From Microcystis aeruginosa NIES-2549 (GTDB lineage Bacteria; Cyanobacteriota; Cyanobacteriia; Cyanobacteriales; Microcystaceae), in NCBI RefSeq assembly GCF_000981785.2, contig NZ_CP011304.1, forward strand, positions 1,800,001 to 1,832,000: a DNA stretch of 32,000 nucleotides. Reading direction: 5' to 3'. Positions 1-32,000 of the stretch are shown here, piece by piece. The translations under genes and the position numbers were made by a program. Positions within the stretch are counted from its first letter, which is position 1. Every line of letters begins with the position of its first letter. The notes under the pieces are model-generated. The model saw nothing but the letters and a program-made list of their open reading frames with translations, ran no database searches and was not told the DNA's origin.

Positions 1-1091
1 AGGAAAAACTGACTCAAATTGCTCAAGCGGAGCAAAATCTGGCAGCACTCAGAAGAACCTTAAATTTACAAAGAGAAGAGAAACTGACTCAAGTTGCCCA
101 AGCCAAACAACAGTTAGAGGATAGCAACACCGCTTATAATTTAGCAGAATTGCGCTTACAAAAAGCCTTGAGGGAAGTCGAACGTTACCAGAATCTTTTC
201 CATAATGGGGTGATAGCGGAAGTTCGGGTCGTTGAACAGGAAAATATCGCCGATGAAAGACAAAGTATTTGGAAGCAAAGTCAAGCAGATATTGAGCAAG
301 CCAGACTGCGATTAGAAGAGCAGAAAAGCAGTTATGAGAGAATTGTTAATCAAGGGAAGGCGGATATTGAGCAAGCGGAGTTACGATTAATCGAACAAAA
401 GAGGATTTATCAGAGAATTGTTAATCAAGGGGAAGCGGACATTGAGCAAGCGAAGTTGCGTTTAGCCGAGCAAGAGAATAGTGTTCAAACCCTTACTCAT
501 GCGGGGGAAATTGCTCTGTCTAAAATTCAAGAACAGCTAAAAAGTTTGGATAGCCAAATCAGTAGTCTTAAATCTGAGGTGACGCAAACAAAGAAAGAAA
601 TTGATTCTTTGAAGTTTGAGTTAGAGAAACGGATTGTTAGAGCCCAAGAAGGAGGCACTATTTTTAGTTTGCCGATTACTGGGGTGGGAGATGTGGTACA
701 ACAAGGAGGAATGATTGTAGAAATAGCGCCCCAAAAAGCGGATATTTTATTGAAAGCAGAAATGGCCACTACACAAAGTGGTTCATTACAGAAAGGAATG
801 GCGGTTAAGATGAAGTTTGATGCTTATCCTTTTCAGGACTATGGGGTAGTTGATGGAAGTTTAATTAAAATTTCCCCAACCACCAAAATGCAAGAAACAT
901 CTCAGGGACGAGTAGCAATTTATGAACTAGAAATTGAGTTAAATAAAACTTGTATTCCTAGTGGAAATGACTGTATTCCATTACGTCCGGGAGATACGGC
1001 TACGGCTGAGGTGGTGGTGCGTCAGCGTCGCGTTATTGATTTTATTCTTGACCCATTCAAGAAGTTACAAAAAGGAGGTTTAGAATTTTAG
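1..1091 (+). CDS. HlyD-family membrane-fusion/periplasmic adaptor protein, 5' end cut by the window edge
   Basis: The frame of the listed ORF 150..1091 stays open back to nt 3 (EKLTQIAQAEQNL...), so the gene starts upstream of the window. A long coiled coil is followed by a beta-rich C-terminus (GGMIVEIAP, LRPGDTATAEVVV), as in type I secretion adaptors. Confidence 0.8.
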   Translation, partial: EKLTQIAQAEQNLAALRRTLNLQREEKLTQVAQAKQQLEDSNTAYNLAELRLQKALREVERYQNLFHNGVIAEVRVVEQENIADERQSIWKQSQADIEQARLRLEEQKSSYERIVNQGKADIEQAELRLIEQKRIYQRIVNQGEADIEQAKLRLAEQENSVQTLTHAGEIALSKIQEQLKSLDSQISSLKSEVTQTKKEIDSLKFELEKRIVRAQEGGTIFSLPITGVGDVVQQGGMIVEIAPQKADILLKAEMATTQSGSLQKGMAVKMKFDAYPFQDYGVVDGSLIKISPTTKMQETSQGRVAIYELEIELNKTCIPSGNDCIPLRPGDTATAEVVVRQRRVIDFILDPFKKLQKGGLEF

Positions 1092-1170
1092 AAAGCTTTT
1101 GTTCGAGGGCCTGTCATTCCCGCGAATTGCGGGAATCCATAAAAATGTTTTGATTACCCGGAGAAAGATT

Positions 1171-1908
1171 ATGTCACAATCTGTTGCCATTACTGCTGAA
1201 GATATTCTGAAACAAGTTAAGCTATCTCTTCAAATTCCCGATATAATCGAGTCTATTATTAGTCGTCAGATTATTACTGATGCAGCTACGGAAGCCGGGA
1301 TAACTGTGGATAATGAGGAACTTCAGCAAGCGGCGGATACTCTTAGACTTCTTCAGAAACTTCGTGGCGTACAAGAAACTTTTGCTTGGCTAGAGAAACA
1401 CCATTTGTCTGTTGATGATTTAGAAGAAATTGCCTACATCACCGTTATTTCCGAAAAGTTGATGACTCATCTATTTGCCGAGAAAGTTGAGCCTTACTTT
1501 TATGAAAATCAATTAGATTATACTGGGGTAGTGATGTATGAAGTGGTGTTAGACGATGAAGATTTAGCGATGGAATTGTTTTATTCTATTCAGGAAGAGG
1601 AAATGAGTTTCTATGATGTAGCTCACCAATATATTCAGGATGTAGAATTGCGTCGCCAAGGAGGATATCGGGGAATATTGTCTCGTAAGGATTTGAAACC
1701 AGAGATTTCTGCGGCTGTTTTTGCGACGACACCACCAGAAGTTCTTAAACCGATTGTGACTTCTAAGGGAGTGCATTTGATTTTGGTGGAGGAGATCCTT
1801 CAGTCCGAGTTAGATAATAAGTTACGCTGTCAAATTGTTTCAGAGTTGTTTGGCGAGTGGGTTATCAATCAAATTGAGTCAGTGTCAGTTGTCACCAATT
1901 TGGGATGA
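1171..1908 (+). CDS. PpiC/parvulin-type peptidyl-prolyl cis-trans isomerase (SurA-like N-terminal region)
   Basis: ATG at 1171 is preceded by GGAGAAAG. The C-terminal parvulin signature is GGYRGILSRKDLKPEISAAVF...VLKPIVTSKGVHLILVEEI. The gene follows the HlyD gene by 80 nt. Confidence 0.75.
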   Translation: MSQSVAITAEDILKQVKLSLQIPDIIESIISRQIITDAATEAGITVDNEELQQAADTLRLLQKLRGVQETFAWLEKHHLSVDDLEEIAYITVISEKLMTHLFAEKVEPYFYENQLDYTGVVMYEVVLDDEDLAMELFYSIQEEEMSFYDVAHQYIQDVELRRQGGYRGILSRKDLKPEISAAVFATTPPEVLKPIVTSKGVHLILVEEILQSELDNKLRCQIVSELFGEWVINQIESVSVVTNLG

Positions 1909-1924
1909 ATAGCACTAACACGAA

Positions 1925-1958
1925 TATCATCCAGTCAGGTCAACCTAACTGGATGATA
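1925..1958. terminator. Hairpin between the convergent PPIase and peptide genes
   Basis: 11-bp perfect inverted repeat TATCATCCAGT / ACTGGATGATA with a 12-nt loop, located between the stop at 1908 (+) and the stop at 2012 (-). Confidence 0.5.
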
Positions 1959-2011
1959 GAGATATTTTAGTAAAAACTGGGCTAGTTTCTTAACAAGAAC
2001 CTGGAGTTTTT

Positions 2012-2197
2012 CTAATCCCAACAAATAGAGATAGAGCGCCATCTGGTTGTTTTATTTTGCCAACAAATAGTGATAGAACCACCGCCACCTAATGTATCAA
2101 GCATTTCCGAATCGGTCAAGTCAGTAAGGTAACTCTCAGAATCGGAGAACAAATCTGCACCAGCAGGACGTAAATCAGAAATAGTAATGTTAGCCAT
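2012..2197 (-). CDS. Double-glycine-leader (bacteriocin/RiPP-type) precursor peptide, 61 aa
   Basis: Translation MANITISDLRPAGADLFSDSESYLTDLTDSEMLDTLGG|GGSITICWQNKTTRWRSISICWD. It has an acidic leader with L(-15), L(-12), E(-8), M(-7) and GG(-2,-1), and a Ser/Thr/Cys/Trp-rich core. GAGGA lies 9 nt upstream of the ATG. HlyD and PPIase genes are adjacent. Confidence 0.8.
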   Translation of the reverse strand: MANITISDLRPAGADLFSDSESYLTDLTDSEMLDTLGGGGSITICWQNKTTRWRSISICWD

Positions 2198-2328
2198 TTT
2201 CGGTTCCTCTTGGAATAAGTTTTACTTTGAGGTAATCAGATTAATTATGCTCTTCCTTTCCCTATGATTATTATTGTTGCCTAACTCTCAAATAATGACA
2301 ATAGCTTGAGCAACTTTAAGGTTCATCT

Positions 2329-2347
2329 AACTAGCACAATTATGTCT
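2329..2347. promoter_or_regulatory. Conserved motif copy 1 (AACTAGCACAATTATGTCT), upstream of the peptide gene
   Basis: Perfect 19-nt repeat of 2439..2457. The core ACACAATTATGT is a 10/12 palindrome. The minus strand reads AGACATAATTGTG, containing a CATAAT -10-like hexamer. Confidence 0.4.
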
Positions 2348-2438
2348 CAAATTCACCGACCAAAACACCGTAATTTCATGTAGATTATGACCGCAAATTC
2401 CCATGATTTCGTATCACCGAGCTTTGTTTTTGAGACAG

Positions 2439-2457
2439 AACTAGCACAATTATGTCT
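2439..2457. promoter_or_regulatory. Conserved motif copy 2 (AACTAGCACAATTATGTCT)
   Basis: Identical to copy 1 and exactly 110 nt away. The flanking sequence is unrelated. Confidence 0.4.
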
Positions 2458-2568
2458 TTTTTATATCTCTCTCCCCTGGGTTCGGGTGGTGGCGGGTCAA
2501 AAAAATAGCCCTATGCCCTAATGAGACTAAACTTTAGCGATGGGCCGATCGCTACTTTATTTTAAGAT

Positions 2569-2581
2569 AGGCGATAAGCCT
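2569..2581. repeat. 13-nt direct repeat AGGCGATAAGCCT (left copy)
   Basis: Exact copy at 3260..3272. The two copies bracket the two small ORFs at 2642..3254. Confidence 0.6.
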
Positions 2582-2641
2582 GACGGCATAGCGACCCTTA
2601 CCGCTTTTTGTTATAGTAAGATGGCTAGTTAAACAAATCAC

Positions 2642-3004
2642 ATGAGTGGTATTAACAGAGAAATATATCTAGAAAACCGAACCAGTCTGATTGACAAACA
2701 TTTACCCGAAACCGAAAAATCCCAAAGAGAACTGGAAATCGAAGGAATCGTCTATTTGTTTAACAATCGCCAGACAATGGAGAGAGTGGCAGAGGAAATT
2801 AAGCAAAGAGGAGAGAGAACGGGAGCAGCAGATTCAGAAGACAAATACGAACGCTATGGATTATTTTTTGCCGAACCAATTGGGTATATCCTAAAATTAG
2901 ATGGAACGAGAATCCCTCTCCACTATGGAGAAATAAAAATAAAAAAAAGCACAGGAAAATATCATGTCATACCTCGTACCAGACCGCGCACCACAAAATC
3001 CTGA
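2642..3004 (+). CDS. Hypothetical protein, 120 aa
   Basis: ORF with charged, non-repetitive composition. It overlaps the next ORF by 41 nt and contains an A8 run at 2941-2948. No family recognised. Confidence 0.45.
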   Translation: MSGINREIYLENRTSLIDKHLPETEKSQRELEIEGIVYLFNNRQTMERVAEEIKQRGERTGAADSEDKYERYGLFFAEPIGYILKLDGTRIPLHYGEIKIKKSTGKYHVIPRTRPRTTKS

Positions 3005-3254
3005 AAACGCAAAAACGCAAATTACGCCAACAGAAAAAACACAATGGGAATTTGCCGAAATCTGGGTAGATCCTTGGCTTTCACCCCCCTATATTCTGAT
3101 GTTAGTTAAAGAACAATCCGGTAAATTCTCGATTCAAAATCCCGCACAAAACTATCAATCTATCTTTACCAGCGATACTTACGAAGAAAGTCTTATGTGG
3201 TTACTGGAAGATGAATATGAGCGAGTCACAGGTCGCTTTTGCCAACCAGAGTAA
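2964..3254 (+). CDS. Hypothetical protein, 96 aa
   Basis: ORF in the +1 frame relative to 2642..3004. Its frame is open from 2943, immediately inside the A8 run. No family recognised. Confidence 0.45.
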   Translation: MSYLVPDRAPQNPENAKTQITPTEKTQWEFAEIWVDPWLSPPYILMLVKEQSGKFSIQNPAQNYQSIFTSDTYEESLMWLLEDEYERVTGRFCQPE

Positions 3255-3259
3255 AAGCA

Positions 3260-3272
3260 AGGCGATAAGCCT
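3260..3272. repeat. 13-nt direct repeat AGGCGATAAGCCT (right copy)
   Basis: Exact match to 2569..2581. Confidence 0.6.
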
Positions 3273-3286
3273 ATTTTACCCGAAAA

Positions 3287-3392
3287 AGAAACCCGGTTTC
3301 TGAGTCTCCGAGTTCTGCGCCAAGAAAGAAACCGGGGTTTTTTCTATGCTTTACCCAGAATAACTCAGGAAAATAGTAAAAACCCGGTTTCT
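3287..3392. repeat. Cluster of three near-palindromic 15-mers (AGAAACCCGGTTTCT type)
   Basis: AGAAACCCGGTTTCT at 3287-3301, a variant AGAAACCGGGGTTTTTT at 3327-3343, and AAAAACCCGGTTTCT at 3378-3392. All lie just downstream of the 3' end of the HopA1-like gene. Confidence 0.7.
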
Positions 3393-3407
3393 GATTTTCT
3401 CTTAGCA

Positions 3408-4511
3408 TCAGCTTGCCAACTCTAATCCCTGATAAACATCCTCAGAATCAGCATTCAAATAAGGACGCTGCCAATCAATCCCCAACCCAGAAAACTGCTC
3501 AGAAATAGCAGCAATCCGACCCGCCGCAGAATTGTCCTCCTGTTGCCAAGCCATCAACAACCCATTGGCTATAATCTGACAGCGATTCATCCCAAAACTT
3601 TCCTCACTGCCAAACTTTTTGTCCGGTTCCTCCGCTAACCCCAATCCCGGTGCTAACTCCAGAGTAAATAAAGGTATTTCAGGCTTAAAAACAGACTGAT
3701 TCTGCTGATAAACATTAGCCACAACCTGCCTGACCAACTCATAATCTGTTTTGCCAAAATAAAGCACCCCAGCATCATACCGTTGATAATCAACCGGATT
3801 ATACAAAGCCTTAAAACTAAAAGGAATGCCCCTCTCATTTAACCTTTCAGTCAACCCAGCCATCACAGCCACCGCACCTTCAGGAGTAACATTAAAATAG
3901 AGCCGCACCATCGCTTCCTCTCTCTGTAAACCGGCATTACCCACCGCCATATAAAAGCCATTTTGCACCAAATTCTTAGGCATCAAAATTGACACAACAT
4001 CCCCCACAGCCGCCGCTTTTTCAGACTCTTGAAGATGCTTGTCCCGTTGGATATGCAGTCGCAAACCGCCCTTAGTCACAGCCAAACTGCCATCGGTTTC
4101 CTCTCTCAAAATTGACCAACCTGAATCAAAATATCCCTCCCCCTTGTTCGCTGCTTCCAACTGTAAATAAAAGTCCATAGCTACGCCAGCAAAACTATTA
4201 TTCTCCAAATCTAATTGCTGACCCTTATTCTCAGAACCTAATGCTTGCGATGCCTGCATTGACCCATTATAATAAATGCCATAAAGAAAACTCCGCAACT
4301 GTAAGCTCATATATTTATCCTGTATTTCCTTCGGTAAAGCCTGAATCCTAGACAACATCTCAGCAGGCAGTTCCCAGGGTTGATAATCAGGATGACGAAT
4401 CGAAAAATTAGCGGAAATTTCGACATTTTCAACAATATCTAACAAAACTTCCTTTAACCGACCTCTAACCTCAGGGGCTAAATGATGGAATTGAGAATTA
4501 AGTAATGACAT
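3408..4511 (-). CDS. HopA1-effector-family-like protein, 367 aa; candidate phospho-Ser/Thr lyase (LanX/TvaD-like)
   Basis: Long ORF 24 nt downstream of the kinase gene on the same strand. The segments VRLYFNV...GIPFSFKALYNPVDYQRYDAGVLYF match my recollection of proteins annotated 'T3SS effector HopA1 family'. This is recalled, not searched. Confidence 0.55.
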   Translation of the reverse strand: MSLLNSQFHHLAPEVRGRLKEVLLDIVENVEISANFSIRHPDYQPWELPAEMLSRIQALPKEIQDKYMSLQLRSFLYGIYYNGSMQASQALGSENKGQQLDLENNSFAGVAMDFYLQLEAANKGEGYFDSGWSILREETDGSLAVTKGGLRLHIQRDKHLQESEKAAAVGDVVSILMPKNLVQNGFYMAVGNAGLQREEAMVRLYFNVTPEGAVAVMAGLTERLNERGIPFSFKALYNPVDYQRYDAGVLYFGKTDYELVRQVVANVYQQNQSVFKPEIPLFTLELAPGLGLAEEPDKKFGSEESFGMNRCQIIANGLLMAWQQEDNSAAGRIAAISEQFSGLGIDWQRPYLNADSEDVYQGLELAS

Positions 4512-4535
4512 AATTTTTCAAGATACTCAACGATA

Positions 4536-5705
4536 TTAAACTTTGCCAACAACAGAAGAATTAATCTGATTTAACTGAGTAGCAGTAGCGCCAAAAATCG
4601 TGGGCATTGACGATTCAGGACGAGATAACAAAGCCTTGGCTACCTGAAGCATAGCAATCCCCGTATTATTAAAGGTTTTTTGATACTGAATCATTGCCAA
4701 AATCCCAATAATTAAAGAAAAACCAGCCAACTGTACCACTTGCTTTAAGAAATCAGGACGATATTCTAAGATTTCTGGGAAAGTTTCTAAATAAGCTAAA
4801 GTTAACCCACCGATAGATGGCTGCAGCAATTCTAGGGGAGTAGTGGCTAGTCGCAGAGACTCTTCAATACTGAGAGAATTACTAATCACCAAGCTACCCA
4901 ACCAAATTTGTAGATAACTAGCGATTGCCATTCCCAAATCAAATGCTGGATCTCCCCAATCAGACCTTTCCCAATCAATCAACCGGATCGCATTTCCATT
5001 AATATCTTCCCAGTTTCGATTCAGAAGAATATTATTCAGCTTGATGTCATTGTGAGTCAGACAAATAGGAGAAATAGTTTCACTGGCTCGATGAACTGCT
5101 TCTCCTAAGCTATCATATCGTTGATAAAGTGCAAAAAATTTCAATCCATCCATCGGAGCCATACCAAAAATTTCAGGACCGATCCTTTCCAAACTCTCTA
5201 ATAATAGCGGAGATACTTTCGGTTTTCCAGCAAACTCTTCTTTGACAAAAAATTCCCGATAAATACTCTGATTCCAGGTATCACGGTGAATTGTCGCCAA
5301 ACAACTGCCGATTTGAGTAGCAACCTGAGCCGGAAAGAGATTCTCTTTAGAATAAAACTCTGCTAAATCCTGATAATTATCCAGATAAGTAGAAACTAAA
5401 ATTGAGTTATCAGCATCGTGGAGCAGTAATTCTGGCAGAAAACTACGCCAATGGTCAATTTCAGGAAAGTTCTCTAGAAATTTGGGGATTCGCCATTCCC
5501 CAAAAAACTCACCCACCGTTTCCTTTTCTAAATTAATAAATTGTTCTTGTTTAACCAGTAACTTTCGCCCCTCTGGTAAAGTCACTAATAAGTTAAAATT
5601 TTTAGCCTGAATCTGCTCTACTCCCGGATTTTCTTGTGAGCGATCGCAGATTTTTTGGTCGATTAAATAGTCATAAACATTTTGAGAACTTAACACAAAT
5701 TTCAT
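4536..5705 (-). CDS. APH-fold (aminoglycoside-phosphotransferase-like) kinase, about 389 aa
   Basis: Brenner/catalytic-loop motif LTHNDIKLNNILL and the Mg-binding region IDWERSDWGDPAFDLG. I prefer the ATG at 5705 (MKFVLSS...) over the TTG at 5723 in the track. Confidence 0.8.
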   Translation of the reverse strand: MKFVLSSQNVYDYLIDQKICDRSQENPGVEQIQAKNFNLLVTLPEGRKLLVKQEQFINLEKETVGEFFGEWRIPKFLENFPEIDHWRSFLPELLLHDADNSILVSTYLDNYQDLAEFYSKENLFPAQVATQIGSCLATIHRDTWNQSIYREFFVKEEFAGKPKVSPLLLESLERIGPEIFGMAPMDGLKFFALYQRYDSLGEAVHRASETISPICLTHNDIKLNNILLNRNWEDINGNAIRLIDWERSDWGDPAFDLGMAIASYLQIWLGSLVISNSLSIEESLRLATTPLELLQPSIGGLTLAYLETFPEILEYRPDFLKQVVQLAGFSLIIGILAMIQYQKTFNNTGIAMLQVAKALLSRPESSMPTIFGATATQLNQINSSVVGKV

Positions 5706-5810
5706 AATTACAATTATTCTCAAATATCGCTGATCTGTTTTTATTGATTTTAATTATAATTGATGATAGCCTTATTGCCAAGCTATTCATCTGCATTAAA
5801 AAAACATAAT

Positions 5811-5826
5811 TAACACAATTATGTCT
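5811..5826. promoter_or_regulatory. Conserved motif copy 3 (TAACACAATTATGTCT), upstream of the kinase/HopA1-like operon
   Basis: 15/17 identity with copies 1 and 2, in the same orientation relative to the downstream minus-strand gene. It lies about 105-120 nt upstream of the ATG at 5705. Confidence 0.4.
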
Positions 5827-5901
5827 AAACTTCAACTAATCGCGCCAGTCAACCTACCTGTTAGATTGGTTTAGGGCTAATTGCGATCGCTCCATAGACA
5901 A

Positions 5902-5916
5902 AGAAACCGGGTTTCT
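5902..5916. repeat. 15-mer AGAAACCGGGTTTCT, exact reverse complement of 3287..3301
   Basis: Direct comparison of the two 15-mers. Together they bracket the kinase/HopA1-like cassette. Confidence 0.7.
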
Positions 5917-5965
5917 CCACAGGGACAAGGCGGCTTTTGCTGCCTTTCATAAATTCGGTAAGTAT

Positions 5966-6364
5966 GTGGTACAGTTTCGTTATGATTGGTTTTTAAAAGT
6001 CCCTTTTGCCGATCGATTATTTATGGCGAGATTTTTGCATCGATCGATCCCAAAATCAGAAAGAATTGCTTTTTTAGAAGATTTTTTAGCGGCAGATTAC
6101 GAGGCCGCCCTAGGCACAATTTATACATCTGTGAGTAAAAAAGCAGTGGAAATTATGCCGGGTAAATTTGCCGAGATTAAAATACCAACTCTTTTAGTAT
6201 CAGGGGAAAAAGACATTATTATCCCTGCCAAAATGGGTAAAATGGCGGCGGATTTGAATAATAATATCCAGTATGTGGAGATGGCTAATACCGCTCACTT
6301 TCCCATGTTAGAAGATGCCCCTACTTATCTACAAAAATTGCGAGATTTTTTAGAAATTAATTAG
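5966..6364 (+). pseudogene. C-terminal remnant of an alpha/beta-fold hydrolase (nucleophile-elbow half missing)
   Basis: The 132 aa include the Asp region (LLVSGEKDIIIP) and the catalytic His region (NTAHFPMLE), but no GxSxG half exists upstream. The frame stays open upstream into the 15-mer repeat at 5902-5916. Confidence 0.6.
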
Positions 6365-6376
6365 AATGCCAAAAGG

Positions 6377-7327
6377 TCAGGAAAAACGCCCCAAGGCCAC
6401 ACCAATCAGGATAGTAACCCCGAAAAAGAGACGATACCAGACAAAAACCCAGGTACTCTGTTTTTTGAGATAATCTAATAACCAAGCGATCGAAAGATAG
6501 GAAAATAGCGCCGAGGAAATTACCCCAATAGCGAGGGGAATTAATTCACTGGTGTTAATCTGGTCGAGAACTCCTTTAAATTCCACTAAACCGGCTAAAG
6601 TTATCGCCGGAATCCCCAGCAGAAAGGAAAATCGCGCTGCTACGGCCCTTTCTAAACCCATGAATAACCCGGCAGTTAAGGTGGACCCAGAACGAGATAC
6701 CCCCGGTATTAGGGCTAAAGCTTGGGCTAATCCCATTAAAACCCCATCTTTTTGTCGCAAAGTCTCGAAACTGCGTTTATGTTTCCCGATTTTTTCGGCC
6801 GTACCTAAGAGTAAAGACATGACTATAGAGGCACAGGCGATCGCAGTCATGCTTCTCAGGGGGGAATTATCTAAATCGGGAATGAAAAGTTTCATTAACA
6901 AACCGAAGAAAACGATCGGAATTGTGCCTAGGATAATCCCCAGGGCTAAACGAAAATCCTGGGAACGATAATCGGAACTAGCCACCGCTTTCACCATTCC
7001 CGTGGATATTTGCCTTAAATCCTGCCAAAAATAGGACAATACCGCCGCAATACTGCCCAATTGAATCACTGCCGTATAGGTGACACCGGGATCTCCCCAA
7101 CCCAAAAAGACGGGAATCGCTTTTAGATGAGCGGTACTACTAATCGGCAAAAATTCCGTCACTCCCTGCACAAATCCCAAAAAAATCGCCTGTAACCAGT
7201 TAATTTTTGCCAGAGGTATGGCGCTAGTGGTTGATTGGGCAATGGCGGCGGGTGTAATCGCCAAAATCACCGTTATTATCGCTAGTCCTAGCCATTTATA
7301 GCTTTTTTTCAGCAAGGGAAACATCAT
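6377..7327 (-). CDS. uppP: Undecaprenyl-diphosphate phosphatase (BacA/UppP)
   Basis: Polytopic membrane protein with the signature motifs EFLPISSTAHL and PGVSRSGSTL. Confidence 0.9.
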   Translation of the reverse strand: MMFPLLKKSYKWLGLAIITVILAITPAAIAQSTTSAIPLAKINWLQAIFLGFVQGVTEFLPISSTAHLKAIPVFLGWGDPGVTYTAVIQLGSIAAVLSYFWQDLRQISTGMVKAVASSDYRSQDFRLALGIILGTIPIVFFGLLMKLFIPDLDNSPLRSMTAIACASIVMSLLLGTAEKIGKHKRSFETLRQKDGVLMGLAQALALIPGVSRSGSTLTAGLFMGLERAVAARFSFLLGIPAITLAGLVEFKGVLDQINTSELIPLAIGVISSALFSYLSIAWLLDYLKKQSTWVFVWYRLFFGVTILIGVALGRFS

Positions 7328-7340
7328 TTTTCAGTAAAAA

Positions 7341-7458
7341 AAGGGGTTGGGTGTGGGGAGCTTTTTTCAGTTATCAGTAAACAGTAACCAGTAATCAGTG
7401 AAAAGACAACAGCAATTTCTCTTTTAGTAAACAATAAAAAGTAATCAGTGAAAAGAAG
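7341..7458. repeat. Composite dispersed repeat (G-rich heptamers + GGGAGCTTTTTTCAGT + CAGTAA(A/C)CAGTAATCAGTGAA units)
   Basis: It shares GGGAGCTTTTTTCAGT and CAGTAAACAGTAATCAGTGAA with 26626-26690. GTAATCAGTGAAAAGA occurs twice locally. Confidence 0.7.
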
Positions 7459-7516
7459 ACTCCGGACTTGCCACTTAATACTATTCACCGATGGCTAATT
7501 TAAGTATAAATACTTG

Positions 7517-7546
7517 TTGACAACTCATAGTCGTTATGAGTACACT
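7517..7546 (+). promoter_or_regulatory. Candidate sigma70-type promoter with an operator-like palindrome, upstream of the Prx-Grx gene
   Basis: TTGACA at 7517-7522 and TACACT at 7541-7546 (18-nt spacer). The inverted repeat ACTCATA-N5-TATGAGT (7523-7541) fills the spacer. ATGAGTAC recurs at 7567-7574. Confidence 0.4.
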
Positions 7547-7599
7547 TAATTTAGACAAACTCGAAATGAGTACGACTTAGCAATTAGGAGTTGACGATT

Positions 7600-8331
7600 A
7601 TGTTACCAAACCGAGAAGGACAGAGAGTTCCTGATGTCACCTTTCCCGTGCGTCAAAATAATCAATGGGTGAACATCACCAGCGAGGAATTATTCAAAGG
7701 AAAAACCGTTGTTCTTTTTGCCTTACCCGGGGCATTCACTCCCACCTGTTCCACCTCCCATTTACCCGGATATAACGAATTAGCCCCAGTTTTTCGGGAA
7801 AATGGCGTAGATACTATTGTTTGCTTGTCGGTGAATGATACCTTTGTCATGAACGAGTGGGCAAAAGACCAAGAATGTGATAATGTCGTCTTGATTCCCG
7901 ACGGCAACGGCGAATTTAGCGCAGGAATGGGGATGTTAGTCGATAAAGCTGACTTAGGTTTCGGTAAACGTTCTTGGCGCTATTCGATGCTAGTCAAAGA
8001 TGGTGTTATCGAGAAAATGTTCATCGAACCGGAAGAACCGGGAGATCCTTTCAAAGTCTCCGATGCAGAAACGATGTTACACTACATCAACCCAGAAGCC
8101 AAAAAACCGCCTTTAGTCTCTCTTTTCTCGAAAGTGGGCTGTCCCTACTGCCTCCGGGCTAAGAAAATGTTAGAAGAAAAAGGCCTACAATACGAAGAAA
8201 TTATCCTCGGACGCGATGCCACCAGTCGTTCTCTGCGGGCCATGAGTGGTAATACCACCACCCCACAAGTCTTCATTGACGGCCAATTAATTGGCGGTTC
8301 GGAAGAATTAGCGGCTTATTTAGGAGCATAA
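7600..8331 (+). CDS. Hybrid peroxiredoxin (Prx5-type) with a C-terminal glutaredoxin domain
   Basis: N-terminal [11 protein letters not shown] peroxidatic-Cys motif and C-terminal CPYC glutaredoxin motif with [17 protein letters not shown] at 7600 follows AGGAG. Confidence 0.85.
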
Positions 8332-8544
8332 TTTGTCAGCTATCAGCTATCAGCCTCTGATTTTCCAATTAATTAGCCATTTTTCTAGTTATCCACACTA
8401 CTATGCAGCTGAAGGCTGACGGGGATGTTAATCAATTCTGAAAGGGGATGTGTATAACTTGAGCTTAATTGTAGGATCAAAATCAGTCCCTTATGCACCC
8501 ACAAGAATTATCGAGTATTTGTTAACTCATCAAGGAGAAAGATT

Positions 8545-9078
8545 ATGGTAGCCACTCCAGTCAAAACCAAAACCACGGGACAATACTACTCCACCCGCAT
8601 CGATTTAGCATTAGATATCCGCAAAGCTATTGTTGAAATCTTAAGCCAAACCCTTGCCGCTAGTTTAGACCTAAAAACTCAGGTTAAACAGGCCCACTGG
8701 AATGTAAAAGGTTTAAATTTCTACCAATTGCACAGCCTCTTTGACGAAATGGCCACGGAATTAGAAGGCTATGGGGACATGGTAGCAGAACGGATTACCG
8801 CTTTAGGTGGAACCGCTTTGGGAACAGCACGCATCGCCGCCGCTAACTCGATTCTGCCGGAATATCCGGCTGATATCGTCGATGGTAGTGAACATCTCGT
8901 TGCTTTAGCCGAACGTTATGCCTTATACGCTTCCCATCTTCGTTCTGCTATTGATAGCACTGGCAATCAAGGGGATGCCGACACAGCAGATCTCTATACG
9001 GAAATCTCCCGGGATATCGATAAACGTCTCTGGTTCCTAGAAGCGCATCTGATTAAATCGGAAGATGTTATCGGTTAA
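8545..9078 (+). CDS. dps: Dps-family DNA-protection/ferritin-like protein
   Basis: HWNVKGLNFYQLHSLFDEMA ferroxidase-site region; the length of 177 aa fits the family. Confidence 0.85.
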   Translation: MVATPVKTKTTGQYYSTRIDLALDIRKAIVEILSQTLAASLDLKTQVKQAHWNVKGLNFYQLHSLFDEMATELEGYGDMVAERITALGGTALGTARIAAANSILPEYPADIVDGSEHLVALAERYALYASHLRSAIDSTGNQGDADTADLYTEISRDIDKRLWFLEAHLIKSEDVIG

Positions 9079-9095
9079 TTTATAGATAAATTTGG

Positions 9096-9121
9096 GGTGT
9101 GTTAACGTAGCTTAATACACC
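9096..9121. terminator. Hairpin between convergent dps and the pseudokinase gene
   Basis: GGTGTGTTAA-cgtagc-TTAATACACC (9/10 pairing), located between the stops at 9078 (+) and 9122 (-). Confidence 0.4.
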
Positions 9122-10420
9122 TTAAATTCTCGTAATCGGTAAACGTAGCCAATCACTTAACTGCTGTGCCAACCAATCTAATTCGGCTTCGCTAACATCT
9201 TCACTGGCAGTGATAATATATTCTCGATGGTTGGCAACGAGAACCAGAGAAGGAGGAATAATATTAACATTTTCTCCCTGCATAGTGACAGTGACATTGC
9301 GACGAATGAGACTATAAATTTCCCAACTAGCGGCATCGGCAGTTAGTTTAAATTTCAGCCCCCAGAGTTTTTGATAGAGAGAAACTTTTTTGGGGGTAAT
9401 TTTTAACTCTAGTTCCCCCTGCCAAAAAGATTTCCATAACTGCCAAGATAAACTAGAGGAGATTAAATTGAGCAGAAAAATTAGGATAATCGGGATTAAA
9501 AAAGCGACCAGTTTCAGATCATAAATACCGACTATAGTTAAGAGAATGATCGTAAAAAATAGGGATGGTAAAAACTGTCTTAACTGGGTTTTGAGATTGT
9601 TGAAAAACTTTTGTTTGGTTTTACTAGCTATTTTTATTTCTAGGAGATTATCTGTTTTATAAACAGTAACTTCGCTGCCGTAGGGTTTGGTCAGATTACC
9701 AATAGATACTAAGATCAATTGACAACTATATAAGCTGGCTAAAGCTTCTGTCACCGAACGAAAATGAGAGTCGGGGTGGGAGTTTGATAATCTTTTTAAC
9801 CAATAGATGAAAAAAGCGCTTAGATTAGTTTTTTGCTCAAAGTTTTCGGGTATGTAACGATGCTTAATCCCCGTGGCTAAACTGATCAAAGTTTTGCCTA
9901 TATCCTGTAAGTCGGTGGTGGGAGAATCGGAATCAAAGGCAAAATCAACTAGATAAAAACGATGGGACTGGGTATCCAAGAGGATATTACTAAGTTTAAT
10001 ATTGCCGTGGTTAATGGGGAAATCCTGCTGATGGAGATAGGAGAGAATCTCCAAAAGATATTTGGCAATTTGTTTGAGATCTTGTTCTGCTAATAAATAA
10101 CTGGAGTTAAGATAGTTTTCTAAAGGCTGCGCCGATAAATAAGGTCGGACAATAGCGATGATTTGTTCCTGGGATGAATCTATCTCAAAGCTATCGAGGT
10201 ATTTGGGGAGAGATGGGTGAGAGAGTTGTCGCAACAGGGCAATTTTACTGGTTATTTCTCCGATAAACTGATTTCCTTGCCCCCTAGGAACAGAAATAAG
10301 TTTAATGATAACTAACTGGGTGGTGTGTCTGTCCCTCGCTAAGATTGTTTTTTTTCCCAGTAACTGTTGGACTTGATAACGACTATGGAGAACTTGATCG
10401 AGCATGGGCGAGGATAGCAT
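9122..10420 (-). CDS. Membrane-anchored protein with a degenerate Ser/Thr-kinase-like N-terminal domain (predicted pseudokinase)
   Basis: Kinase-like fold with HGNIKLSNILLD in place of HRDxKxxN and DFA in place of DFG. There is no glycine-rich loop (LGKKTILARD). Two hydrophobic helices (LPSLFFTIILLTIVGIY, LVAFLIPIILIFLLNLI) are followed by a roughly 110-aa C-terminal domain. Confidence 0.7.
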   Translation of the reverse strand: MLSSPMLDQVLHSRYQVQQLLGKKTILARDRHTTQLVIIKLISVPRGQGNQFIGEITSKIALLRQLSHPSLPKYLDSFEIDSSQEQIIAIVRPYLSAQPLENYLNSSYLLAEQDLKQIAKYLLEILSYLHQQDFPINHGNIKLSNILLDTQSHRFYLVDFAFDSDSPTTDLQDIGKTLISLATGIKHRYIPENFEQKTNLSAFFIYWLKRLSNSHPDSHFRSVTEALASLYSCQLILVSIGNLTKPYGSEVTVYKTDNLLEIKIASKTKQKFFNNLKTQLRQFLPSLFFTIILLTIVGIYDLKLVAFLIPIILIFLLNLISSSLSWQLWKSFWQGELELKITPKKVSLYQKLWGLKFKLTADAASWEIYSLIRRNVTVTMQGENVNIIPPSLVLVANHREYIITASEDVSEAELDWLAQQLSDWLRLPITRI

Positions 10421-11017
10421 AAGTAGTACCTCTAGGATAGCTCACTCTGGAAACTCTATCCGCCATCTTTAGCATCCTTTTAATATTTTAACAATTGATT
10501 AAAAATTCCCGTCTTGCCTAGAAAGAATTGCTATAGTAGTCCTATTTAAGTTATACTTCGCACCTTCACAACTTAAACTTTTCCTTGTTAATATAGTTTC
10601 TCTATTTCCCGCCTTATTCGCCTAATCTTAATTTAATTGAAAGGCTGTGTAAATTCGTTAAAAATAAATGCTTATATGCCAAATATTATGAAAACTTTTC
10701 CGAGTTTTTTTCTGCTATTTATGGATGTCTGAATGATGCCTATTTGAAACATAAAAATGAACTGGATTCCTTGCTCACTCTAGGATTTCAGAAGTTTAAT
10801 AAATCTCAGATTATGACCATCCAAAGCATAGACAACCAAAAAACTGGTGGTCTTATCTTTGCTGTCACGACAAGGTAAATGCCTACTGATGGACAGGAGA
10901 CAATTCTTGCTCTTGCAGAAGCGGAGGCATCGAGATTAGTGACAGCCGCCGCAGAGGCAATTGTGGCACCTGTATTGCCTGTCCTTTGGCTCAAGCGACT
11001 ATGCTAAAATCGGTCAA

Positions 11018-11203
11018 CTAGAAATGACGAGAAACGATTTTTTCAATAGTCGCTTGGGTATCCTGCAGCAGTTTCTCGCGACTATCTCTAGTATTAGTCA
11101 GACTAGGCACGAGATTACGAGCTTGTAAAGCCATGTGAAGTTGTAGTTGAGCCACATACTCGCGGATATCTTCGCGGGTTTCCGATTGGTTAGGATGAAA
11201 CAT
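11018..11203 (-). CDS. Small hypothetical protein, 61 aa
   Basis: ORF only. The composition is plausible and no family is recognised. Confidence 0.3.
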   Translation of the reverse strand: MFHPNQSETREDIREYVAQLQLHMALQARNLVPSLTNTRDSREKLLQDTQATIEKIVSRHF

Positions 11204-11479
11204 AGAGAAACTGGAAGGGTCTGTCTAGCTGATGGGGTCTTGTCGGTAACTCCTATACAAGTTATCACGAGAGCTTAGGTTCCCGTCAAGGGTTGGCTCA
11301 AACTCTACACATTTCTCAACACAACTTATAACAGTCATCTTAATGGTGAGGTATAAAGTTTTCGTTTTGGGGAGCCAGTCGCCAGTCGTCGATACCAAAT
11401 TCTAGACTTCCCCGTTGACAAAAGGCCATAACCTGTGCTGTGTCAGGGATTAAGAGAATTTCCGCCGCCCCTTTACTGG

Positions 11480-11875
11480 CTACAAATCAGGGAACCCCCT
11501 AATAAATCTAACGCATGATTGTTGCAGTTCAGTCGGTCGAGTTATCTTAGAAAAACGATAACTTCCCTCCCCAATCGTACATTCTACTGTATTCAAGCAA
11601 ATCGTCCCTAATTCCTCCAATAAACTCCGAAAACTATGCACAGGGAGGTTCTCTTGCTTCCGTTTTTTTCTCTCTTTAGACTGAGCGGATTGACTGGGAT
11701 TCGCTTTAATCACATTTAGGGAACTCTCATCAATTTCTTCATCCTCAAATAATCAAGGATCTAAGGACTGTTTTAAATGCCATTCCACATAATAAGCCAA
11801 CATACATAAAAAGATATGAGCCTTGACTCTATCTCCCTGATAATGATAGATAGGACGTACCTTTAAATCAATTGA
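11480..11875 (-). pseudogene. C-terminal remnant of an IS4-superfamily (IS1634-like) transposase
   Basis: Minus-strand translation IDLKVRPIYHYQGDRVKAHIFLCMLAYYVEWHLKQSLDP*LFEDEE... has an in-frame TGA (plus-strand TCA at 11753-11755). The N-terminal DDE portion is absent. Confidence 0.6.
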
Positions 11876-12243
11876 CGGGGATTTTTAACTGATTATTCTA
11901 TCTAAACCTAATTTTTTAATCCTCCTCGGTAAGAATCTGGTCGAAGAACAGCAGCAGGAGAATTACGGTTAAGAACTTTTTCTATATACATGGCTATCAT
12001 TTTAGCAAATGGAGAGAATTTTTGTCTATTAAGAAATATCACAATAAACATGGGACATTAAGAAAAGTCAATGGGTGTATCCATTGATGGATAAGGGGTT
12101 TCGTCTATTGTAATATATGTGTATGGGGGAAGTTCAGTTATAAATACTGTCTAAAGATGAAAATTTAACAGCAATGATTGTATCTATGGGTTTTATCTGA
12201 ATTATTTTTCATTTTTTTGTTTCTACTTTGTGATTAATTCAAC

Positions 12244-14061
12244 TTATCTACGAACTAAATTTTTAAGAGTTCTAGGGTTAGCTATTTTCCATGTTCCCTC
12301 GTCATTTTCAAGATTATAGCGAACTAATAAGGTACTTAAACCACTATTTTTTTGATCAATTTTACCCTGATTGTTATAGAGGGTTCTTTCTTCAGTAACC
12401 ACCACATCCACTGTAGCTTGATCGCCAGAGGATGTAAAATTATTAACTGAATCTATTCTCTGAACTCCATAGATATAATAAGCACTATTATTAGCTAACC
12501 ATTCGGAAGAACTTTCTTGACCATCAGAGCTTTTTATTTTGTCATTATAAGCTTTACCTGTAAGTAATTCTTCTCCTAAATAGGTTTGATAGGAAGGACC
12601 AAAAATATCTCTTTTTGCCTTTAACCAGCGCTCGATTAAATCCACCGCTTCTGAACGAGAAATAGAGTTAACTGTCTGTTGAGGAACAGGTGAATAGACG
12701 GTTTCAGGACTGGGAGAATAGACAGTTTCAGGACTAGGTGAGGTATCGATGACACCTTGGGTAATTTTAACTTGATTAAAGTATTTAATTAGTTGCCTTT
12801 GTAAATCTTGAGCGCGATTTAAGTCACTAAAAGTTGCTACCTGAATATTACCATCATTAACAAAAGCATCGCGACAAAAGTTATTTTTAACTCTCTCTAA
12901 ACTATCCTCATCAGTTACTACAACTTTATAGTAAGTATCGGTGATATTCTCATCCCCACAGACAGATTTAGGAAACTCATTATTGATGGTAATATCTGAG
13001 TCTTGATTCTCTGGGGAAGGTGACGGAGAAATTGACTCATCTCCAGAAGAATTTGAGAGATAATAACTTAAGACAAAACCACCTAAAATGCCAGTACCGA
13101 TCATACTCCCTATAATTATTGCTTTCACCCATTCAGGTAAAGTGCGGGGATTAGAAACAGGTTTTGAAGTTACAGGAGAAATTACCTGAGTAGGAGTGGG
13201 AGGAGTGGGGATAACGATATTTGTTGCTACAATTGATGGGGGAGTTTGTAGCACCTCCAACATCTCTTTTGCAGTTAAATAACGTTCGTTAGAGCGCGGT
13301 GAAATAGTTTTATCTAGCACGGCTGCTAAACTGATATTAGTATCTAAAGCGAACTGCCGCCAATAAATTTTTCCTGTCATCGGATCGCTCTCTAACATTT
13401 CAGGAGTTTTGCCAGTTAGTAGATAAATAGCCGTCAATCCTAAAGCGTAGAGATCACTACTATAAACCGGACGACCGATCGCTTGTTCTGATGGCATAAA
13501 ACCTGGAGTACCGATAACAATAGAATTAAGAGAATGGCCCGAATTAGAAACCACTGTTCCCATAGTTTCTTTAACCGCACCGAAATCAATTAGGATCGGT
13601 AAATTATCATAAATCCGTAGAATGATATTATCGGGTTTTATATCTCGATGGATAATTTTTTGTCCGTGAACATAAATTAAAACCTGTAGAATACTAACTA
13701 AAATCTCTTTGACTTGATCATCGCTAAAAACTCCTTTACTCTGTATTCTTTGGCTGAGAGTTTCTCCCTCGATAAATTCCTCGACTAAATAAAATTGATT
13801 ATTTTCCTCAAAATAAGCGTATAGTTTGGGAATTTGAGGACTATTTTCGCTCAATTTTTCCAGGATAGCGGCTTCTCGCTCAAACCTTTCTTTGACAAGA
13901 TTGTGAACCTGGGGATTATCATTAATCGGTTTTAGCTGTTTAATCAGACAGAGACGTTTTGAAGGCATTTGGCTATCTTCTGCCAAAAAAGTCTCTCCGA
14001 AACCACCATCGGCAATTAATCGCAAGACTTTGTAACGATTTTGTAGAATTAAATCCGTCAT
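12244..14061 (-). CDS. Ser/Thr protein kinase with one TM helix and a C-terminal ARC6/DUF4101-like domain
   Basis: Canonical motifs GGFGETFLA, HRDIKPDNIIL, DFG and PGFMPSEQ. It has a Pro/Ser/Thr linker, a TM helix (AIIIGSMIGTGILGGFVL) and a tandem SPSPETVY repeat. Confidence 0.85.
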   Translation of the reverse strand: MTDLILQNRYKVLRLIADGGFGETFLAEDSQMPSKRLCLIKQLKPINDNPQVHNLVKERFEREAAILEKLSENSPQIPKLYAYFEENNQFYLVEEFIEGETLSQRIQSKGVFSDDQVKEILVSILQVLIYVHGQKIIHRDIKPDNIILRIYDNLPILIDFGAVKETMGTVVSNSGHSLNSIVIGTPGFMPSEQAIGRPVYSSDLYALGLTAIYLLTGKTPEMLESDPMTGKIYWRQFALDTNISLAAVLDKTISPRSNERYLTAKEMLEVLQTPPSIVATNIVIPTPPTPTQVISPVTSKPVSNPRTLPEWVKAIIIGSMIGTGILGGFVLSYYLSNSSGDESISPSPSPENQDSDITINNEFPKSVCGDENITDTYYKVVVTDEDSLERVKNNFCRDAFVNDGNIQVATFSDLNRAQDLQRQLIKYFNQVKITQGVIDTSPSPETVYSPSPETVYSPVPQQTVNSISRSEAVDLIERWLKAKRDIFGPSYQTYLGEELLTGKAYNDKIKSSDGQESSSEWLANNSAYYIYGVQRIDSVNNFTSSGDQATVDVVVTEERTLYNNQGKIDQKNSGLSTLLVRYNLENDEGTWKIANPRTLKNLVRR

Positions 14062-14560
14062 GGGGAAATATTACTGTTTACTTAACAATCTCCACCGATA
14101 ACTAATAACTGAGGTGATGGCAGGGCAAATCAGATAAAGAGGGTATTTAATTGACCATTTATGTGGATAATCTAAATCCATCTGAACCACAAATGTTGCA
14201 TCCTGTAATAAAATTTAATATTTAGCAGTAGAAACATCCTATCGTGACAACATTTGTTAACATTTTATGACTTTATCTATCCAGTGTAAAAAGCTGATTT
14301 CTTGACACACATAAGCTAGAAGATAGCGCGTGATAAGCGATTGATAAAGCATAGATTTGAATGCCGATTTTCTTGAGATTTTTTGTGATTAGGACACTAG
14401 CAATAATCTAGGGTTCGTCCCAGGCACTTTTTGCTTTTTTTTGAAAACAGTTTAATCTTAATTGCGATGGGTTACGTTATGGTGACACATTTTACACTGT
14501 TGATTGATAGCGATCAACACTGGGAAACCATTATTAAAATGCGATCGCTTGGAACTTTTC

Positions 14561-15343
14561 CTATTCCCTTTGAGTTGCTTGTCTAACCTGTTCAATCTCT
14601 AATTCTAAAGCTTGTGCTATCTGTTCCAAGTTTAATCCTAAGACCAATAAACGAGGAATAGAGGCTAATTTTGCCGCTAATTCGCCTTCTTGTCGGCCTT
14701 CCTCTAAAGCTTCCTGATACACTTTAGTTTGTTTTAAATCACTTAAACTAAACATCGCTTCTATCTCCTTTCTACTGACTTGGGGTAACTTATAAACCAA
14801 AATTGTCTCTATCAATTCTAAAAGTTCTTGCTGTTGTTTGAACTTAGGGAATTCTTGTCTAATCCGTGGAATTAATTGTTTTCCTTGCTCGATCGCTCTG
14901 GCGGTTGGTGCTACAATTAATTGTAACATCGATATACCCAGGGATTCCCCTTCCCTTAATTCCTCGAGATAAAAACGTAAAATCCTGCCGGAGTTGATTA
15001 ACTCCCCATAACGAGCAGTCTCTACGCTTTCCACTGAACGCCGAGGATAAATAACTACTCCCTGCCAGTTGTTGCTTAAGTCCGTTTGGTGGAGATAGAG
15101 GAAGATTTCACTGAAGAAACGGGAATAAAACCTATTATCTTTCTGAAATTGTACTTCTAGGAAATAAATAGGCTGATTGTTTGTATCAGGCAAAAAGACT
15201 CCATCGAGACGAAAGGACAATTGTTTAACTTCCACCGAGGAGAATTGATAAGAATTGGCGGTTTCGGGGGGAAGGTTCAACAAATCAAAGAAACAAGCGG
15301 GAAATCTTTGTAAGAGTTGATAGAAAATACTGTCAGTTTTCAC
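14561..15343 (-). CDS. Rpn-family recombination-promoting nuclease / putative transposase (PD-(D/E)xK, DUF4351-type C-terminus)
   Basis: N-terminus MKTDSIFYQLLQRFPACFFDLL, the core FLEVQFQKD, and a C-terminal helical QEGRQEGE...LLVLGL region, as in the multi-copy cyanobacterial family. Confidence 0.7.
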   Translation of the reverse strand: MKTDSIFYQLLQRFPACFFDLLNLPPETANSYQFSSVEVKQLSFRLDGVFLPDTNNQPIYFLEVQFQKDNRFYSRFFSEIFLYLHQTDLSNNWQGVVIYPRRSVESVETARYGELINSGRILRFYLEELREGESLGISMLQLIVAPTARAIEQGKQLIPRIRQEFPKFKQQQELLELIETILVYKLPQVSRKEIEAMFSLSDLKQTKVYQEALEEGRQEGELAAKLASIPRLLVLGLNLEQIAQALELEIEQVRQATQRE

Positions 15344-15548
15344 GCAATTAAACTCAAAAAGAGGCCTCTAGTTTAGCAGAAGTTTTTTATTGTGTTCTTC
15401 AGGAAGCTCCTGTTTTTGAGCAATTGGGATGACGAAGTAAAAGCTTTTTCGGTAACTTATCCCCAATTAAAAGAAAGCTTGAGAAATTTTCATTGTTGCC
15501 GAGTTTTACTTGATGGCTACCGGCAAAAGATAGCCACCGGCAATTGTA

Positions 15549-17000
15549 TCAATTTGTAAAAGATGGTTGACGTTTGTGCCAATCGGTGGCCTGTTCGTAG
15601 GCGTGGGCGACGTGAAATAATTGATCTTCGCGCAGCACATTACCGACTAATTGTAAACCGATCGGCAAACCTTGCCCATCAAAACCGCAGGGAAGACTTA
15701 ACCCGGGTAAACCGGCTAAATTGACGGGAATAGTCATTAAATCCGATAAATACATACTCAGAGGGTCCGCCGTTTTTTCCCCAGCTTTAAAAGCTGTGGT
15801 CGGTGAAGTGGGAGAAACTAACACATCTACCGATTGAAAAGCTCGCTCAAAATCCTCTTTGATCAAAGTCCTGACTTTTTGTGCTTTCAGGTAATAAGCA
15901 TCATAATAACCCGCCGAGAGGGTATAGGTTCCCAACATAATCCGGCGCTTAACTTCCGCACCAAAACCCTGAGCGCGAGTCTTAGTGTACATATCAATCA
16001 AACTATCGGCATCTTCCCGAATACCGTATTTAACCCCATCGTAGCGGGCTAAATTCGCCGATGCTTCCGAGGGGGCGATAATGTAGTAGGTGGGCAATCC
16101 GTAACGGAAACGGGGACAGGAAATCTCTTTAATTGTGGCACCGAGGGCCTTTAACTGTTCTAAAGCTTGATTAACTGCCTCAGCAACCACCTGATCCAAA
16201 CCTTCCCCGAAAGTTTCCTTAATTACGCCAATTTTGAGCCCTTTTAAACTGGTTTTCAGGAATTGGCTATAGTCGGGAATCGGCAGATTGAGACTGGTAG
16301 AATCTTGGGGATCGTAACCTGCGATCGCTTGTAATAAAATCGCCGCATCTTCTACGGTACGACCAAAGGGACCGATCTGATCGAGAGAAGAAGCGTAAGC
16401 CACTAAACCAAAGCGAGAAACTAAGCCATAGGTCGGTTTTAGCCCGACAACGCCACAAAATGAAGCCGGTTGACGAATTGACCCCCCGGTATCCGATCCT
16501 AGGGCCACCACGCATTCTTGAGCGGCCACAGCCGCAGCCGAACCCCCCGAAGATCCCCCCGGCACCCGGGATAAGTCCCAAGGATTAGCAGTAACGTGAT
16601 AACCGGAGTTTTCGGTGGAACTCCCCATGGCAAACTCGTCTAAATTGGTTTTACCGACGATAACTGCCCCTAAATCTCGTAATTTTTGGGTAACGGTGGA
16701 CTCGTAGGGGGGGACAAAATTCTCTAAAATCCGGGAAGCGCAGGTGGTGGGGATACCCTTGGTGCAGAGATTATCTTTTAGTGCGATGGGAATACCTGCT
16801 AACAGATGCAGAGATTCACCTCTGGCGATTTTCTCGTCCACTTTTCGGGCTTGTGCGAGGGCTAAATCTGGGGTTAAATGGAGAAAGCTTTTTACTTGTG
16901 GTTCGAGCGCTTCAATACGAGCGAGAAATTCTGTGGCGATTTCGACGGCCGTTTTTTCTTTATTGACGAGTTGTTGATGCAGTTGACGAATCGAAGTCAT
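15549..17000 (-). CDS. gatA: Glutamyl-tRNA(Gln)/aspartyl-tRNA(Asn) amidotransferase subunit A
   Basis: Amidase signature [13 protein letters not shown]...[12 protein letters not shown]; length 483 aa. Confidence 0.92.
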
Positions 17001-17396
17001 GTTCAGTTACCGGTTACAACTACCGTCAGGAGCAAGCAACAACCCCAGACAGCAAAGACTATTTTAGCGTCAGTTTGGCTGTCGGTCAGCTAATCCCCTA
17101 AAATTAAGGGAATGCCTGGGAGGAAAACTAGAGTTATGACTTTTAATATCCGACAATTAGATAATTTAGACTACACACCTTGATCGAGTTTGGCTATCTC
17201 TATCAAGGTTATACCCTTACTACCATGACTAAGGCAGATGTGCAAATCTTCATGGAAAAGATTTTACCGCTCTCGATCGAGTTTGCCCACTAGACTCTAG
17301 TGACCTCTCCAGTTAAACTATAGTAGTCAATAGTTATAAAGTTTTAAACGATCACCTATTGTCAGCCTTTTTAACTGGTCACTTTATTACCTACCT

Positions 17397-17759
17397 ATGT
17401 TAGACAGTTTCTCCCCCCAAACCTCTAGCGTCGTCCTCGCTTCGGTGGCGGACTATTTCAAAGTCCTGTCGGAAGTCAGTCGCCTACAGATTCTCAGTTG
17501 CTTGCAATTAGGCGCGATGAATGGTAAAGAAATCGCTGAAGCTACCGGACTAGGCCAAGCCAATCTCTCCAAACACCTGAAAGCTTTAACCCAAGCGGGA
17601 ATTATCTCGCGGCAACCCCAAGGAGTCAGCGTTTACTATCAAATTACCGACCCTGTGATCTATGATCTCTGTCAGGTAGTTTGCGATCGCATTAGTCAGC
17701 AAATGCGTCAACGGGCCCGGGAATTCGAGAGTCTGCCGGCTTTCCATCTCCCTAAATAA
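17397..17759 (+). CDS. ArsR/SmtB-family winged-helix transcriptional regulator
   Basis: FKVLSEVSRLQILSCL...GKEIAEATGLGQANLSKHLKALTQAGIISRQPQG helix-turn-helix pattern. Confidence 0.8.
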   Translation: MLDSFSPQTSSVVLASVADYFKVLSEVSRLQILSCLQLGAMNGKEIAEATGLGQANLSKHLKALTQAGIISRQPQGVSVYYQITDPVIYDLCQVVCDRISQQMRQRAREFESLPAFHLPK

Positions 17760-17811
17760 AAATTACCAAACCCTTGACATTTTGCGTCAATTATGATAAG
17801 GAAAAATTTCC

Positions 17812-18474
17812 ATGCTCCTAGAAGAACTTTGTCAACGCTATCGGGAGGGAGAAAGAGATTTTCGGGGGATTAATTTGCGGGAAGGCGACTTAACTAATAT
17901 TATCCTCCCAGGAGTCGATTTTTGCCGTGCTGATCTGCGACAGGCGCGGTTAGGAAAAATACGCCTCGCGCGATCACTGCTGAGAGAAGCAGATTTAAGT
18001 GAGGCGATTCTCTGGGGAGCAGATTTAAGTCAAGTGGACTTTTATCGAGCTTGTTTACGCGATGCAGACCTAAGCGGGGCTAATCTCATCGAAGCCAATT
18101 TAGAAGCCGCTTATTTAACCAAAGCCGTCTTAAATGGTGTTAATCTCAACAGTGCTAATCTCCAGCAGGCCCTATTAATCGATGCGGATTTTCGCTCCAC
18201 TTCCGACCAACGCACGGACTTAGGCAAAACTAACTTTTGCGGAGCCGATCTCAACTATGCCAATCTGAGCGGCTCCCTGTTATATCGAGCTAATTTCGCC
18301 GATTGCCGACTTTGCCGGGTTAATTTTCGTGCTAGTCCCGAAAGAGACGGATTTATTACCGATCTTACCGGGGCCAGTTTCCGGGGTGCAGATCTCAGTT
18401 ATGCTGATTTGCGCGGGGCAGTTTTAGAAGATGTGGACTTGACTGATGCTGATTTAACCGGGACTTTGTTTTAA
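17812..18474 (+). CDS. Pentapeptide-repeat protein
   Basis: Continuous A(D/N)LxX repeats (ADLSEAILWGADLSQVDFYRACLRDADLSGANL...). Confidence 0.85.
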   Translation: MLLEELCQRYREGERDFRGINLREGDLTNIILPGVDFCRADLRQARLGKIRLARSLLREADLSEAILWGADLSQVDFYRACLRDADLSGANLIEANLEAAYLTKAVLNGVNLNSANLQQALLIDADFRSTSDQRTDLGKTNFCGADLNYANLSGSLLYRANFADCRLCRVNFRASPERDGFITDLTGASFRGADLSYADLRGAVLEDVDLTDADLTGTLF

Positions 18475-18845
18475 CTTAGGCAATGAACAACGGAGAAAAA
18501 GTTCTCATTTTCCACCTCAGGAAAATATCTTAATCGATCGGAGATTCAATTATTCCCAAAAACTTGCCGGTTGGGTTTGACAACTCAATTAGCTGGAGTT
18601 TTTGGCTGTAAATTAAATGGTGCTATATAGCGCTTTTCACGTTAGTGAGGTATCGACAAGTTTTGCAAACAAAGGGTTTAAGCTCCTTGCCCATACCTCA
18701 TTTTGATGAAAACTACTATAATTCAATTATACTGATTCTCGCCTCTGTCAGGCACAATTAAACCTTTGCTAGTCGGCTTTTCAGAATCGAGAATTTGACT
18801 GATGTTAACGGAAAACTCTAGACTGTCACCAAAGATTAAACAAAA

Positions 18846-20248
18846 ATGCTCACTAAAGAAAGTATCCAGGAATTAAAAACAACTAATCCCGACTTTCTCG
18901 GCGAAATATTATCCCAAACGGAGGATAGTAAAAATCTGGTATTTATCTTAGAAAATCTCGGACAAATCCCCGATAATTTTAATCAAAATATCCTCATTAA
19001 TCTCGCTCAACACTCCCAAGAACAGATCAGATTTTTGGCAATTAAAAATCTGGCTAAACTAGCGGATATAAGTTTACTTAATTTTTTCTTTGAGCTTGCG
19101 GTTAATGATCGAGAATCTTTAGTAAAAAGAGAAGCGGTATCGGCAATCGCTCGTCTGAGGAATGAGGAAACTCTTCCCTTTTTATTCCAATTTTTAACCG
19201 ACAAAGACCCGAAAATTATCTTACAGACAATTCGAGGTTTATTAGTTTTTAAAAACAATGATGTAGTCAAAAAATCTCTAATTAAAATTAGCAGATCATC
19301 CCAATGAAATTATTCAATCAGTTATCAGAAAAGCTTTCACCGATAAAAAATCTTCTACCGATCAACTACCCCATCCCTTATCCCCAGAATTTATGAAAAA
19401 TGTCGTGGTTAATAGCGATGTGCGAGAAGTATTTCCCTATATTCCCGATCAATCTATTCATCTAACTTTTACTTCCCCCCCCCTACTACAACGCTCGCGA
19501 CTACTCCATTTATACCAGTTATCAAGCTTACTTAGATTTTCTCTGTCAATTGTTCCAAGAAACCCATCGAATTACTAAAGAAGGTCGCTTTTTAGTTGTC
19601 AATACTTCCCCGATTATTATCCCTCGTACCAGTCGCGCCCATGCTAGTAAACGGTATCCAATATCTTTTGATCTACACTATTATTTAGTTAATCATGGTT
19701 GGGAATTTATCGATGATATTATCTGGTTAAAGCCAGAAAGTAGTGTCAAAAACCGCAATGGATGCTTTGTACAACACCGTAAACAATTAGCTTATAAACC
19801 TAATGCTGTCACCGAATATTTAATGGTTTATCGGAAATAAACAGATAAACTGCTTGATTGGAATATGAAACAATACGATCAAGATATTATAGAGTAAAGC
19901 AAGGTTTGTGGAGATTATGAAAGTTCTAACGTTTGGCAAATTGATCCGACTTTTGATAAAATTACTACAGCAGTATTTTCCATAGAATTATGTAATTTGG
20001 TGATTAAATTCTATTCCTATAAAGGCGATTTAGTCTTCGATTCCTTTGGTGGTAGAGGCACTGTGGGAAAGACCGCTAGAAATTTAGGTAGATATTTTTT
20101 CTTAACAGAACAGGAATCTACCTATGTGGATAGAATGAAGATATATTTGGGGCAGCCGATGCTTTTTGAACCCAAACTAACCAAATTTTTATCTTTAGCA
20201 GAATTCTTCCAATTGAGTCAGGAACAAGAATATGATAACAATCACTGA
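18846..20248 (+). pseudogene. Disrupted HEAT-repeat / beta-class (SPPY before FxGxG) DNA methyltransferase gene
   Basis: Four consecutive ORF pieces. There is a frame change near 19290-19310 and a +1 frameshift inside a C9 run (19475-19483) at the TSPP(Y) motif. In-frame TAA codons lie at 19838-19840 and 19895-19897. The downstream piece carries FPIELCN and DSFGGRGT motifs. Confidence 0.7.
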
Positions 20249-20385
20249 TAGTGTAATTCAGCGAATTATTCGTAAGTTCATTTTGTTAAAGATTATTAAG
20301 ATGCGCTTACCCTGCGAAAATTCCTTGACTATCGCCCCCATCTAAGGTACTATGCAATAGTCCTATGGTTGGATAATAAATCGGA

Positions 20386-21006
20386 ATGATCAACTTCAAA
20401 TACCAATTAACTCTAATAACAGCTACTGCCATTGGTTTAAGCTTGGGAGTTGTTGAAACCGCACAAGCGAGTTTGCTCGTCAATGTAACGGGAACTGCCG
20501 GCAGTGGACAGACGATTTGGGTGTTTTCTGGATCTTCTACAGCTTCTTCTGATGGTGTATTTGGCCTTGCTCCAAGCGATTCCCCCGAGGAGTGGCGTAA
20601 TGTTGGCGACTACGTTGCCGATACTTCACTTAATGCAATATCCATCTCCCCTAGTTCTGGAAGTGCCAGCATCACCAATAGTCAGGGGACTCGATCTATC
20701 AGTTTGATCGGGATAGATTATGATGGCAATAGTAGTAGTAGTAATAATGATGATTTTGGAATCGGGGTTGCCGACCAGTCCCTTAATATCATTGCTGGAG
20801 ATGTGGTTAGTTGGACAGGGACTTTGCTCCTTCCTCTCGACATTACCCAATTTAAGTTGGGGACCTATGGTCCAGCACAAAGTGGTGCGATCGGTGGTTT
20901 GACTGATATACAGCTAACCTTACAATCTGTTCCTGAATCGACCAGTATTATTGGGTTATTGGTTGCAGGTACATTTGGTCTGGCTTTGTGTCGCCGTAAA
21001 GTTTAA
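20386..21006 (+). CDS. Secreted PEP-CTERM-anchor protein
   Basis: Signal peptide ending AQA|S. The C-terminal sorting signal is VPESTSIIGLLVAGTFGLALCRRKV. Confidence 0.8.
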   Translation: MINFKYQLTLITATAIGLSLGVVETAQASLLVNVTGTAGSGQTIWVFSGSSTASSDGVFGLAPSDSPEEWRNVGDYVADTSLNAISISPSSGSASITNSQGTRSISLIGIDYDGNSSSSNNDDFGIGVADQSLNIIAGDVVSWTGTLLLPLDITQFKLGTYGPAQSGAIGGLTDIQLTLQSVPESTSIIGLLVAGTFGLALCRRKV

Positions 21007-21041
21007 TCGGGTGTTGCCTCTTTTTGATGGCAGTTGCAATT

Positions 21042-21073
21042 GAAAAAGAGACGCTCTAAAAAACGTCTCTTTT
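21042..21073. terminator. Bidirectional intrinsic terminator between the PEP-CTERM gene (+) and psbK (-)
   Basis: AAAAAGAGACG-ctctaaaaaa-CGTCTCTTTTT: a perfect stem flanked by A and T runs. Confidence 0.75.
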
Positions 21074-21096
21074 TAATCAGATAATTGAGAGTCGAT

Positions 21097-21234
21097 TTAT
21101 TTAAAACCGACGGATGCTTGCCAAACAAAGGCCAGCAAGAGGAAAAATAGGGGAATCAGGGGCAAGACATCGACTAAGGGGTCGAAAATTTGGTATGCTT
21201 CCGGCAATTTGGCGAACAAAAGTGCAGTTTCCAT
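21097..21234 (-). CDS. psbK: Photosystem II reaction-centre protein K
   Basis: [45 protein letters not shown] (45 aa). I use the ATG at 21234; the longer track ORF to 21288 would overlap tgt. Confidence 0.9.
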
Positions 21235-21284
21235 CTCTCTATCTACCTTGACAAGAAAATTTTTAAACGTTTCCTGAAATTTTA

Positions 21285-22409
21285 TCACGTTGGGGTAACA
21301 TCTACGGCATCCTCAAGCCAAGGGGCAAAATCTTGGGCAAAAGTACCCACTAGGATAGATTGACGAATTTCACGGGTAAATCTGATTAATTCGGCGATAT
21401 TGTGCAGAGATAAGAGAATATAACCCAACATCTCCCCCGATTTAATTAAATGATTCAGATAGGCACGGCTAAAGTGTTGACAGGTGTAACAGGGACAAGT
21501 CTCGTCTAAAGGGGCGAAATCCTCCTTAAAACGGGCATTTTTGAGGTTCCAACGCTCCCCCCGCACTAAAGCCGTGCCATGGCGACCAAAACGGGTGGGA
21601 ATAACGCAATCAAACAGATCTATACCACTAGCGATCGCCTTGGCCATTTCTCCATAGGTTCCCACTCCCATCAGGTAACGGGGCTTATTTTCGGGGAGTA
21701 AAGGGGCAGTTATCCGAACAATGCGATGAATTAGGCTCGTTTCTTCCCCCACACTCACGCCCCCGATAGCGTAACCGGGTAAATCGAGTTTTACTAAAGA
21801 TTCCGCCGCCGCTGCCCGTAAATCCTCATAGATTCCTCCTTGGACTATGGCGAATAAAGCCTGTTCTTGAGGTCGTTGATGGGCCCCCAGACAGCGCTCT
21901 AACCAGCGATAGGTGCGTTCTATGGATGCTTTCATGGTCTCATGACTGACTCCCGTGGGGGGACATTCATCGAAGGCCATAATCACATCAGCACCGAGGG
22001 CATTTTGAATCTGAATCGATTTTTCTGGCGTAATTTCGATGATTCTACCGTCCCGGGGCGATCGAAAGGTGACTCCCGACTCTTTAATTTGCCGGAGTTG
22101 ACTAAGGCTAAATACCTGAAATCCACCCGAATCTGTTAATATTGGCTGATTCCACGCCATAAACTCGTGTAAACCTCCCGCTCTCTCGATAATACTTTCT
22201 CCAGGCTGCAGATGCAGGTGATAGGTATTAGCGAGAATCATTTGCGCCCCCGTGCTGGCGATTTGAGCGGGGGTCAAACCTTTCACCGTCGCTAAAGTTC
22301 CCACGGGCATAAAACGGGGTGTTTCTACCAGTCCGTGGGGAGTATGCCAAACCCCAACCCGCGCACCAGTTTGGGGACACTGGGCGATTAATTCAAAGGA
22401 AAATCCCAC
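21285..22409 (-). CDS. tgt: tRNA-guanine transglycosylase (queuine tRNA-ribosyltransferase)
   Basis: [22 protein letters not shown] and the zinc site [17 protein letters not shown]. The apparent start is GTG. Confidence 0.92.
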
Positions 22410-22414
22410 TGTTT

Positions 22415-22490
22415 CAGTTATCAGTTATCAGTTATCAGTTATCAGTTATCAGTAACCAGTTATCAGTAACCAGTTATCAGTTATCAGTAT
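22415..22490. repeat. Heptamer tandem array (CAGTTAT/CAGTAAC, about 11 units)
   Basis: Counted directly. The array lies immediately upstream of the tgt start codon. Confidence 0.95.
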
Positions 22491-22503
22491 TTTTGCTCGC
22501 TGC

Positions 22504-22965
22504 CTAAAAGGGGCAATCGTTGTCGTCTTCGTCTTCAAACTGCACATCCCACTTAGCAGAAAGAACCTGAGTAACCATGGCTTCGAGGGTATCGGCATTG
22601 AGACGGGCTTTCATCTCGGGGTCTTGCAGTGGATTACTCAGGGGAATCAGCCGTAATTGCCGATTGTCTTGGATCAGATCAAAATAGGTTTCACCGTCGG
22701 GAGAGCGGTTTAAACGTAGATAATCGAAGCTATAGGTATTGAGATAAAGACTGTAGTTAGCAACTAAAGTGCTTTGCTGATAATCGGCGAAAACTTCCAC
22801 TATCCATCCTTCCCCTTCACTCTGAATCACCCCTTCGAGACTATGGATGTAGCGAACTCGTCCGAGATCATCGAGGAGACGACGCATATCTTCTTTAGCG
22901 ATGACCACGCCAGAATCAATAATACAGGGGGCGGGCAGGGGCTGTGAGGGTGGATGATAGTTCAT
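22504..22965 (-). CDS. Hypothetical protein, 153 aa, with an acidic C-terminus
   Basis: Clean ORF with non-repetitive composition. No family recognised. Confidence 0.55.
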   Translation of the reverse strand: MNYHPPSQPLPAPCIIDSGVVIAKEDMRRLLDDLGRVRYIHSLEGVIQSEGEGWIVEVFADYQQSTLVANYSLYLNTYSFDYLRLNRSPDGETYFDLIQDNRQLRLIPLSNPLQDPEMKARLNADTLEAMVTQVLSAKWDVQFEDEDDNDCPF

Positions 22966-23176
22966 AGGGATTGCCAGTAAAAAAATTTCCGTTAATAACC
23001 CACCGGGGGGGGTCCACCGATTCCTGTTGCAATTTTTTTCGGGTTACGTCTCGATCTTAACCCAATCCGCTAGAACTTTTCACTGTTACTTAAGATTAAG
23101 ACCGAAGATCGATGATTAATTTCTGCTTACTAAATATTTACAAAAATCTGGGTAGACAGGGCCTACCCAATCATAA

Positions 23177-23779
23177 TTATTTACTGGGGGGGTTAGAAGC
23201 GGAAGGACTGCGATCGATCACCTGATCGATTAAACCATAATCCAGAGCCTCTTCGGCGGACATAAAGAAATCCCTTTCCGTATCCTCGGCGATGAGGTCG
23301 AGAGGTTTACCCGTATGACTAGCTAGGTGTTCATTGAGTAGTTGTTTGAGATAGAGAATTTCTTTGGCCTGAATTTCGATATCGGTGGCCTGACCTTGGG
23401 CGCCGCCGAGGGGTTGGTGAATCATGATCCGCGAGTTGGGTAGGCTCATTCTTTTGCCCGGTTTGCCAGCGCTGAGGAGAAAAGCCCCCATACTGGCGGC
23501 TAAACCAATACAAATGGTGCTGACATCGGGACGGATTTGATTCATGGTGTCAAAAATCCCTAATCCGGCCGAAACGGAACCCCCGGGGGAGTTGATATAC
23601 AAGTAAATATCTTTTTCGGGGTCTTCTGCTTCTAGAAAGAGTAATTGGGCGACGATTAGGTTAGCTAGGTCGCTGGTTACTTCTTGTCCCAAAAAGACGA
23701 TTCTTTCCCGGAGTAGTCGGGAGTAGATATCGAAGGCGCGTTCGCCCCGGCCTGTGGTTTCAATAACGGTAGGAATCAT
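23177..23779 (-). CDS. clpP: ATP-dependent Clp protease proteolytic subunit
   Basis: RERIVFLG...INSPGGSV...[11 protein letters not shown]...IMIHQPLGG; the Ser-His-Asp context is typical of ClpP. Confidence 0.93.
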
Positions 23780-23789
23780 TGCGCTTTCT

Positions 23790-25350
23790 TGTCTTGCTGC
23801 TGCGGTTAGTTTTTTGATTTTGACATACTCCCACCGTCAAGCTACGCTGTGACGGGGGATTCTTTCCAGATCACTATCGGAAATTCCTTGTTCAACGAGA
23901 CAGCTTAGATTCTCAATGTCTCCACTGAAAATCCAGAGGCCGGACTCTCCCAAGGCGTTTGGGTCGGTTTCTGTTTGCCCAACAGTACCGTTGAGATGAT
24001 TTCCCAAATATTTCAACCCTTTTTTAAGAATATTTATTGCTGCATTATGATCCCTATCTAAGACTGTTTGACAATTAGGACATTGATGAGTTCTAGTGCT
24101 TAAGGTTTTTTGAACTCTCGTCCCACAAACTGAACAATCTTGAGAAGTGAAATGCGGTGGTACAGCAACACAAACAATCCGATAAATCTTAGCAAAATAA
24201 TTCAACCATTCAGTGAATTGATACCAAGAAGCATCGGAAATCGACTTAGATAGCTTACGGTTTTTGACTAAGTTTCTTACCTTTAAAGCTTCATAGACTA
24301 CCAGATCATTAGACTGGACTAACGCCAAAGCGTCTTTAATTGCTTTGTCTTTACGTTGTCTTGATACTTTAAGATGAAGCTTGGCTACCTTTACCCGTTG
24401 CTTATGATAGTTTTTAGACTGTTTCTTTCCTTTACGGAATTTCTTAGATAATCGTCGTTGTGCTTTTTGAAGTCGTTTTTCTGACTTTCTTAAATAACGT
24501 GGATTCTCTACAGTATTACCTTGAGCATCGGTATAAAATTCCTTTAACCCTAAGTCAATTCCTGTTATTTGTCCCGTCGGTTTATGGTATTCTTGCCGTT
24601 CTACGTCAATCAGAAACTGGCAATAATAACCGTCAGCACGTCTAACAACTCTTACCCGTCTAATCTGTTGTTCTGAATAATAAACTAAGGTCTTTTGACT
24701 ACACCATAAATCAAATTCTCCTGCTTTAAAGCCATCAGTAAATCTGATTTTACGTCGATCATCAGATAGTTTGTAGCCTGTTAGTTTATACTCAACATCT
24801 CGACTTCGCTCGACGTTGACCCTGAGCGAAGCCGAAGGGTCAACCGAACGACTATGCTTTTTGAACCGAGGAAAACCCTTTTTCCCAAGTATCTTAGCAT
24901 GACAATTCTGGTAAAACCGATTAATTGATTGCCAGGCTCTATCAGCAGCCGATTGACGAGCTTGAGAGTTTAATTTATTAACCCAAGGTGTCTCTTTATT
25001 GTTAGCTAGTACCGAGCAAAGTTTTTGGAGATCATTGCGGGTTGTACCCTTATGATCCATCCAATAACGAACACAAGAGTTACGCACAAACTGAGATGTT
25101 CTAATTGCTTCATCAAGCCGGTGATATTGCTCTAGTGTCCCGTTTTTTAGCTTTGCTTCTACGACTAGCATCTAACAATTCTCGACCATTGGTTAAGTAG
25201 ATTATAACACAGTTTGTCCACAGATGGTGGAATTAAACCGATACTCCGTTGCTGACCCTTCGACTTCGCTCAGGGTCATTGATATTCTGGTCGGATTTCA
25301 TCCCCCGCTAATTTTTGTGAGTATCTTATCGAAAAATGTAGCGGGGGTAT
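23790..25350 (-). mobile_element. TnpB-only IS200/IS605-family (IS1341-group-like) element; boundaries approximate
   Basis: A tnpB ORF with no tnpA. Subterminal hairpins lie on both sides: CCCCGTCA...TGACGGTGGG at about 23836-23865, and CCCCCGCTA...TAGCGGGGG at 25302-25348. An extended -10 box TGTTATAAT on the minus strand (25201-25209) precedes the ATG. Confidence 0.6.
23837..25171 (-). CDS. tnpB: RNA-guided endonuclease TnpB (IS605 OrfB family)
   Basis: RuvC-like motifs GIDLGLK, VVYEAL and RDHNAAINIL, plus the zinc ribbon CSVCG...CPNC. The N-terminus MLVVEAKLKNG...AIRTSQFVRNSCVRYW is typical of the family. Confidence 0.88.
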   Translation of the reverse strand: MLVVEAKLKNGTLEQYHRLDEAIRTSQFVRNSCVRYWMDHKGTTRNDLQKLCSVLANNKETPWVNKLNSQARQSAADRAWQSINRFYQNCHAKILGKKGFPRFKKHSRSVDPSASLRVNVERSRDVEYKLTGYKLSDDRRKIRFTDGFKAGEFDLWCSQKTLVYYSEQQIRRVRVVRRADGYYCQFLIDVERQEYHKPTGQITGIDLGLKEFYTDAQGNTVENPRYLRKSEKRLQKAQRRLSKKFRKGKKQSKNYHKQRVKVAKLHLKVSRQRKDKAIKDALALVQSNDLVVYEALKVRNLVKNRKLSKSISDASWYQFTEWLNYFAKIYRIVCVAVPPHFTSQDCSVCGTRVQKTLSTRTHQCPNCQTVLDRDHNAAINILKKGLKYLGNHLNGTVGQTETDPNALGESGLWIFSGDIENLSCLVEQGISDSDLERIPRHSVA

Positions 25351-25380
25351 TCATCCGATATTTTAGGTAACTTAGGGAAT

Positions 25381-25470
25381 GGGGGATAAGGATTAGGGGA
25401 AGTGGGGAAGTGGGGAATTTCAACTAAAACCCTAAAACCCTAAAACCCCAAAACCTAACACCTAACCCCC
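25381..25470. repeat. Short tandem repeats: GGGGAAGT units followed by AAAACCCT units
   Basis: GGGGGataaggattaGGGGaagtGGGGaagtGGGG, then ctAAAACCCTAAAACCCTAAAACCCCAAAACCTAACACCTAACCCCC. Confidence 0.9.
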
Positions 25471-25475
25471 AACAG

Positions 25476-26030
25476 CTAACGGCTAAAAATAATCTTCTCG
25501 ACGGCATCTAGGGCGCTTTCTAGGTCATCGTTGACGATTTGATAGGGGAATTCCTCGCTGGCGGCTAATTCTTCTCGGGCGCGTTCCAGACGACGGGCGA
25601 TCGCTGTTTCGGCATCTTTGCCCCGGCCGCGCAAACGACGTTCTAATTCCTCGAAACTGGGGGGTAGGATAAAGATTCTCCTCGCTTCGGGGAAGCTTTG
25701 ACAGACCTGTCTGGCTCCCTCCAATTCGATTTCTAGAATGACGGTCTGGCCTGCCGCTAATTGAGCGGCGATCGCTGATTGGGGGGTCCCATAGTAGTTG
25801 CCCGCGTATTCGGCCGATTCTAGAAATTCTCCAGCTGCCATTTTCTCCTCGAAACTGGGACGGTCGAGAAAATAGTAGTCTTCCCCCTCAATTTCACCCG
25901 GTCGAGGTGGGCGCGTAGTAGCGGATACTGACAGGTAGAGGTTAGGGAAACGAGTTAGTAAATGCCGTACTAGCGTACCCTTGCCCACACCGCTAGGGCC
26001 AGTAATGACGATTAATTGACCGGGTTGCAT
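25476..26030 (-). CDS. gmk: Guanylate kinase
   Basis: P-loop [26 protein letters not shown], and the YYGTP motif. Confidence 0.92.
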
Positions 26031-26042
26031 GGGGTTAATAAC

Positions 26043-26312
26043 TTAGTTGCTACTATTAACAGGGGCTTCCTTGTTGACCACGAAACGGTGAGCCACGGTT
26101 TCCGGTTGAATGGCCGACAGCACCACATGACTAGAATCGGTGATGATCACCGCACGAGTCCGTCTTCCGTATGTAGCATCGATTAAACAGCCTTTATCCC
26201 GAGCATCACTGATGATGCGTTTGATAGGAGCAGATTCTGGGCTAACGATGGCGATAACCCGATTAGCGGAAACTATATTACCGAAGCCAATGTTGATCAG
26301 TTGTATATCCAT
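26043..26312 (-). CDS. remA: RemA/DUF370-family regulator
   Basis: [72 protein letters not shown] closely parallels Bacillus RemA. The remA-gmk adjacency is a conserved arrangement. Confidence 0.88.
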
Positions 26313-26523
26313 AAGTTAACAAAGGTGTAGTCCTTTGTACAAAAGAGTGTGGAGGTATGATTACAATGTTATCGAGAAAGATTTAGCCTTACAACGCTAA
26401 AAATAACATTCTTAATCACATTTTAGTATTTTTTCAGGTTTTTTGCGATTTTAATTAAATTTGTTTACACGAGTCTCTATCTTAGGGAATAAAAAAGCAA
26501 AAGTCGGGAAAATTAGGGAATTT

Positions 26524-26629
26524 GGGGGGCGTGGGGTGTGGGGTGATGGGGAAGTGGGGTGTGGGGTGTGGGGTGTGGGGTGTGGGGTGTAGGGTGTGGG
26601 GTGTGGGGTGTGGGGTGTAGGGTGATGGG
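26524..26629 (+). repeat. G-rich heptamer array (GGGGTGT and variants, about 15 G-tracts)
   Basis: Read directly. It lies in the divergent intergenic region between remA (-) and the 26820 (+) gene. Confidence 0.95.
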
Positions 26630-26702
26630 AGCTTTTTTCAGTGTTGCCAAAGGCACGGCGTAGCCGTCCAGTAAACAGTAATCAGTGAACTGAAAACTCA
26701 CA

Positions 26703-26741
26703 ACTGATCACTGATAACTGATCACTGATAACTGATCACTG
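26703..26741. repeat. 14-mer tandem repeat ACTGATCACTGATA (about 2.8 units)
   Basis: Read directly. Confidence 0.9.
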
Positions 26742-26819
26742 TTAAGAATGTCCCCAGCAATGGCATGATAATTATGGTAACTAATAAGTATTCTCTATCC
26801 TTGGTGGGTGCGTTAGACT

Positions 26820-27026
26820 ATGGGGTTTGCTGATCTATCGATCGCTGATATTGCGGCAGAGTACGATCTGGCCGATGAATCTGTGTTGTCACTTTGCGAC
26901 CAATTAGGCATCTCCTATAAAGATCGGCAGACTAATCTCGCCCTAGAAGATGCTAAAGCAATTATCTCACTGATTTTATCCAAACGCTCAGGAGTAACCG
27001 CCTCGAAAACGGAAACGTCCCCTTGA
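26820..27026 (+). CDS. Small protein resembling the IF-2 N-terminal-domain family, 68 aa
   Basis: The pattern MGFADLSIADIAAEYDLADESVLSLCDQLGISYKDRQTNLALEDAKAIISL matches my recollection of small cyanobacterial IF2_N-domain proteins. Not searched. Confidence 0.5.
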   Translation: MGFADLSIADIAAEYDLADESVLSLCDQLGISYKDRQTNLALEDAKAIISLILSKRSGVTASKTETSP

Positions 27027-27154
27027 CTTTATTCCCAACTGCGATCTTCTCGGTGTCCGTGATCACTTAGAATCGATCGACACCCTCCCATAGGAGAAAA
27101 TTTTTTAGTCACCTTAAAATCCCCCCTCTTGGAACAATTGCGAGTAGGAGAACA

Positions 27155-27640
27155 ATGATCAAACGTTTGATTGTGGCAGCGATCGCTGTAGTCTTTTTTG
27201 TATTACAATTCAATCTTAACGGCGCTAGTGCCTTAGAACTCGATGAAGAAACCCTCACCATCACCCTCAATGATGCGGGGGGATCGGTGACTTTGACTTC
27301 TGAACAAGCGACGGAAGGACAGAAACTTTTTATCGCCAATTGTACTAAGTGCCACCTGCAAGGTAAAACCAAAACTAATAATAATGTCAGTTTGGGTCTG
27401 GCCGATCTGGCCAAAGCGGAACCCCCCAGAGATAATCTGTTAGCATTGATTGATTATCTAGAACATCCCACCAGTTACGATGGTGAAGATGATCTAAGCG
27501 AATTTCATCCCAATGTTAGCCGTCCCGATATCTTCCCAGAATTACGCAATCTGACCGAAGATGATGTGTATAACGTCGCCGCTTATCTGTTGGTTGCTCC
27601 CCGTCTAGACGAGCGCTGGGGTGGCACAATTTACTTCTAA
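27155..27640 (+). CDS. psbV: Cytochrome c-550 (PsbV), photosystem II extrinsic subunit
   Basis: Signal peptide, haem motif CTKCH, and the C-terminal region PNVSRPDIFPELRNLTEDDVYNVAAYLLV...WGGTIYF. Confidence 0.92.
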   Translation: MIKRLIVAAIAVVFFVLQFNLNGASALELDEETLTITLNDAGGSVTLTSEQATEGQKLFIANCTKCHLQGKTKTNNNVSLGLADLAKAEPPRDNLLALIDYLEHPTSYDGEDDLSEFHPNVSRPDIFPELRNLTEDDVYNVAAYLLVAPRLDERWGGTIYF

Positions 27641-27664
27641 ATTGCCCTCCATATATCCCTCTAT

Positions 27665-27690
27665 CCCTCTAGATTTCTAGGGGGATTTTT
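27665..27690 (+). terminator. Intrinsic terminator of psbV
   Basis: CCCTCTAG-attt-CTAGGGGG stem (one G-U pair) followed by ATTTTT. Confidence 0.65.
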
Positions 27691-27692
27691 GA

Positions 27693-28394
27693 TTAGACAG
27701 CAAATAGTTGTAAAAATTCTTTGAGTTCATTTAATACCTCATGCTCAAAGTTCCAAATATGACGTTTGTTTTTCATAACATAATCAAATCCATTCATACT
27801 GCATTTCCTGCCAGCTTGTTTTTTGTCTTCTGTGGAACAGGTATCAAATCGTAAATAGTTACTAATCCAAAACTTATCAAAATCTTTGTCTTTAATCGAT
27901 TTTTCTTGCTTGTTTAAACAATTTCTCCAGTCTTCTAAACAATCCGCATAGGTGGAATCTTGATTTTTAATCTTCTTGAGAACTGTTTCTAGTTCTCCTT
28001 GTCCTTCCACATTGGTAAAATAACAAGCAAATTCTGTGATTTGATCTTCTATTGTTGTCAATCTATAAAGCTGACTGGTTTCCCTAATATCTTCCGCTTC
28101 TGGATACACCTTTTTCAGACAATCATTAAGCCAATTTAGTCGCTCTGTCTTAGTATCAGAATCTTGATCGATAATAATACCAACTTTAGGGATAGCTTTT
28201 TTACCAAGAGTCGCCTTAATTTCATCGAAAGTGCTGGTTAATTTAGCTTTATCTAAACCCTGTAAACATTTATAGTCATCTTCCTCAAAGCAAATCGGTT
28301 TATCTAACTGAATTTTGTTAATATTTAAGTATTTTACTAGGGCTTCGATAAAAATTTTATCATTCTTGCTCTCGACGATTAATAAGTTACTCAC
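27693..28394 (-). CDS. TOPRIM-like small protein (DUF4435/DUF3226-like), partner of the upstream ATPase
   Basis: N-terminal LLIVESKNDKIFIEAL (conserved Glu) and VGIIIDQDSD (DxD-type acidic cluster). The start overlaps the ATPase stop by 8 nt. Confidence 0.6.
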   Translation of the reverse strand: MSNLLIVESKNDKIFIEALVKYLNINKIQLDKPICFEEDDYKCLQGLDKAKLTSTFDEIKATLGKKAIPKVGIIIDQDSDTKTERLNWLNDCLKKVYPEAEDIRETSQLYRLTTIEDQITEFACYFTNVEGQGELETVLKKIKNQDSTYADCLEDWRNCLNKQEKSIKDKDFDKFWISNYLRFDTCSTEDKKQAGRKCSMNGFDYVMKNKRHIWNFEHEVLNELKEFLQLFAV

Positions 28395-29481
28395 CTCTCA
28401 CCTCATTGCCATGTTTTAAGGCGTACTCTAAAGTGCTTAATTGTCTTTTAATACCAATAATTTTATCAGTTCTGGGACTCCTTGCTAGTTCAAAATAGGC
28501 CCCCTGTTCTGGATAATATTCTAACCCCACATCGGCAAAAGCTTGGATCATCTCTAAACTATGGGTTGTGGCAAAAATTTGGCTATCTAGTTCGATAGCT
28601 AATCGGAATAAAGTTTTCCAAATATCTGGGTAAGCAGTATAGTGAAGACCATTTTCTATTTCATCGATAAAAATAATTTTTTTAGGATTGATGAGTAGAG
28701 CAAAAATCATCTCTATCAGACGATTAATAGCTTCACCAAACAGAGATACGGGTAGGCGTTTTCTCTCTTTTCTTTTCAGATATAAATTTGGTTCACCCAG
28801 AAAAAAACTTTCTATTTTTTCAATGGACGGATCGAGAATTTGTAGAGCTTTTAGCACTTCTTCTTCCTGTTCATTAAAAACTATTTTAGTATAGGACTCG
28901 CTCAATTCTTCCAAAGATTTATTGACAGATGCGGCAATGATTACTGGTTCCTCATCACCCCCATTAGGTAAAGCTAGTATCTCCTTAGAACTAGCAATTA
29001 AAAAATAGTTCAGTTGCTCATCATTTGAGTCATGATCATGGTCAAAACTTGTGTGAATATTTAAGATAGAAATAACTGATTTATCTTTAGCGATAAAATC
29101 GTATAATTTTTGCCAGTCTTCAGAGATGCCTAGAACACTATCTTTAAGAGAACCAGAAATCGATATTTTTACCAATTTGTCTCCTTGGTTAGATTGGGAG
29201 CCTTTTAACTCAATAATATTTTTTCTATCAAGATTGAATAATAAATCATCCCAAGCATTTTTGGGAACAGCCCGAACAACTGCTAAAGATTGCCTACGAA
29301 TGATTCCTCTGATGTAGGGATGAATAGTATTTGGATAGGGATAACTATACAAAAATATTGCCTCTAACAGGGCAGTTTTCCCTGAATTGTTTTTACCACC
29401 AATTAAATTAACTCGCTCAAAACCTTCAATTTTGGTATGCTCAAAACATCTAAAATTACTAATTTCAATATCCTTAATCAT
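28387..29481 (-). CDS. ABC/SMC-type AAA ATPase (AAA_15/AAA_21-like)
   Basis: MIKDIEISNFRCF start; Walker A GGKNNSGKT; signature-like VSLFGEAINRL; Walker B IIFIDEIENGLH; H-loop ATTHS. I use the ATG at 29481 rather than 29535. Confidence 0.8.
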   Translation of the reverse strand: MIKDIEISNFRCFEHTKIEGFERVNLIGGKNNSGKTALLEAIFLYSYPYPNTIHPYIRGIIRRQSLAVVRAVPKNAWDDLLFNLDRKNIIELKGSQSNQGDKLVKISISGSLKDSVLGISEDWQKLYDFIAKDKSVISILNIHTSFDHDHDSNDEQLNYFLIASSKEILALPNGGDEEPVIIAASVNKSLEELSESYTKIVFNEQEEEVLKALQILDPSIEKIESFFLGEPNLYLKRKERKRLPVSLFGEAINRLIEMIFALLINPKKIIFIDEIENGLHYTAYPDIWKTLFRLAIELDSQIFATTHSLEMIQAFADVGLEYYPEQGAYFELARSPRTDKIIGIKRQLSTLEYALKHGNEVRGE

Positions 29482-29661
29482 GTTGACCTCTGGGCTGAAT
29501 AAGCATAAACTTAGGGTTAGGAATAAAGCTGGCAAGATAGGGATTTTTTTACTTAATTCTAGACGAGAATTGCCTCCAACTCTGAAAACGGTGACTATCC
29601 CCCACCGAAACTGCCGCCCTAAGAGATAATAGAAACAGGGATTTATTTACATTTCTTCATC

Positions 29662-31167
29662 ATGGCTAGAGACTTACGAGGATTTATTAAGCTTTTAGAA
29701 GAGCGTGGGCAATTACGCCGCATTAGTGCATCGGTCTCTGCCGATTTAGAAATTGCCGAGATCGCTAATCGGATGCTACAGGTAGGGGGACCGGCCCTAC
29801 TGTTTGAAAACGTGCAAGGGGCCGAGTTTCCCGTCGCTATTAACCTAATGGGAACCGTAGAACGCATCTGTTGGGCGATGAACCTGAATAAACCCGAAGA
29901 ATTGGAAGATTTAGGCAAAAAACTCGCCCTCTTGCAACAACCGAAACCGCCGAAAAAACTCTCCCAAGCGATCGATTTTGGTAAAGTGTTGTTTGATGTC
30001 CTGAAAGCCAAACCCAGCCGTAACTTTTTCCCCCCCTGTCAACAGGTGATTTTAGAAGGGGATGAAGTAGATTTAAAGAAAATTCCGATGATTCGCCCCT
30101 ATTCCGGCGATGCAGGTCAGATTATCACCCTAGGGCTAGTAATTACTAAAGATTGCGAAACGGGAACCCCTAACGTCGGTGTCTATCGCTTACAACTACA
30201 GTCTCACAATACCATGACCGTCCACTGGTTATCCGTGCGCGGTGGGGCGCGTCACCTGCGAAAAGCGGCACAGATGGGCAAAAAATTAGAAATAGCCATC
30301 GCTTTAGGGGTTGATCCTCTAATTATCATGGCCGCCGCCACTCCTATCCCCGTAGATCTCTCAGAATGGCTGTTTGCGGGATTGTACGGTGGTTCTGGGG
30401 TACAGTTAGCCAAGTGTAAAACCCTCGATTTAGAAGTGCCGGCCGACTCAGAAATCGTCCTCGAAGGAACAATTACTCCCGGAGAGGTATTGCCAGATGG
30501 ACCCTTTGGTGATCACATGGGTTACTATGGCGGTGTGGAAGATTCACCCCTGATTCATTTCCACTGTATGACCCATCGTCGCGACCCCATTTATTTAACC
30601 ACTTTTAGCGGTCGTCCTCCCAAGGAAGAGGCGATGATGGCTATCGCTCTTAATCGTATTTATACGCCGATTTTACGGCAACAGGTGTCGGAAATAAGAG
30701 ATTTTTTCCTGCCCATGGAAGCTTTAAGCTATAAAGCGGCGATTATCTCCATTGATAAAGCTTATCCCGGACAAGCGCGGCGAGCGGCCTTAGCTTTTTG
30801 GAGTGCCTTACCCCAGTTCACCTATACTAAATTTGTCATCGTCGTCGATAAGGAGATTAATATTCGCGACCCCCGGCAAGTGGTTTGGGCAATTAGTTCT
30901 AAAGTGGATCCAGTTCGCGATGTGTTTATTCTCCCAGAAACCCCCTTTGATAGCCTCGATTTTGCCAGCGAAAAGGTCGGTTTGGGGGGGAGAATGGGAA
31001 TTGATGCCACCACTAAAATGTATCCCGAAACGGACCACGAATGGGGGGAACCGTTGGAGTCGGATCCGGCCATGGCGGTCAAGGTTTCCCAACGCTGGTC
31101 AGAATACGGTTTAATCGATATTAATTTACAAGAAGTAGATGCCAATAAATTTGGCTACGAAATGTAG
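29662..31167 (+). CDS. ubiD: UbiD-family (prenylated-FMN-dependent) decarboxylase
   Basis: MARDLRGFIKLLEERGQLRRI..., the FGDHMGYY motif, and a length of 501 aa. Confidence 0.88.
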   Translation: MARDLRGFIKLLEERGQLRRISASVSADLEIAEIANRMLQVGGPALLFENVQGAEFPVAINLMGTVERICWAMNLNKPEELEDLGKKLALLQQPKPPKKLSQAIDFGKVLFDVLKAKPSRNFFPPCQQVILEGDEVDLKKIPMIRPYSGDAGQIITLGLVITKDCETGTPNVGVYRLQLQSHNTMTVHWLSVRGGARHLRKAAQMGKKLEIAIALGVDPLIIMAAATPIPVDLSEWLFAGLYGGSGVQLAKCKTLDLEVPADSEIVLEGTITPGEVLPDGPFGDHMGYYGGVEDSPLIHFHCMTHRRDPIYLTTFSGRPPKEEAMMAIALNRIYTPILRQQVSEIRDFFLPMEALSYKAAIISIDKAYPGQARRAALAFWSALPQFTYTKFVIVVDKEINIRDPRQVVWAISSKVDPVRDVFILPETPFDSLDFASEKVGLGGRMGIDATTKMYPETDHEWGEPLESDPAMAVKVSQRWSEYGLIDINLQEVDANKFGYEM

Positions 31168-31254
31168 ATTTATTCGACTAGGCTGTTAGCTAAGACGCAT
31201 TTTAAAAGATTTAGAACCTTGTCTTCTGACAAAAGATTCCTAAACTCCAAACAA

Positions 31255-31410
31255 AAATGATTCTACAGATAATGGTAAACCCAAACGTCAATGTAGAGAT
31301 TGTGGTGATCGGTGAGTGGGCAACCCTAACAATAAAATTATTTCGCCAGAGACTGAACCATAGACCTCTTGTAAAAATCAAAAATTGGCTCTTCTAGGTT
31401 CTGTGTGATC
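31255..31410 (+). pseudogene. Remnant of a transposase N-terminal zinc-ribbon region (IS1-like)
   Basis: The frame reads NDSTDNGKPKRQCRDCGDR*VGNPNNKIISPETEP*TSCKNQKLALLGSV*. This resembles NGK..GKQ.Y.C.DCGR.F..NP.NKIIS.E of IS1-type InsA-like regions, broken by stops. Confidence 0.4.
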
Positions 31411-31514
31411 AGTTTAACTTACTCTATGATCGATCGATCTTTGTGTCCTTTGTGTCTTTGTGGTTCGTTCCACCCACTCGCCAGCAGCACTGTGTCTTAG
31501 AATACATATCGTGC

Positions 31515-31544
31515 TTGACATAAATCCCGCAATAGTGCTACAAT
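31515..31544 (+). promoter_or_regulatory. Candidate sigma70-type promoter for rplJ
   Basis: TTGACA at 31515-31520 and TACAAT at 31539-31544 (18-nt spacer). Confidence 0.5.
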
Positions 31545-31550
31545 GAAAAG

Positions 31551-31757
31551 CTGGCTTAAGCCAAAGACAGCAGGTGCCAAACAGCTTAAATACCCTGCCG
31601 AGGTCAAAGCGAGAAAACAGCAGCCAAAAAGACCAAAGAGAGATTTTTTCTGTCTCGGTCGTGACTGAACTGATTCTCTCCACTCAACCCCGGCGCTACA
31701 AGGGGTTATTTTTGTGCCTGTGGAACCGGTCCCCCGCATACAGGAGGTGAACAAGGG
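31551..31757 (+). promoter_or_regulatory. Long 5' leader of rplJ with a terminator-like hairpin (candidate L10 autoregulatory leader)
   Basis: About 200 nt lie between the candidate promoter and the ATG. AACCCC-N10-GGGGTT plus TTTTT is at 31686-31713. AGGAGG lies 9 nt before the ATG. Confidence 0.4.
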
Positions 31758-32000
31758 ATGGGGAGAAGCAGAGAAAGCAAGGGAGTAATTCTAGAAGAAT
31801 TAAAAACCTCCCTTAGCGAAGCTCAATTAACGATGGTCATCGACTATCAAGGTTTAACCGTCGCCGAAATCAGCAATCTACGCCGCAAATTGCGCCCCAC
31901 GGGAACGATTTGTAAAGTCACCAAAAATACTTTGATGGGATTGGCGATCGCTGAAGATAGTGGCTGGGAACCGATGAAAAGCCTTTTATCGGGAACATCC
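31758..32000 (+). CDS. rplJ: 50S ribosomal protein L10, 3' end cut by the window edge
   Basis: Absent from the ORF track because no stop is reached. My translation is MGRSRESKGVILEELKTSLSEAQLTMVIDYQGLTVAEISNLRRKLRPTGTICKVTKNTLMGLAI.... AGGAGG is at 31743-31748. Confidence 0.85.
   Translation, partial: MGRSRESKGVILEELKTSLSEAQLTMVIDYQGLTVAEISNLRRKLRPTGTICKVTKNTLMGLAIAEDSGWEPMKSLLSGTS

What the first reader, a model, noticed from the sequence alone, without database searches (positions are those of the whole stretch)
1..5965. Candidate lanthipeptide-like (class V / thioamitide-style dehydration) RiPP locus in a cyanobacterium
Seen in the sequence: a HlyD adaptor and a parvulin PPIase converge on a 61-aa double-glycine-leader peptide whose core is rich in Ser, Thr and Cys. 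About 1.2 kb away, a two-gene operon (24-nt gap) encodes an APH-fold kinase (HNDIKLNN, DWERSDWGDPAFDLG) and a 367-aa protein that I read as HopA1-effector-like. Established knowledge: an APH-like kinase plus a HopA1-like phospholyase is the split dehydratase of class V lanthipeptides (LanK/LanX, together with a LanY cyclase) and of thioamitides (TvaC/TvaD). These systems are described essentially from Actinobacteria. Inference: here the pair would phosphorylate and eliminate Ser/Thr in the peptide core to give Dha/Dhb, which the two Cys residues could attack. Export and leader removal would be handled by a C39-peptidase ABC transporter expected upstream of the window. No LanY, LanC or LanD-like gene is visible here, so the cyclisation chemistry would be spontaneous, encoded elsewhere, or new.
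Basis: partly seen in the sequence, partly recalled or inferred. Interest (0 to 1): 0.88.

Follow-up and report, generated by a model that had tools for sequence, protein, structure and literature searches.

The report
Cyanobacterial kinase–lyase modified-peptide gene cluster
This Microcystis locus is a real but already catalogued type of gene cluster in which a kinase and a HopA1-type lyase probably turn Ser/Thr of a secreted peptide into dehydro-residues; no product of the cyanobacterial family has yet been isolated.

Summary
The 367-aa protein is a full-length HopA1/LanY-family protein (Pfam 3.5e-66) and keeps all four residues shown to matter in CaoY. The adjacent APH-fold kinase has intact catalytic motifs. 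The link to the peptide and export genes is real. In 80 cyanobacterial species loci the kinase is next to HopA1 in 80, and 78 of 81 sequences (80 loci plus the window) carry peptides with this 38-aa double-glycine leader. Most peptide genes lie between HopA1 and a convergent PPIase–HlyD–C39-ABC–HTH operon. The predicted C39 transporter lies just upstream in near-identical Microcystis genomes. Peptide cores are enriched in Thr and Cys, and Ser/Thr lies 3–4 residues N-terminal to Cys about twice as often as in shuffled cores.

Three corrections apply. The kinase is only weakly LxmK-like. The locus type is not new: Eyles et al. 2021 ("Family 1A", 183 cyanobacterial clusters, Microcystis included) and Liang et al. 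2022 ("type-B") described it by genome mining. No product has been characterised, and the window holds no LanC, LanD or LanX, so ring formation remains an inference. Verdict: a well-supported new member of a known, predicted family, of moderate interest.

The parts
1..1091 (+). 3' part (363 codons) of a HlyD-family type I secretion adaptor. The gene starts upstream of the window; orthologues are 564 aa.
   Evidence: The frame is open from position 3. TIGR01843 matches at 1e-38. It is 99% identical to the 564-aa protein in L019 and L001. An orthologue is present in 68 of 80 loci.
1099..1908 (+). Parvulin-type PPIase-like protein with a SurA-N-like domain plus a rotamase domain. The likely start is the ATG at 1171 (245 aa). 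No signal peptide is evident.
   Evidence: PF00639 matches at 3.8e-9. TIGR04500 'putative peptide maturation system protein' matches at 7e-19, below its cutoff. An orthologue is present in 72 of 80 loci at about 60-70% identity. It corresponds to 'SurA' of the cyanobacterial bacteriocin groups I/II/VI (PMC3140520).
1925..1958 (.). 15-bp stem-loop between the convergent PPIase and precursor genes; terminator-like.
   Evidence: Consensus scan only; function not shown.
2012..2197 (-). Precursor peptide gene (61 aa). The leader is residues 1-38 (2197..2084), ending in GG. The predicted core is 23 aa (2083..2015): GGSITICWQNKTTRWRSISICWD, with a twin S-x-[ST]-x-C-W motif.
   Evidence: The leader HMM scores 1.1e-21, though the model was seeded with this sequence. 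The same leader is found in Raphidiopsis, Trichodesmium, Nostoc and others. Related cores occur in L019, L023 and L024. The leader family is listed in the supplement of Eyles 2021.
2264..2301 (-). Two overlapping weak promoter-like sites upstream of the precursor gene.
   Evidence: 9 of 12 consensus matches; tentative.
2642..3254 (+). DUF6972 gene (2642-3004) and an overlapping 96-aa ORF (2964-3254). This is a Microcystis-specific insertion between HopA1 and the precursor gene and is not part of the conserved cluster.
   Evidence: PF22319 matches at 2e-43. The pair is found in 1 of 80 species loci and in Microcystis metagenome contigs L001-L008. It has no PADLOC or NCBIfam hit.
3408..4511 (-). 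HopA1-family (LanY-type) phospho-Ser/Thr lyase, 367 aa. Predicted catalytic residues are R203, K234, R244 and Y251.
   Evidence: PF17914 matches at 3.5e-66 over the full profile. The profile matches LxmY 9dk1_B at 1.9e-8 with the four residues aligned. All four are invariant in 22 orthologues. Their spacing equals that of CaoY R187/K219/R229/Y236 (PMC9486802). The top Foldseek hit is 9dk1_B at 9e-11, from a low-confidence model.
4536..5705 (-). APH-fold Ser/Thr kinase (LanK-like), 389 aa from the ATG at 5705. The longest ORF starts at a TTG at 5723. Its stop codon lies 24 nt upstream of the HopA1 start.
   Evidence: PF01636 matches at 7e-10. The best NCBIfam match is LxmK NF038156 at 1.7e-21, spanning the full length but below the cutoff. 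The VKQE Lys, HND220 and IDWE are conserved in all orthologues. It is adjacent to HopA1 in 80 of 80 loci.
5753..5781 (-). Promoter-like site (TTGGCA-17-TATAAT) about 50 nt upstream of the kinase start. It is a candidate promoter for the kinase-HopA1 operon.
   Evidence: The best match in the region, 11 of 12. Consensus match only.

Best explanation
The region is the right-hand two thirds of a Microcystis copy of a widespread cyanobacterial RiPP cluster. The conserved gene order is HTH regulator, cNMP-binding/C39-peptidase ABC transporter, HlyD adaptor and parvulin-like protein on one strand. These converge on kinase, HopA1-type lyase and one or more precursor peptides on the other strand.

Proposed mechanism:
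1. The conserved N-terminal half of the 38-aa leader (MANIxISDLxPxGxxLFxDSES[YF]L) recruits a kinase-lyase heterodimer. This step is inferred by analogy with LxmKY and CaoKY.
2. The APH-fold kinase phosphorylates Ser/Thr in the 23-aa core.
3. The HopA1/LanY-type lyase eliminates phosphate, using R203, K234, R244 and Y251, to give Dha/Dhb. This is inferred from homology and conserved residues.
4. The two Cys residues then add to dehydro-residues without a dedicated cyclase. The most likely pairs are Ser3-Cys7 and Ser17-Cys21, or the cross-strand pairs Ser3-Cys21 and Ser17-Cys7. The rosin Lan ring forms this way with only RosK/RosY. This is the least secure step.
5. The standard double-glycine C-terminal half of the leader is cut by the C39 domain while the peptide is exported through the ABC/HlyD system. 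This follows from established knowledge of C39 transporters.

What is shown here: gene identities, catalytic-residue conservation, synteny and the core composition statistics. What is not shown: any of the chemistry.
For: Lyase:
- The profile matches LxmY (9dk1_B) at E = 1.9e-8, with R, K, R and Y aligned.
- The four residues are invariant in 22 orthologues and match in spacing the mutagenised CaoY residues.
- The three top Foldseek hits are LxmY chains.

Kinase: catalytic motifs are intact in all orthologues.

Synteny across 80 species loci:
- kinase 80, PPIase 72, HlyD 68, C39-ABC 67, HTH 56;
- leader-family peptides in 78 of 81 sequences searched, 170 peptides in all, with 0 hits in reversed controls;
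- 135 of 169 peptide genes lie between HopA1 and the PPIase on the operon strand.

Cores:
- Thr is enriched 2.24-fold and Cys 3.37-fold.
- A Ser/Thr lies 2-5 residues N-terminal to a Cys in 66 of 73 Cys-containing cores, against 48.6 +/- 3.4 in shuffles (0 of 1000 shuffles reach 66).
- The result holds at cluster level: 48.7 against 37.8 +/- 3.0, while the reverse order is at shuffle level. Offsets -3 and -4 are enriched about twofold.
- 38 cores have exactly one Cys, which an intramolecular disulfide cannot explain.
- The twin S-x-[ST]-x-C motif of this core is conserved in Microcystis, a tar-biofilm MAG and Trichodesmium, while the loop between the two motifs varies.

Literature:
- LanK/LanY dehydration has been reconstituted (PMC9486802).
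- The LxmKY heterodimer structure has been solved (PMC12141560).
- Cyclase-free Lan formation has been reported (PMC12291118).
- The same cyanobacterial family was predicted as a RiPP family (PMC8153245).
Against: - No product from any cyanobacterial member is reported in the searched library.
- 81 of 154 cores lack Cys, and Eyles et al. note that cores have no conserved Ser, Thr or Cys. Rings cannot therefore be the family's general outcome.
- The kinase is not specifically LxmK-like. It scores 76.7 bits against a cutoff of 315 and E = 0.56 against the LxmK chain.
- No LanC, LanD or LanX gene is in the window.
- Loci with a second pseudokinase/HopA1 pair are the ones enriched for multi-Cys cores (p = 5e-5). 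This hints that ring formation may need extra proteins that are absent here.
- In this genome a 1.2-kb opposite-strand insertion separates the precursor gene from the enzyme operon.
- The AlphaFold model is of low confidence (pLDDT 57.5).
Confidence: 0.62

Rival explanations
1. The peptide is dehydrated but not cyclised. The kinase/lyase pair installs Dha/Dhb, as in the best explanation. The mature product is then a linear dehydropeptide whose two Cys stay free or form a disulfide across a beta-hairpin (SITICW ... SISICW). Thioether rings are not the purpose of the system.
For: - More than half of the family's cores have no Cys, yet 152 of 154 have Ser/Thr, with 2.2-fold Thr enrichment. This suggests dehydration is the conserved chemistry.
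- No cyclase gene is in the window.
- The alternating polar/hydrophobic pattern of both half-sites fits two beta-strands; this comes from reading the sequence directly.
Against: - The directional Ser/Thr-to-Cys spacing bias at -3 and -4 in Cys-containing cores is what thioether formation predicts. A disulfide does not predict it.
- 38 cores have a single Cys.
- Cys adds readily to Dha without an enzyme, and this is documented for rosin (PMC12291118).
Confidence: 0.2
2. The peptide is an unmodified class II-type, microcin-like double-glycine bacteriocin or signal peptide, handled only by the C39-ABC/HlyD/PPIase export module. The kinase/HopA1 pair would have a different role, such as producer immunity, regulation, or modification of another protein. 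It would be only loosely associated with the peptide.
For: - The same export module (long C39 ABC with cNMP-binding domains, HlyD and SurA) occurs in cyanobacterial bacteriocin groups defined without any kinase/HopA1 genes (PMC3140520).
- Many cores are hydrophobic and Gly/Ala-rich, like class II bacteriocins. [quoted passage not shown]
- Some Microcystis strains keep the pair and the peptide but have lost the export genes (L012-L016).
Against: - The kinase-HopA1-peptide order is conserved on one strand in most loci.
- In Raphidiopsis the peptide gene follows HopA1 directly.
- The leader carries a conserved roughly 24-aa N-terminal extension beyond an ordinary GG leader.
- Cores are enriched in Thr and Cys, with directional spacing.
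- The lyase's catalytic residues are invariant.
Confidence: 0.1
3. The kinase/lyase pair acts on the leader rather than the core. Its target would be the conserved D-S-E-S-[YF] motif, for example to gate export or cleavage.
For: The Ser residues of DSES are conserved in 73-82% of leaders, whereas the cores have no conserved positions (PMC8153245).
Against: - In all characterised LanK/LanY systems the leader is the docking element and the core is the substrate (PMC9486802, PMC12141560).
- A leader target does not explain the Thr enrichment or the Ser/Thr-Cys spacing in cores.
Confidence: 0.05

Closest known systems
Cyanobacterial HopA1/phosphotransferase RiPP-like clusters: 'Family 1A' of Eyles et al. 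2021 (PMC8153245) and 'type-B' putative LanA of Liang et al. 2022 (PMC9486802)
   Same: The phylum is the same, and the leader family is the same (..DLxPxGxDLFxDSES[YF]L..GG). The supplement of Eyles et al. lists Microcystis aeruginosa peptides with this leader. Both have an adjacent HopA1/phosphotransferase pair and hypervariable cores.
   Different: Nothing essential differs; this locus is a member of that family. This copy has a single precursor, a core with a twin S-x-[ST]-x-C-W motif, and a Microcystis-specific DUF6972 insertion. The published family is a bioinformatic prediction with no characterised product.
Class Va lanthipeptide systems: lexapeptide LxmK/Y/X/D, cacaoidin CaoK/Y/X/D and rosin RosK/Y/X/D (PMC9486802, PMC12141560, PMC12291118)
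   Same: Both have a split dehydratase made of an APH-fold kinase and a HopA1-type lyase encoded side by side. The lyase Arg/Lys/Arg/Tyr set is conserved. The precursor is leader-dependent and has Ser/Thr/Cys in its core. In rosin, the Lan ring needs no dedicated cyclase.
   Different: Here there is no LanX kinase-fold cyclase and no LanD decarboxylase, so no AviMeCys is expected. There is no methyltransferase or LanJ. The leader is a double-glycine type cut by a C39 ABC exporter, and a parvulin-like protein is conserved in the cluster. The host is a Gram-negative cyanobacterium rather than an actinobacterium. The kinase is only distantly related to LxmK (E = 0.56 against 9dk1_A).
Thioamitides (TvaC/TvaD, TsaC/TsaD; PMC8153245)
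   Same: The phosphotransferase plus HopA1-like pair is required for Ser/Thr dehydration.
   Different: No YcaO/TfuA thioamidation genes, no decarboxylase and no TvaE/TsaE-type second kinase are present in the window.
Cyanobacterial double-glycine bacteriocin clusters, groups I/II/VI of Wang, Fewer and Sivonen 2011 (PMC3140520)
   Same: The export module is the same: a long C39-peptidase ABC transporter with N-terminal cNMP-binding (CAP_ED) domains, HlyD and a SurA/rotamase protein, with GG-leader precursors nearby.
   Different: That classification does not mention the kinase or the HopA1 protein in the text I could search (0 occurrences of 'kinase'). I could not establish which group this cluster was assigned to.
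Prochlorosins / ProcM (class II lanthipeptides of marine cyanobacteria)
   Same: The logic is the same: one conserved leader, many hypervariable cores and one promiscuous modification enzyme set. This comparison rests on my own knowledge.
   Different: The enzyme family is entirely different. ProcM is a single LanM-type enzyme with its own cyclase domain, and the leader is of the Nif11/NHLP type.

Membership tests
LanK/LanY (class V-type) split dehydratase | A stand-alone PF17914 (HopA1-family) protein serving as the lyase | tested here: met
   PF17914 matches at E = 3.5e-66, 222.7 bits against a cutoff of 22.7, over profile positions 1-170 of 170. The profile matches LxmY 9dk1_B at 1.9e-8. 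The top Foldseek hit is 9dk1_B at 9e-11.
LanK/LanY (class V-type) split dehydratase | Lyase residues equivalent to CaoY R187, K219, R229 and Y236 | tested here: met
   R203, K234, R244 and Y251 have the same 31-32/10/7 spacing. All four are invariant in 22 orthologues and align with R/K/R/Y of LxmY. The residue list comes from PMC9486802.
LanK/LanY (class V-type) split dehydratase | An adjacent PF01636 APH-fold kinase with intact catalytic motifs | tested here: met
   PF01636 matches at 7e-10. There is a 24-nt gap to HopA1. The VKQE Lys, HND and IDWE are conserved in all orthologues. The two genes are adjacent in 80 of 80 loci.
LanK/LanY (class V-type) split dehydratase | The kinase is an LxmK equivalog (NCBIfam NF038156) | tested here: not met
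   LxmK is the best NCBIfam hit and spans the full length (residues 35-375 against model positions 21-344 of 347). It scores only 76.7 bits against a cutoff of 315. The reciprocal profile search against the LxmK chain 9dk1_A gives E = 0.56.
LanK/LanY (class V-type) split dehydratase | The kinase and lyase form a heterodimer that dehydrates the precursor | not testable with these tools
   This needs co-purification and mass spectrometry. No multimer prediction tool was available.
Class Va lanthipeptide (lanthidin) | LanX kinase-fold cyclase and LanD flavin-dependent Cys decarboxylase (AviMeCys formation) | tested here: not met
   No second APH-like gene and no flavoprotein appeared among the ORFs of the 32-kb window that were scanned against Pfam: those of the finding region plus the longest non-overlapping ORF at each position elsewhere. 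Eight other loci carry a second kinase-like/HopA1 pair, but this locus does not. Genes elsewhere in the genome could not be examined.
Class Vb lanthipeptide | A LanC cyclase encoded with the LanK/LanY pair | tested here: not met
   There is no LanC-like hit in the window. None appeared among the recurrent gap ORFs of the 80 loci, although only the recurrent gap ORFs were profiled.
Lanthipeptide (any class) | (Methyl)lanthionine thioether cross-links in the mature product | not testable with these tools
   Only indirect support is available: the Ser/Thr-to-Cys spacing bias.
Cyanobacterial HopA1-associated Family 1A (Eyles 2021) / type-B (Liang 2022) | Cyanobacterial host, a conserved double-glycine leader of this family, and an adjacent HopA1/phosphotransferase pair | tested here: met
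   The finding region (window 1-6364) is 97.5-98.3% identical to the Microcystis ichthyoblabe chromosome. The leader HMM scores 1.1e-21. The leader motif DSESY occurs 71 times, alongside Microcystis entries, in the Eyles supplement. The type-B sequences themselves could not be read, because the figure is not held.
Thioamitide | YcaO/TfuA thioamidation genes | tested here: not met
   There are no YcaO or TfuA hits in the window.
C39-transporter-dependent double-glycine peptide (Wang 2011 groups I/II/VI) | GG leader, C39-peptidase ABC transporter, HlyD and a rotamase protein in one cluster | tested here: met
   GG ends the leader in 150 of 155 family members. HlyD and the PPIase are in the window. 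The 904-aa transporter with cNMP-binding, C39, ABC-membrane and ABC-ATPase domains lies outside the window but directly upstream in near-identical relatives.

The most novel reading that the evidence does not exclude
A minimal lanthipeptide-like pathway without any dedicated cyclase. In Microcystis and many other cyanobacteria, a LanK/LanY-type pair, possibly helped by the cluster's conserved cytoplasmic parvulin-like protein, would be the only modification machinery for a very large set of hypervariable cores. About half of these cores, including this twin S-x-[ST]-x-C-W peptide, would yield thioether-bridged products through substrate-controlled cyclisation. The Cys-free half would yield linear Dhb/Dha-rich hydrophobic peptides, a product type with no characterised representative. 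The parvulin-like protein would then have a new role in RiPP maturation, either as a leader-binding chaperone or as a cyclisation aid.
Probability: 0.3. Interest if true: 0.7.

Novelty: new member of a known kind. Interest (0 to 1): 0.42.

Why it matters
The family is confined to cyanobacteria, including the main freshwater bloom formers, and it has been known from genome mining since 2021. No product, activity or ecological role has been reported for it.

This Microcystis copy is a clean minimal test case. It has one precursor, one kinase and one lyase, and it has no cyclase, decarboxylase or tailoring genes. A three-gene co-expression would show whether the cyanobacterial pair really dehydrates peptides. 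It would also show whether rings form without a cyclase.

The comparative results here sharpen that experiment. They give the conserved seven-gene architecture, the directional Ser/Thr-Cys spacing, the association of pseudokinase paralogues with multi-Cys cores, and the predicted masses. As a discovery, however, the locus type is already in the literature.

Tried and rejected
- Exact-sequence lookup of the PPIase, to read upstream of the window, found nothing on record. I reached the upstream region through the 98%-identical HopA1 protein P0001 instead.
- The AlphaFold2 model of the HopA1 protein, built from a 22-sequence alignment, was poor (pLDDT 57.5, pTM 0.41). I use its Foldseek result only as corroboration.
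- I tried to show that the kinase is specifically LxmK-like by sequence against the PDB. A single-sequence search and a 16-sequence profile both rank generic APH, choline and PsiK kinases above LxmK, which scores E = 0.56. I therefore dropped the claim that it is an LxmK orthologue.
- I did not predict the kinase structure.
- Literature searches for a characterised cyanobacterial LanK/LanY product found none.
- The DUF6972 gene and the 96-aa ORF have no PADLOC or NCBIfam match, so their function stays unknown.
- I considered a housekeeping role for the pair, unrelated to peptides, because of its 60-70% identity across orders. I rejected this because 78 of 81 sequences carry leader-family peptides in operon position.
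- I could not establish from the searchable text whether Wang 2011 'group II' included the kinase and HopA1 genes.
- The type-B alignment in the Liang 2022 supplement is a figure and is not held as text.

Full report

Yes.
- A HlyD-type frame is open from window position 3 to 1091 on the + strand.
- A parvulin-type gene lies at 1099-1908 on the + strand.
- A 61-aa ORF lies at 2012-2197 on the - strand.
- A 367-aa ORF lies at 3408-4511 on the - strand.
- An APH-like ORF ends at 4536 on the - strand. It is 389 aa from the ATG at 5705.

The kinase-HopA1 gap is 24 nt and the peptide lies 1210 nt beyond HopA1. The quoted motifs HNDIKLNN and DWERSDWGDPAFDLG are present.

Profile searches confirm the calls.
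- The 367-aa protein matches PF17914 (HopA1) at E = 3.5e-66 across the whole profile.
- The kinase matches PF01636 (APH) at 7e-10. Its best NCBIfam family is the class V kinase LxmK (NF038156) at 1.7e-21 over its full length, but at 76.7 bits against a curated cutoff of 315.
- The PPIase matches PF00639 and, below threshold, TIGR04500 'putative peptide maturation system protein'.
- HlyD matches TIGR01843 at 1e-38.

**2. Source and what lies upstream**

The finding region (window 1-6364) is collinear with the Microcystis ichthyoblabe FBCC-A1114 chromosome at 97.5-98.3% nucleotide identity. The HopA1 protein is 98% identical to proteins from Microcystis MAGs.

In those relatives, a 904-aa transporter sits directly upstream of the 564-aa HlyD gene. 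It has cNMP-binding, C39-peptidase, ABC-membrane and ABC-ATPase domains. An HTH regulator gene lies beyond it.

**3. Are the enzyme pair and the peptide/export genes really linked?**

A scan of one genome per species found 557 stretches encoding relatives of the lyase. Counts in those loci:
- the kinase lies immediately upstream of HopA1 in 80 of 80;
- a PPIase orthologue is present in 72;
- HlyD is present in 68;
- the C39-ABC transporter is present in 67;
- the HTH gene is present in 56.

These four genes converge on the pair from 1-6 kb downstream. Many of the loci that lack them end at a contig boundary.

An iteratively built HMM of the leader found 170 peptides in 78 of 81 sequences searched (80 loci plus the window). 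It found none in reversed-sequence controls. Of the 169 peptide genes in the 80 loci, 135 lie between HopA1 and the PPIase on the kinase-HopA1 strand.

The ancestral layout is therefore kinase, HopA1 and one or more precursors on one strand. These converge on HTH, ABC, HlyD and PPIase on the other strand. The window has exactly this layout, except that a DUF6972 gene and an overlapping 96-aa ORF are inserted on the opposite strand. That insertion is found only in Microcystis.

I tested it, and it is not met.

**4. The peptide**

The leader is about 38 aa, with consensus MANIKISDLRPAGAELFSDSESFLNELTDSELLSIKGG. The most conserved positions are M1, I4, L9, G13, L16-F17, D19-S-E-S22, L27 and the terminal GG.
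- Its C-terminal half looks like an ordinary double-glycine export leader.
- Its N-terminal half is an additional conserved module. I infer this is the docking site for the modification enzymes, by analogy with the CaoK and LxmK leader binding described in PMC9486802 and PMC12141560.

The leader is almost identical between Microcystis and the Nostocales genus Raphidiopsis, while the cores are unrelated.

The predicted core here is GGSITICWQNKTTRWRSISICWD. It carries the motif S-x-[ST]-x-C-W twice. The same twin motif is found in M. ichthyoblabe (AGSITICWQDKTTRMRSISICWD), in a tar-biofilm MAG (AGSVSICFNTKKTRRISITICW) and in Trichodesmium erythraeum (KGSFTFCGKRISWSICWGY). The loop between the two motifs differs in these peptides, so the Ser/Thr and Cys positions are the constrained ones.

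**5. Do the cores look like dehydratase or lanthionine substrates?**

The following figures are for 154 non-redundant cores.
- Thr is enriched 2.24-fold and Cys 3.37-fold relative to proteins of the same loci. Charged and amide residues are depleted.
- 152 cores contain Ser/Thr, but only 73 contain Cys.
- Among the Cys-containing cores, 66 have a Ser/Thr 2-5 residues N-terminal to a Cys. Shuffled cores give 48.6 +/- 3.4, and 0 of 1000 shuffles reach 66. Only 44 show the reverse order.
- 38 cores have exactly one Cys, which argues against an intramolecular disulfide as the general explanation.

After collapsing to 99 core clusters the result holds. The observed value is 48.7 of 54.7 against 37.8 +/- 3.0, and the reverse order is at shuffle level. 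The excess sits at offsets -3 (42 against 18.7) and -4 (34 against 17.8), with a further excess at +4.

This directionality is the usual lanthionine topology. The statistics therefore support Ser/Thr modification across the family and thioether formation in the Cys-bearing half. They do not prove either. The Cys-free half shows that ring formation cannot be what the family as a whole is for.

**6. Are the enzymes competent?**

*Lyase.* Liang et al. showed that CaoY R187 and K219 are essential, that R229 contributes, and that Y236 is conserved (PMC9486802).
- The window protein has R203, K234, R244 and Y251 at matching spacing.
- All four are invariant in my 22-sequence alignment.
- All four align with the equivalent residues of LxmY in the crystal-structure chain 9dk1_B (E = 1.9e-8).
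- 9DK1 is the LxmK/LxmY lexapeptide dehydratase heterodimer (PMC12141560).
- The AlphaFold model was poor (pLDDT 57.5). [quoted passage not shown]

*Kinase.* The ATP-binding Lys (VKQE), the catalytic HND and the IDWE motif are intact in all orthologues.

The kinase is not demonstrably an LxmK orthologue, however. A 16-sequence profile scores the LxmK chain at only E = 0.56, below generic APH-fold kinases. Its assignment as the partner kinase rests on three things: obligate adjacency (80 of 80 here, and 96% in the survey by Eyles et al.), the sub-threshold full-length NCBIfam hit, and its intact catalytic motifs.

**7. Cyclisation**

The ORFs of the 32-kb window that I scanned against Pfam gave no LanC, LanD, LanX, LanM or YcaO-type hit. 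The scan covered the ORFs of the finding region and the longest non-overlapping ORF at each position elsewhere. No such gene recurs in the gaps of the 80 loci either.

Two optional modules do recur elsewhere.
- About 15 loci have an aldo/keto-reductase together with a second PPIase paralogue.
- Eight loci have a second kinase/HopA1 pair at about 40% identity. Its kinase has lost the catalytic Asp (HNG or HNN).

All seven of the second-pair loci with retrieved peptides encode cores with two or more Cys, against 14 of the other 69 (Fisher p = 5e-5). This pseudokinase recalls LanX, the kinase-fold cyclase (PMC12291118), and may be a cyclase for particular cores.

The window and its three core relatives lack the second pair. 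If rings form here, they would form by substrate-controlled addition, as reported for the rosin Lan ring with only RosK/RosY present (PMC12291118). Alternatively, help could come from the parvulin-like protein or from a gene elsewhere in the genome.

**8. Comparison with what is known**

LanY is the HopA1 lyase, and LanX is the kinase-fold cyclase.

More importantly, this kind of locus is already published.
- Eyles et al. 2021 found 1,340 HopA1 proteins, 96% of them with a phosphotransferase. They defined 'Family 1A' as 570 double-glycine-leader peptides in 183 clusters exclusive to Cyanobacteria, with variable cores.
- Their supplementary table contains this leader (71 occurrences of 'DSESY') and Microcystis aeruginosa entries.
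- Liang et al. 2022 independently noted cyanobacterial 'type-B' LanA candidates.
- Wang et al. 2011 had described the export module as cyanobacterial bacteriocin groups I/II/VI.

I found no paper reporting a product from a cyanobacterial member.

The locus works like a class V system at the dehydration step. It fails the defining tests for class Va (no LanX or LanD) and for class Vb (no LanC). Whether it makes a lanthipeptide at all cannot be tested here.

**9. Verdict**

The locus is a new member of a known, bioinformatically predicted and experimentally uncharacterised family. Interest is moderate.

The locus type is not a discovery. It is a minimal and experimentally attractive test case for a very widespread cyanobacterial peptide family whose products are unknown. 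What this analysis adds is the quantified seven-gene synteny, the directional Ser/Thr-Cys spacing signal, and the association between pseudokinase paralogues and multi-Cys cores. All of these are computational and need experimental follow-up.

Noticed in passing
window 2642-3254 (+): A DUF6972 gene (120 aa, PF22319 2e-43) overlaps a 96-aa ORF by 41 nt. The pair sits on the opposite strand between HopA1 and the precursor gene. It is present only in Microcystis copies of the cluster: 1 of 80 species loci, plus the Microcystis metagenome contigs. It has no PADLOC or NCBIfam match. It may be a small two-gene mobile or toxin-antitoxin-like module.
   Followed up: partly
window 5966-6364 (+); L005 9584-10681; L012 12171-12785: The ORF flanking the kinase is only the C-terminal third of an alpha/beta hydrolase. 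Relatives carry a full 285-aa copy and a 74-aa rotamase fragment on the far side of the cluster. Some Microcystis strains (L012, L015) have lost HlyD and the ABC transporter, leaving a PPIase fragment next to the hydrolase fragment. These look like duplication and deletion scars around the cluster.
   Followed up: partly
L017 1897-4178 (Arthrospira platensis PCC 7345); L018 8811-11095 (Raphidiopsis brookii D9): The kinase-HopA1 operon is 91.6% and 88% identical at the nucleotide level to the Microcystis copy, across cyanobacterial orders. Other genera are about 70-76% identical. This suggests recent horizontal transfer among bloom-forming cyanobacteria, or contamination of an assembly.
   Followed up: no
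L031, L044/L045, L047, L049, L050, L060, L064 (e.g. L044 11748-14072): A second kinase/HopA1 pair (about 40% identity) lies between HopA1 and the PPIase. Its kinase paralogue has lost the catalytic Asp (HNG or HNN instead of HND). Every one of these loci with a retrieved peptide has a core with two or more Cys, often a C-x-C or CC motif (Fisher p = 5e-5). It is a candidate LanX-like kinase-fold cyclase.
   Followed up: partly
about 15 loci, e.g. L038 8458-10261: An aldo/keto-reductase-like protein (339 aa, PF00248 2e-6) and a second parvulin paralogue (251 aa) recur together in the gap. The associated cores are mostly long, hydrophobic and Ala/Gly-rich. The reductase might reduce dehydro-residues in the manner of LanJ, but this is speculation.
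   Followed up: partly
several Nostoc loci, e.g. L027 12916-13143, L029 12970-13721, L030, L033, L039: A leader subfamily (MATIKIDNLSVTGSEFFSDSESYLDQLTELSE..KGG) is always followed by Thr at core position +1, with very hydrophobic, Ile/Val/Thr-rich cores such as TGVIIIIIII. A dehydrated N-terminal Thr would hydrolyse to a 2-oxobutyryl cap after leader removal.
   Followed up: no
window 27693-29535 (-): An AAA-ATPase (382 aa) and a DUF3226 protein (233 aa) match the PADLOC models AbiLi (2e-60) and AbiLii / PDC-M38B. This is a likely AbiL-type anti-phage defence pair.
   Followed up: partly
window 23837-25171 (-): An IS605-family OrfB/TnpB-like gene with OrfB_IS605 and Cas12f1-like TNB domains.
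   Followed up: no
window 9122-10420 (-) and 12244-14061 (-): Two eukaryotic-type Ser/Thr protein kinase genes; the second has a C-terminal ARC6-like IMS domain. They appear unrelated to the RiPP cluster.
   Followed up: no
L020 8486-9640 (Okeania sp. SIO2C9): The kinase orthologue contains an in-frame stop codon. In this locus the nearest leader peptides are about 9 kb from HopA1, so this may be a decaying copy of the cluster.
   Followed up: no

Follow-up and report, generated by a model that had tools for sequence, protein, structure and literature searches.

The locus at the left end of the window, by which we mean the whole 32,000-nt stretch of Microcystis aeruginosa NIES-2549 DNA that was analyzed, raises the question of whether a small peptide built twice on the same Cys-containing motif is converted into a lanthipeptide and, if so, how its rings would be closed. 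Coordinates are collected in Table 1. The precursor open reading frame gives the 61-aa, minus-strand product of the initial annotation, MANITIS...TLGG followed by GGSITICWQNKTTRWRSISICWD; the predicted core carries six Ser/Thr and two Cys residues and ends in ...C-W-D. A kinase (K) and a lyase (Y), jointly K/Y, are encoded ~1.2 kb upstream on the same strand. Beyond ~5.8 kb the window holds housekeeping genes throughout, and Rfam returned no family near the locus, its sole match in the window being the L10 leader at 31543-31659.

Table 1. Features at the precursor locus; positions are nucleotides of the window, and boxes are matches to GACATAATTGTG.
Feature	Position	Strand	Remarks
HlyD-type membrane-fusion protein, C-terminal part	1-1091	+	cut by window start
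PpiC/parvulin-like protein, 245 aa	1171-1908	+	Pfam Rotamase, weak TIGR04500 match; 269 aa from TTG at 1099
15-bp hairpin	1925-1958	.	between convergent precursor and PpiC-like genes; weak T-tail
Precursor gene MYAER_1771, 61 aa	2012-2197	-	TAG stop at 2012-2014; M. aeruginosa NIES-2549
Predicted core, residues 39-61	2015-2083	-	
Core half 2, S17-I18-S19-I20-C21-W22	2018-2035	-	proposed Lan ring Ser17-Cys21; Ser19 possibly Dha
Core half 1, S3-I4-T5-I6-C7-W8	2060-2077	-	proposed Lan ring Ser3-Cys7; Thr5 possibly Dhb
Leader, residues 1-38	2084-2197	-	
Shine-Dalgarno-like AGAGGA	2205-2210	-	8 nt 5′ of precursor ATG; kept in cross-genus upstream alignment
Promoter-like TTGTCA-17-AACAAT, precursor	2273-2301	-	9/12, consensus match only; 34 nt downstream of proximal box
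Proximal box	2335-2346	-	within 19-nt exact repeat 2329-2347
Distal box	2445-2456	-	within 19-nt exact repeat 2439-2457
DUF6972 gene (2642-3004) and overlapping 96-aa ORF (2964-3254)	2642-3254	+	opposite strand, between lyase and precursor
Predicted HopA1-family phospho-Ser/Thr lyase, LanY-like, 367 aa	3408-4511	-	Pfam PF17914 at 3.5e-66
APH-fold kinase, LanK-like, 389 aa	4536-5705	-	Pfam APH PF01636; ATG at 5705
Promoter-like TTGGCA-17-TATAAT, kinase-lyase operon	5753-5781	-	11/12 consensus match; 33 nt downstream of box
Third box	5814-5825	-	~110 nt upstream of kinase ATG; likewise placed in other genera

The initial annotation had proposed a double-glycine precursor, and this is borne out by the leader, which matches the leader HMM with E = 3.8e-25 and has a GG site with the conserved acidic/hydrophobic pattern of such leaders: 238 leader-family peptides line up at E(-8), M/L(-7) and GG. 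The run GGGG had left the exact cleavage site ambiguous. Family alignment largely settles this, as Glu(-8) and Met/Leu(-7) place the double-glycine site at the first GG, G37-G38, so that the predicted core is a 23-mer; trimming to a 21-mer is possible. Around the site, sister alleles read GG/AG, GG/RG and GG/GAG. The leader Ser in the motif DSES(Y/F) was considered as a K/Y target and rejected; distant leaders have Asn or Thr in its place, and a recognition motif therefore fits better than a modification site. The NIES-2549 allele is also present in an independent metagenome. For four alleles, with small counts, pN/pS was 0.36 in the leader and 3.95 in the core, and the leader appears to be under purifying selection.

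The internal duplication of the core, likewise noted at the outset, withstood shuffle tests and is non-random in both peptide and DNA. SITICW and SISICW are identical at 5 of 6 residues, a match reached by 91 of 200,000 shuffles of the core. The 17-mers that encode the two halves agree at 16 of 17 positions, an agreement not equalled once when the ORF's codons were shuffled 2,000 times; the repeat had been reported correctly, except that its second copy lies at 2060-2076 and not at 2061-2077. An ungapped 35-nt repeat (2001-2035 vs 2043-2077) shows 77% identity. The search for homologous cores that had been suggested as a check returned 23 distinct doubled S-x3-C variants, from Microcystis, Trichodesmium and one distant MAG. 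Ser(-4) and Cys are invariant in both halves of all 23. In half 1 the -2 position is always Thr/Ser; in half 2, 19 cores have Thr/Ser there and 4 have Gly, and Ile(-1) and the Trp after Cys are invariant (23/23). The linker between the two S-x3-C-x hexads is 3 or 8 residues long, with Thr13 invariant in 18/18 long-form cores. As judged from these variants, the duplication appears to be evolutionarily maintained.

The enzymes encoded next to this peptide are a putative split dehydratase of class V lanthipeptides. For the lyase, the sole relative in the PDB was LxmY (9dk1_B, E = 4e-11), a part of the LxmKY dehydratase. Its residues R203/K234/R244/Y251 align with R187/K219/R229/Y236 of CaoY, which are experimentally essential; they are kept in 81-83 of 83 orthologues, with a spacing of 31/10/7 vs 32/10/7 in CaoY. 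The kinase has intact H224-N-D226-x-K-x-x-N231 and D250-W-E motifs, kept in 75-78 of 78 orthologues; an alternative TTG start at 5723 would give 395 aa. Sequence-level evidence that it is an LxmK orthologue failed: LxmK was its top NCBIfam match (NF038156), at 76.7 bits vs a cut-off of 315, and its profile matched LxmK chain A (9dk1_A) with E = 0.64. A Foldseek search with the AF2 kinase model gave LxmK the top TM-scores (0.63/0.71) and an E-value tied with MTR kinases, a structural result that is suggestive of kinship with LxmK. The two genes are 24 nt apart. Of the marks of class V, a standalone HopA1 lyase with the R/K/R/Y residues, an adjoining standalone APH kinase and an adjacent Ser/Thr/Cys precursor are found here.

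The same arrangement recurs across cyanobacteria. K and Y neighbor each other in 80 of 81 loci, leader-family peptides accompany 72 of 80, mostly within 3 kb downstream and on the same strand, and K/Y loci nearly always come with the leader family and the PpiC/HlyD/C39-ABC exporter. Starting from the peptide, K/Y were directly upstream in 5/6 loci, and they were so wherever the upstream sequence was available (the window, L009, L012, L013 and L082-L087); the neighborhood encodes no further candidate substrate for K/Y. LanM is also present in 7 of the 81 K/Y loci, that of NIES-2549 not being among them.

Precursor and enzymes are further connected by their upstream regions. The window contains three GACATAATTGTG boxes, all upstream of the precursor or the kinase and equally far from a -35-like site. 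They are kept in other genera as well, and on sequence grounds the kinase operon and the precursor have a common conserved box, also written AGACATAATTGTG(C/T)TAGTTA. At the other end of the precursor gene, the hairpin is likely to be a bidirectional terminator.

To the left of the precursor lies what appears to be an export module. A cNMP-C39-ABC exporter gene and an HTH gene are expected further left of the window, as sister loci encode a 564-aa HlyD, a 904-aa cNMP+C39+ABC protein and a 192-aa HTH protein. The PpiC-like gene, found in 64 of the 81 K/Y loci, remains with the exporter where K/Y are missing, and its product appears to belong to this module. Of the sister loci, L082-L084, L086 and L087 have an intact exporter; in L009, L085 and L089 it is disrupted, by IS or truncation. 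Precursor swapping was also seen among Microcystis sister strains. Each full-module Microcystis locus that was inspected (L009, L082-L087 and L089) has the DUF6972 gene and the 96-aa ORF at this position; the two are absent at loci of other genera and are lineage-specific. PADLOC and NCBIfam gave no match for either of them and only the weak TIGR04500 match for the PpiC-like protein.

A cyclase was sought throughout. No LanC, LanM, LanB, LanD or second APH gene (LanX) was found in the whole window, and no LanC, LanX, LanD or LanM in seven sister Microcystis loci; the LanC domain PF05147 was likewise not found in either set. The traits of class Va (LanX, LanD, a C-terminal Cys) are thus absent, the window and sister loci having a single APH gene and none for a flavoprotein, as is the clustered LanC of class Vb. 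Labionins of class III require the motif S-x2-S-x2-5-C and a LanKC enzyme; the core reads S-x-T-x-C and the window has no LanKC. AviCys and labionin chemistry were rejected, as the motifs are absent from the core. The PpiC-like protein is unlikely to be the missing cyclase, as it remains with the exporter in the K/Y-free locus L092 and is also part of the enzyme-free group I clusters (Wang 2011, PMC3140520).

The spacing of Ser/Thr to Cys indicates where rings might form. Ser/Thr at -4/-3 from Cys occurred in 35 of 50 unrelated Cys-containing core families, vs 19 ± 3 expected, a count reached in 0/1,000 shuffles. At -2 there was no enrichment (ratio 0.82; the observed count was reached by 832 of 1,000 shuffles). 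These statistics point to Ser at -4, or in other cores to Thr/Ser at -3, as the probable ring partner of Cys. The -2 residue is more likely to be free Dha/Dhb or a structural residue, by analogy with nisin ring A, where Dha5 lies within the ring. The initial annotation had correctly placed Ser/Thr at -4 and -2 of each Cys and had suggested small (methyl)lanthionine rings or, alternatively, a single disulfide. Rings are now the leading hypothesis, given K/Y upstream, synteny and the common box; the -2 residue as a partner has lost ground. A disulfide is possible in a peptide with two Cys but fits the family poorly, since 31 of 47 Cys-containing core families have a single Cys. Cys is missing altogether from another 31 of the 78 core families near K/Y, which means that the pair's conserved function is something other than thioether formation.

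The reading that we favor, to which we assign a probability of about 55%, is that the MYAER_1771 product is a true RiPP precursor belonging to the class V-like ‘type-B’ peptides of cyanobacteria, processed along a five-step pathway. The precursor would be transcribed from its own promoter, with the kinase-lyase operon co-regulated through the common upstream box. The APH-fold kinase would phosphorylate core Ser/Thr, and the HopA1-type lyase would eliminate the phosphate to give Dha/Dhb. Each Cys would then add to the Dha four residues upstream (Ser3-Cys7, Ser17-Cys21), yielding two five-residue lanthionine rings of nisin-ring-A size with the basic linker between them; Thr5, Ser19 and Thr12/13 may stay as Dhb/Dha. 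Finally, the C39 domain of the ABC exporter would cut after G37-G38, and the 23-mer would leave via HlyD. Masses calculated for this core are 2710.3108 if unmodified, 2708.2951 with a disulfide only, and 2674.2897, 2638.2685, 2620.2580 or 2602.2474 after loss of two, four, five or six H2O. We infer the chemical steps, ring topology and cleavage site, and any biological activity, from gene integrity, repeat conservation, enzyme homology, catalytic residues, synteny, the common cis box and spacing statistics, all of which were observed. As the locus has no gene for a cyclase, either the substrate itself would direct ring closure or the K-Y complex would help; the latter is reported for rosin, in which Lan forms without a cyclase (PMC12291118); a 2025 review gives precedent for LanC-free lanthipeptide pathways. 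The precursor is accordingly described here as a good candidate for a two-ring lanthipeptide with no recognizable cyclase.

Other outcomes can be envisaged. K/Y might dehydrate the peptide without cyclization, leaving a linear or disulfide-looped dehydropeptide with free Cys or one inter-half disulfide. The missing cyclase gene, the even number of Cys and the many Cys-free K/Y-associated cores, which would make dehydration alone the conserved chemistry, agree with this; we nevertheless hold it unlikely, since the coupling of Ser/Thr(-4/-3) to Cys across families has no explanation without rings and single-Cys families predominate. Moreover, in lanthipeptide chemistry thiol addition to Dha at i-4 tends to be spontaneous, with rosin as the precedent for free thiols near such a residue. 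The predominance of single-Cys families also disfavors disulfides across the family. Alternatively, the double-glycine peptide might go unmodified and act as a signal, as a toxin of the class II bacteriocin type or as a matrix/biofilm peptide like EbfG, exported by C39-ABC/HlyD with at most a Cys7-Cys21 disulfide, while K/Y serve other substrates. The exporter module does occur without K/Y, in L092 and in group I clusters (Wang et al. 2011, PMC3140520), cyanobacterial GG-motif peptides can serve non-bacteriocin roles (PMC12267927), and the two-Cys symmetry suits a hairpin disulfide. Unmodified class II bacteriocins, however, have no modification enzymes, whereas here K/Y are adjacent, syntenic and joined to the precursor by a common box; with K/Y directly upstream wherever that sequence is available, no other substrate candidate nearby, and Ser(-4) invariant in both halves though dispensable for a disulfide, this outcome seems improbable.

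If K/Y do modify the peptide, the product could still differ from two local rings, through inter-half thioethers (Cys7 to Dha17/19, Cys21 to Dha3/Dhb5), rings via the -2 residue or Thr13, or stable phosphorylation. No cyclase enforces regiochemistry, Thr13 never varies in the long-form cores, and the -2 position is almost always Thr/Ser. We see only a slim chance of this: both halves are retained across linkers of 3 or 8 residues, which speaks for rings that are local and independent of each other, core families show no enrichment at the -2 offset, and the intact catalytic residues of the lyase disfavor a stable phosphopeptide. A decaying or silent locus, with the gene unexpressed or export impossible in NIES-2549, is highly improbable. 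Exporter loss or IS disruption and precursor swapping among Microcystis sister strains lend it some color, but the ORF, its RBS, the boxes, the K, Y and PpiC genes and the portion of HlyD within the window show no damage here, the identical allele recurs in an independent metagenome, and the leader shows signs of purifying selection.

A precursor of 61 aa, a single kinase and a single lyase make up about as simple a test case as can be had for whether cyanobacterial K/Y pairs are dehydratases and whether S-x3-C units cyclize without a cyclase. If both hold, the two-ring module would be a compact engineering scaffold, and the turnover of cores from one Microcystis strain to the next would suggest a part in bloom ecology. 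A wider proposal, tentative and on the whole doubtful, is that K/Y, the GG leader and PCAT/HlyD/PpiC form a distinct, cyanobacteria-wide, cyclase-free RiPP class (‘class Vc’), with topology written in the core as Ser/Thr-x2-3-Cys and closing without LanC, LanX or LanM. Its smallest modular representative would be the doubled SI(T/S)ICW peptide, with two rings that are each autonomous and resemble nisin ring A. If this were true, Microcystis strains would rapidly come to differ in their cores, which would serve as allelopathic or signaling bloom molecules. Calls of ‘lanthipeptide-class-v’ are the largest predicted cyanobacterial RiPP category, at 28.6% of predicted RiPP products (2026 preprint), and characterized class V lanthipeptides come from actinobacteria only (2025 review). 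If K/Y are not dehydratases, or no cyclization occurs, a very large genome-mining call set would be mislabelled.

Two groups described from cyanobacterial genomes come close to this locus. ‘Type-B’ LanAs were flagged bioinformatically as an uncharacterized cyanobacterial class V group (Liang et al. 2022, PMC9486802, Fig. S6) and are short ORFs beside co-occurring LanK/LanY with a common leader and diverse cores. By this description the NIES-2549 leader family is very probably the same group; the paper, which shows an N-terminal alignment of them, does not describe the doubled S-x3-C core, export module, cis box or spacing statistics. Group I/II ‘bacteriocin’ clusters (Wang, Fewer & Sivonen 2011, PMC3140520) share the cNMP-C39-ABC exporter, HlyD, SurA/rotamase and double-glycine precursors; that paper does not mention the kinase/HopA1 pair and proposes no modification chemistry.

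Compared with class Va (lexapeptide LxmK/LxmY, cacaoidin CaoK/CaoY, pristinin, rosin), the locus has a predicted split dehydratase of the same type (APH kinase and HopA1 lyase), the same conserved R/K/R/Y of the lyase and a core rich in Ser/Thr/Cys, and, as in rosin, where a Lan ring forms without a Lan cyclase, it lacks a cyclase gene. Class Va is actinobacterial, whereas NIES-2549 is a cyanobacterium with an unrelated, double-glycine leader whose removal by C39-ABC is predicted; its kinase is very distant from LxmK in sequence, and it has no LanX, LanD, C-terminal Cys for AviCys, methyltransferase or reductase genes. Class Vb (LanK/LanY with LanC, e.g. mSmoA) resembles it in K/Y dehydration and in having (Me)Lan cross-links only, without AviCys, both of which are predicted here, and differs in its LanC, the gene for which is absent from the window and sister loci. 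Prochlorosins and other cyanobacterial class II peptides (ProcM, MalM) also combine a conserved GG leader, hypervariable cores and C39-ABC export. They depend on a LanM with a zinc-dependent LanC-like domain, which the NIES-2549 locus lacks, and have Nif11/NHLP leaders.

A further likeness is to nisin, a class I lanthipeptide made by LanB/LanC. In its precursor S3-I4-S5-L6-C7 becomes Lan ring 3-7 with Dha5, and the adjoining ring B is needed for the lipid II pyrophosphate cage. The NIES-2549 core has only the ring-A-like part of the nisin-type lipid II binder pattern (S-x3-C then T-x2-C), and no LanB/LanC. In S3-I4-T5-I6-C7 and S17-I18-S19-I20-C21 the spacing is the same as in nisin ring A and the residues are nearly so, and by this analogy the resemblance of both core halves to that ring may serve as a lead.

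The precursor is 100% identical to MYAER_1771, a hypothetical protein of Microcystis aeruginosa NIES-2549. The ATG is preceded, at a distance of 8 nt, by an AGAGGA ribosome-binding site, and a 15-bp hairpin 3′ of the gene separates it from the convergent downstream gene. The core duplication reported in the initial annotation was confirmed in peptide and DNA alike: SITICW and SISICW agree at 5 of 6 residues (equalled by 91 of 200,000 shuffled versions of the core), and the DNA 17-mers of the two halves at 16 of 17 positions (equalled in 0 of 2,000 codon shuffles). The second DNA repeat, previously placed one nucleotide off, occupies 2060-2076. The cleavage site, left ambiguous within a GGGG run, was largely pinned down by registering related leaders on Glu(-8) and Met/Leu(-7). 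As this puts the double-glycine site at G37-G38, the core is most likely the 23-mer GGSITICWQNKTTRWRSISICWD; in the same register, cores start with GG, AG, RG or GAG ahead of the first Ser.

Features of the precursor locus and its surroundings
Feature	Position (nt)	Strand	Remarks
HlyD adaptor, C-terminal part	cut at window start	+	converges on precursor
PpiC/parvulin-like gene		+	converges on precursor
Precursor ORF	2012-2197	-	product MANITISDLRPAGADLFSDSESYLTDLTDSEMLDTLGGGGSITICWQNKTTRWRSISICWD
Core hexad 2, SISICW	2018-2035	-	
Core hexad 1, SITICW	2060-2077	-	
Box GACATAATTGTG	2335-2346	-	139 nt upstream of precursor ATG
Box GACATAATTGTG	2445-2456	-	249 nt upstream of precursor ATG
DUF6972 gene	2642-3004	+	opposite strand, between lyase and precursor
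96-aa ORF overlapping DUF6972 gene	2964-3254	+	between lyase and precursor
HopA1-family protein (lyase)	3408-4511	-	PF17914, 3.5e-66
APH-fold kinase	4536-5705	-	upstream of precursor, same strand
Box GACATAATTGTG	5814-5825	-	~110 nt upstream of kinase ATG

The kinase and HopA1 genes are separated by 24 nt. In the PDB, the HopA1 protein has a single relative, 9DK1 chain B (“Lyase”; E = 4e-11 with the single sequence, 1.7e-9 with a profile), from the LxmK-LxmY lexapeptide dehydratase (PMC12141560). In CaoY, R187, K219 and R229 are required for phosphate elimination and Y236 is conserved (Liang et al., PMC9486802); the corresponding R203, K234, R244 and Y251 of the window lyase are spaced 31/10/7 as compared with 32/10/7, and are kept in 81-83 of 83 cyanobacterial orthologues. 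The kinase is predicted to be active because it retains H224-N-D226-x-K228-x-x-N231 and D250-W-E252, motifs kept in 75-78 of 78 orthologues. NCBIfam matches it best to LxmK, a subunit of class V lanthionine synthetase (76.7 bits; cut-off 315); in sequence it is not specifically close to LxmK chain 9dk1_A (profile E = 0.64 only), and all 2,278 of its database homologues bear generic phosphotransferase names. An AlphaFold2 model (pLDDT 80.8, pTM 0.85) gave top TM-scores to LxmK (0.63/0.71), at an E-value level with methylthioribose kinases. The locus thus partners an APH kinase with a LanY, and the kinase is a possible LxmK orthologue.

A 19-nt exact repeat upstream of the precursor is a conserved element. 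The window contains exactly three copies of its box GACATAATTGTG (longer form AGACATAATTGTG[C/T]TAGTTA), all on the minus strand, a number that 0 of 100 shuffles reached. For both precursor and kinase, 33-34 nt separate the box end from a -35-like hexamer within promoter-like sites (TTGTCA-17-AACAAT and TTGGCA-17-TATAAT, respectively). Over 80 loci the box was counted 64 times, with ~6 expected; 23 loci from at least 7 genera or lineages have it, placed in the same two ways, and the 330 nt preceding the precursor align across genera. A box common to both units and conserved across genera joins the precursor and the kinase-lyase operon in one putative regulon. It is likely an operator or activator site, possibly bound by the cluster's HTH protein.

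HopA1 relatives were found in 158 stretches of species-representative genomes. The best 80 of these (54-97% identical, nearly all with cyanobacterial record titles) were clustered by ORF together with the window. Across these 81 loci the conserved module comprises HopA1 (81), the kinase (80), a PpiC-like protein (64), HlyD (55), a ~905-aa protein combining cNMP-binding, C39 peptidase and ABC exporter domains (54) and the HTH protein (42); accessory genes encode a 146-aa Cys-rich protein (28), an aldo-keto reductase (27), radical SAM/SPASM proteins (21), Nif11 peptides (18) and LanM (7). By leader HMM, 72 of 80 loci have family peptides; 60 have one encoded downstream of HopA1 in the same orientation, 54 of them within 3 kb. 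When loci were approached from the peptides, by leader similarity alone, K/Y lay directly upstream in 5 of 6 informative cases. The exception, from Cylindrospermopsis raciborskii (L092), has an ISL3 transposase at the K/Y place and keeps PpiC, HlyD, ABC and HTH.

Seven further Microcystis loci, six with doubled-core alleles (L082-L087) and one with a different core (L089), all share the order kinase, lyase, 96-aa ORF with DUF6972, precursor; PpiC, HlyD, the ABC gene and usually HTH lie on the converging strand, and none of the seven contains a cyclase gene. The ABC gene encodes 904 aa, and is truncated in L085 and IS-split in L089. In several Microcystis strains (L009, L085, L089) the PpiC/HlyD/ABC module is a PpiC remnant, IS-split or truncated. 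HopA1 of Arthrospira platensis PCC 7345 (L007) and Raphidiopsis brookii D9 (L008), which belong to different cyanobacterial orders, shares 92% and 88% identity with its Microcystis counterpart, and the precursor 5′ region can be aligned as well, which suggests that bloom-forming cyanobacteria have recently exchanged the cassette horizontally. Seven of the 81 loci (L067, L070 and five more) encode a class II LanM (DUF4135 plus LanC-like, 972 aa) directly downstream of HopA1 and carry multi-Cys cores; they would represent K/Y + LanM hybrids. Radical SAM/SPASM, the 146-aa Cys-rich protein and Nif11-leader peptides adjoin K/Y in about a quarter of loci (L093, L040, L016 and others), where the exporter may serve a second RiPP pathway as well.

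Within the 32-kb window we found no LanC, LanM, LanB, flavoprotein decarboxylase or second APH. DUF6972 and the 96-aa ORF, which had no PADLOC or NCBIfam match, hold the same place in the window and in 8 of 8 sister Microcystis loci of the same layout, and are confined to that genus. The corresponding site of metagenome locus L094 is taken by two pairs, one Imm1-like and one UPF0150/HicB-like; the site may collect small toxin-immunity or toxin-antitoxin cassettes. Past ~5.8 kb lie housekeeping genes, among them those for BacA, peroxiredoxin, Dps, Ser/Thr kinases, an amidase, Tgt and ClpP. Also present are a 444-aa IS605-family OrfB/TnpB (Cas12f-like TNB domain; 23837-25171, minus strand) adjoining clpP; an AAA_15/AAA_21 ATPase (382 aa) overlapping a DUF3226 protein (233 aa; 27693-29535, minus strand), which looks like a two-gene defence-type (OLD/AbiEii-like ATPase) pair; and an L10_leader (RF00557, 48.5 bits; 31543-31659, plus strand), the sole family above the Rfam gathering score.

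The precursor search returned 77 clusters, from Microcystis, Limnospira/Arthrospira, Raphidiopsis, Nodularia and metagenomes, with a nearly invariant leader MANITISDLRPAGADLFSDSESYL...GG and very different cores. Homologous cores, which the initial annotation had proposed seeking in other cyanobacteria, were found: beyond Microcystis, doubled cores occur in Trichodesmium erythraeum (GSFTFCGKRISWSICWGY) and a distant MAG (GSVSICFNTKKTRRISITICW). Pooling search matches with peptides from related loci gave 23 distinct cores with two S-x3-C units each. Both halves of all 23 retain Ser(-4) and Cys without exception; the -2 residue is Thr/Ser in 23/23 first halves and 19/23 second halves (Gly in 4). 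The linker between hexads has 3 or 8 residues, and its T13 is invariant in all 18 long-form cores. Among four Microcystis alleles, core replacements spare Ser(-4), Cys and Trp, and pooled pN/pS is 0.36 for the leader and 3.95 for the core, from small counts and non-independent pairs. A conserved leader with a core diversifying on a fixed scaffold is a pattern typical of RiPP/bacteriocin precursors. Across Microcystis strains (L002, L003, L005, L006 versus the window and L009) the same K/Y pair, 95-97% identical, accompanies unrelated precursors: a two-peptide TTPTT...C set, a Cys-free GVAVGLAISH core or the doubled core. In peptide clusters P0030-P0032, P0047 and P0048 (Limnospira, metagenomes), where the conserved 5′ UTR is open in frame, gene callers lengthened precursors by ~42 residues (MNFKVAQ...); this extension was rejected as an annotation artefact because the same stretch of the window contains stop codons.

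The 229 non-redundant cores fall into 78 families; Ser/Thr occurs in 226 of the cores and Cys in 143. Counting each family once, Ser/Thr stands at -4 or -3 from a Cys in 35 of 50 Cys-containing families (shuffle expectation 19 ± 3; 35 reached in 0 of 1,000), while offsets -2 and +4 were not significant in shuffles of these 50. In 31 families the modal number of Cys is one; 23 of these have Ser/Thr at -3/-4. The earlier idea that Ser/Thr at -4 and -2 from Cys would suit small (methyl)lanthionine rings is partly supported, through the K/Y context, and sharpened. Because -4/-3 is enriched and -2 is not, these statistics point to Ser(-4) as the ring partner in S-I-T-I-C, the -2 residue possibly being a free Dha/Dhb. 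In nisin ring A, S3-I4-S5-L6-C7 yields Lan 3-7 with Dha5, the same arrangement as proposed here, as a resemblance only.

The best-supported reading is a K/Y lanthipeptide pathway in which the kinase would phosphorylate the core, the lyase would eliminate to Dha/Dhb, Cys7 would add to Dha3 and Cys21 to Dha17, the C39 domain would cut after G37-G38, and the peptide would be exported. As there is no cyclase gene, the rings would close under substrate control or with help from a K-Y complex; the rosin Lan ring (PMC12291118) is a precedent, and LanC-free class V pathways have been reported (2025 review). The missing cyclase and the 31 core families that are Cys-free are the main weaknesses of this model; given the latter, thioether formation is not a universal K/Y role. 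Both would fit dehydration without cyclisation, which the coupling of Ser/Thr at -4/-3 to Cys renders improbable. An unmodified or disulfide-bonded exported peptide is comparably unlikely. Intramolecular disulfides cannot account for a family in which single-Cys cores prevail, whereas thioether rings from i to i+3 or i+4 can. Some other topology for the K/Y product is more doubtful still, and a silent remnant would be very surprising.

The exporter half appears in Wang et al. 2011 as group I/II “bacteriocin” clusters, in a paper that mentions no kinase. Liang et al. 2022 noted “type-B” putative class V LanAs, all cyanobacterial, with a shared leader, diverse cores and “no members ... characterized”; a 2025 review has class V lanthipeptides so far known from actinobacteria only, and a 2026 preprint assigns lanthipeptide-class-v 28.6% of predicted cyanobacterial RiPP products. 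The kind is thus recognised by genome mining, and no test of its chemistry was found in the literature searched; what appears to be new here is the doubled S-x3-C core, together with the cis box and the spacing statistics. A lanthipeptide specialist would not find the locus surprising; with its three genes, it offers an unusually clean test of a class of cyanobacterial clusters that is very large and uncharacterised. Compared with known class V systems, it has K/Y only, without X/D/C enzymes, and combines them with a GG leader and PCAT export.

Follow-up and report, generated by a model that had tools for sequence, protein, structure and literature searches.

A minus-strand gene pair between psbV and ubiD

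The stretch of Microcystis aeruginosa NIES-2549 DNA studied here (32 kb in length, hereafter the window) carries two intact minus-strand genes that separate psbV from ubiD. The first encodes an ABC-type ATPase and the second a smaller DUF3226 protein, here called the partner (Table 1); the products of the flanking genes were recognized by profile match as cytochrome c-550 (psbV, 2e-55) and UbiD (2e-75). The G+C content of the pair is 0.334, compared to 0.453 for psbV, 0.481 for ubiD, and 0.415 for the window, and the pair forms the AT-richest ~1.8 kb of the window (stretches of equal length have a mean G+C of 0.414 and a standard deviation of 0.036). A preliminary description of this DNA had reported an AT-richer island of two minus-strand genes wedged between housekeeping genes, and it was correct on both counts: the two ORFs are present on that strand, and their G+C content is the minimum of the window. 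Its placement of the island 3 nt after the psbV terminator is approximately right, as the partner stop codon starts at position 27693, which is 2 nt past the T run and 6 nt past the stem of a terminator-like hairpin. This hairpin and T-run stretch is 97 to 100% conserved across both of the effector allele types described below.

The 3' end of the ATPase gene overlaps the 5' end of the partner gene by 8 nt, as had been described, an arrangement suggestive of translational coupling. We place the ATPase start at the ATG at 29481, because the family profiles begin at residue 19 of the ORF that opens with TTG and because a Shine-Dalgarno-like AGAGG precedes this ATG by 5 nt. The TTG at 29535, the start of the mechanically called ORF, was rejected, since profiles and homologues all begin at MIKDIEISNF. 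A scan of minus-strand positions 29482 to 29661 with a crude E. coli-type consensus revealed no clear sigma-70-like promoter. An Rfam scan of positions 26000 to 30000 returned no RNA family, and no direct or inverted repeats that might mark an insertion site were found flanking the pair. The immediate neighbors are psbV and ubiD, and there are no defense genes near the pair within the 32-kb window.

Table 1. Features of the psbV-ubiD interval (window coordinates)
Feature	Position	Strand	Remarks
psbV terminator-like hairpin and T run	27663..27690	+	Left edge of the island; stem 27663-27686, T run to 27690
DUF3226 partner gene (233 aa, GTG start)	27693..28394	-	Proposed to encode a TOPRIM-like metal-dependent nuclease effector; helical Cys-containing C-terminal domain
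Exchangeable effector cassette	27725..28440	-	Nearly all of the partner gene and the final ~17 codons of the ATPase gene
Partner DxD (D76-Q-D78)	28161..28169	-	End of third strand (70-76); D76 invariant, D78 conserved in ≥90% of the 68 relatives
Partner first strand LLIVES, ending at E8	28368..28385	-	E8 codon 28371-28373, invariant; model strand 3-7
ATPase stop/partner start overlap (8 nt)	28387..28394	-	Read from sequence; putative translational coupling
ABC (Rad50/SMC-type, AAA_15/AAA_21) ATPase gene (364 aa)	28387..29481	-	Proposed sensor/regulator; Pfam, PADLOC, and fold matches
H-loop ATTHS (residues 304-308)	28558..28572	-	Read from sequence
Walker B IIFIDEIE (residues 269-276)	28654..28677	-	Read from DNA; aligns to P2 Old Walker B region
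ATPase variable insert (residues ~42-207)	28861..29358	-	Proposed trigger-sensing region; high omega, swapped between alleles
Walker A/P-loop GGKNNSGKT (residues 28-36)	29374..29400	-	Read from DNA
Shine-Dalgarno-like AGAGG	29487..29491	-	5 nt upstream of ATPase ATG

An ATPase with an invariant catalytic core and a variable insert

The ATPase matches the Pfam families AAA_15 (4.4e-23) and AAA_21 (3e-16). Among PADLOC profiles, it matches AbiLi best (2.2e-60) and PDC-M38A almost as strongly (6.5e-54), both over the full length, whereas the match to AriA is partial (8.6e-26) and those to mad3 (1.3e-14) and HEC-01A (2.3e-12) are weaker. An AlphaFold2 model (pLDDT, 84.8) recovers PtuA, retron Eco8, Rad50, GajA, and OLD in Foldseek searches, with E values of 1e-9 to 1e-11, and retron Eco7 as well; the structures matched include 6p74, 8sm3, and 8u7i, which bear on the comparison with OLD and GajA. 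AriA is not among the best 50 fold matches of this model. An hhalign alignment of the ATPase with P2 Old (E, 1.5e-5) covers the signature and Walker B region. The N terminus matches recF and Rad50 profiles and Rad50 or RecF structures, and we return to this resemblance below.

The Walker A, Walker B, and H-loop motifs named in the preliminary description were each checked against the DNA, and their coordinates are now fixed. Across 42 homologues, the invariant residues are G28, G29, N31, N32, G34, K35, and T36 of Walker A; D273 and E276 of Walker B; and A304, T306, H307, and S308 of the H-loop. Between Walker A and Walker B lies the variable insert, which is beta-rich and has lower pLDDT in the model.

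The partner belongs to DUF3226 and is predicted to be TOPRIM-like

The partner (N terminus xSNLLIVESKNDKIFIEAL) has the 233 residues and the IIIDQDSD acidic cluster that were first reported for it. Its Cys-rich C-terminal half, previously left unassigned, falls within Pfam DUF3226 (PF11536), which the partner matches at 3.7e-23 (82.9 bits versus a cutoff of 27) over residues 3 to 229, corresponding to profile positions 2 to 204 of 208. DUF3226 is the sole Pfam match at an E value of ≤1, with no hit to DUF4435 or to a Toprim model. Thus, of the families named in advance as worth searching, AAA_15, AAA_21, and DUF3226 were matched by the pair and DUF4435 was not. All 68 of the partner relatives match the DUF3226 profile, and 67 of the 68 match PDC-M38B (best, 1.5e-17); the partner itself matches PDC-M38B at 9.6e-10, with the alignment confined to the first 143 positions of the best M38B profile (219 in all). 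Its match to AbiLii (PDLC02338) is weak and partial (2.1e-5; residues 108 to 229 on profile positions 48 to 121 of 125) and is peculiar to the window's partner, as none of the 67 other relatives matches that profile. The AriB profile is matched by 1 of the 68 relatives (4e-4), and a few relatives match the HEC-01B and mad4 profiles.

Whether the partner has a TOPRIM-like fold is central to the interpretation. The hallmarks of that fold, i.e., a Glu after strand 1, a DxD after strand 3, and a four-stranded alpha/beta core, are all present in the partner. Its AlphaFold2 model is confident (pLDDT, 92.1; pTM, 0.89) and has strands at residues 3 to 7, 28 to 30, 70 to 76, and 110 to 115, with helices between them, in TOPRIM-like order. 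Among 68 diverse relatives, E8, D12, D76, and C159 are invariant. Relatives also match OLD-like_TOPRIM (20 of 68; best, 3e-5), Toprim (5 of 68), and RloB (5 of 68) in Pfam. Taken together, the invariant E8 and D76, the near-invariant D78, the order of the modelled strands, and the OLD-like_TOPRIM matches of relatives support the prediction that the partner is TOPRIM-like.

Whole-fold comparisons give a fainter signal. The two best Foldseek matches in the PDB are both TOPRIM effectors, retron Eco2 (E, 0.01) and AriB (E, 0.03), but these are weak: no whole-fold match in the PDB reaches 1e-3, with E values of 0.01 to 0.03 and TM scores of 0.25 to 0.35. The structure prediction, proposed at the outset as a check on the TOPRIM assignment, is thus confident and agrees with it in strand order, and its overall fold similarity to solved TOPRIM proteins is weak. 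Alignment of the partner's N terminus with the beginning of the TOPRIM domain in P2 Old is also weak (hhalign E, 0.003; probability, 10%). Searched against the PDB, the single partner sequence returned nothing meaningful, and the family profile returned only the N terminus of PH0156 (2p62; E, 0.25). There was no match to the partner fold in the viral library BFVD at an E value of ≤1e-3 and no family for the partner in PHROGs.

Allelic exchange and decay in Microcystis and occurrence elsewhere

We compared 11 Microcystis loci. The pair adjoins ubiD in 10 of these, and the synonymous divergence (dS) of the ATPase among six Microcystis sequences is about that of ubiD. A recent horizontal insertion of the pair was considered and rejected, because the pair is as divergent at synonymous sites as ubiD and its position is so consistent. 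The pair is nevertheless intact in only 4 of the 11 loci; in 6, one or both genes are disrupted by frameshifts, MITE or IS insertions, or truncations. Comparison of this interval across strains, a check suggested at the outset, shows a conserved position, yet with so few intact pairs the module is not functionally core. Five of the six degraded loci have a broken effector gene, suggesting that the effector is costly. One degraded locus, L002, has an intact partner and an interrupted ATPase. This is a weak argument against a free toxin restrained by the ATPase, and the loss of coupled translation could account for it.

Among the six sequences, overall omega is 0.3 to 0.5 for the ATPase versus 0.02 to 0.06 for ubiD, about a tenfold difference. 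The constraint is distributed unevenly: omega is ~1.0 to 1.3 in codons 46 to 75 and 151 to 195 and 0.04 to 0.06 in the catalytic motifs (0.05 to 0.06 in Walker A). In NIES-87-type alleles, the insert is replaced by a segment of 20% identity, and residues 1 to 41 are 100% identical. A second unit of exchange covers nearly all of the partner gene (the effector cassette in Table 1), within which DNA identity to the L003 and L008 loci is 40 to 75%, compared to 95 to 100% beyond its ends. The two partner alleles share 41% protein identity, and both belong to DUF3226. All four combinations of the sensor-insert types and effector types are found in Microcystis. Covariation of the ATPase C-terminal tail with the partner allele was considered as evidence of interaction and set aside; we do not count it as contact, because the recombination tract and dual coding through the overlap and Shine-Dalgarno site could explain it equally well.

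Outside Microcystis, the pairing is conserved in all six genomes inspected, each time at a different housekeeping locus, and in each the G+C content of the pair is 6 to 17 points below that of its surroundings. The 8-nt overlap recurs in Rippkaea, Nostoc, Planktothrix, and a Microcystaceae metagenome-assembled genome, and the overlap is 4 nt in Pannus. No empty site can be defined, because psbV adjoins ubiD only in Microcystis. Searches of phage and plasmid collections yielded no true relatives, the only matches being Acinetobacter chromosomal sequences wrongly recorded as phage or plasmid, and a scan of IMG/VR with an alignment of closer relatives yielded none.

Proposed function and alternatives

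We conclude that the pair is probably a two-gene anti-phage conflict module of the abortive-infection type, in which an ABC ATPase is combined with a separate TOPRIM-like nuclease, with PDC-M38 and AbiL as its nearest catalogued relatives and PARIS as a cousin. One transcript would yield both proteins, coupled via the 8-nt overlap, and the ATPase would bind the DUF3226 nuclease and keep it inactive. The ATPase insert may detect a phage-derived trigger, upon which ATP binding or hydrolysis at the Walker A, Walker B, and H-loop core would free or activate the partner. The putative metal site formed by E8, D76, and D78 would then cleave nucleic acid, perhaps tRNA or DNA, and the infected cell would stop growing.

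Other readings share much of this evidence. The two proteins could instead form a stable, nucleotide-controlled complex, like OLD or Gabija, that cuts DNA of phage origin or damaged DNA directly, with no release of a toxin. The ATPase fold is at least as close to the fused ATPase-TOPRIM nucleases GajA, Thermus scotoductus OLD, and retron Eco8 as to AriA; OLD-like_TOPRIM is far more frequent than AriB among the matches of partner relatives (20 versus 1 of 68); and the lone intact partner of L002 is easier to explain if the partner alone is harmless. However, the pair resembles PARIS and AbiL in having separate, translationally coupled proteins, it has no accompanying helicase such as GajB, and the preferential inactivation of the effector points to a cost. 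We regard a complex of this kind as rather unlikely, although worth serious consideration. We consider it improbable that the pair is a selfish, toxin-antitoxin-like addiction cassette that spreads itself without any anti-phage benefit to the host. It is a lone pair, AT-rich in seven genomic backgrounds, located outside defense islands, and prone to decay, and PARIS formally behaves as a type II toxin-antitoxin pair (PMC13064643). On the other hand, there is little for addiction to stabilize, because the pair is without mobility genes, flanking repeats, or plasmid or phage carriage. A fast-evolving, exchanged, sensor-like insert alongside conserved catalytic motifs fits an arms race better, and the PDC-M38 family is found embedded in restriction and BREX loci.

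A housekeeping role in DNA repair or recombination, analogous to that of RecF (ABC ATPase) with RecR (TOPRIM plus Cys zinc finger) or of Rad50 with a nuclease, might be read from the RecF- and Rad50-like N terminus of the ATPase and from the union of a TOPRIM-like core with conserved cysteines in the partner. But the ATPase scores only 43.8 bits against the RecF equivalog TIGR00611 (cutoff, 172), with only residues 20 to 64 around the P-loop aligned. The patchy distribution at different loci in each genus, the disruption of 6 of 11 Microcystis loci, an omega ~10 times that of ubiD, and the swapping of alleles are all atypical of core repair genes, and we judge such a role very unlikely. It is just as hard to believe that the NIES-2549 pair is a nonfunctional relic, intact by chance. 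Most Microcystis loci examined are damaged in one or both genes, and no clear promoter was seen with the crude consensus used, but both ORFs are full length and keep all family-invariant residues, overall omega is well below the value of 1 expected of a relic and lower still in the catalytic motifs, and the Shine-Dalgarno-like sites and coupled overlap are intact.

If the pair is indeed an abortive-infection-type module, it would represent a DUF3226-effector branch of the ABC ATPase plus TOPRIM defense family, a kind of pairing that is itself already known. Microcystis forms toxic blooms, and the share of its genome given over to defense is reported to be among the largest in bacteria (PMC3632139). 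Two sensor-insert types, two effector types, and natural knockouts make up a ready-made experiment for linking alleles to phage host range, and these natural variants could show which part senses and which part kills. More tentatively, and with some doubt on our part, the psbV-ubiD interval may be a fixed "plug-and-play" immune locus in which recombination shuffles sensor-insert and effector/C-tail modules independently. DUF3226 might then be an unstudied class of TOPRIM-derived nuclease with a helical, Cys-containing domain of its own and, possibly, a target unlike that of AriB or OLD. Should the pair prove to be merely a copy of PARIS or AbiL, the gain would be better annotation of a widespread cyanobacterial pair now labelled "AAA family ATPase / DUF3226." In the literature that we searched, we found no mention of, or experimental work on, DUF3226 or PDC-M38.

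Comparison with known defense systems

The pair shares with OLD (P2 Old and Ts OLD) and GajA a common ABC ATPase core and, by prediction, the E...DxD TOPRIM chemistry. In those proteins, however, ATPase and TOPRIM are fused, whereas here they are encoded by two ORFs with an intervening stop codon, and those proteins have no counterpart of the helical Cys-containing C-terminal domain of the partner. HEC-01 and MADS3-MADS4 also split an ABC ATPase from a TOPRIM-like partner but are distant in sequence; MADS is larger, multigene, and methylation associated, and HEC-01 gave no protection in the sole study that tested it.

PARIS (AriA plus AriB, class 4 OLD-like) likewise splits an AAA_15/21 ABC ATPase from a TOPRIM effector. 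Its components assemble as AriA6:AriB3, from which a trigger releases AriB, and tRNA-Lys is cleaved. PARIS is often satellite-borne, whereas the Microcystis pair is on neither a satellite nor a prophage. The ATPase is also shorter (364 aa versus 464 aa in the deposited AriA chain), and the fold match of the partner to AriB is weak, as noted above. We do not assign the pair to PARIS proper, because its partner is DUF3226 and not DUF4435 (PF14491). In PARIS, the ATPase doubles as sensor and antitoxin, with little conservation in the regions that bind the trigger (PMC11464382); the variable part of the Microcystis ATPase is similarly an insert. The preliminary description had proposed that the ABC ATPase and its TOPRIM-like partner make up a system akin to PARIS and OLD and possibly a distinct subtype, and the matches to AbiLi and PDC-M38A, together with DUF3226 in place of DUF4435, lend support to that proposal.

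AbiL of Lactococcus lactis consists of an ABC ATPase and a separate small predicted TOPRIM/OLD-like nuclease. The Microcystis ATPase spans the whole AbiLi profile (PDLC02336; positions 1 to 340 of 340), but the resemblance of the partner to AbiLii is weak and partial. The lactococcal proteins are larger, at about 458 and 297 aa. AbiL confers an abortive-infection phenotype against lactococcal phages (PMC13064643).

With PDC-M38, the pair has in common a two-gene cassette in the same order, M38A being matched over its full length and M38B less strongly. Because the adjacent, co-oriented genes match both profiles, judged by E values and not by PADLOC score and coverage thresholds, we consider the pair a candidate relative of PDC-M38. 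PDC systems, which PADLOC lists as phage-defense candidates on a "guilt-by-embedding" argument, were defined from their embedding inside BREX, DISARM, or type I restriction-modification loci (Payne et al., bioRxiv 10.1101/2024.01.29.577857), and PDC-M38 is embedded in such loci, whereas the Microcystis pair stands alone between psbV and ubiD.

Results

Both minus-strand open reading frames that the preliminary description placed between psbV and ubiD were recovered by ORF listing and profile searches (table), with an 8-nt overlap between the partner start and the ATPase stop, as had been stated. The ATPase carries the reported Walker A (GGKNNSGKT), Walker B (IIFIDEIE), and H-loop (ATTHS) motifs; the partner has the N terminus SNLLIVESKNDKIFIEAL and contains IIIDQDSD, and its stop codon lies 2 nt past the T run of the psbV terminator-like hairpin. 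As listed, the ATPase ORF begins at a TTG at 29535. We set the start at the 29481 ATG because profiles and homologues all begin MIKDIEISNF and AGAGG lies 5 nt upstream; the family profiles and this Shine-Dalgarno-like site mark the N-terminal extension (29482-29535, MRVGGDSRLELSKK...) as an annotation artifact. In some public annotations (Microcystis loci L003 and L005, and P0269), an upstream TTG start yields an ATPase of 398-399 aa. The AT-richness sampled earlier holds for the two genes together, with a G+C content of 0.334 in a composition scan, the lowest value among equally long stretches of the 32-kb window (mean, 0.414; SD, 0.036). Neither mobility genes, flanking repeats, nor RNA genes were found with the pair in the window. 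UbiD of the window is 98-99% identical to that of Microcystis species representatives.

Coordinates of the psbV-ubiD island and of other features in the window
Feature	Coordinates	Strand	Description
Kinase/DUF2887 genes	9122-10420, 12244-14061, 14561-15343	minus	Another AT-rich stretch (GC 0.33-0.39)
TnpB gene	23837-25171	minus	IS605 family; OrfB_IS605 5e-23, Cas12f1-like TNB domain 5e-22; GC 0.396
remA-orf68 tandem arrays	26526-26629, 26688-26745		~14x heptamer GGGGTGT, ~8x AACTGAT
68-aa ORF	26820-27026	plus	Upstream of psbV
psbV	27155-27640		Cytochrom_C550 2e-55
psbV terminator-like hairpin	27663-27690		Includes T run
Partner gene	27693-28394	minus	233 aa, GTG start
Exchanged effector cassette	27725-28440		Exchanged in L002, L003, L008
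ATPase gene	28387-29481	minus	364 aa
ubiD	29662-31167		UbiD 2e-75

Elsewhere in the window, another AT-rich stretch carries a DUF2887 gene and two genes for Ser/Thr protein kinases, one of which has an ARC6-like IMS domain; the relatively AT-rich TnpB gene adjoins clpP. The intergenic remA-orf68 arrays create a strong GC skew and a spurious minus-strand "PTPHT" ORF. The 68-aa ORF is 97-99% conserved across Microcystis species representatives.

The ATPase matches the Pfam families AAA_15 (4.4e-23) and AAA_21 (3e-16) and, over their full length, the PADLOC-DB models AbiLi (2.2e-60) and PDC-M38A (6.5e-54); lower-scoring matches there include AriA, HEC-01A, HEC-02A, mad3, GajA, PtuA, and Old. Its AlphaFold2 model (pLDDT 84.8) has fold matches at E values of 1e-9 to 1e-11 to PtuA, GajA, and Thermus OLD, to the ATPases of retrons Eco8 and Eco7, and to Rad50 and SMC heads, and the N- and C-lobes are predicted to be joined by a beta-rich insert where a long coiled coil would be. 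A RecF/RecR-like repair pair is a less likely reading, as the ATPase scores 43.8 bits against the recF model, whose cutoff is 172.

In Pfam, the partner belongs to DUF3226 along its full length (PF11536, 3.7e-23, residues 3-229), so its Cys-rich C-terminal half, described as unassigned, is part of the family and no extra domain. Against PADLOC it matches PDC-M38B (9.6e-10) and, weakly and in its C-terminal part only, AbiLii (2.1e-5); among 68 diverse relatives (mean column identity, 26%), 67 match PDC-M38B, 1 AbiLii, 1 AriB, and 2 mad4. E8, D12, D76, and C159 are invariant in these relatives, and D78, C152, G72, and G133 are kept in at least 90%. The AF2 model (pLDDT 92.1, pTM 0.89) predicts strands 3-7, 28-30, 70-76, and 110-127 alternating with helices, followed by a helical domain (135-229). 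E8 at the end of strand 1 and D76-x-D78 at the end of strand 3 are the TOPRIM signature, which supports the TOPRIM-like character proposed for the partner. Some of the 68 relatives also match further profiles (OLD-like_TOPRIM 20, best 3e-5; Toprim 5; RloB 5; OLD-like_TOPRIM_1 3; DUF4276 2). Among PDB folds, the partner model comes closest to two TOPRIM effectors, with retron Eco2 at E 0.01 (probability 0.95) and AriB of PARIS at E 0.03; both matches fall short of significance (TM-scores, 0.25-0.35), and hhalign places the IVESkNDk strand at the start of the P2 Old TOPRIM domain with low probability. We conclude that the catalytic core is probably TOPRIM derived and that the whole protein is without a close solved relative. 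C124, C152, C159, C186, and C198 are all invariant in cyanobacterial relatives; the wider family keeps only C159 and C152, and the allele-B partner, encoded by the exchanged cassette, has Pro at 186.

The ATPase-then-DUF3226 pair stands alone amid unrelated housekeeping genes in Rippkaea, Nostoc, Planktothrix, Pannus, a Microcystaceae MAG, and Acinetobacter, at a different locus in each and 6-17 GC points below its surroundings. The junction is an 8-nt overlap in four of these six genomes, a 4-nt overlap in Pannus, and a 5-nt gap in Acinetobacter. The family is small, since 301 of 1.84 billion cluster representatives match at E<=1e-3, and searches of phage, plasmid, and IMG/VR collections found no genuine copies of the pair. 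Two records look like bacterial chromosomal DNA in the wrong collection: the 240-kb "Acinetobacter phage MD-2021a" (CAKLQH020000003.1), in which the pair is surrounded by housekeeping genes that include glyQS and ast genes, and the "plasmid" NZ_CP104448.1, chromosome-sized at 4.09 Mb.

Across 11 Microcystis loci (the window, L001-L008, NIES-87, and NIES-1211), the pair adjoins ubiD in 10; in L006, synteny is lost exactly at the ubiD promoter. In six sequences only, ATPase dS (0.06-0.24) equals that of adjacent ubiD (0.09-0.16), which makes the module an old resident, not a recent insertion. In the same six, ATPase dN is about 10 times that of ubiD (omega, 0.3-0.5 versus 0.02-0.06), and omega reaches ~1.0-1.3 in codons 46-75 and 151-195 versus 0.04-0.06 in the catalytic motifs. 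The effector cassette exchanged in three loci spans nearly the entire partner and the final ~17 ATPase codons; it has 40-75% DNA and 41% protein identity to the window, still encodes DUF3226, and has sharp edges with flanks 95-100% identical. NIES-87-type ATPase alleles have residues ~42-207 exchanged for a 20%-identical segment, with residues 1-41 100% and 208-345 ~75% identical. Among Microcystis protein clusters, each insert type is found with each C-tail/effector type, giving all four combinations, which indicates modular recombination.

Of the 11 loci, only the window, L001, L003, and L008 have both genes intact, so the pair is not a universal intact core at this position; the remaining loci show truncations, frameshifts, or insertions of MITE-like or IS elements, with the effector hit in five loci and the ATPase in two. 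Such a pattern is consistent with a conflict system that is costly and evolves fast, and not with a core function; a dead relic and a purely selfish addiction cassette are both less likely explanations.

Insertions of 117-229 bp in other Microcystis genomes (L001 2502-2730, L002 2523-2639, L005 4512-4691), sited in the promoter region, ATPase, or partner, look like MITEs. That of L001 is bounded by terminal inverted repeats (GCTCTTC...GAAGAGC), with one end matching 24 nt downstream of ubiD in the window (31388-31411). NIES-87 has an IS element (L090 7934-8883; DDE_3 transposase plus HTH_32) between the partner gene and psbV and, across ubiD on the far side, an IS607/IS605-type resolvase-TnpB pair; synteny in L001 and L006 is likewise lost exactly where the island ends. 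This suggests that the interval borders are insertion and rearrangement hot spots.

Discussion

PARIS is the sole mechanistically solved split ATPase-TOPRIM system: AriB is sequestered by an AriA hexamer until a phage trigger frees it to cleave tRNA-Lys (PMC11464382; PMC13064643). By analogy, the predicted DUF3226 nuclease would be restrained by the ATPase, whose variable insert may sense the trigger; ATP-dependent activation would then allow the E8/D76/D78 site to cleave a nucleic acid, with arrest of the cell as the outcome. Among rival mechanisms, the leading one is a stable OLD/Gabija-like nuclease complex that acts on DNA.

For a specialist, the presence of such a module in Microcystis will come as no surprise. 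The DUF3226 effector is unstudied, with no mention of DUF3226 or PDC-M38 found in the literature searched, and experiments can make use of the natural shuffling of sensor and effector at a fixed locus.

The pair had been proposed as a PARIS/OLD-like defense candidate, perhaps of a distinct subtype. The ATPase and the TOPRIM-like partner support this, but it is not PARIS proper, because the PARIS effector has DUF4435, for which a Pfam search found no match in the partner. The OLD nuclease is a fused protein, unlike the pair, and the pair resembles AbiL only through its ATPase. It does fit PDC-M38, whose two models match its adjacent genes, PDC-M38 being itself a candidate, one of 145 defined by copies that lie within BREX, DISARM, or type I RM loci (bioRxiv 10.1101/2024.01.29.577857). 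The pair is thus a predicted member of a known system type and has an effector from the uncharacterized family DUF3226.
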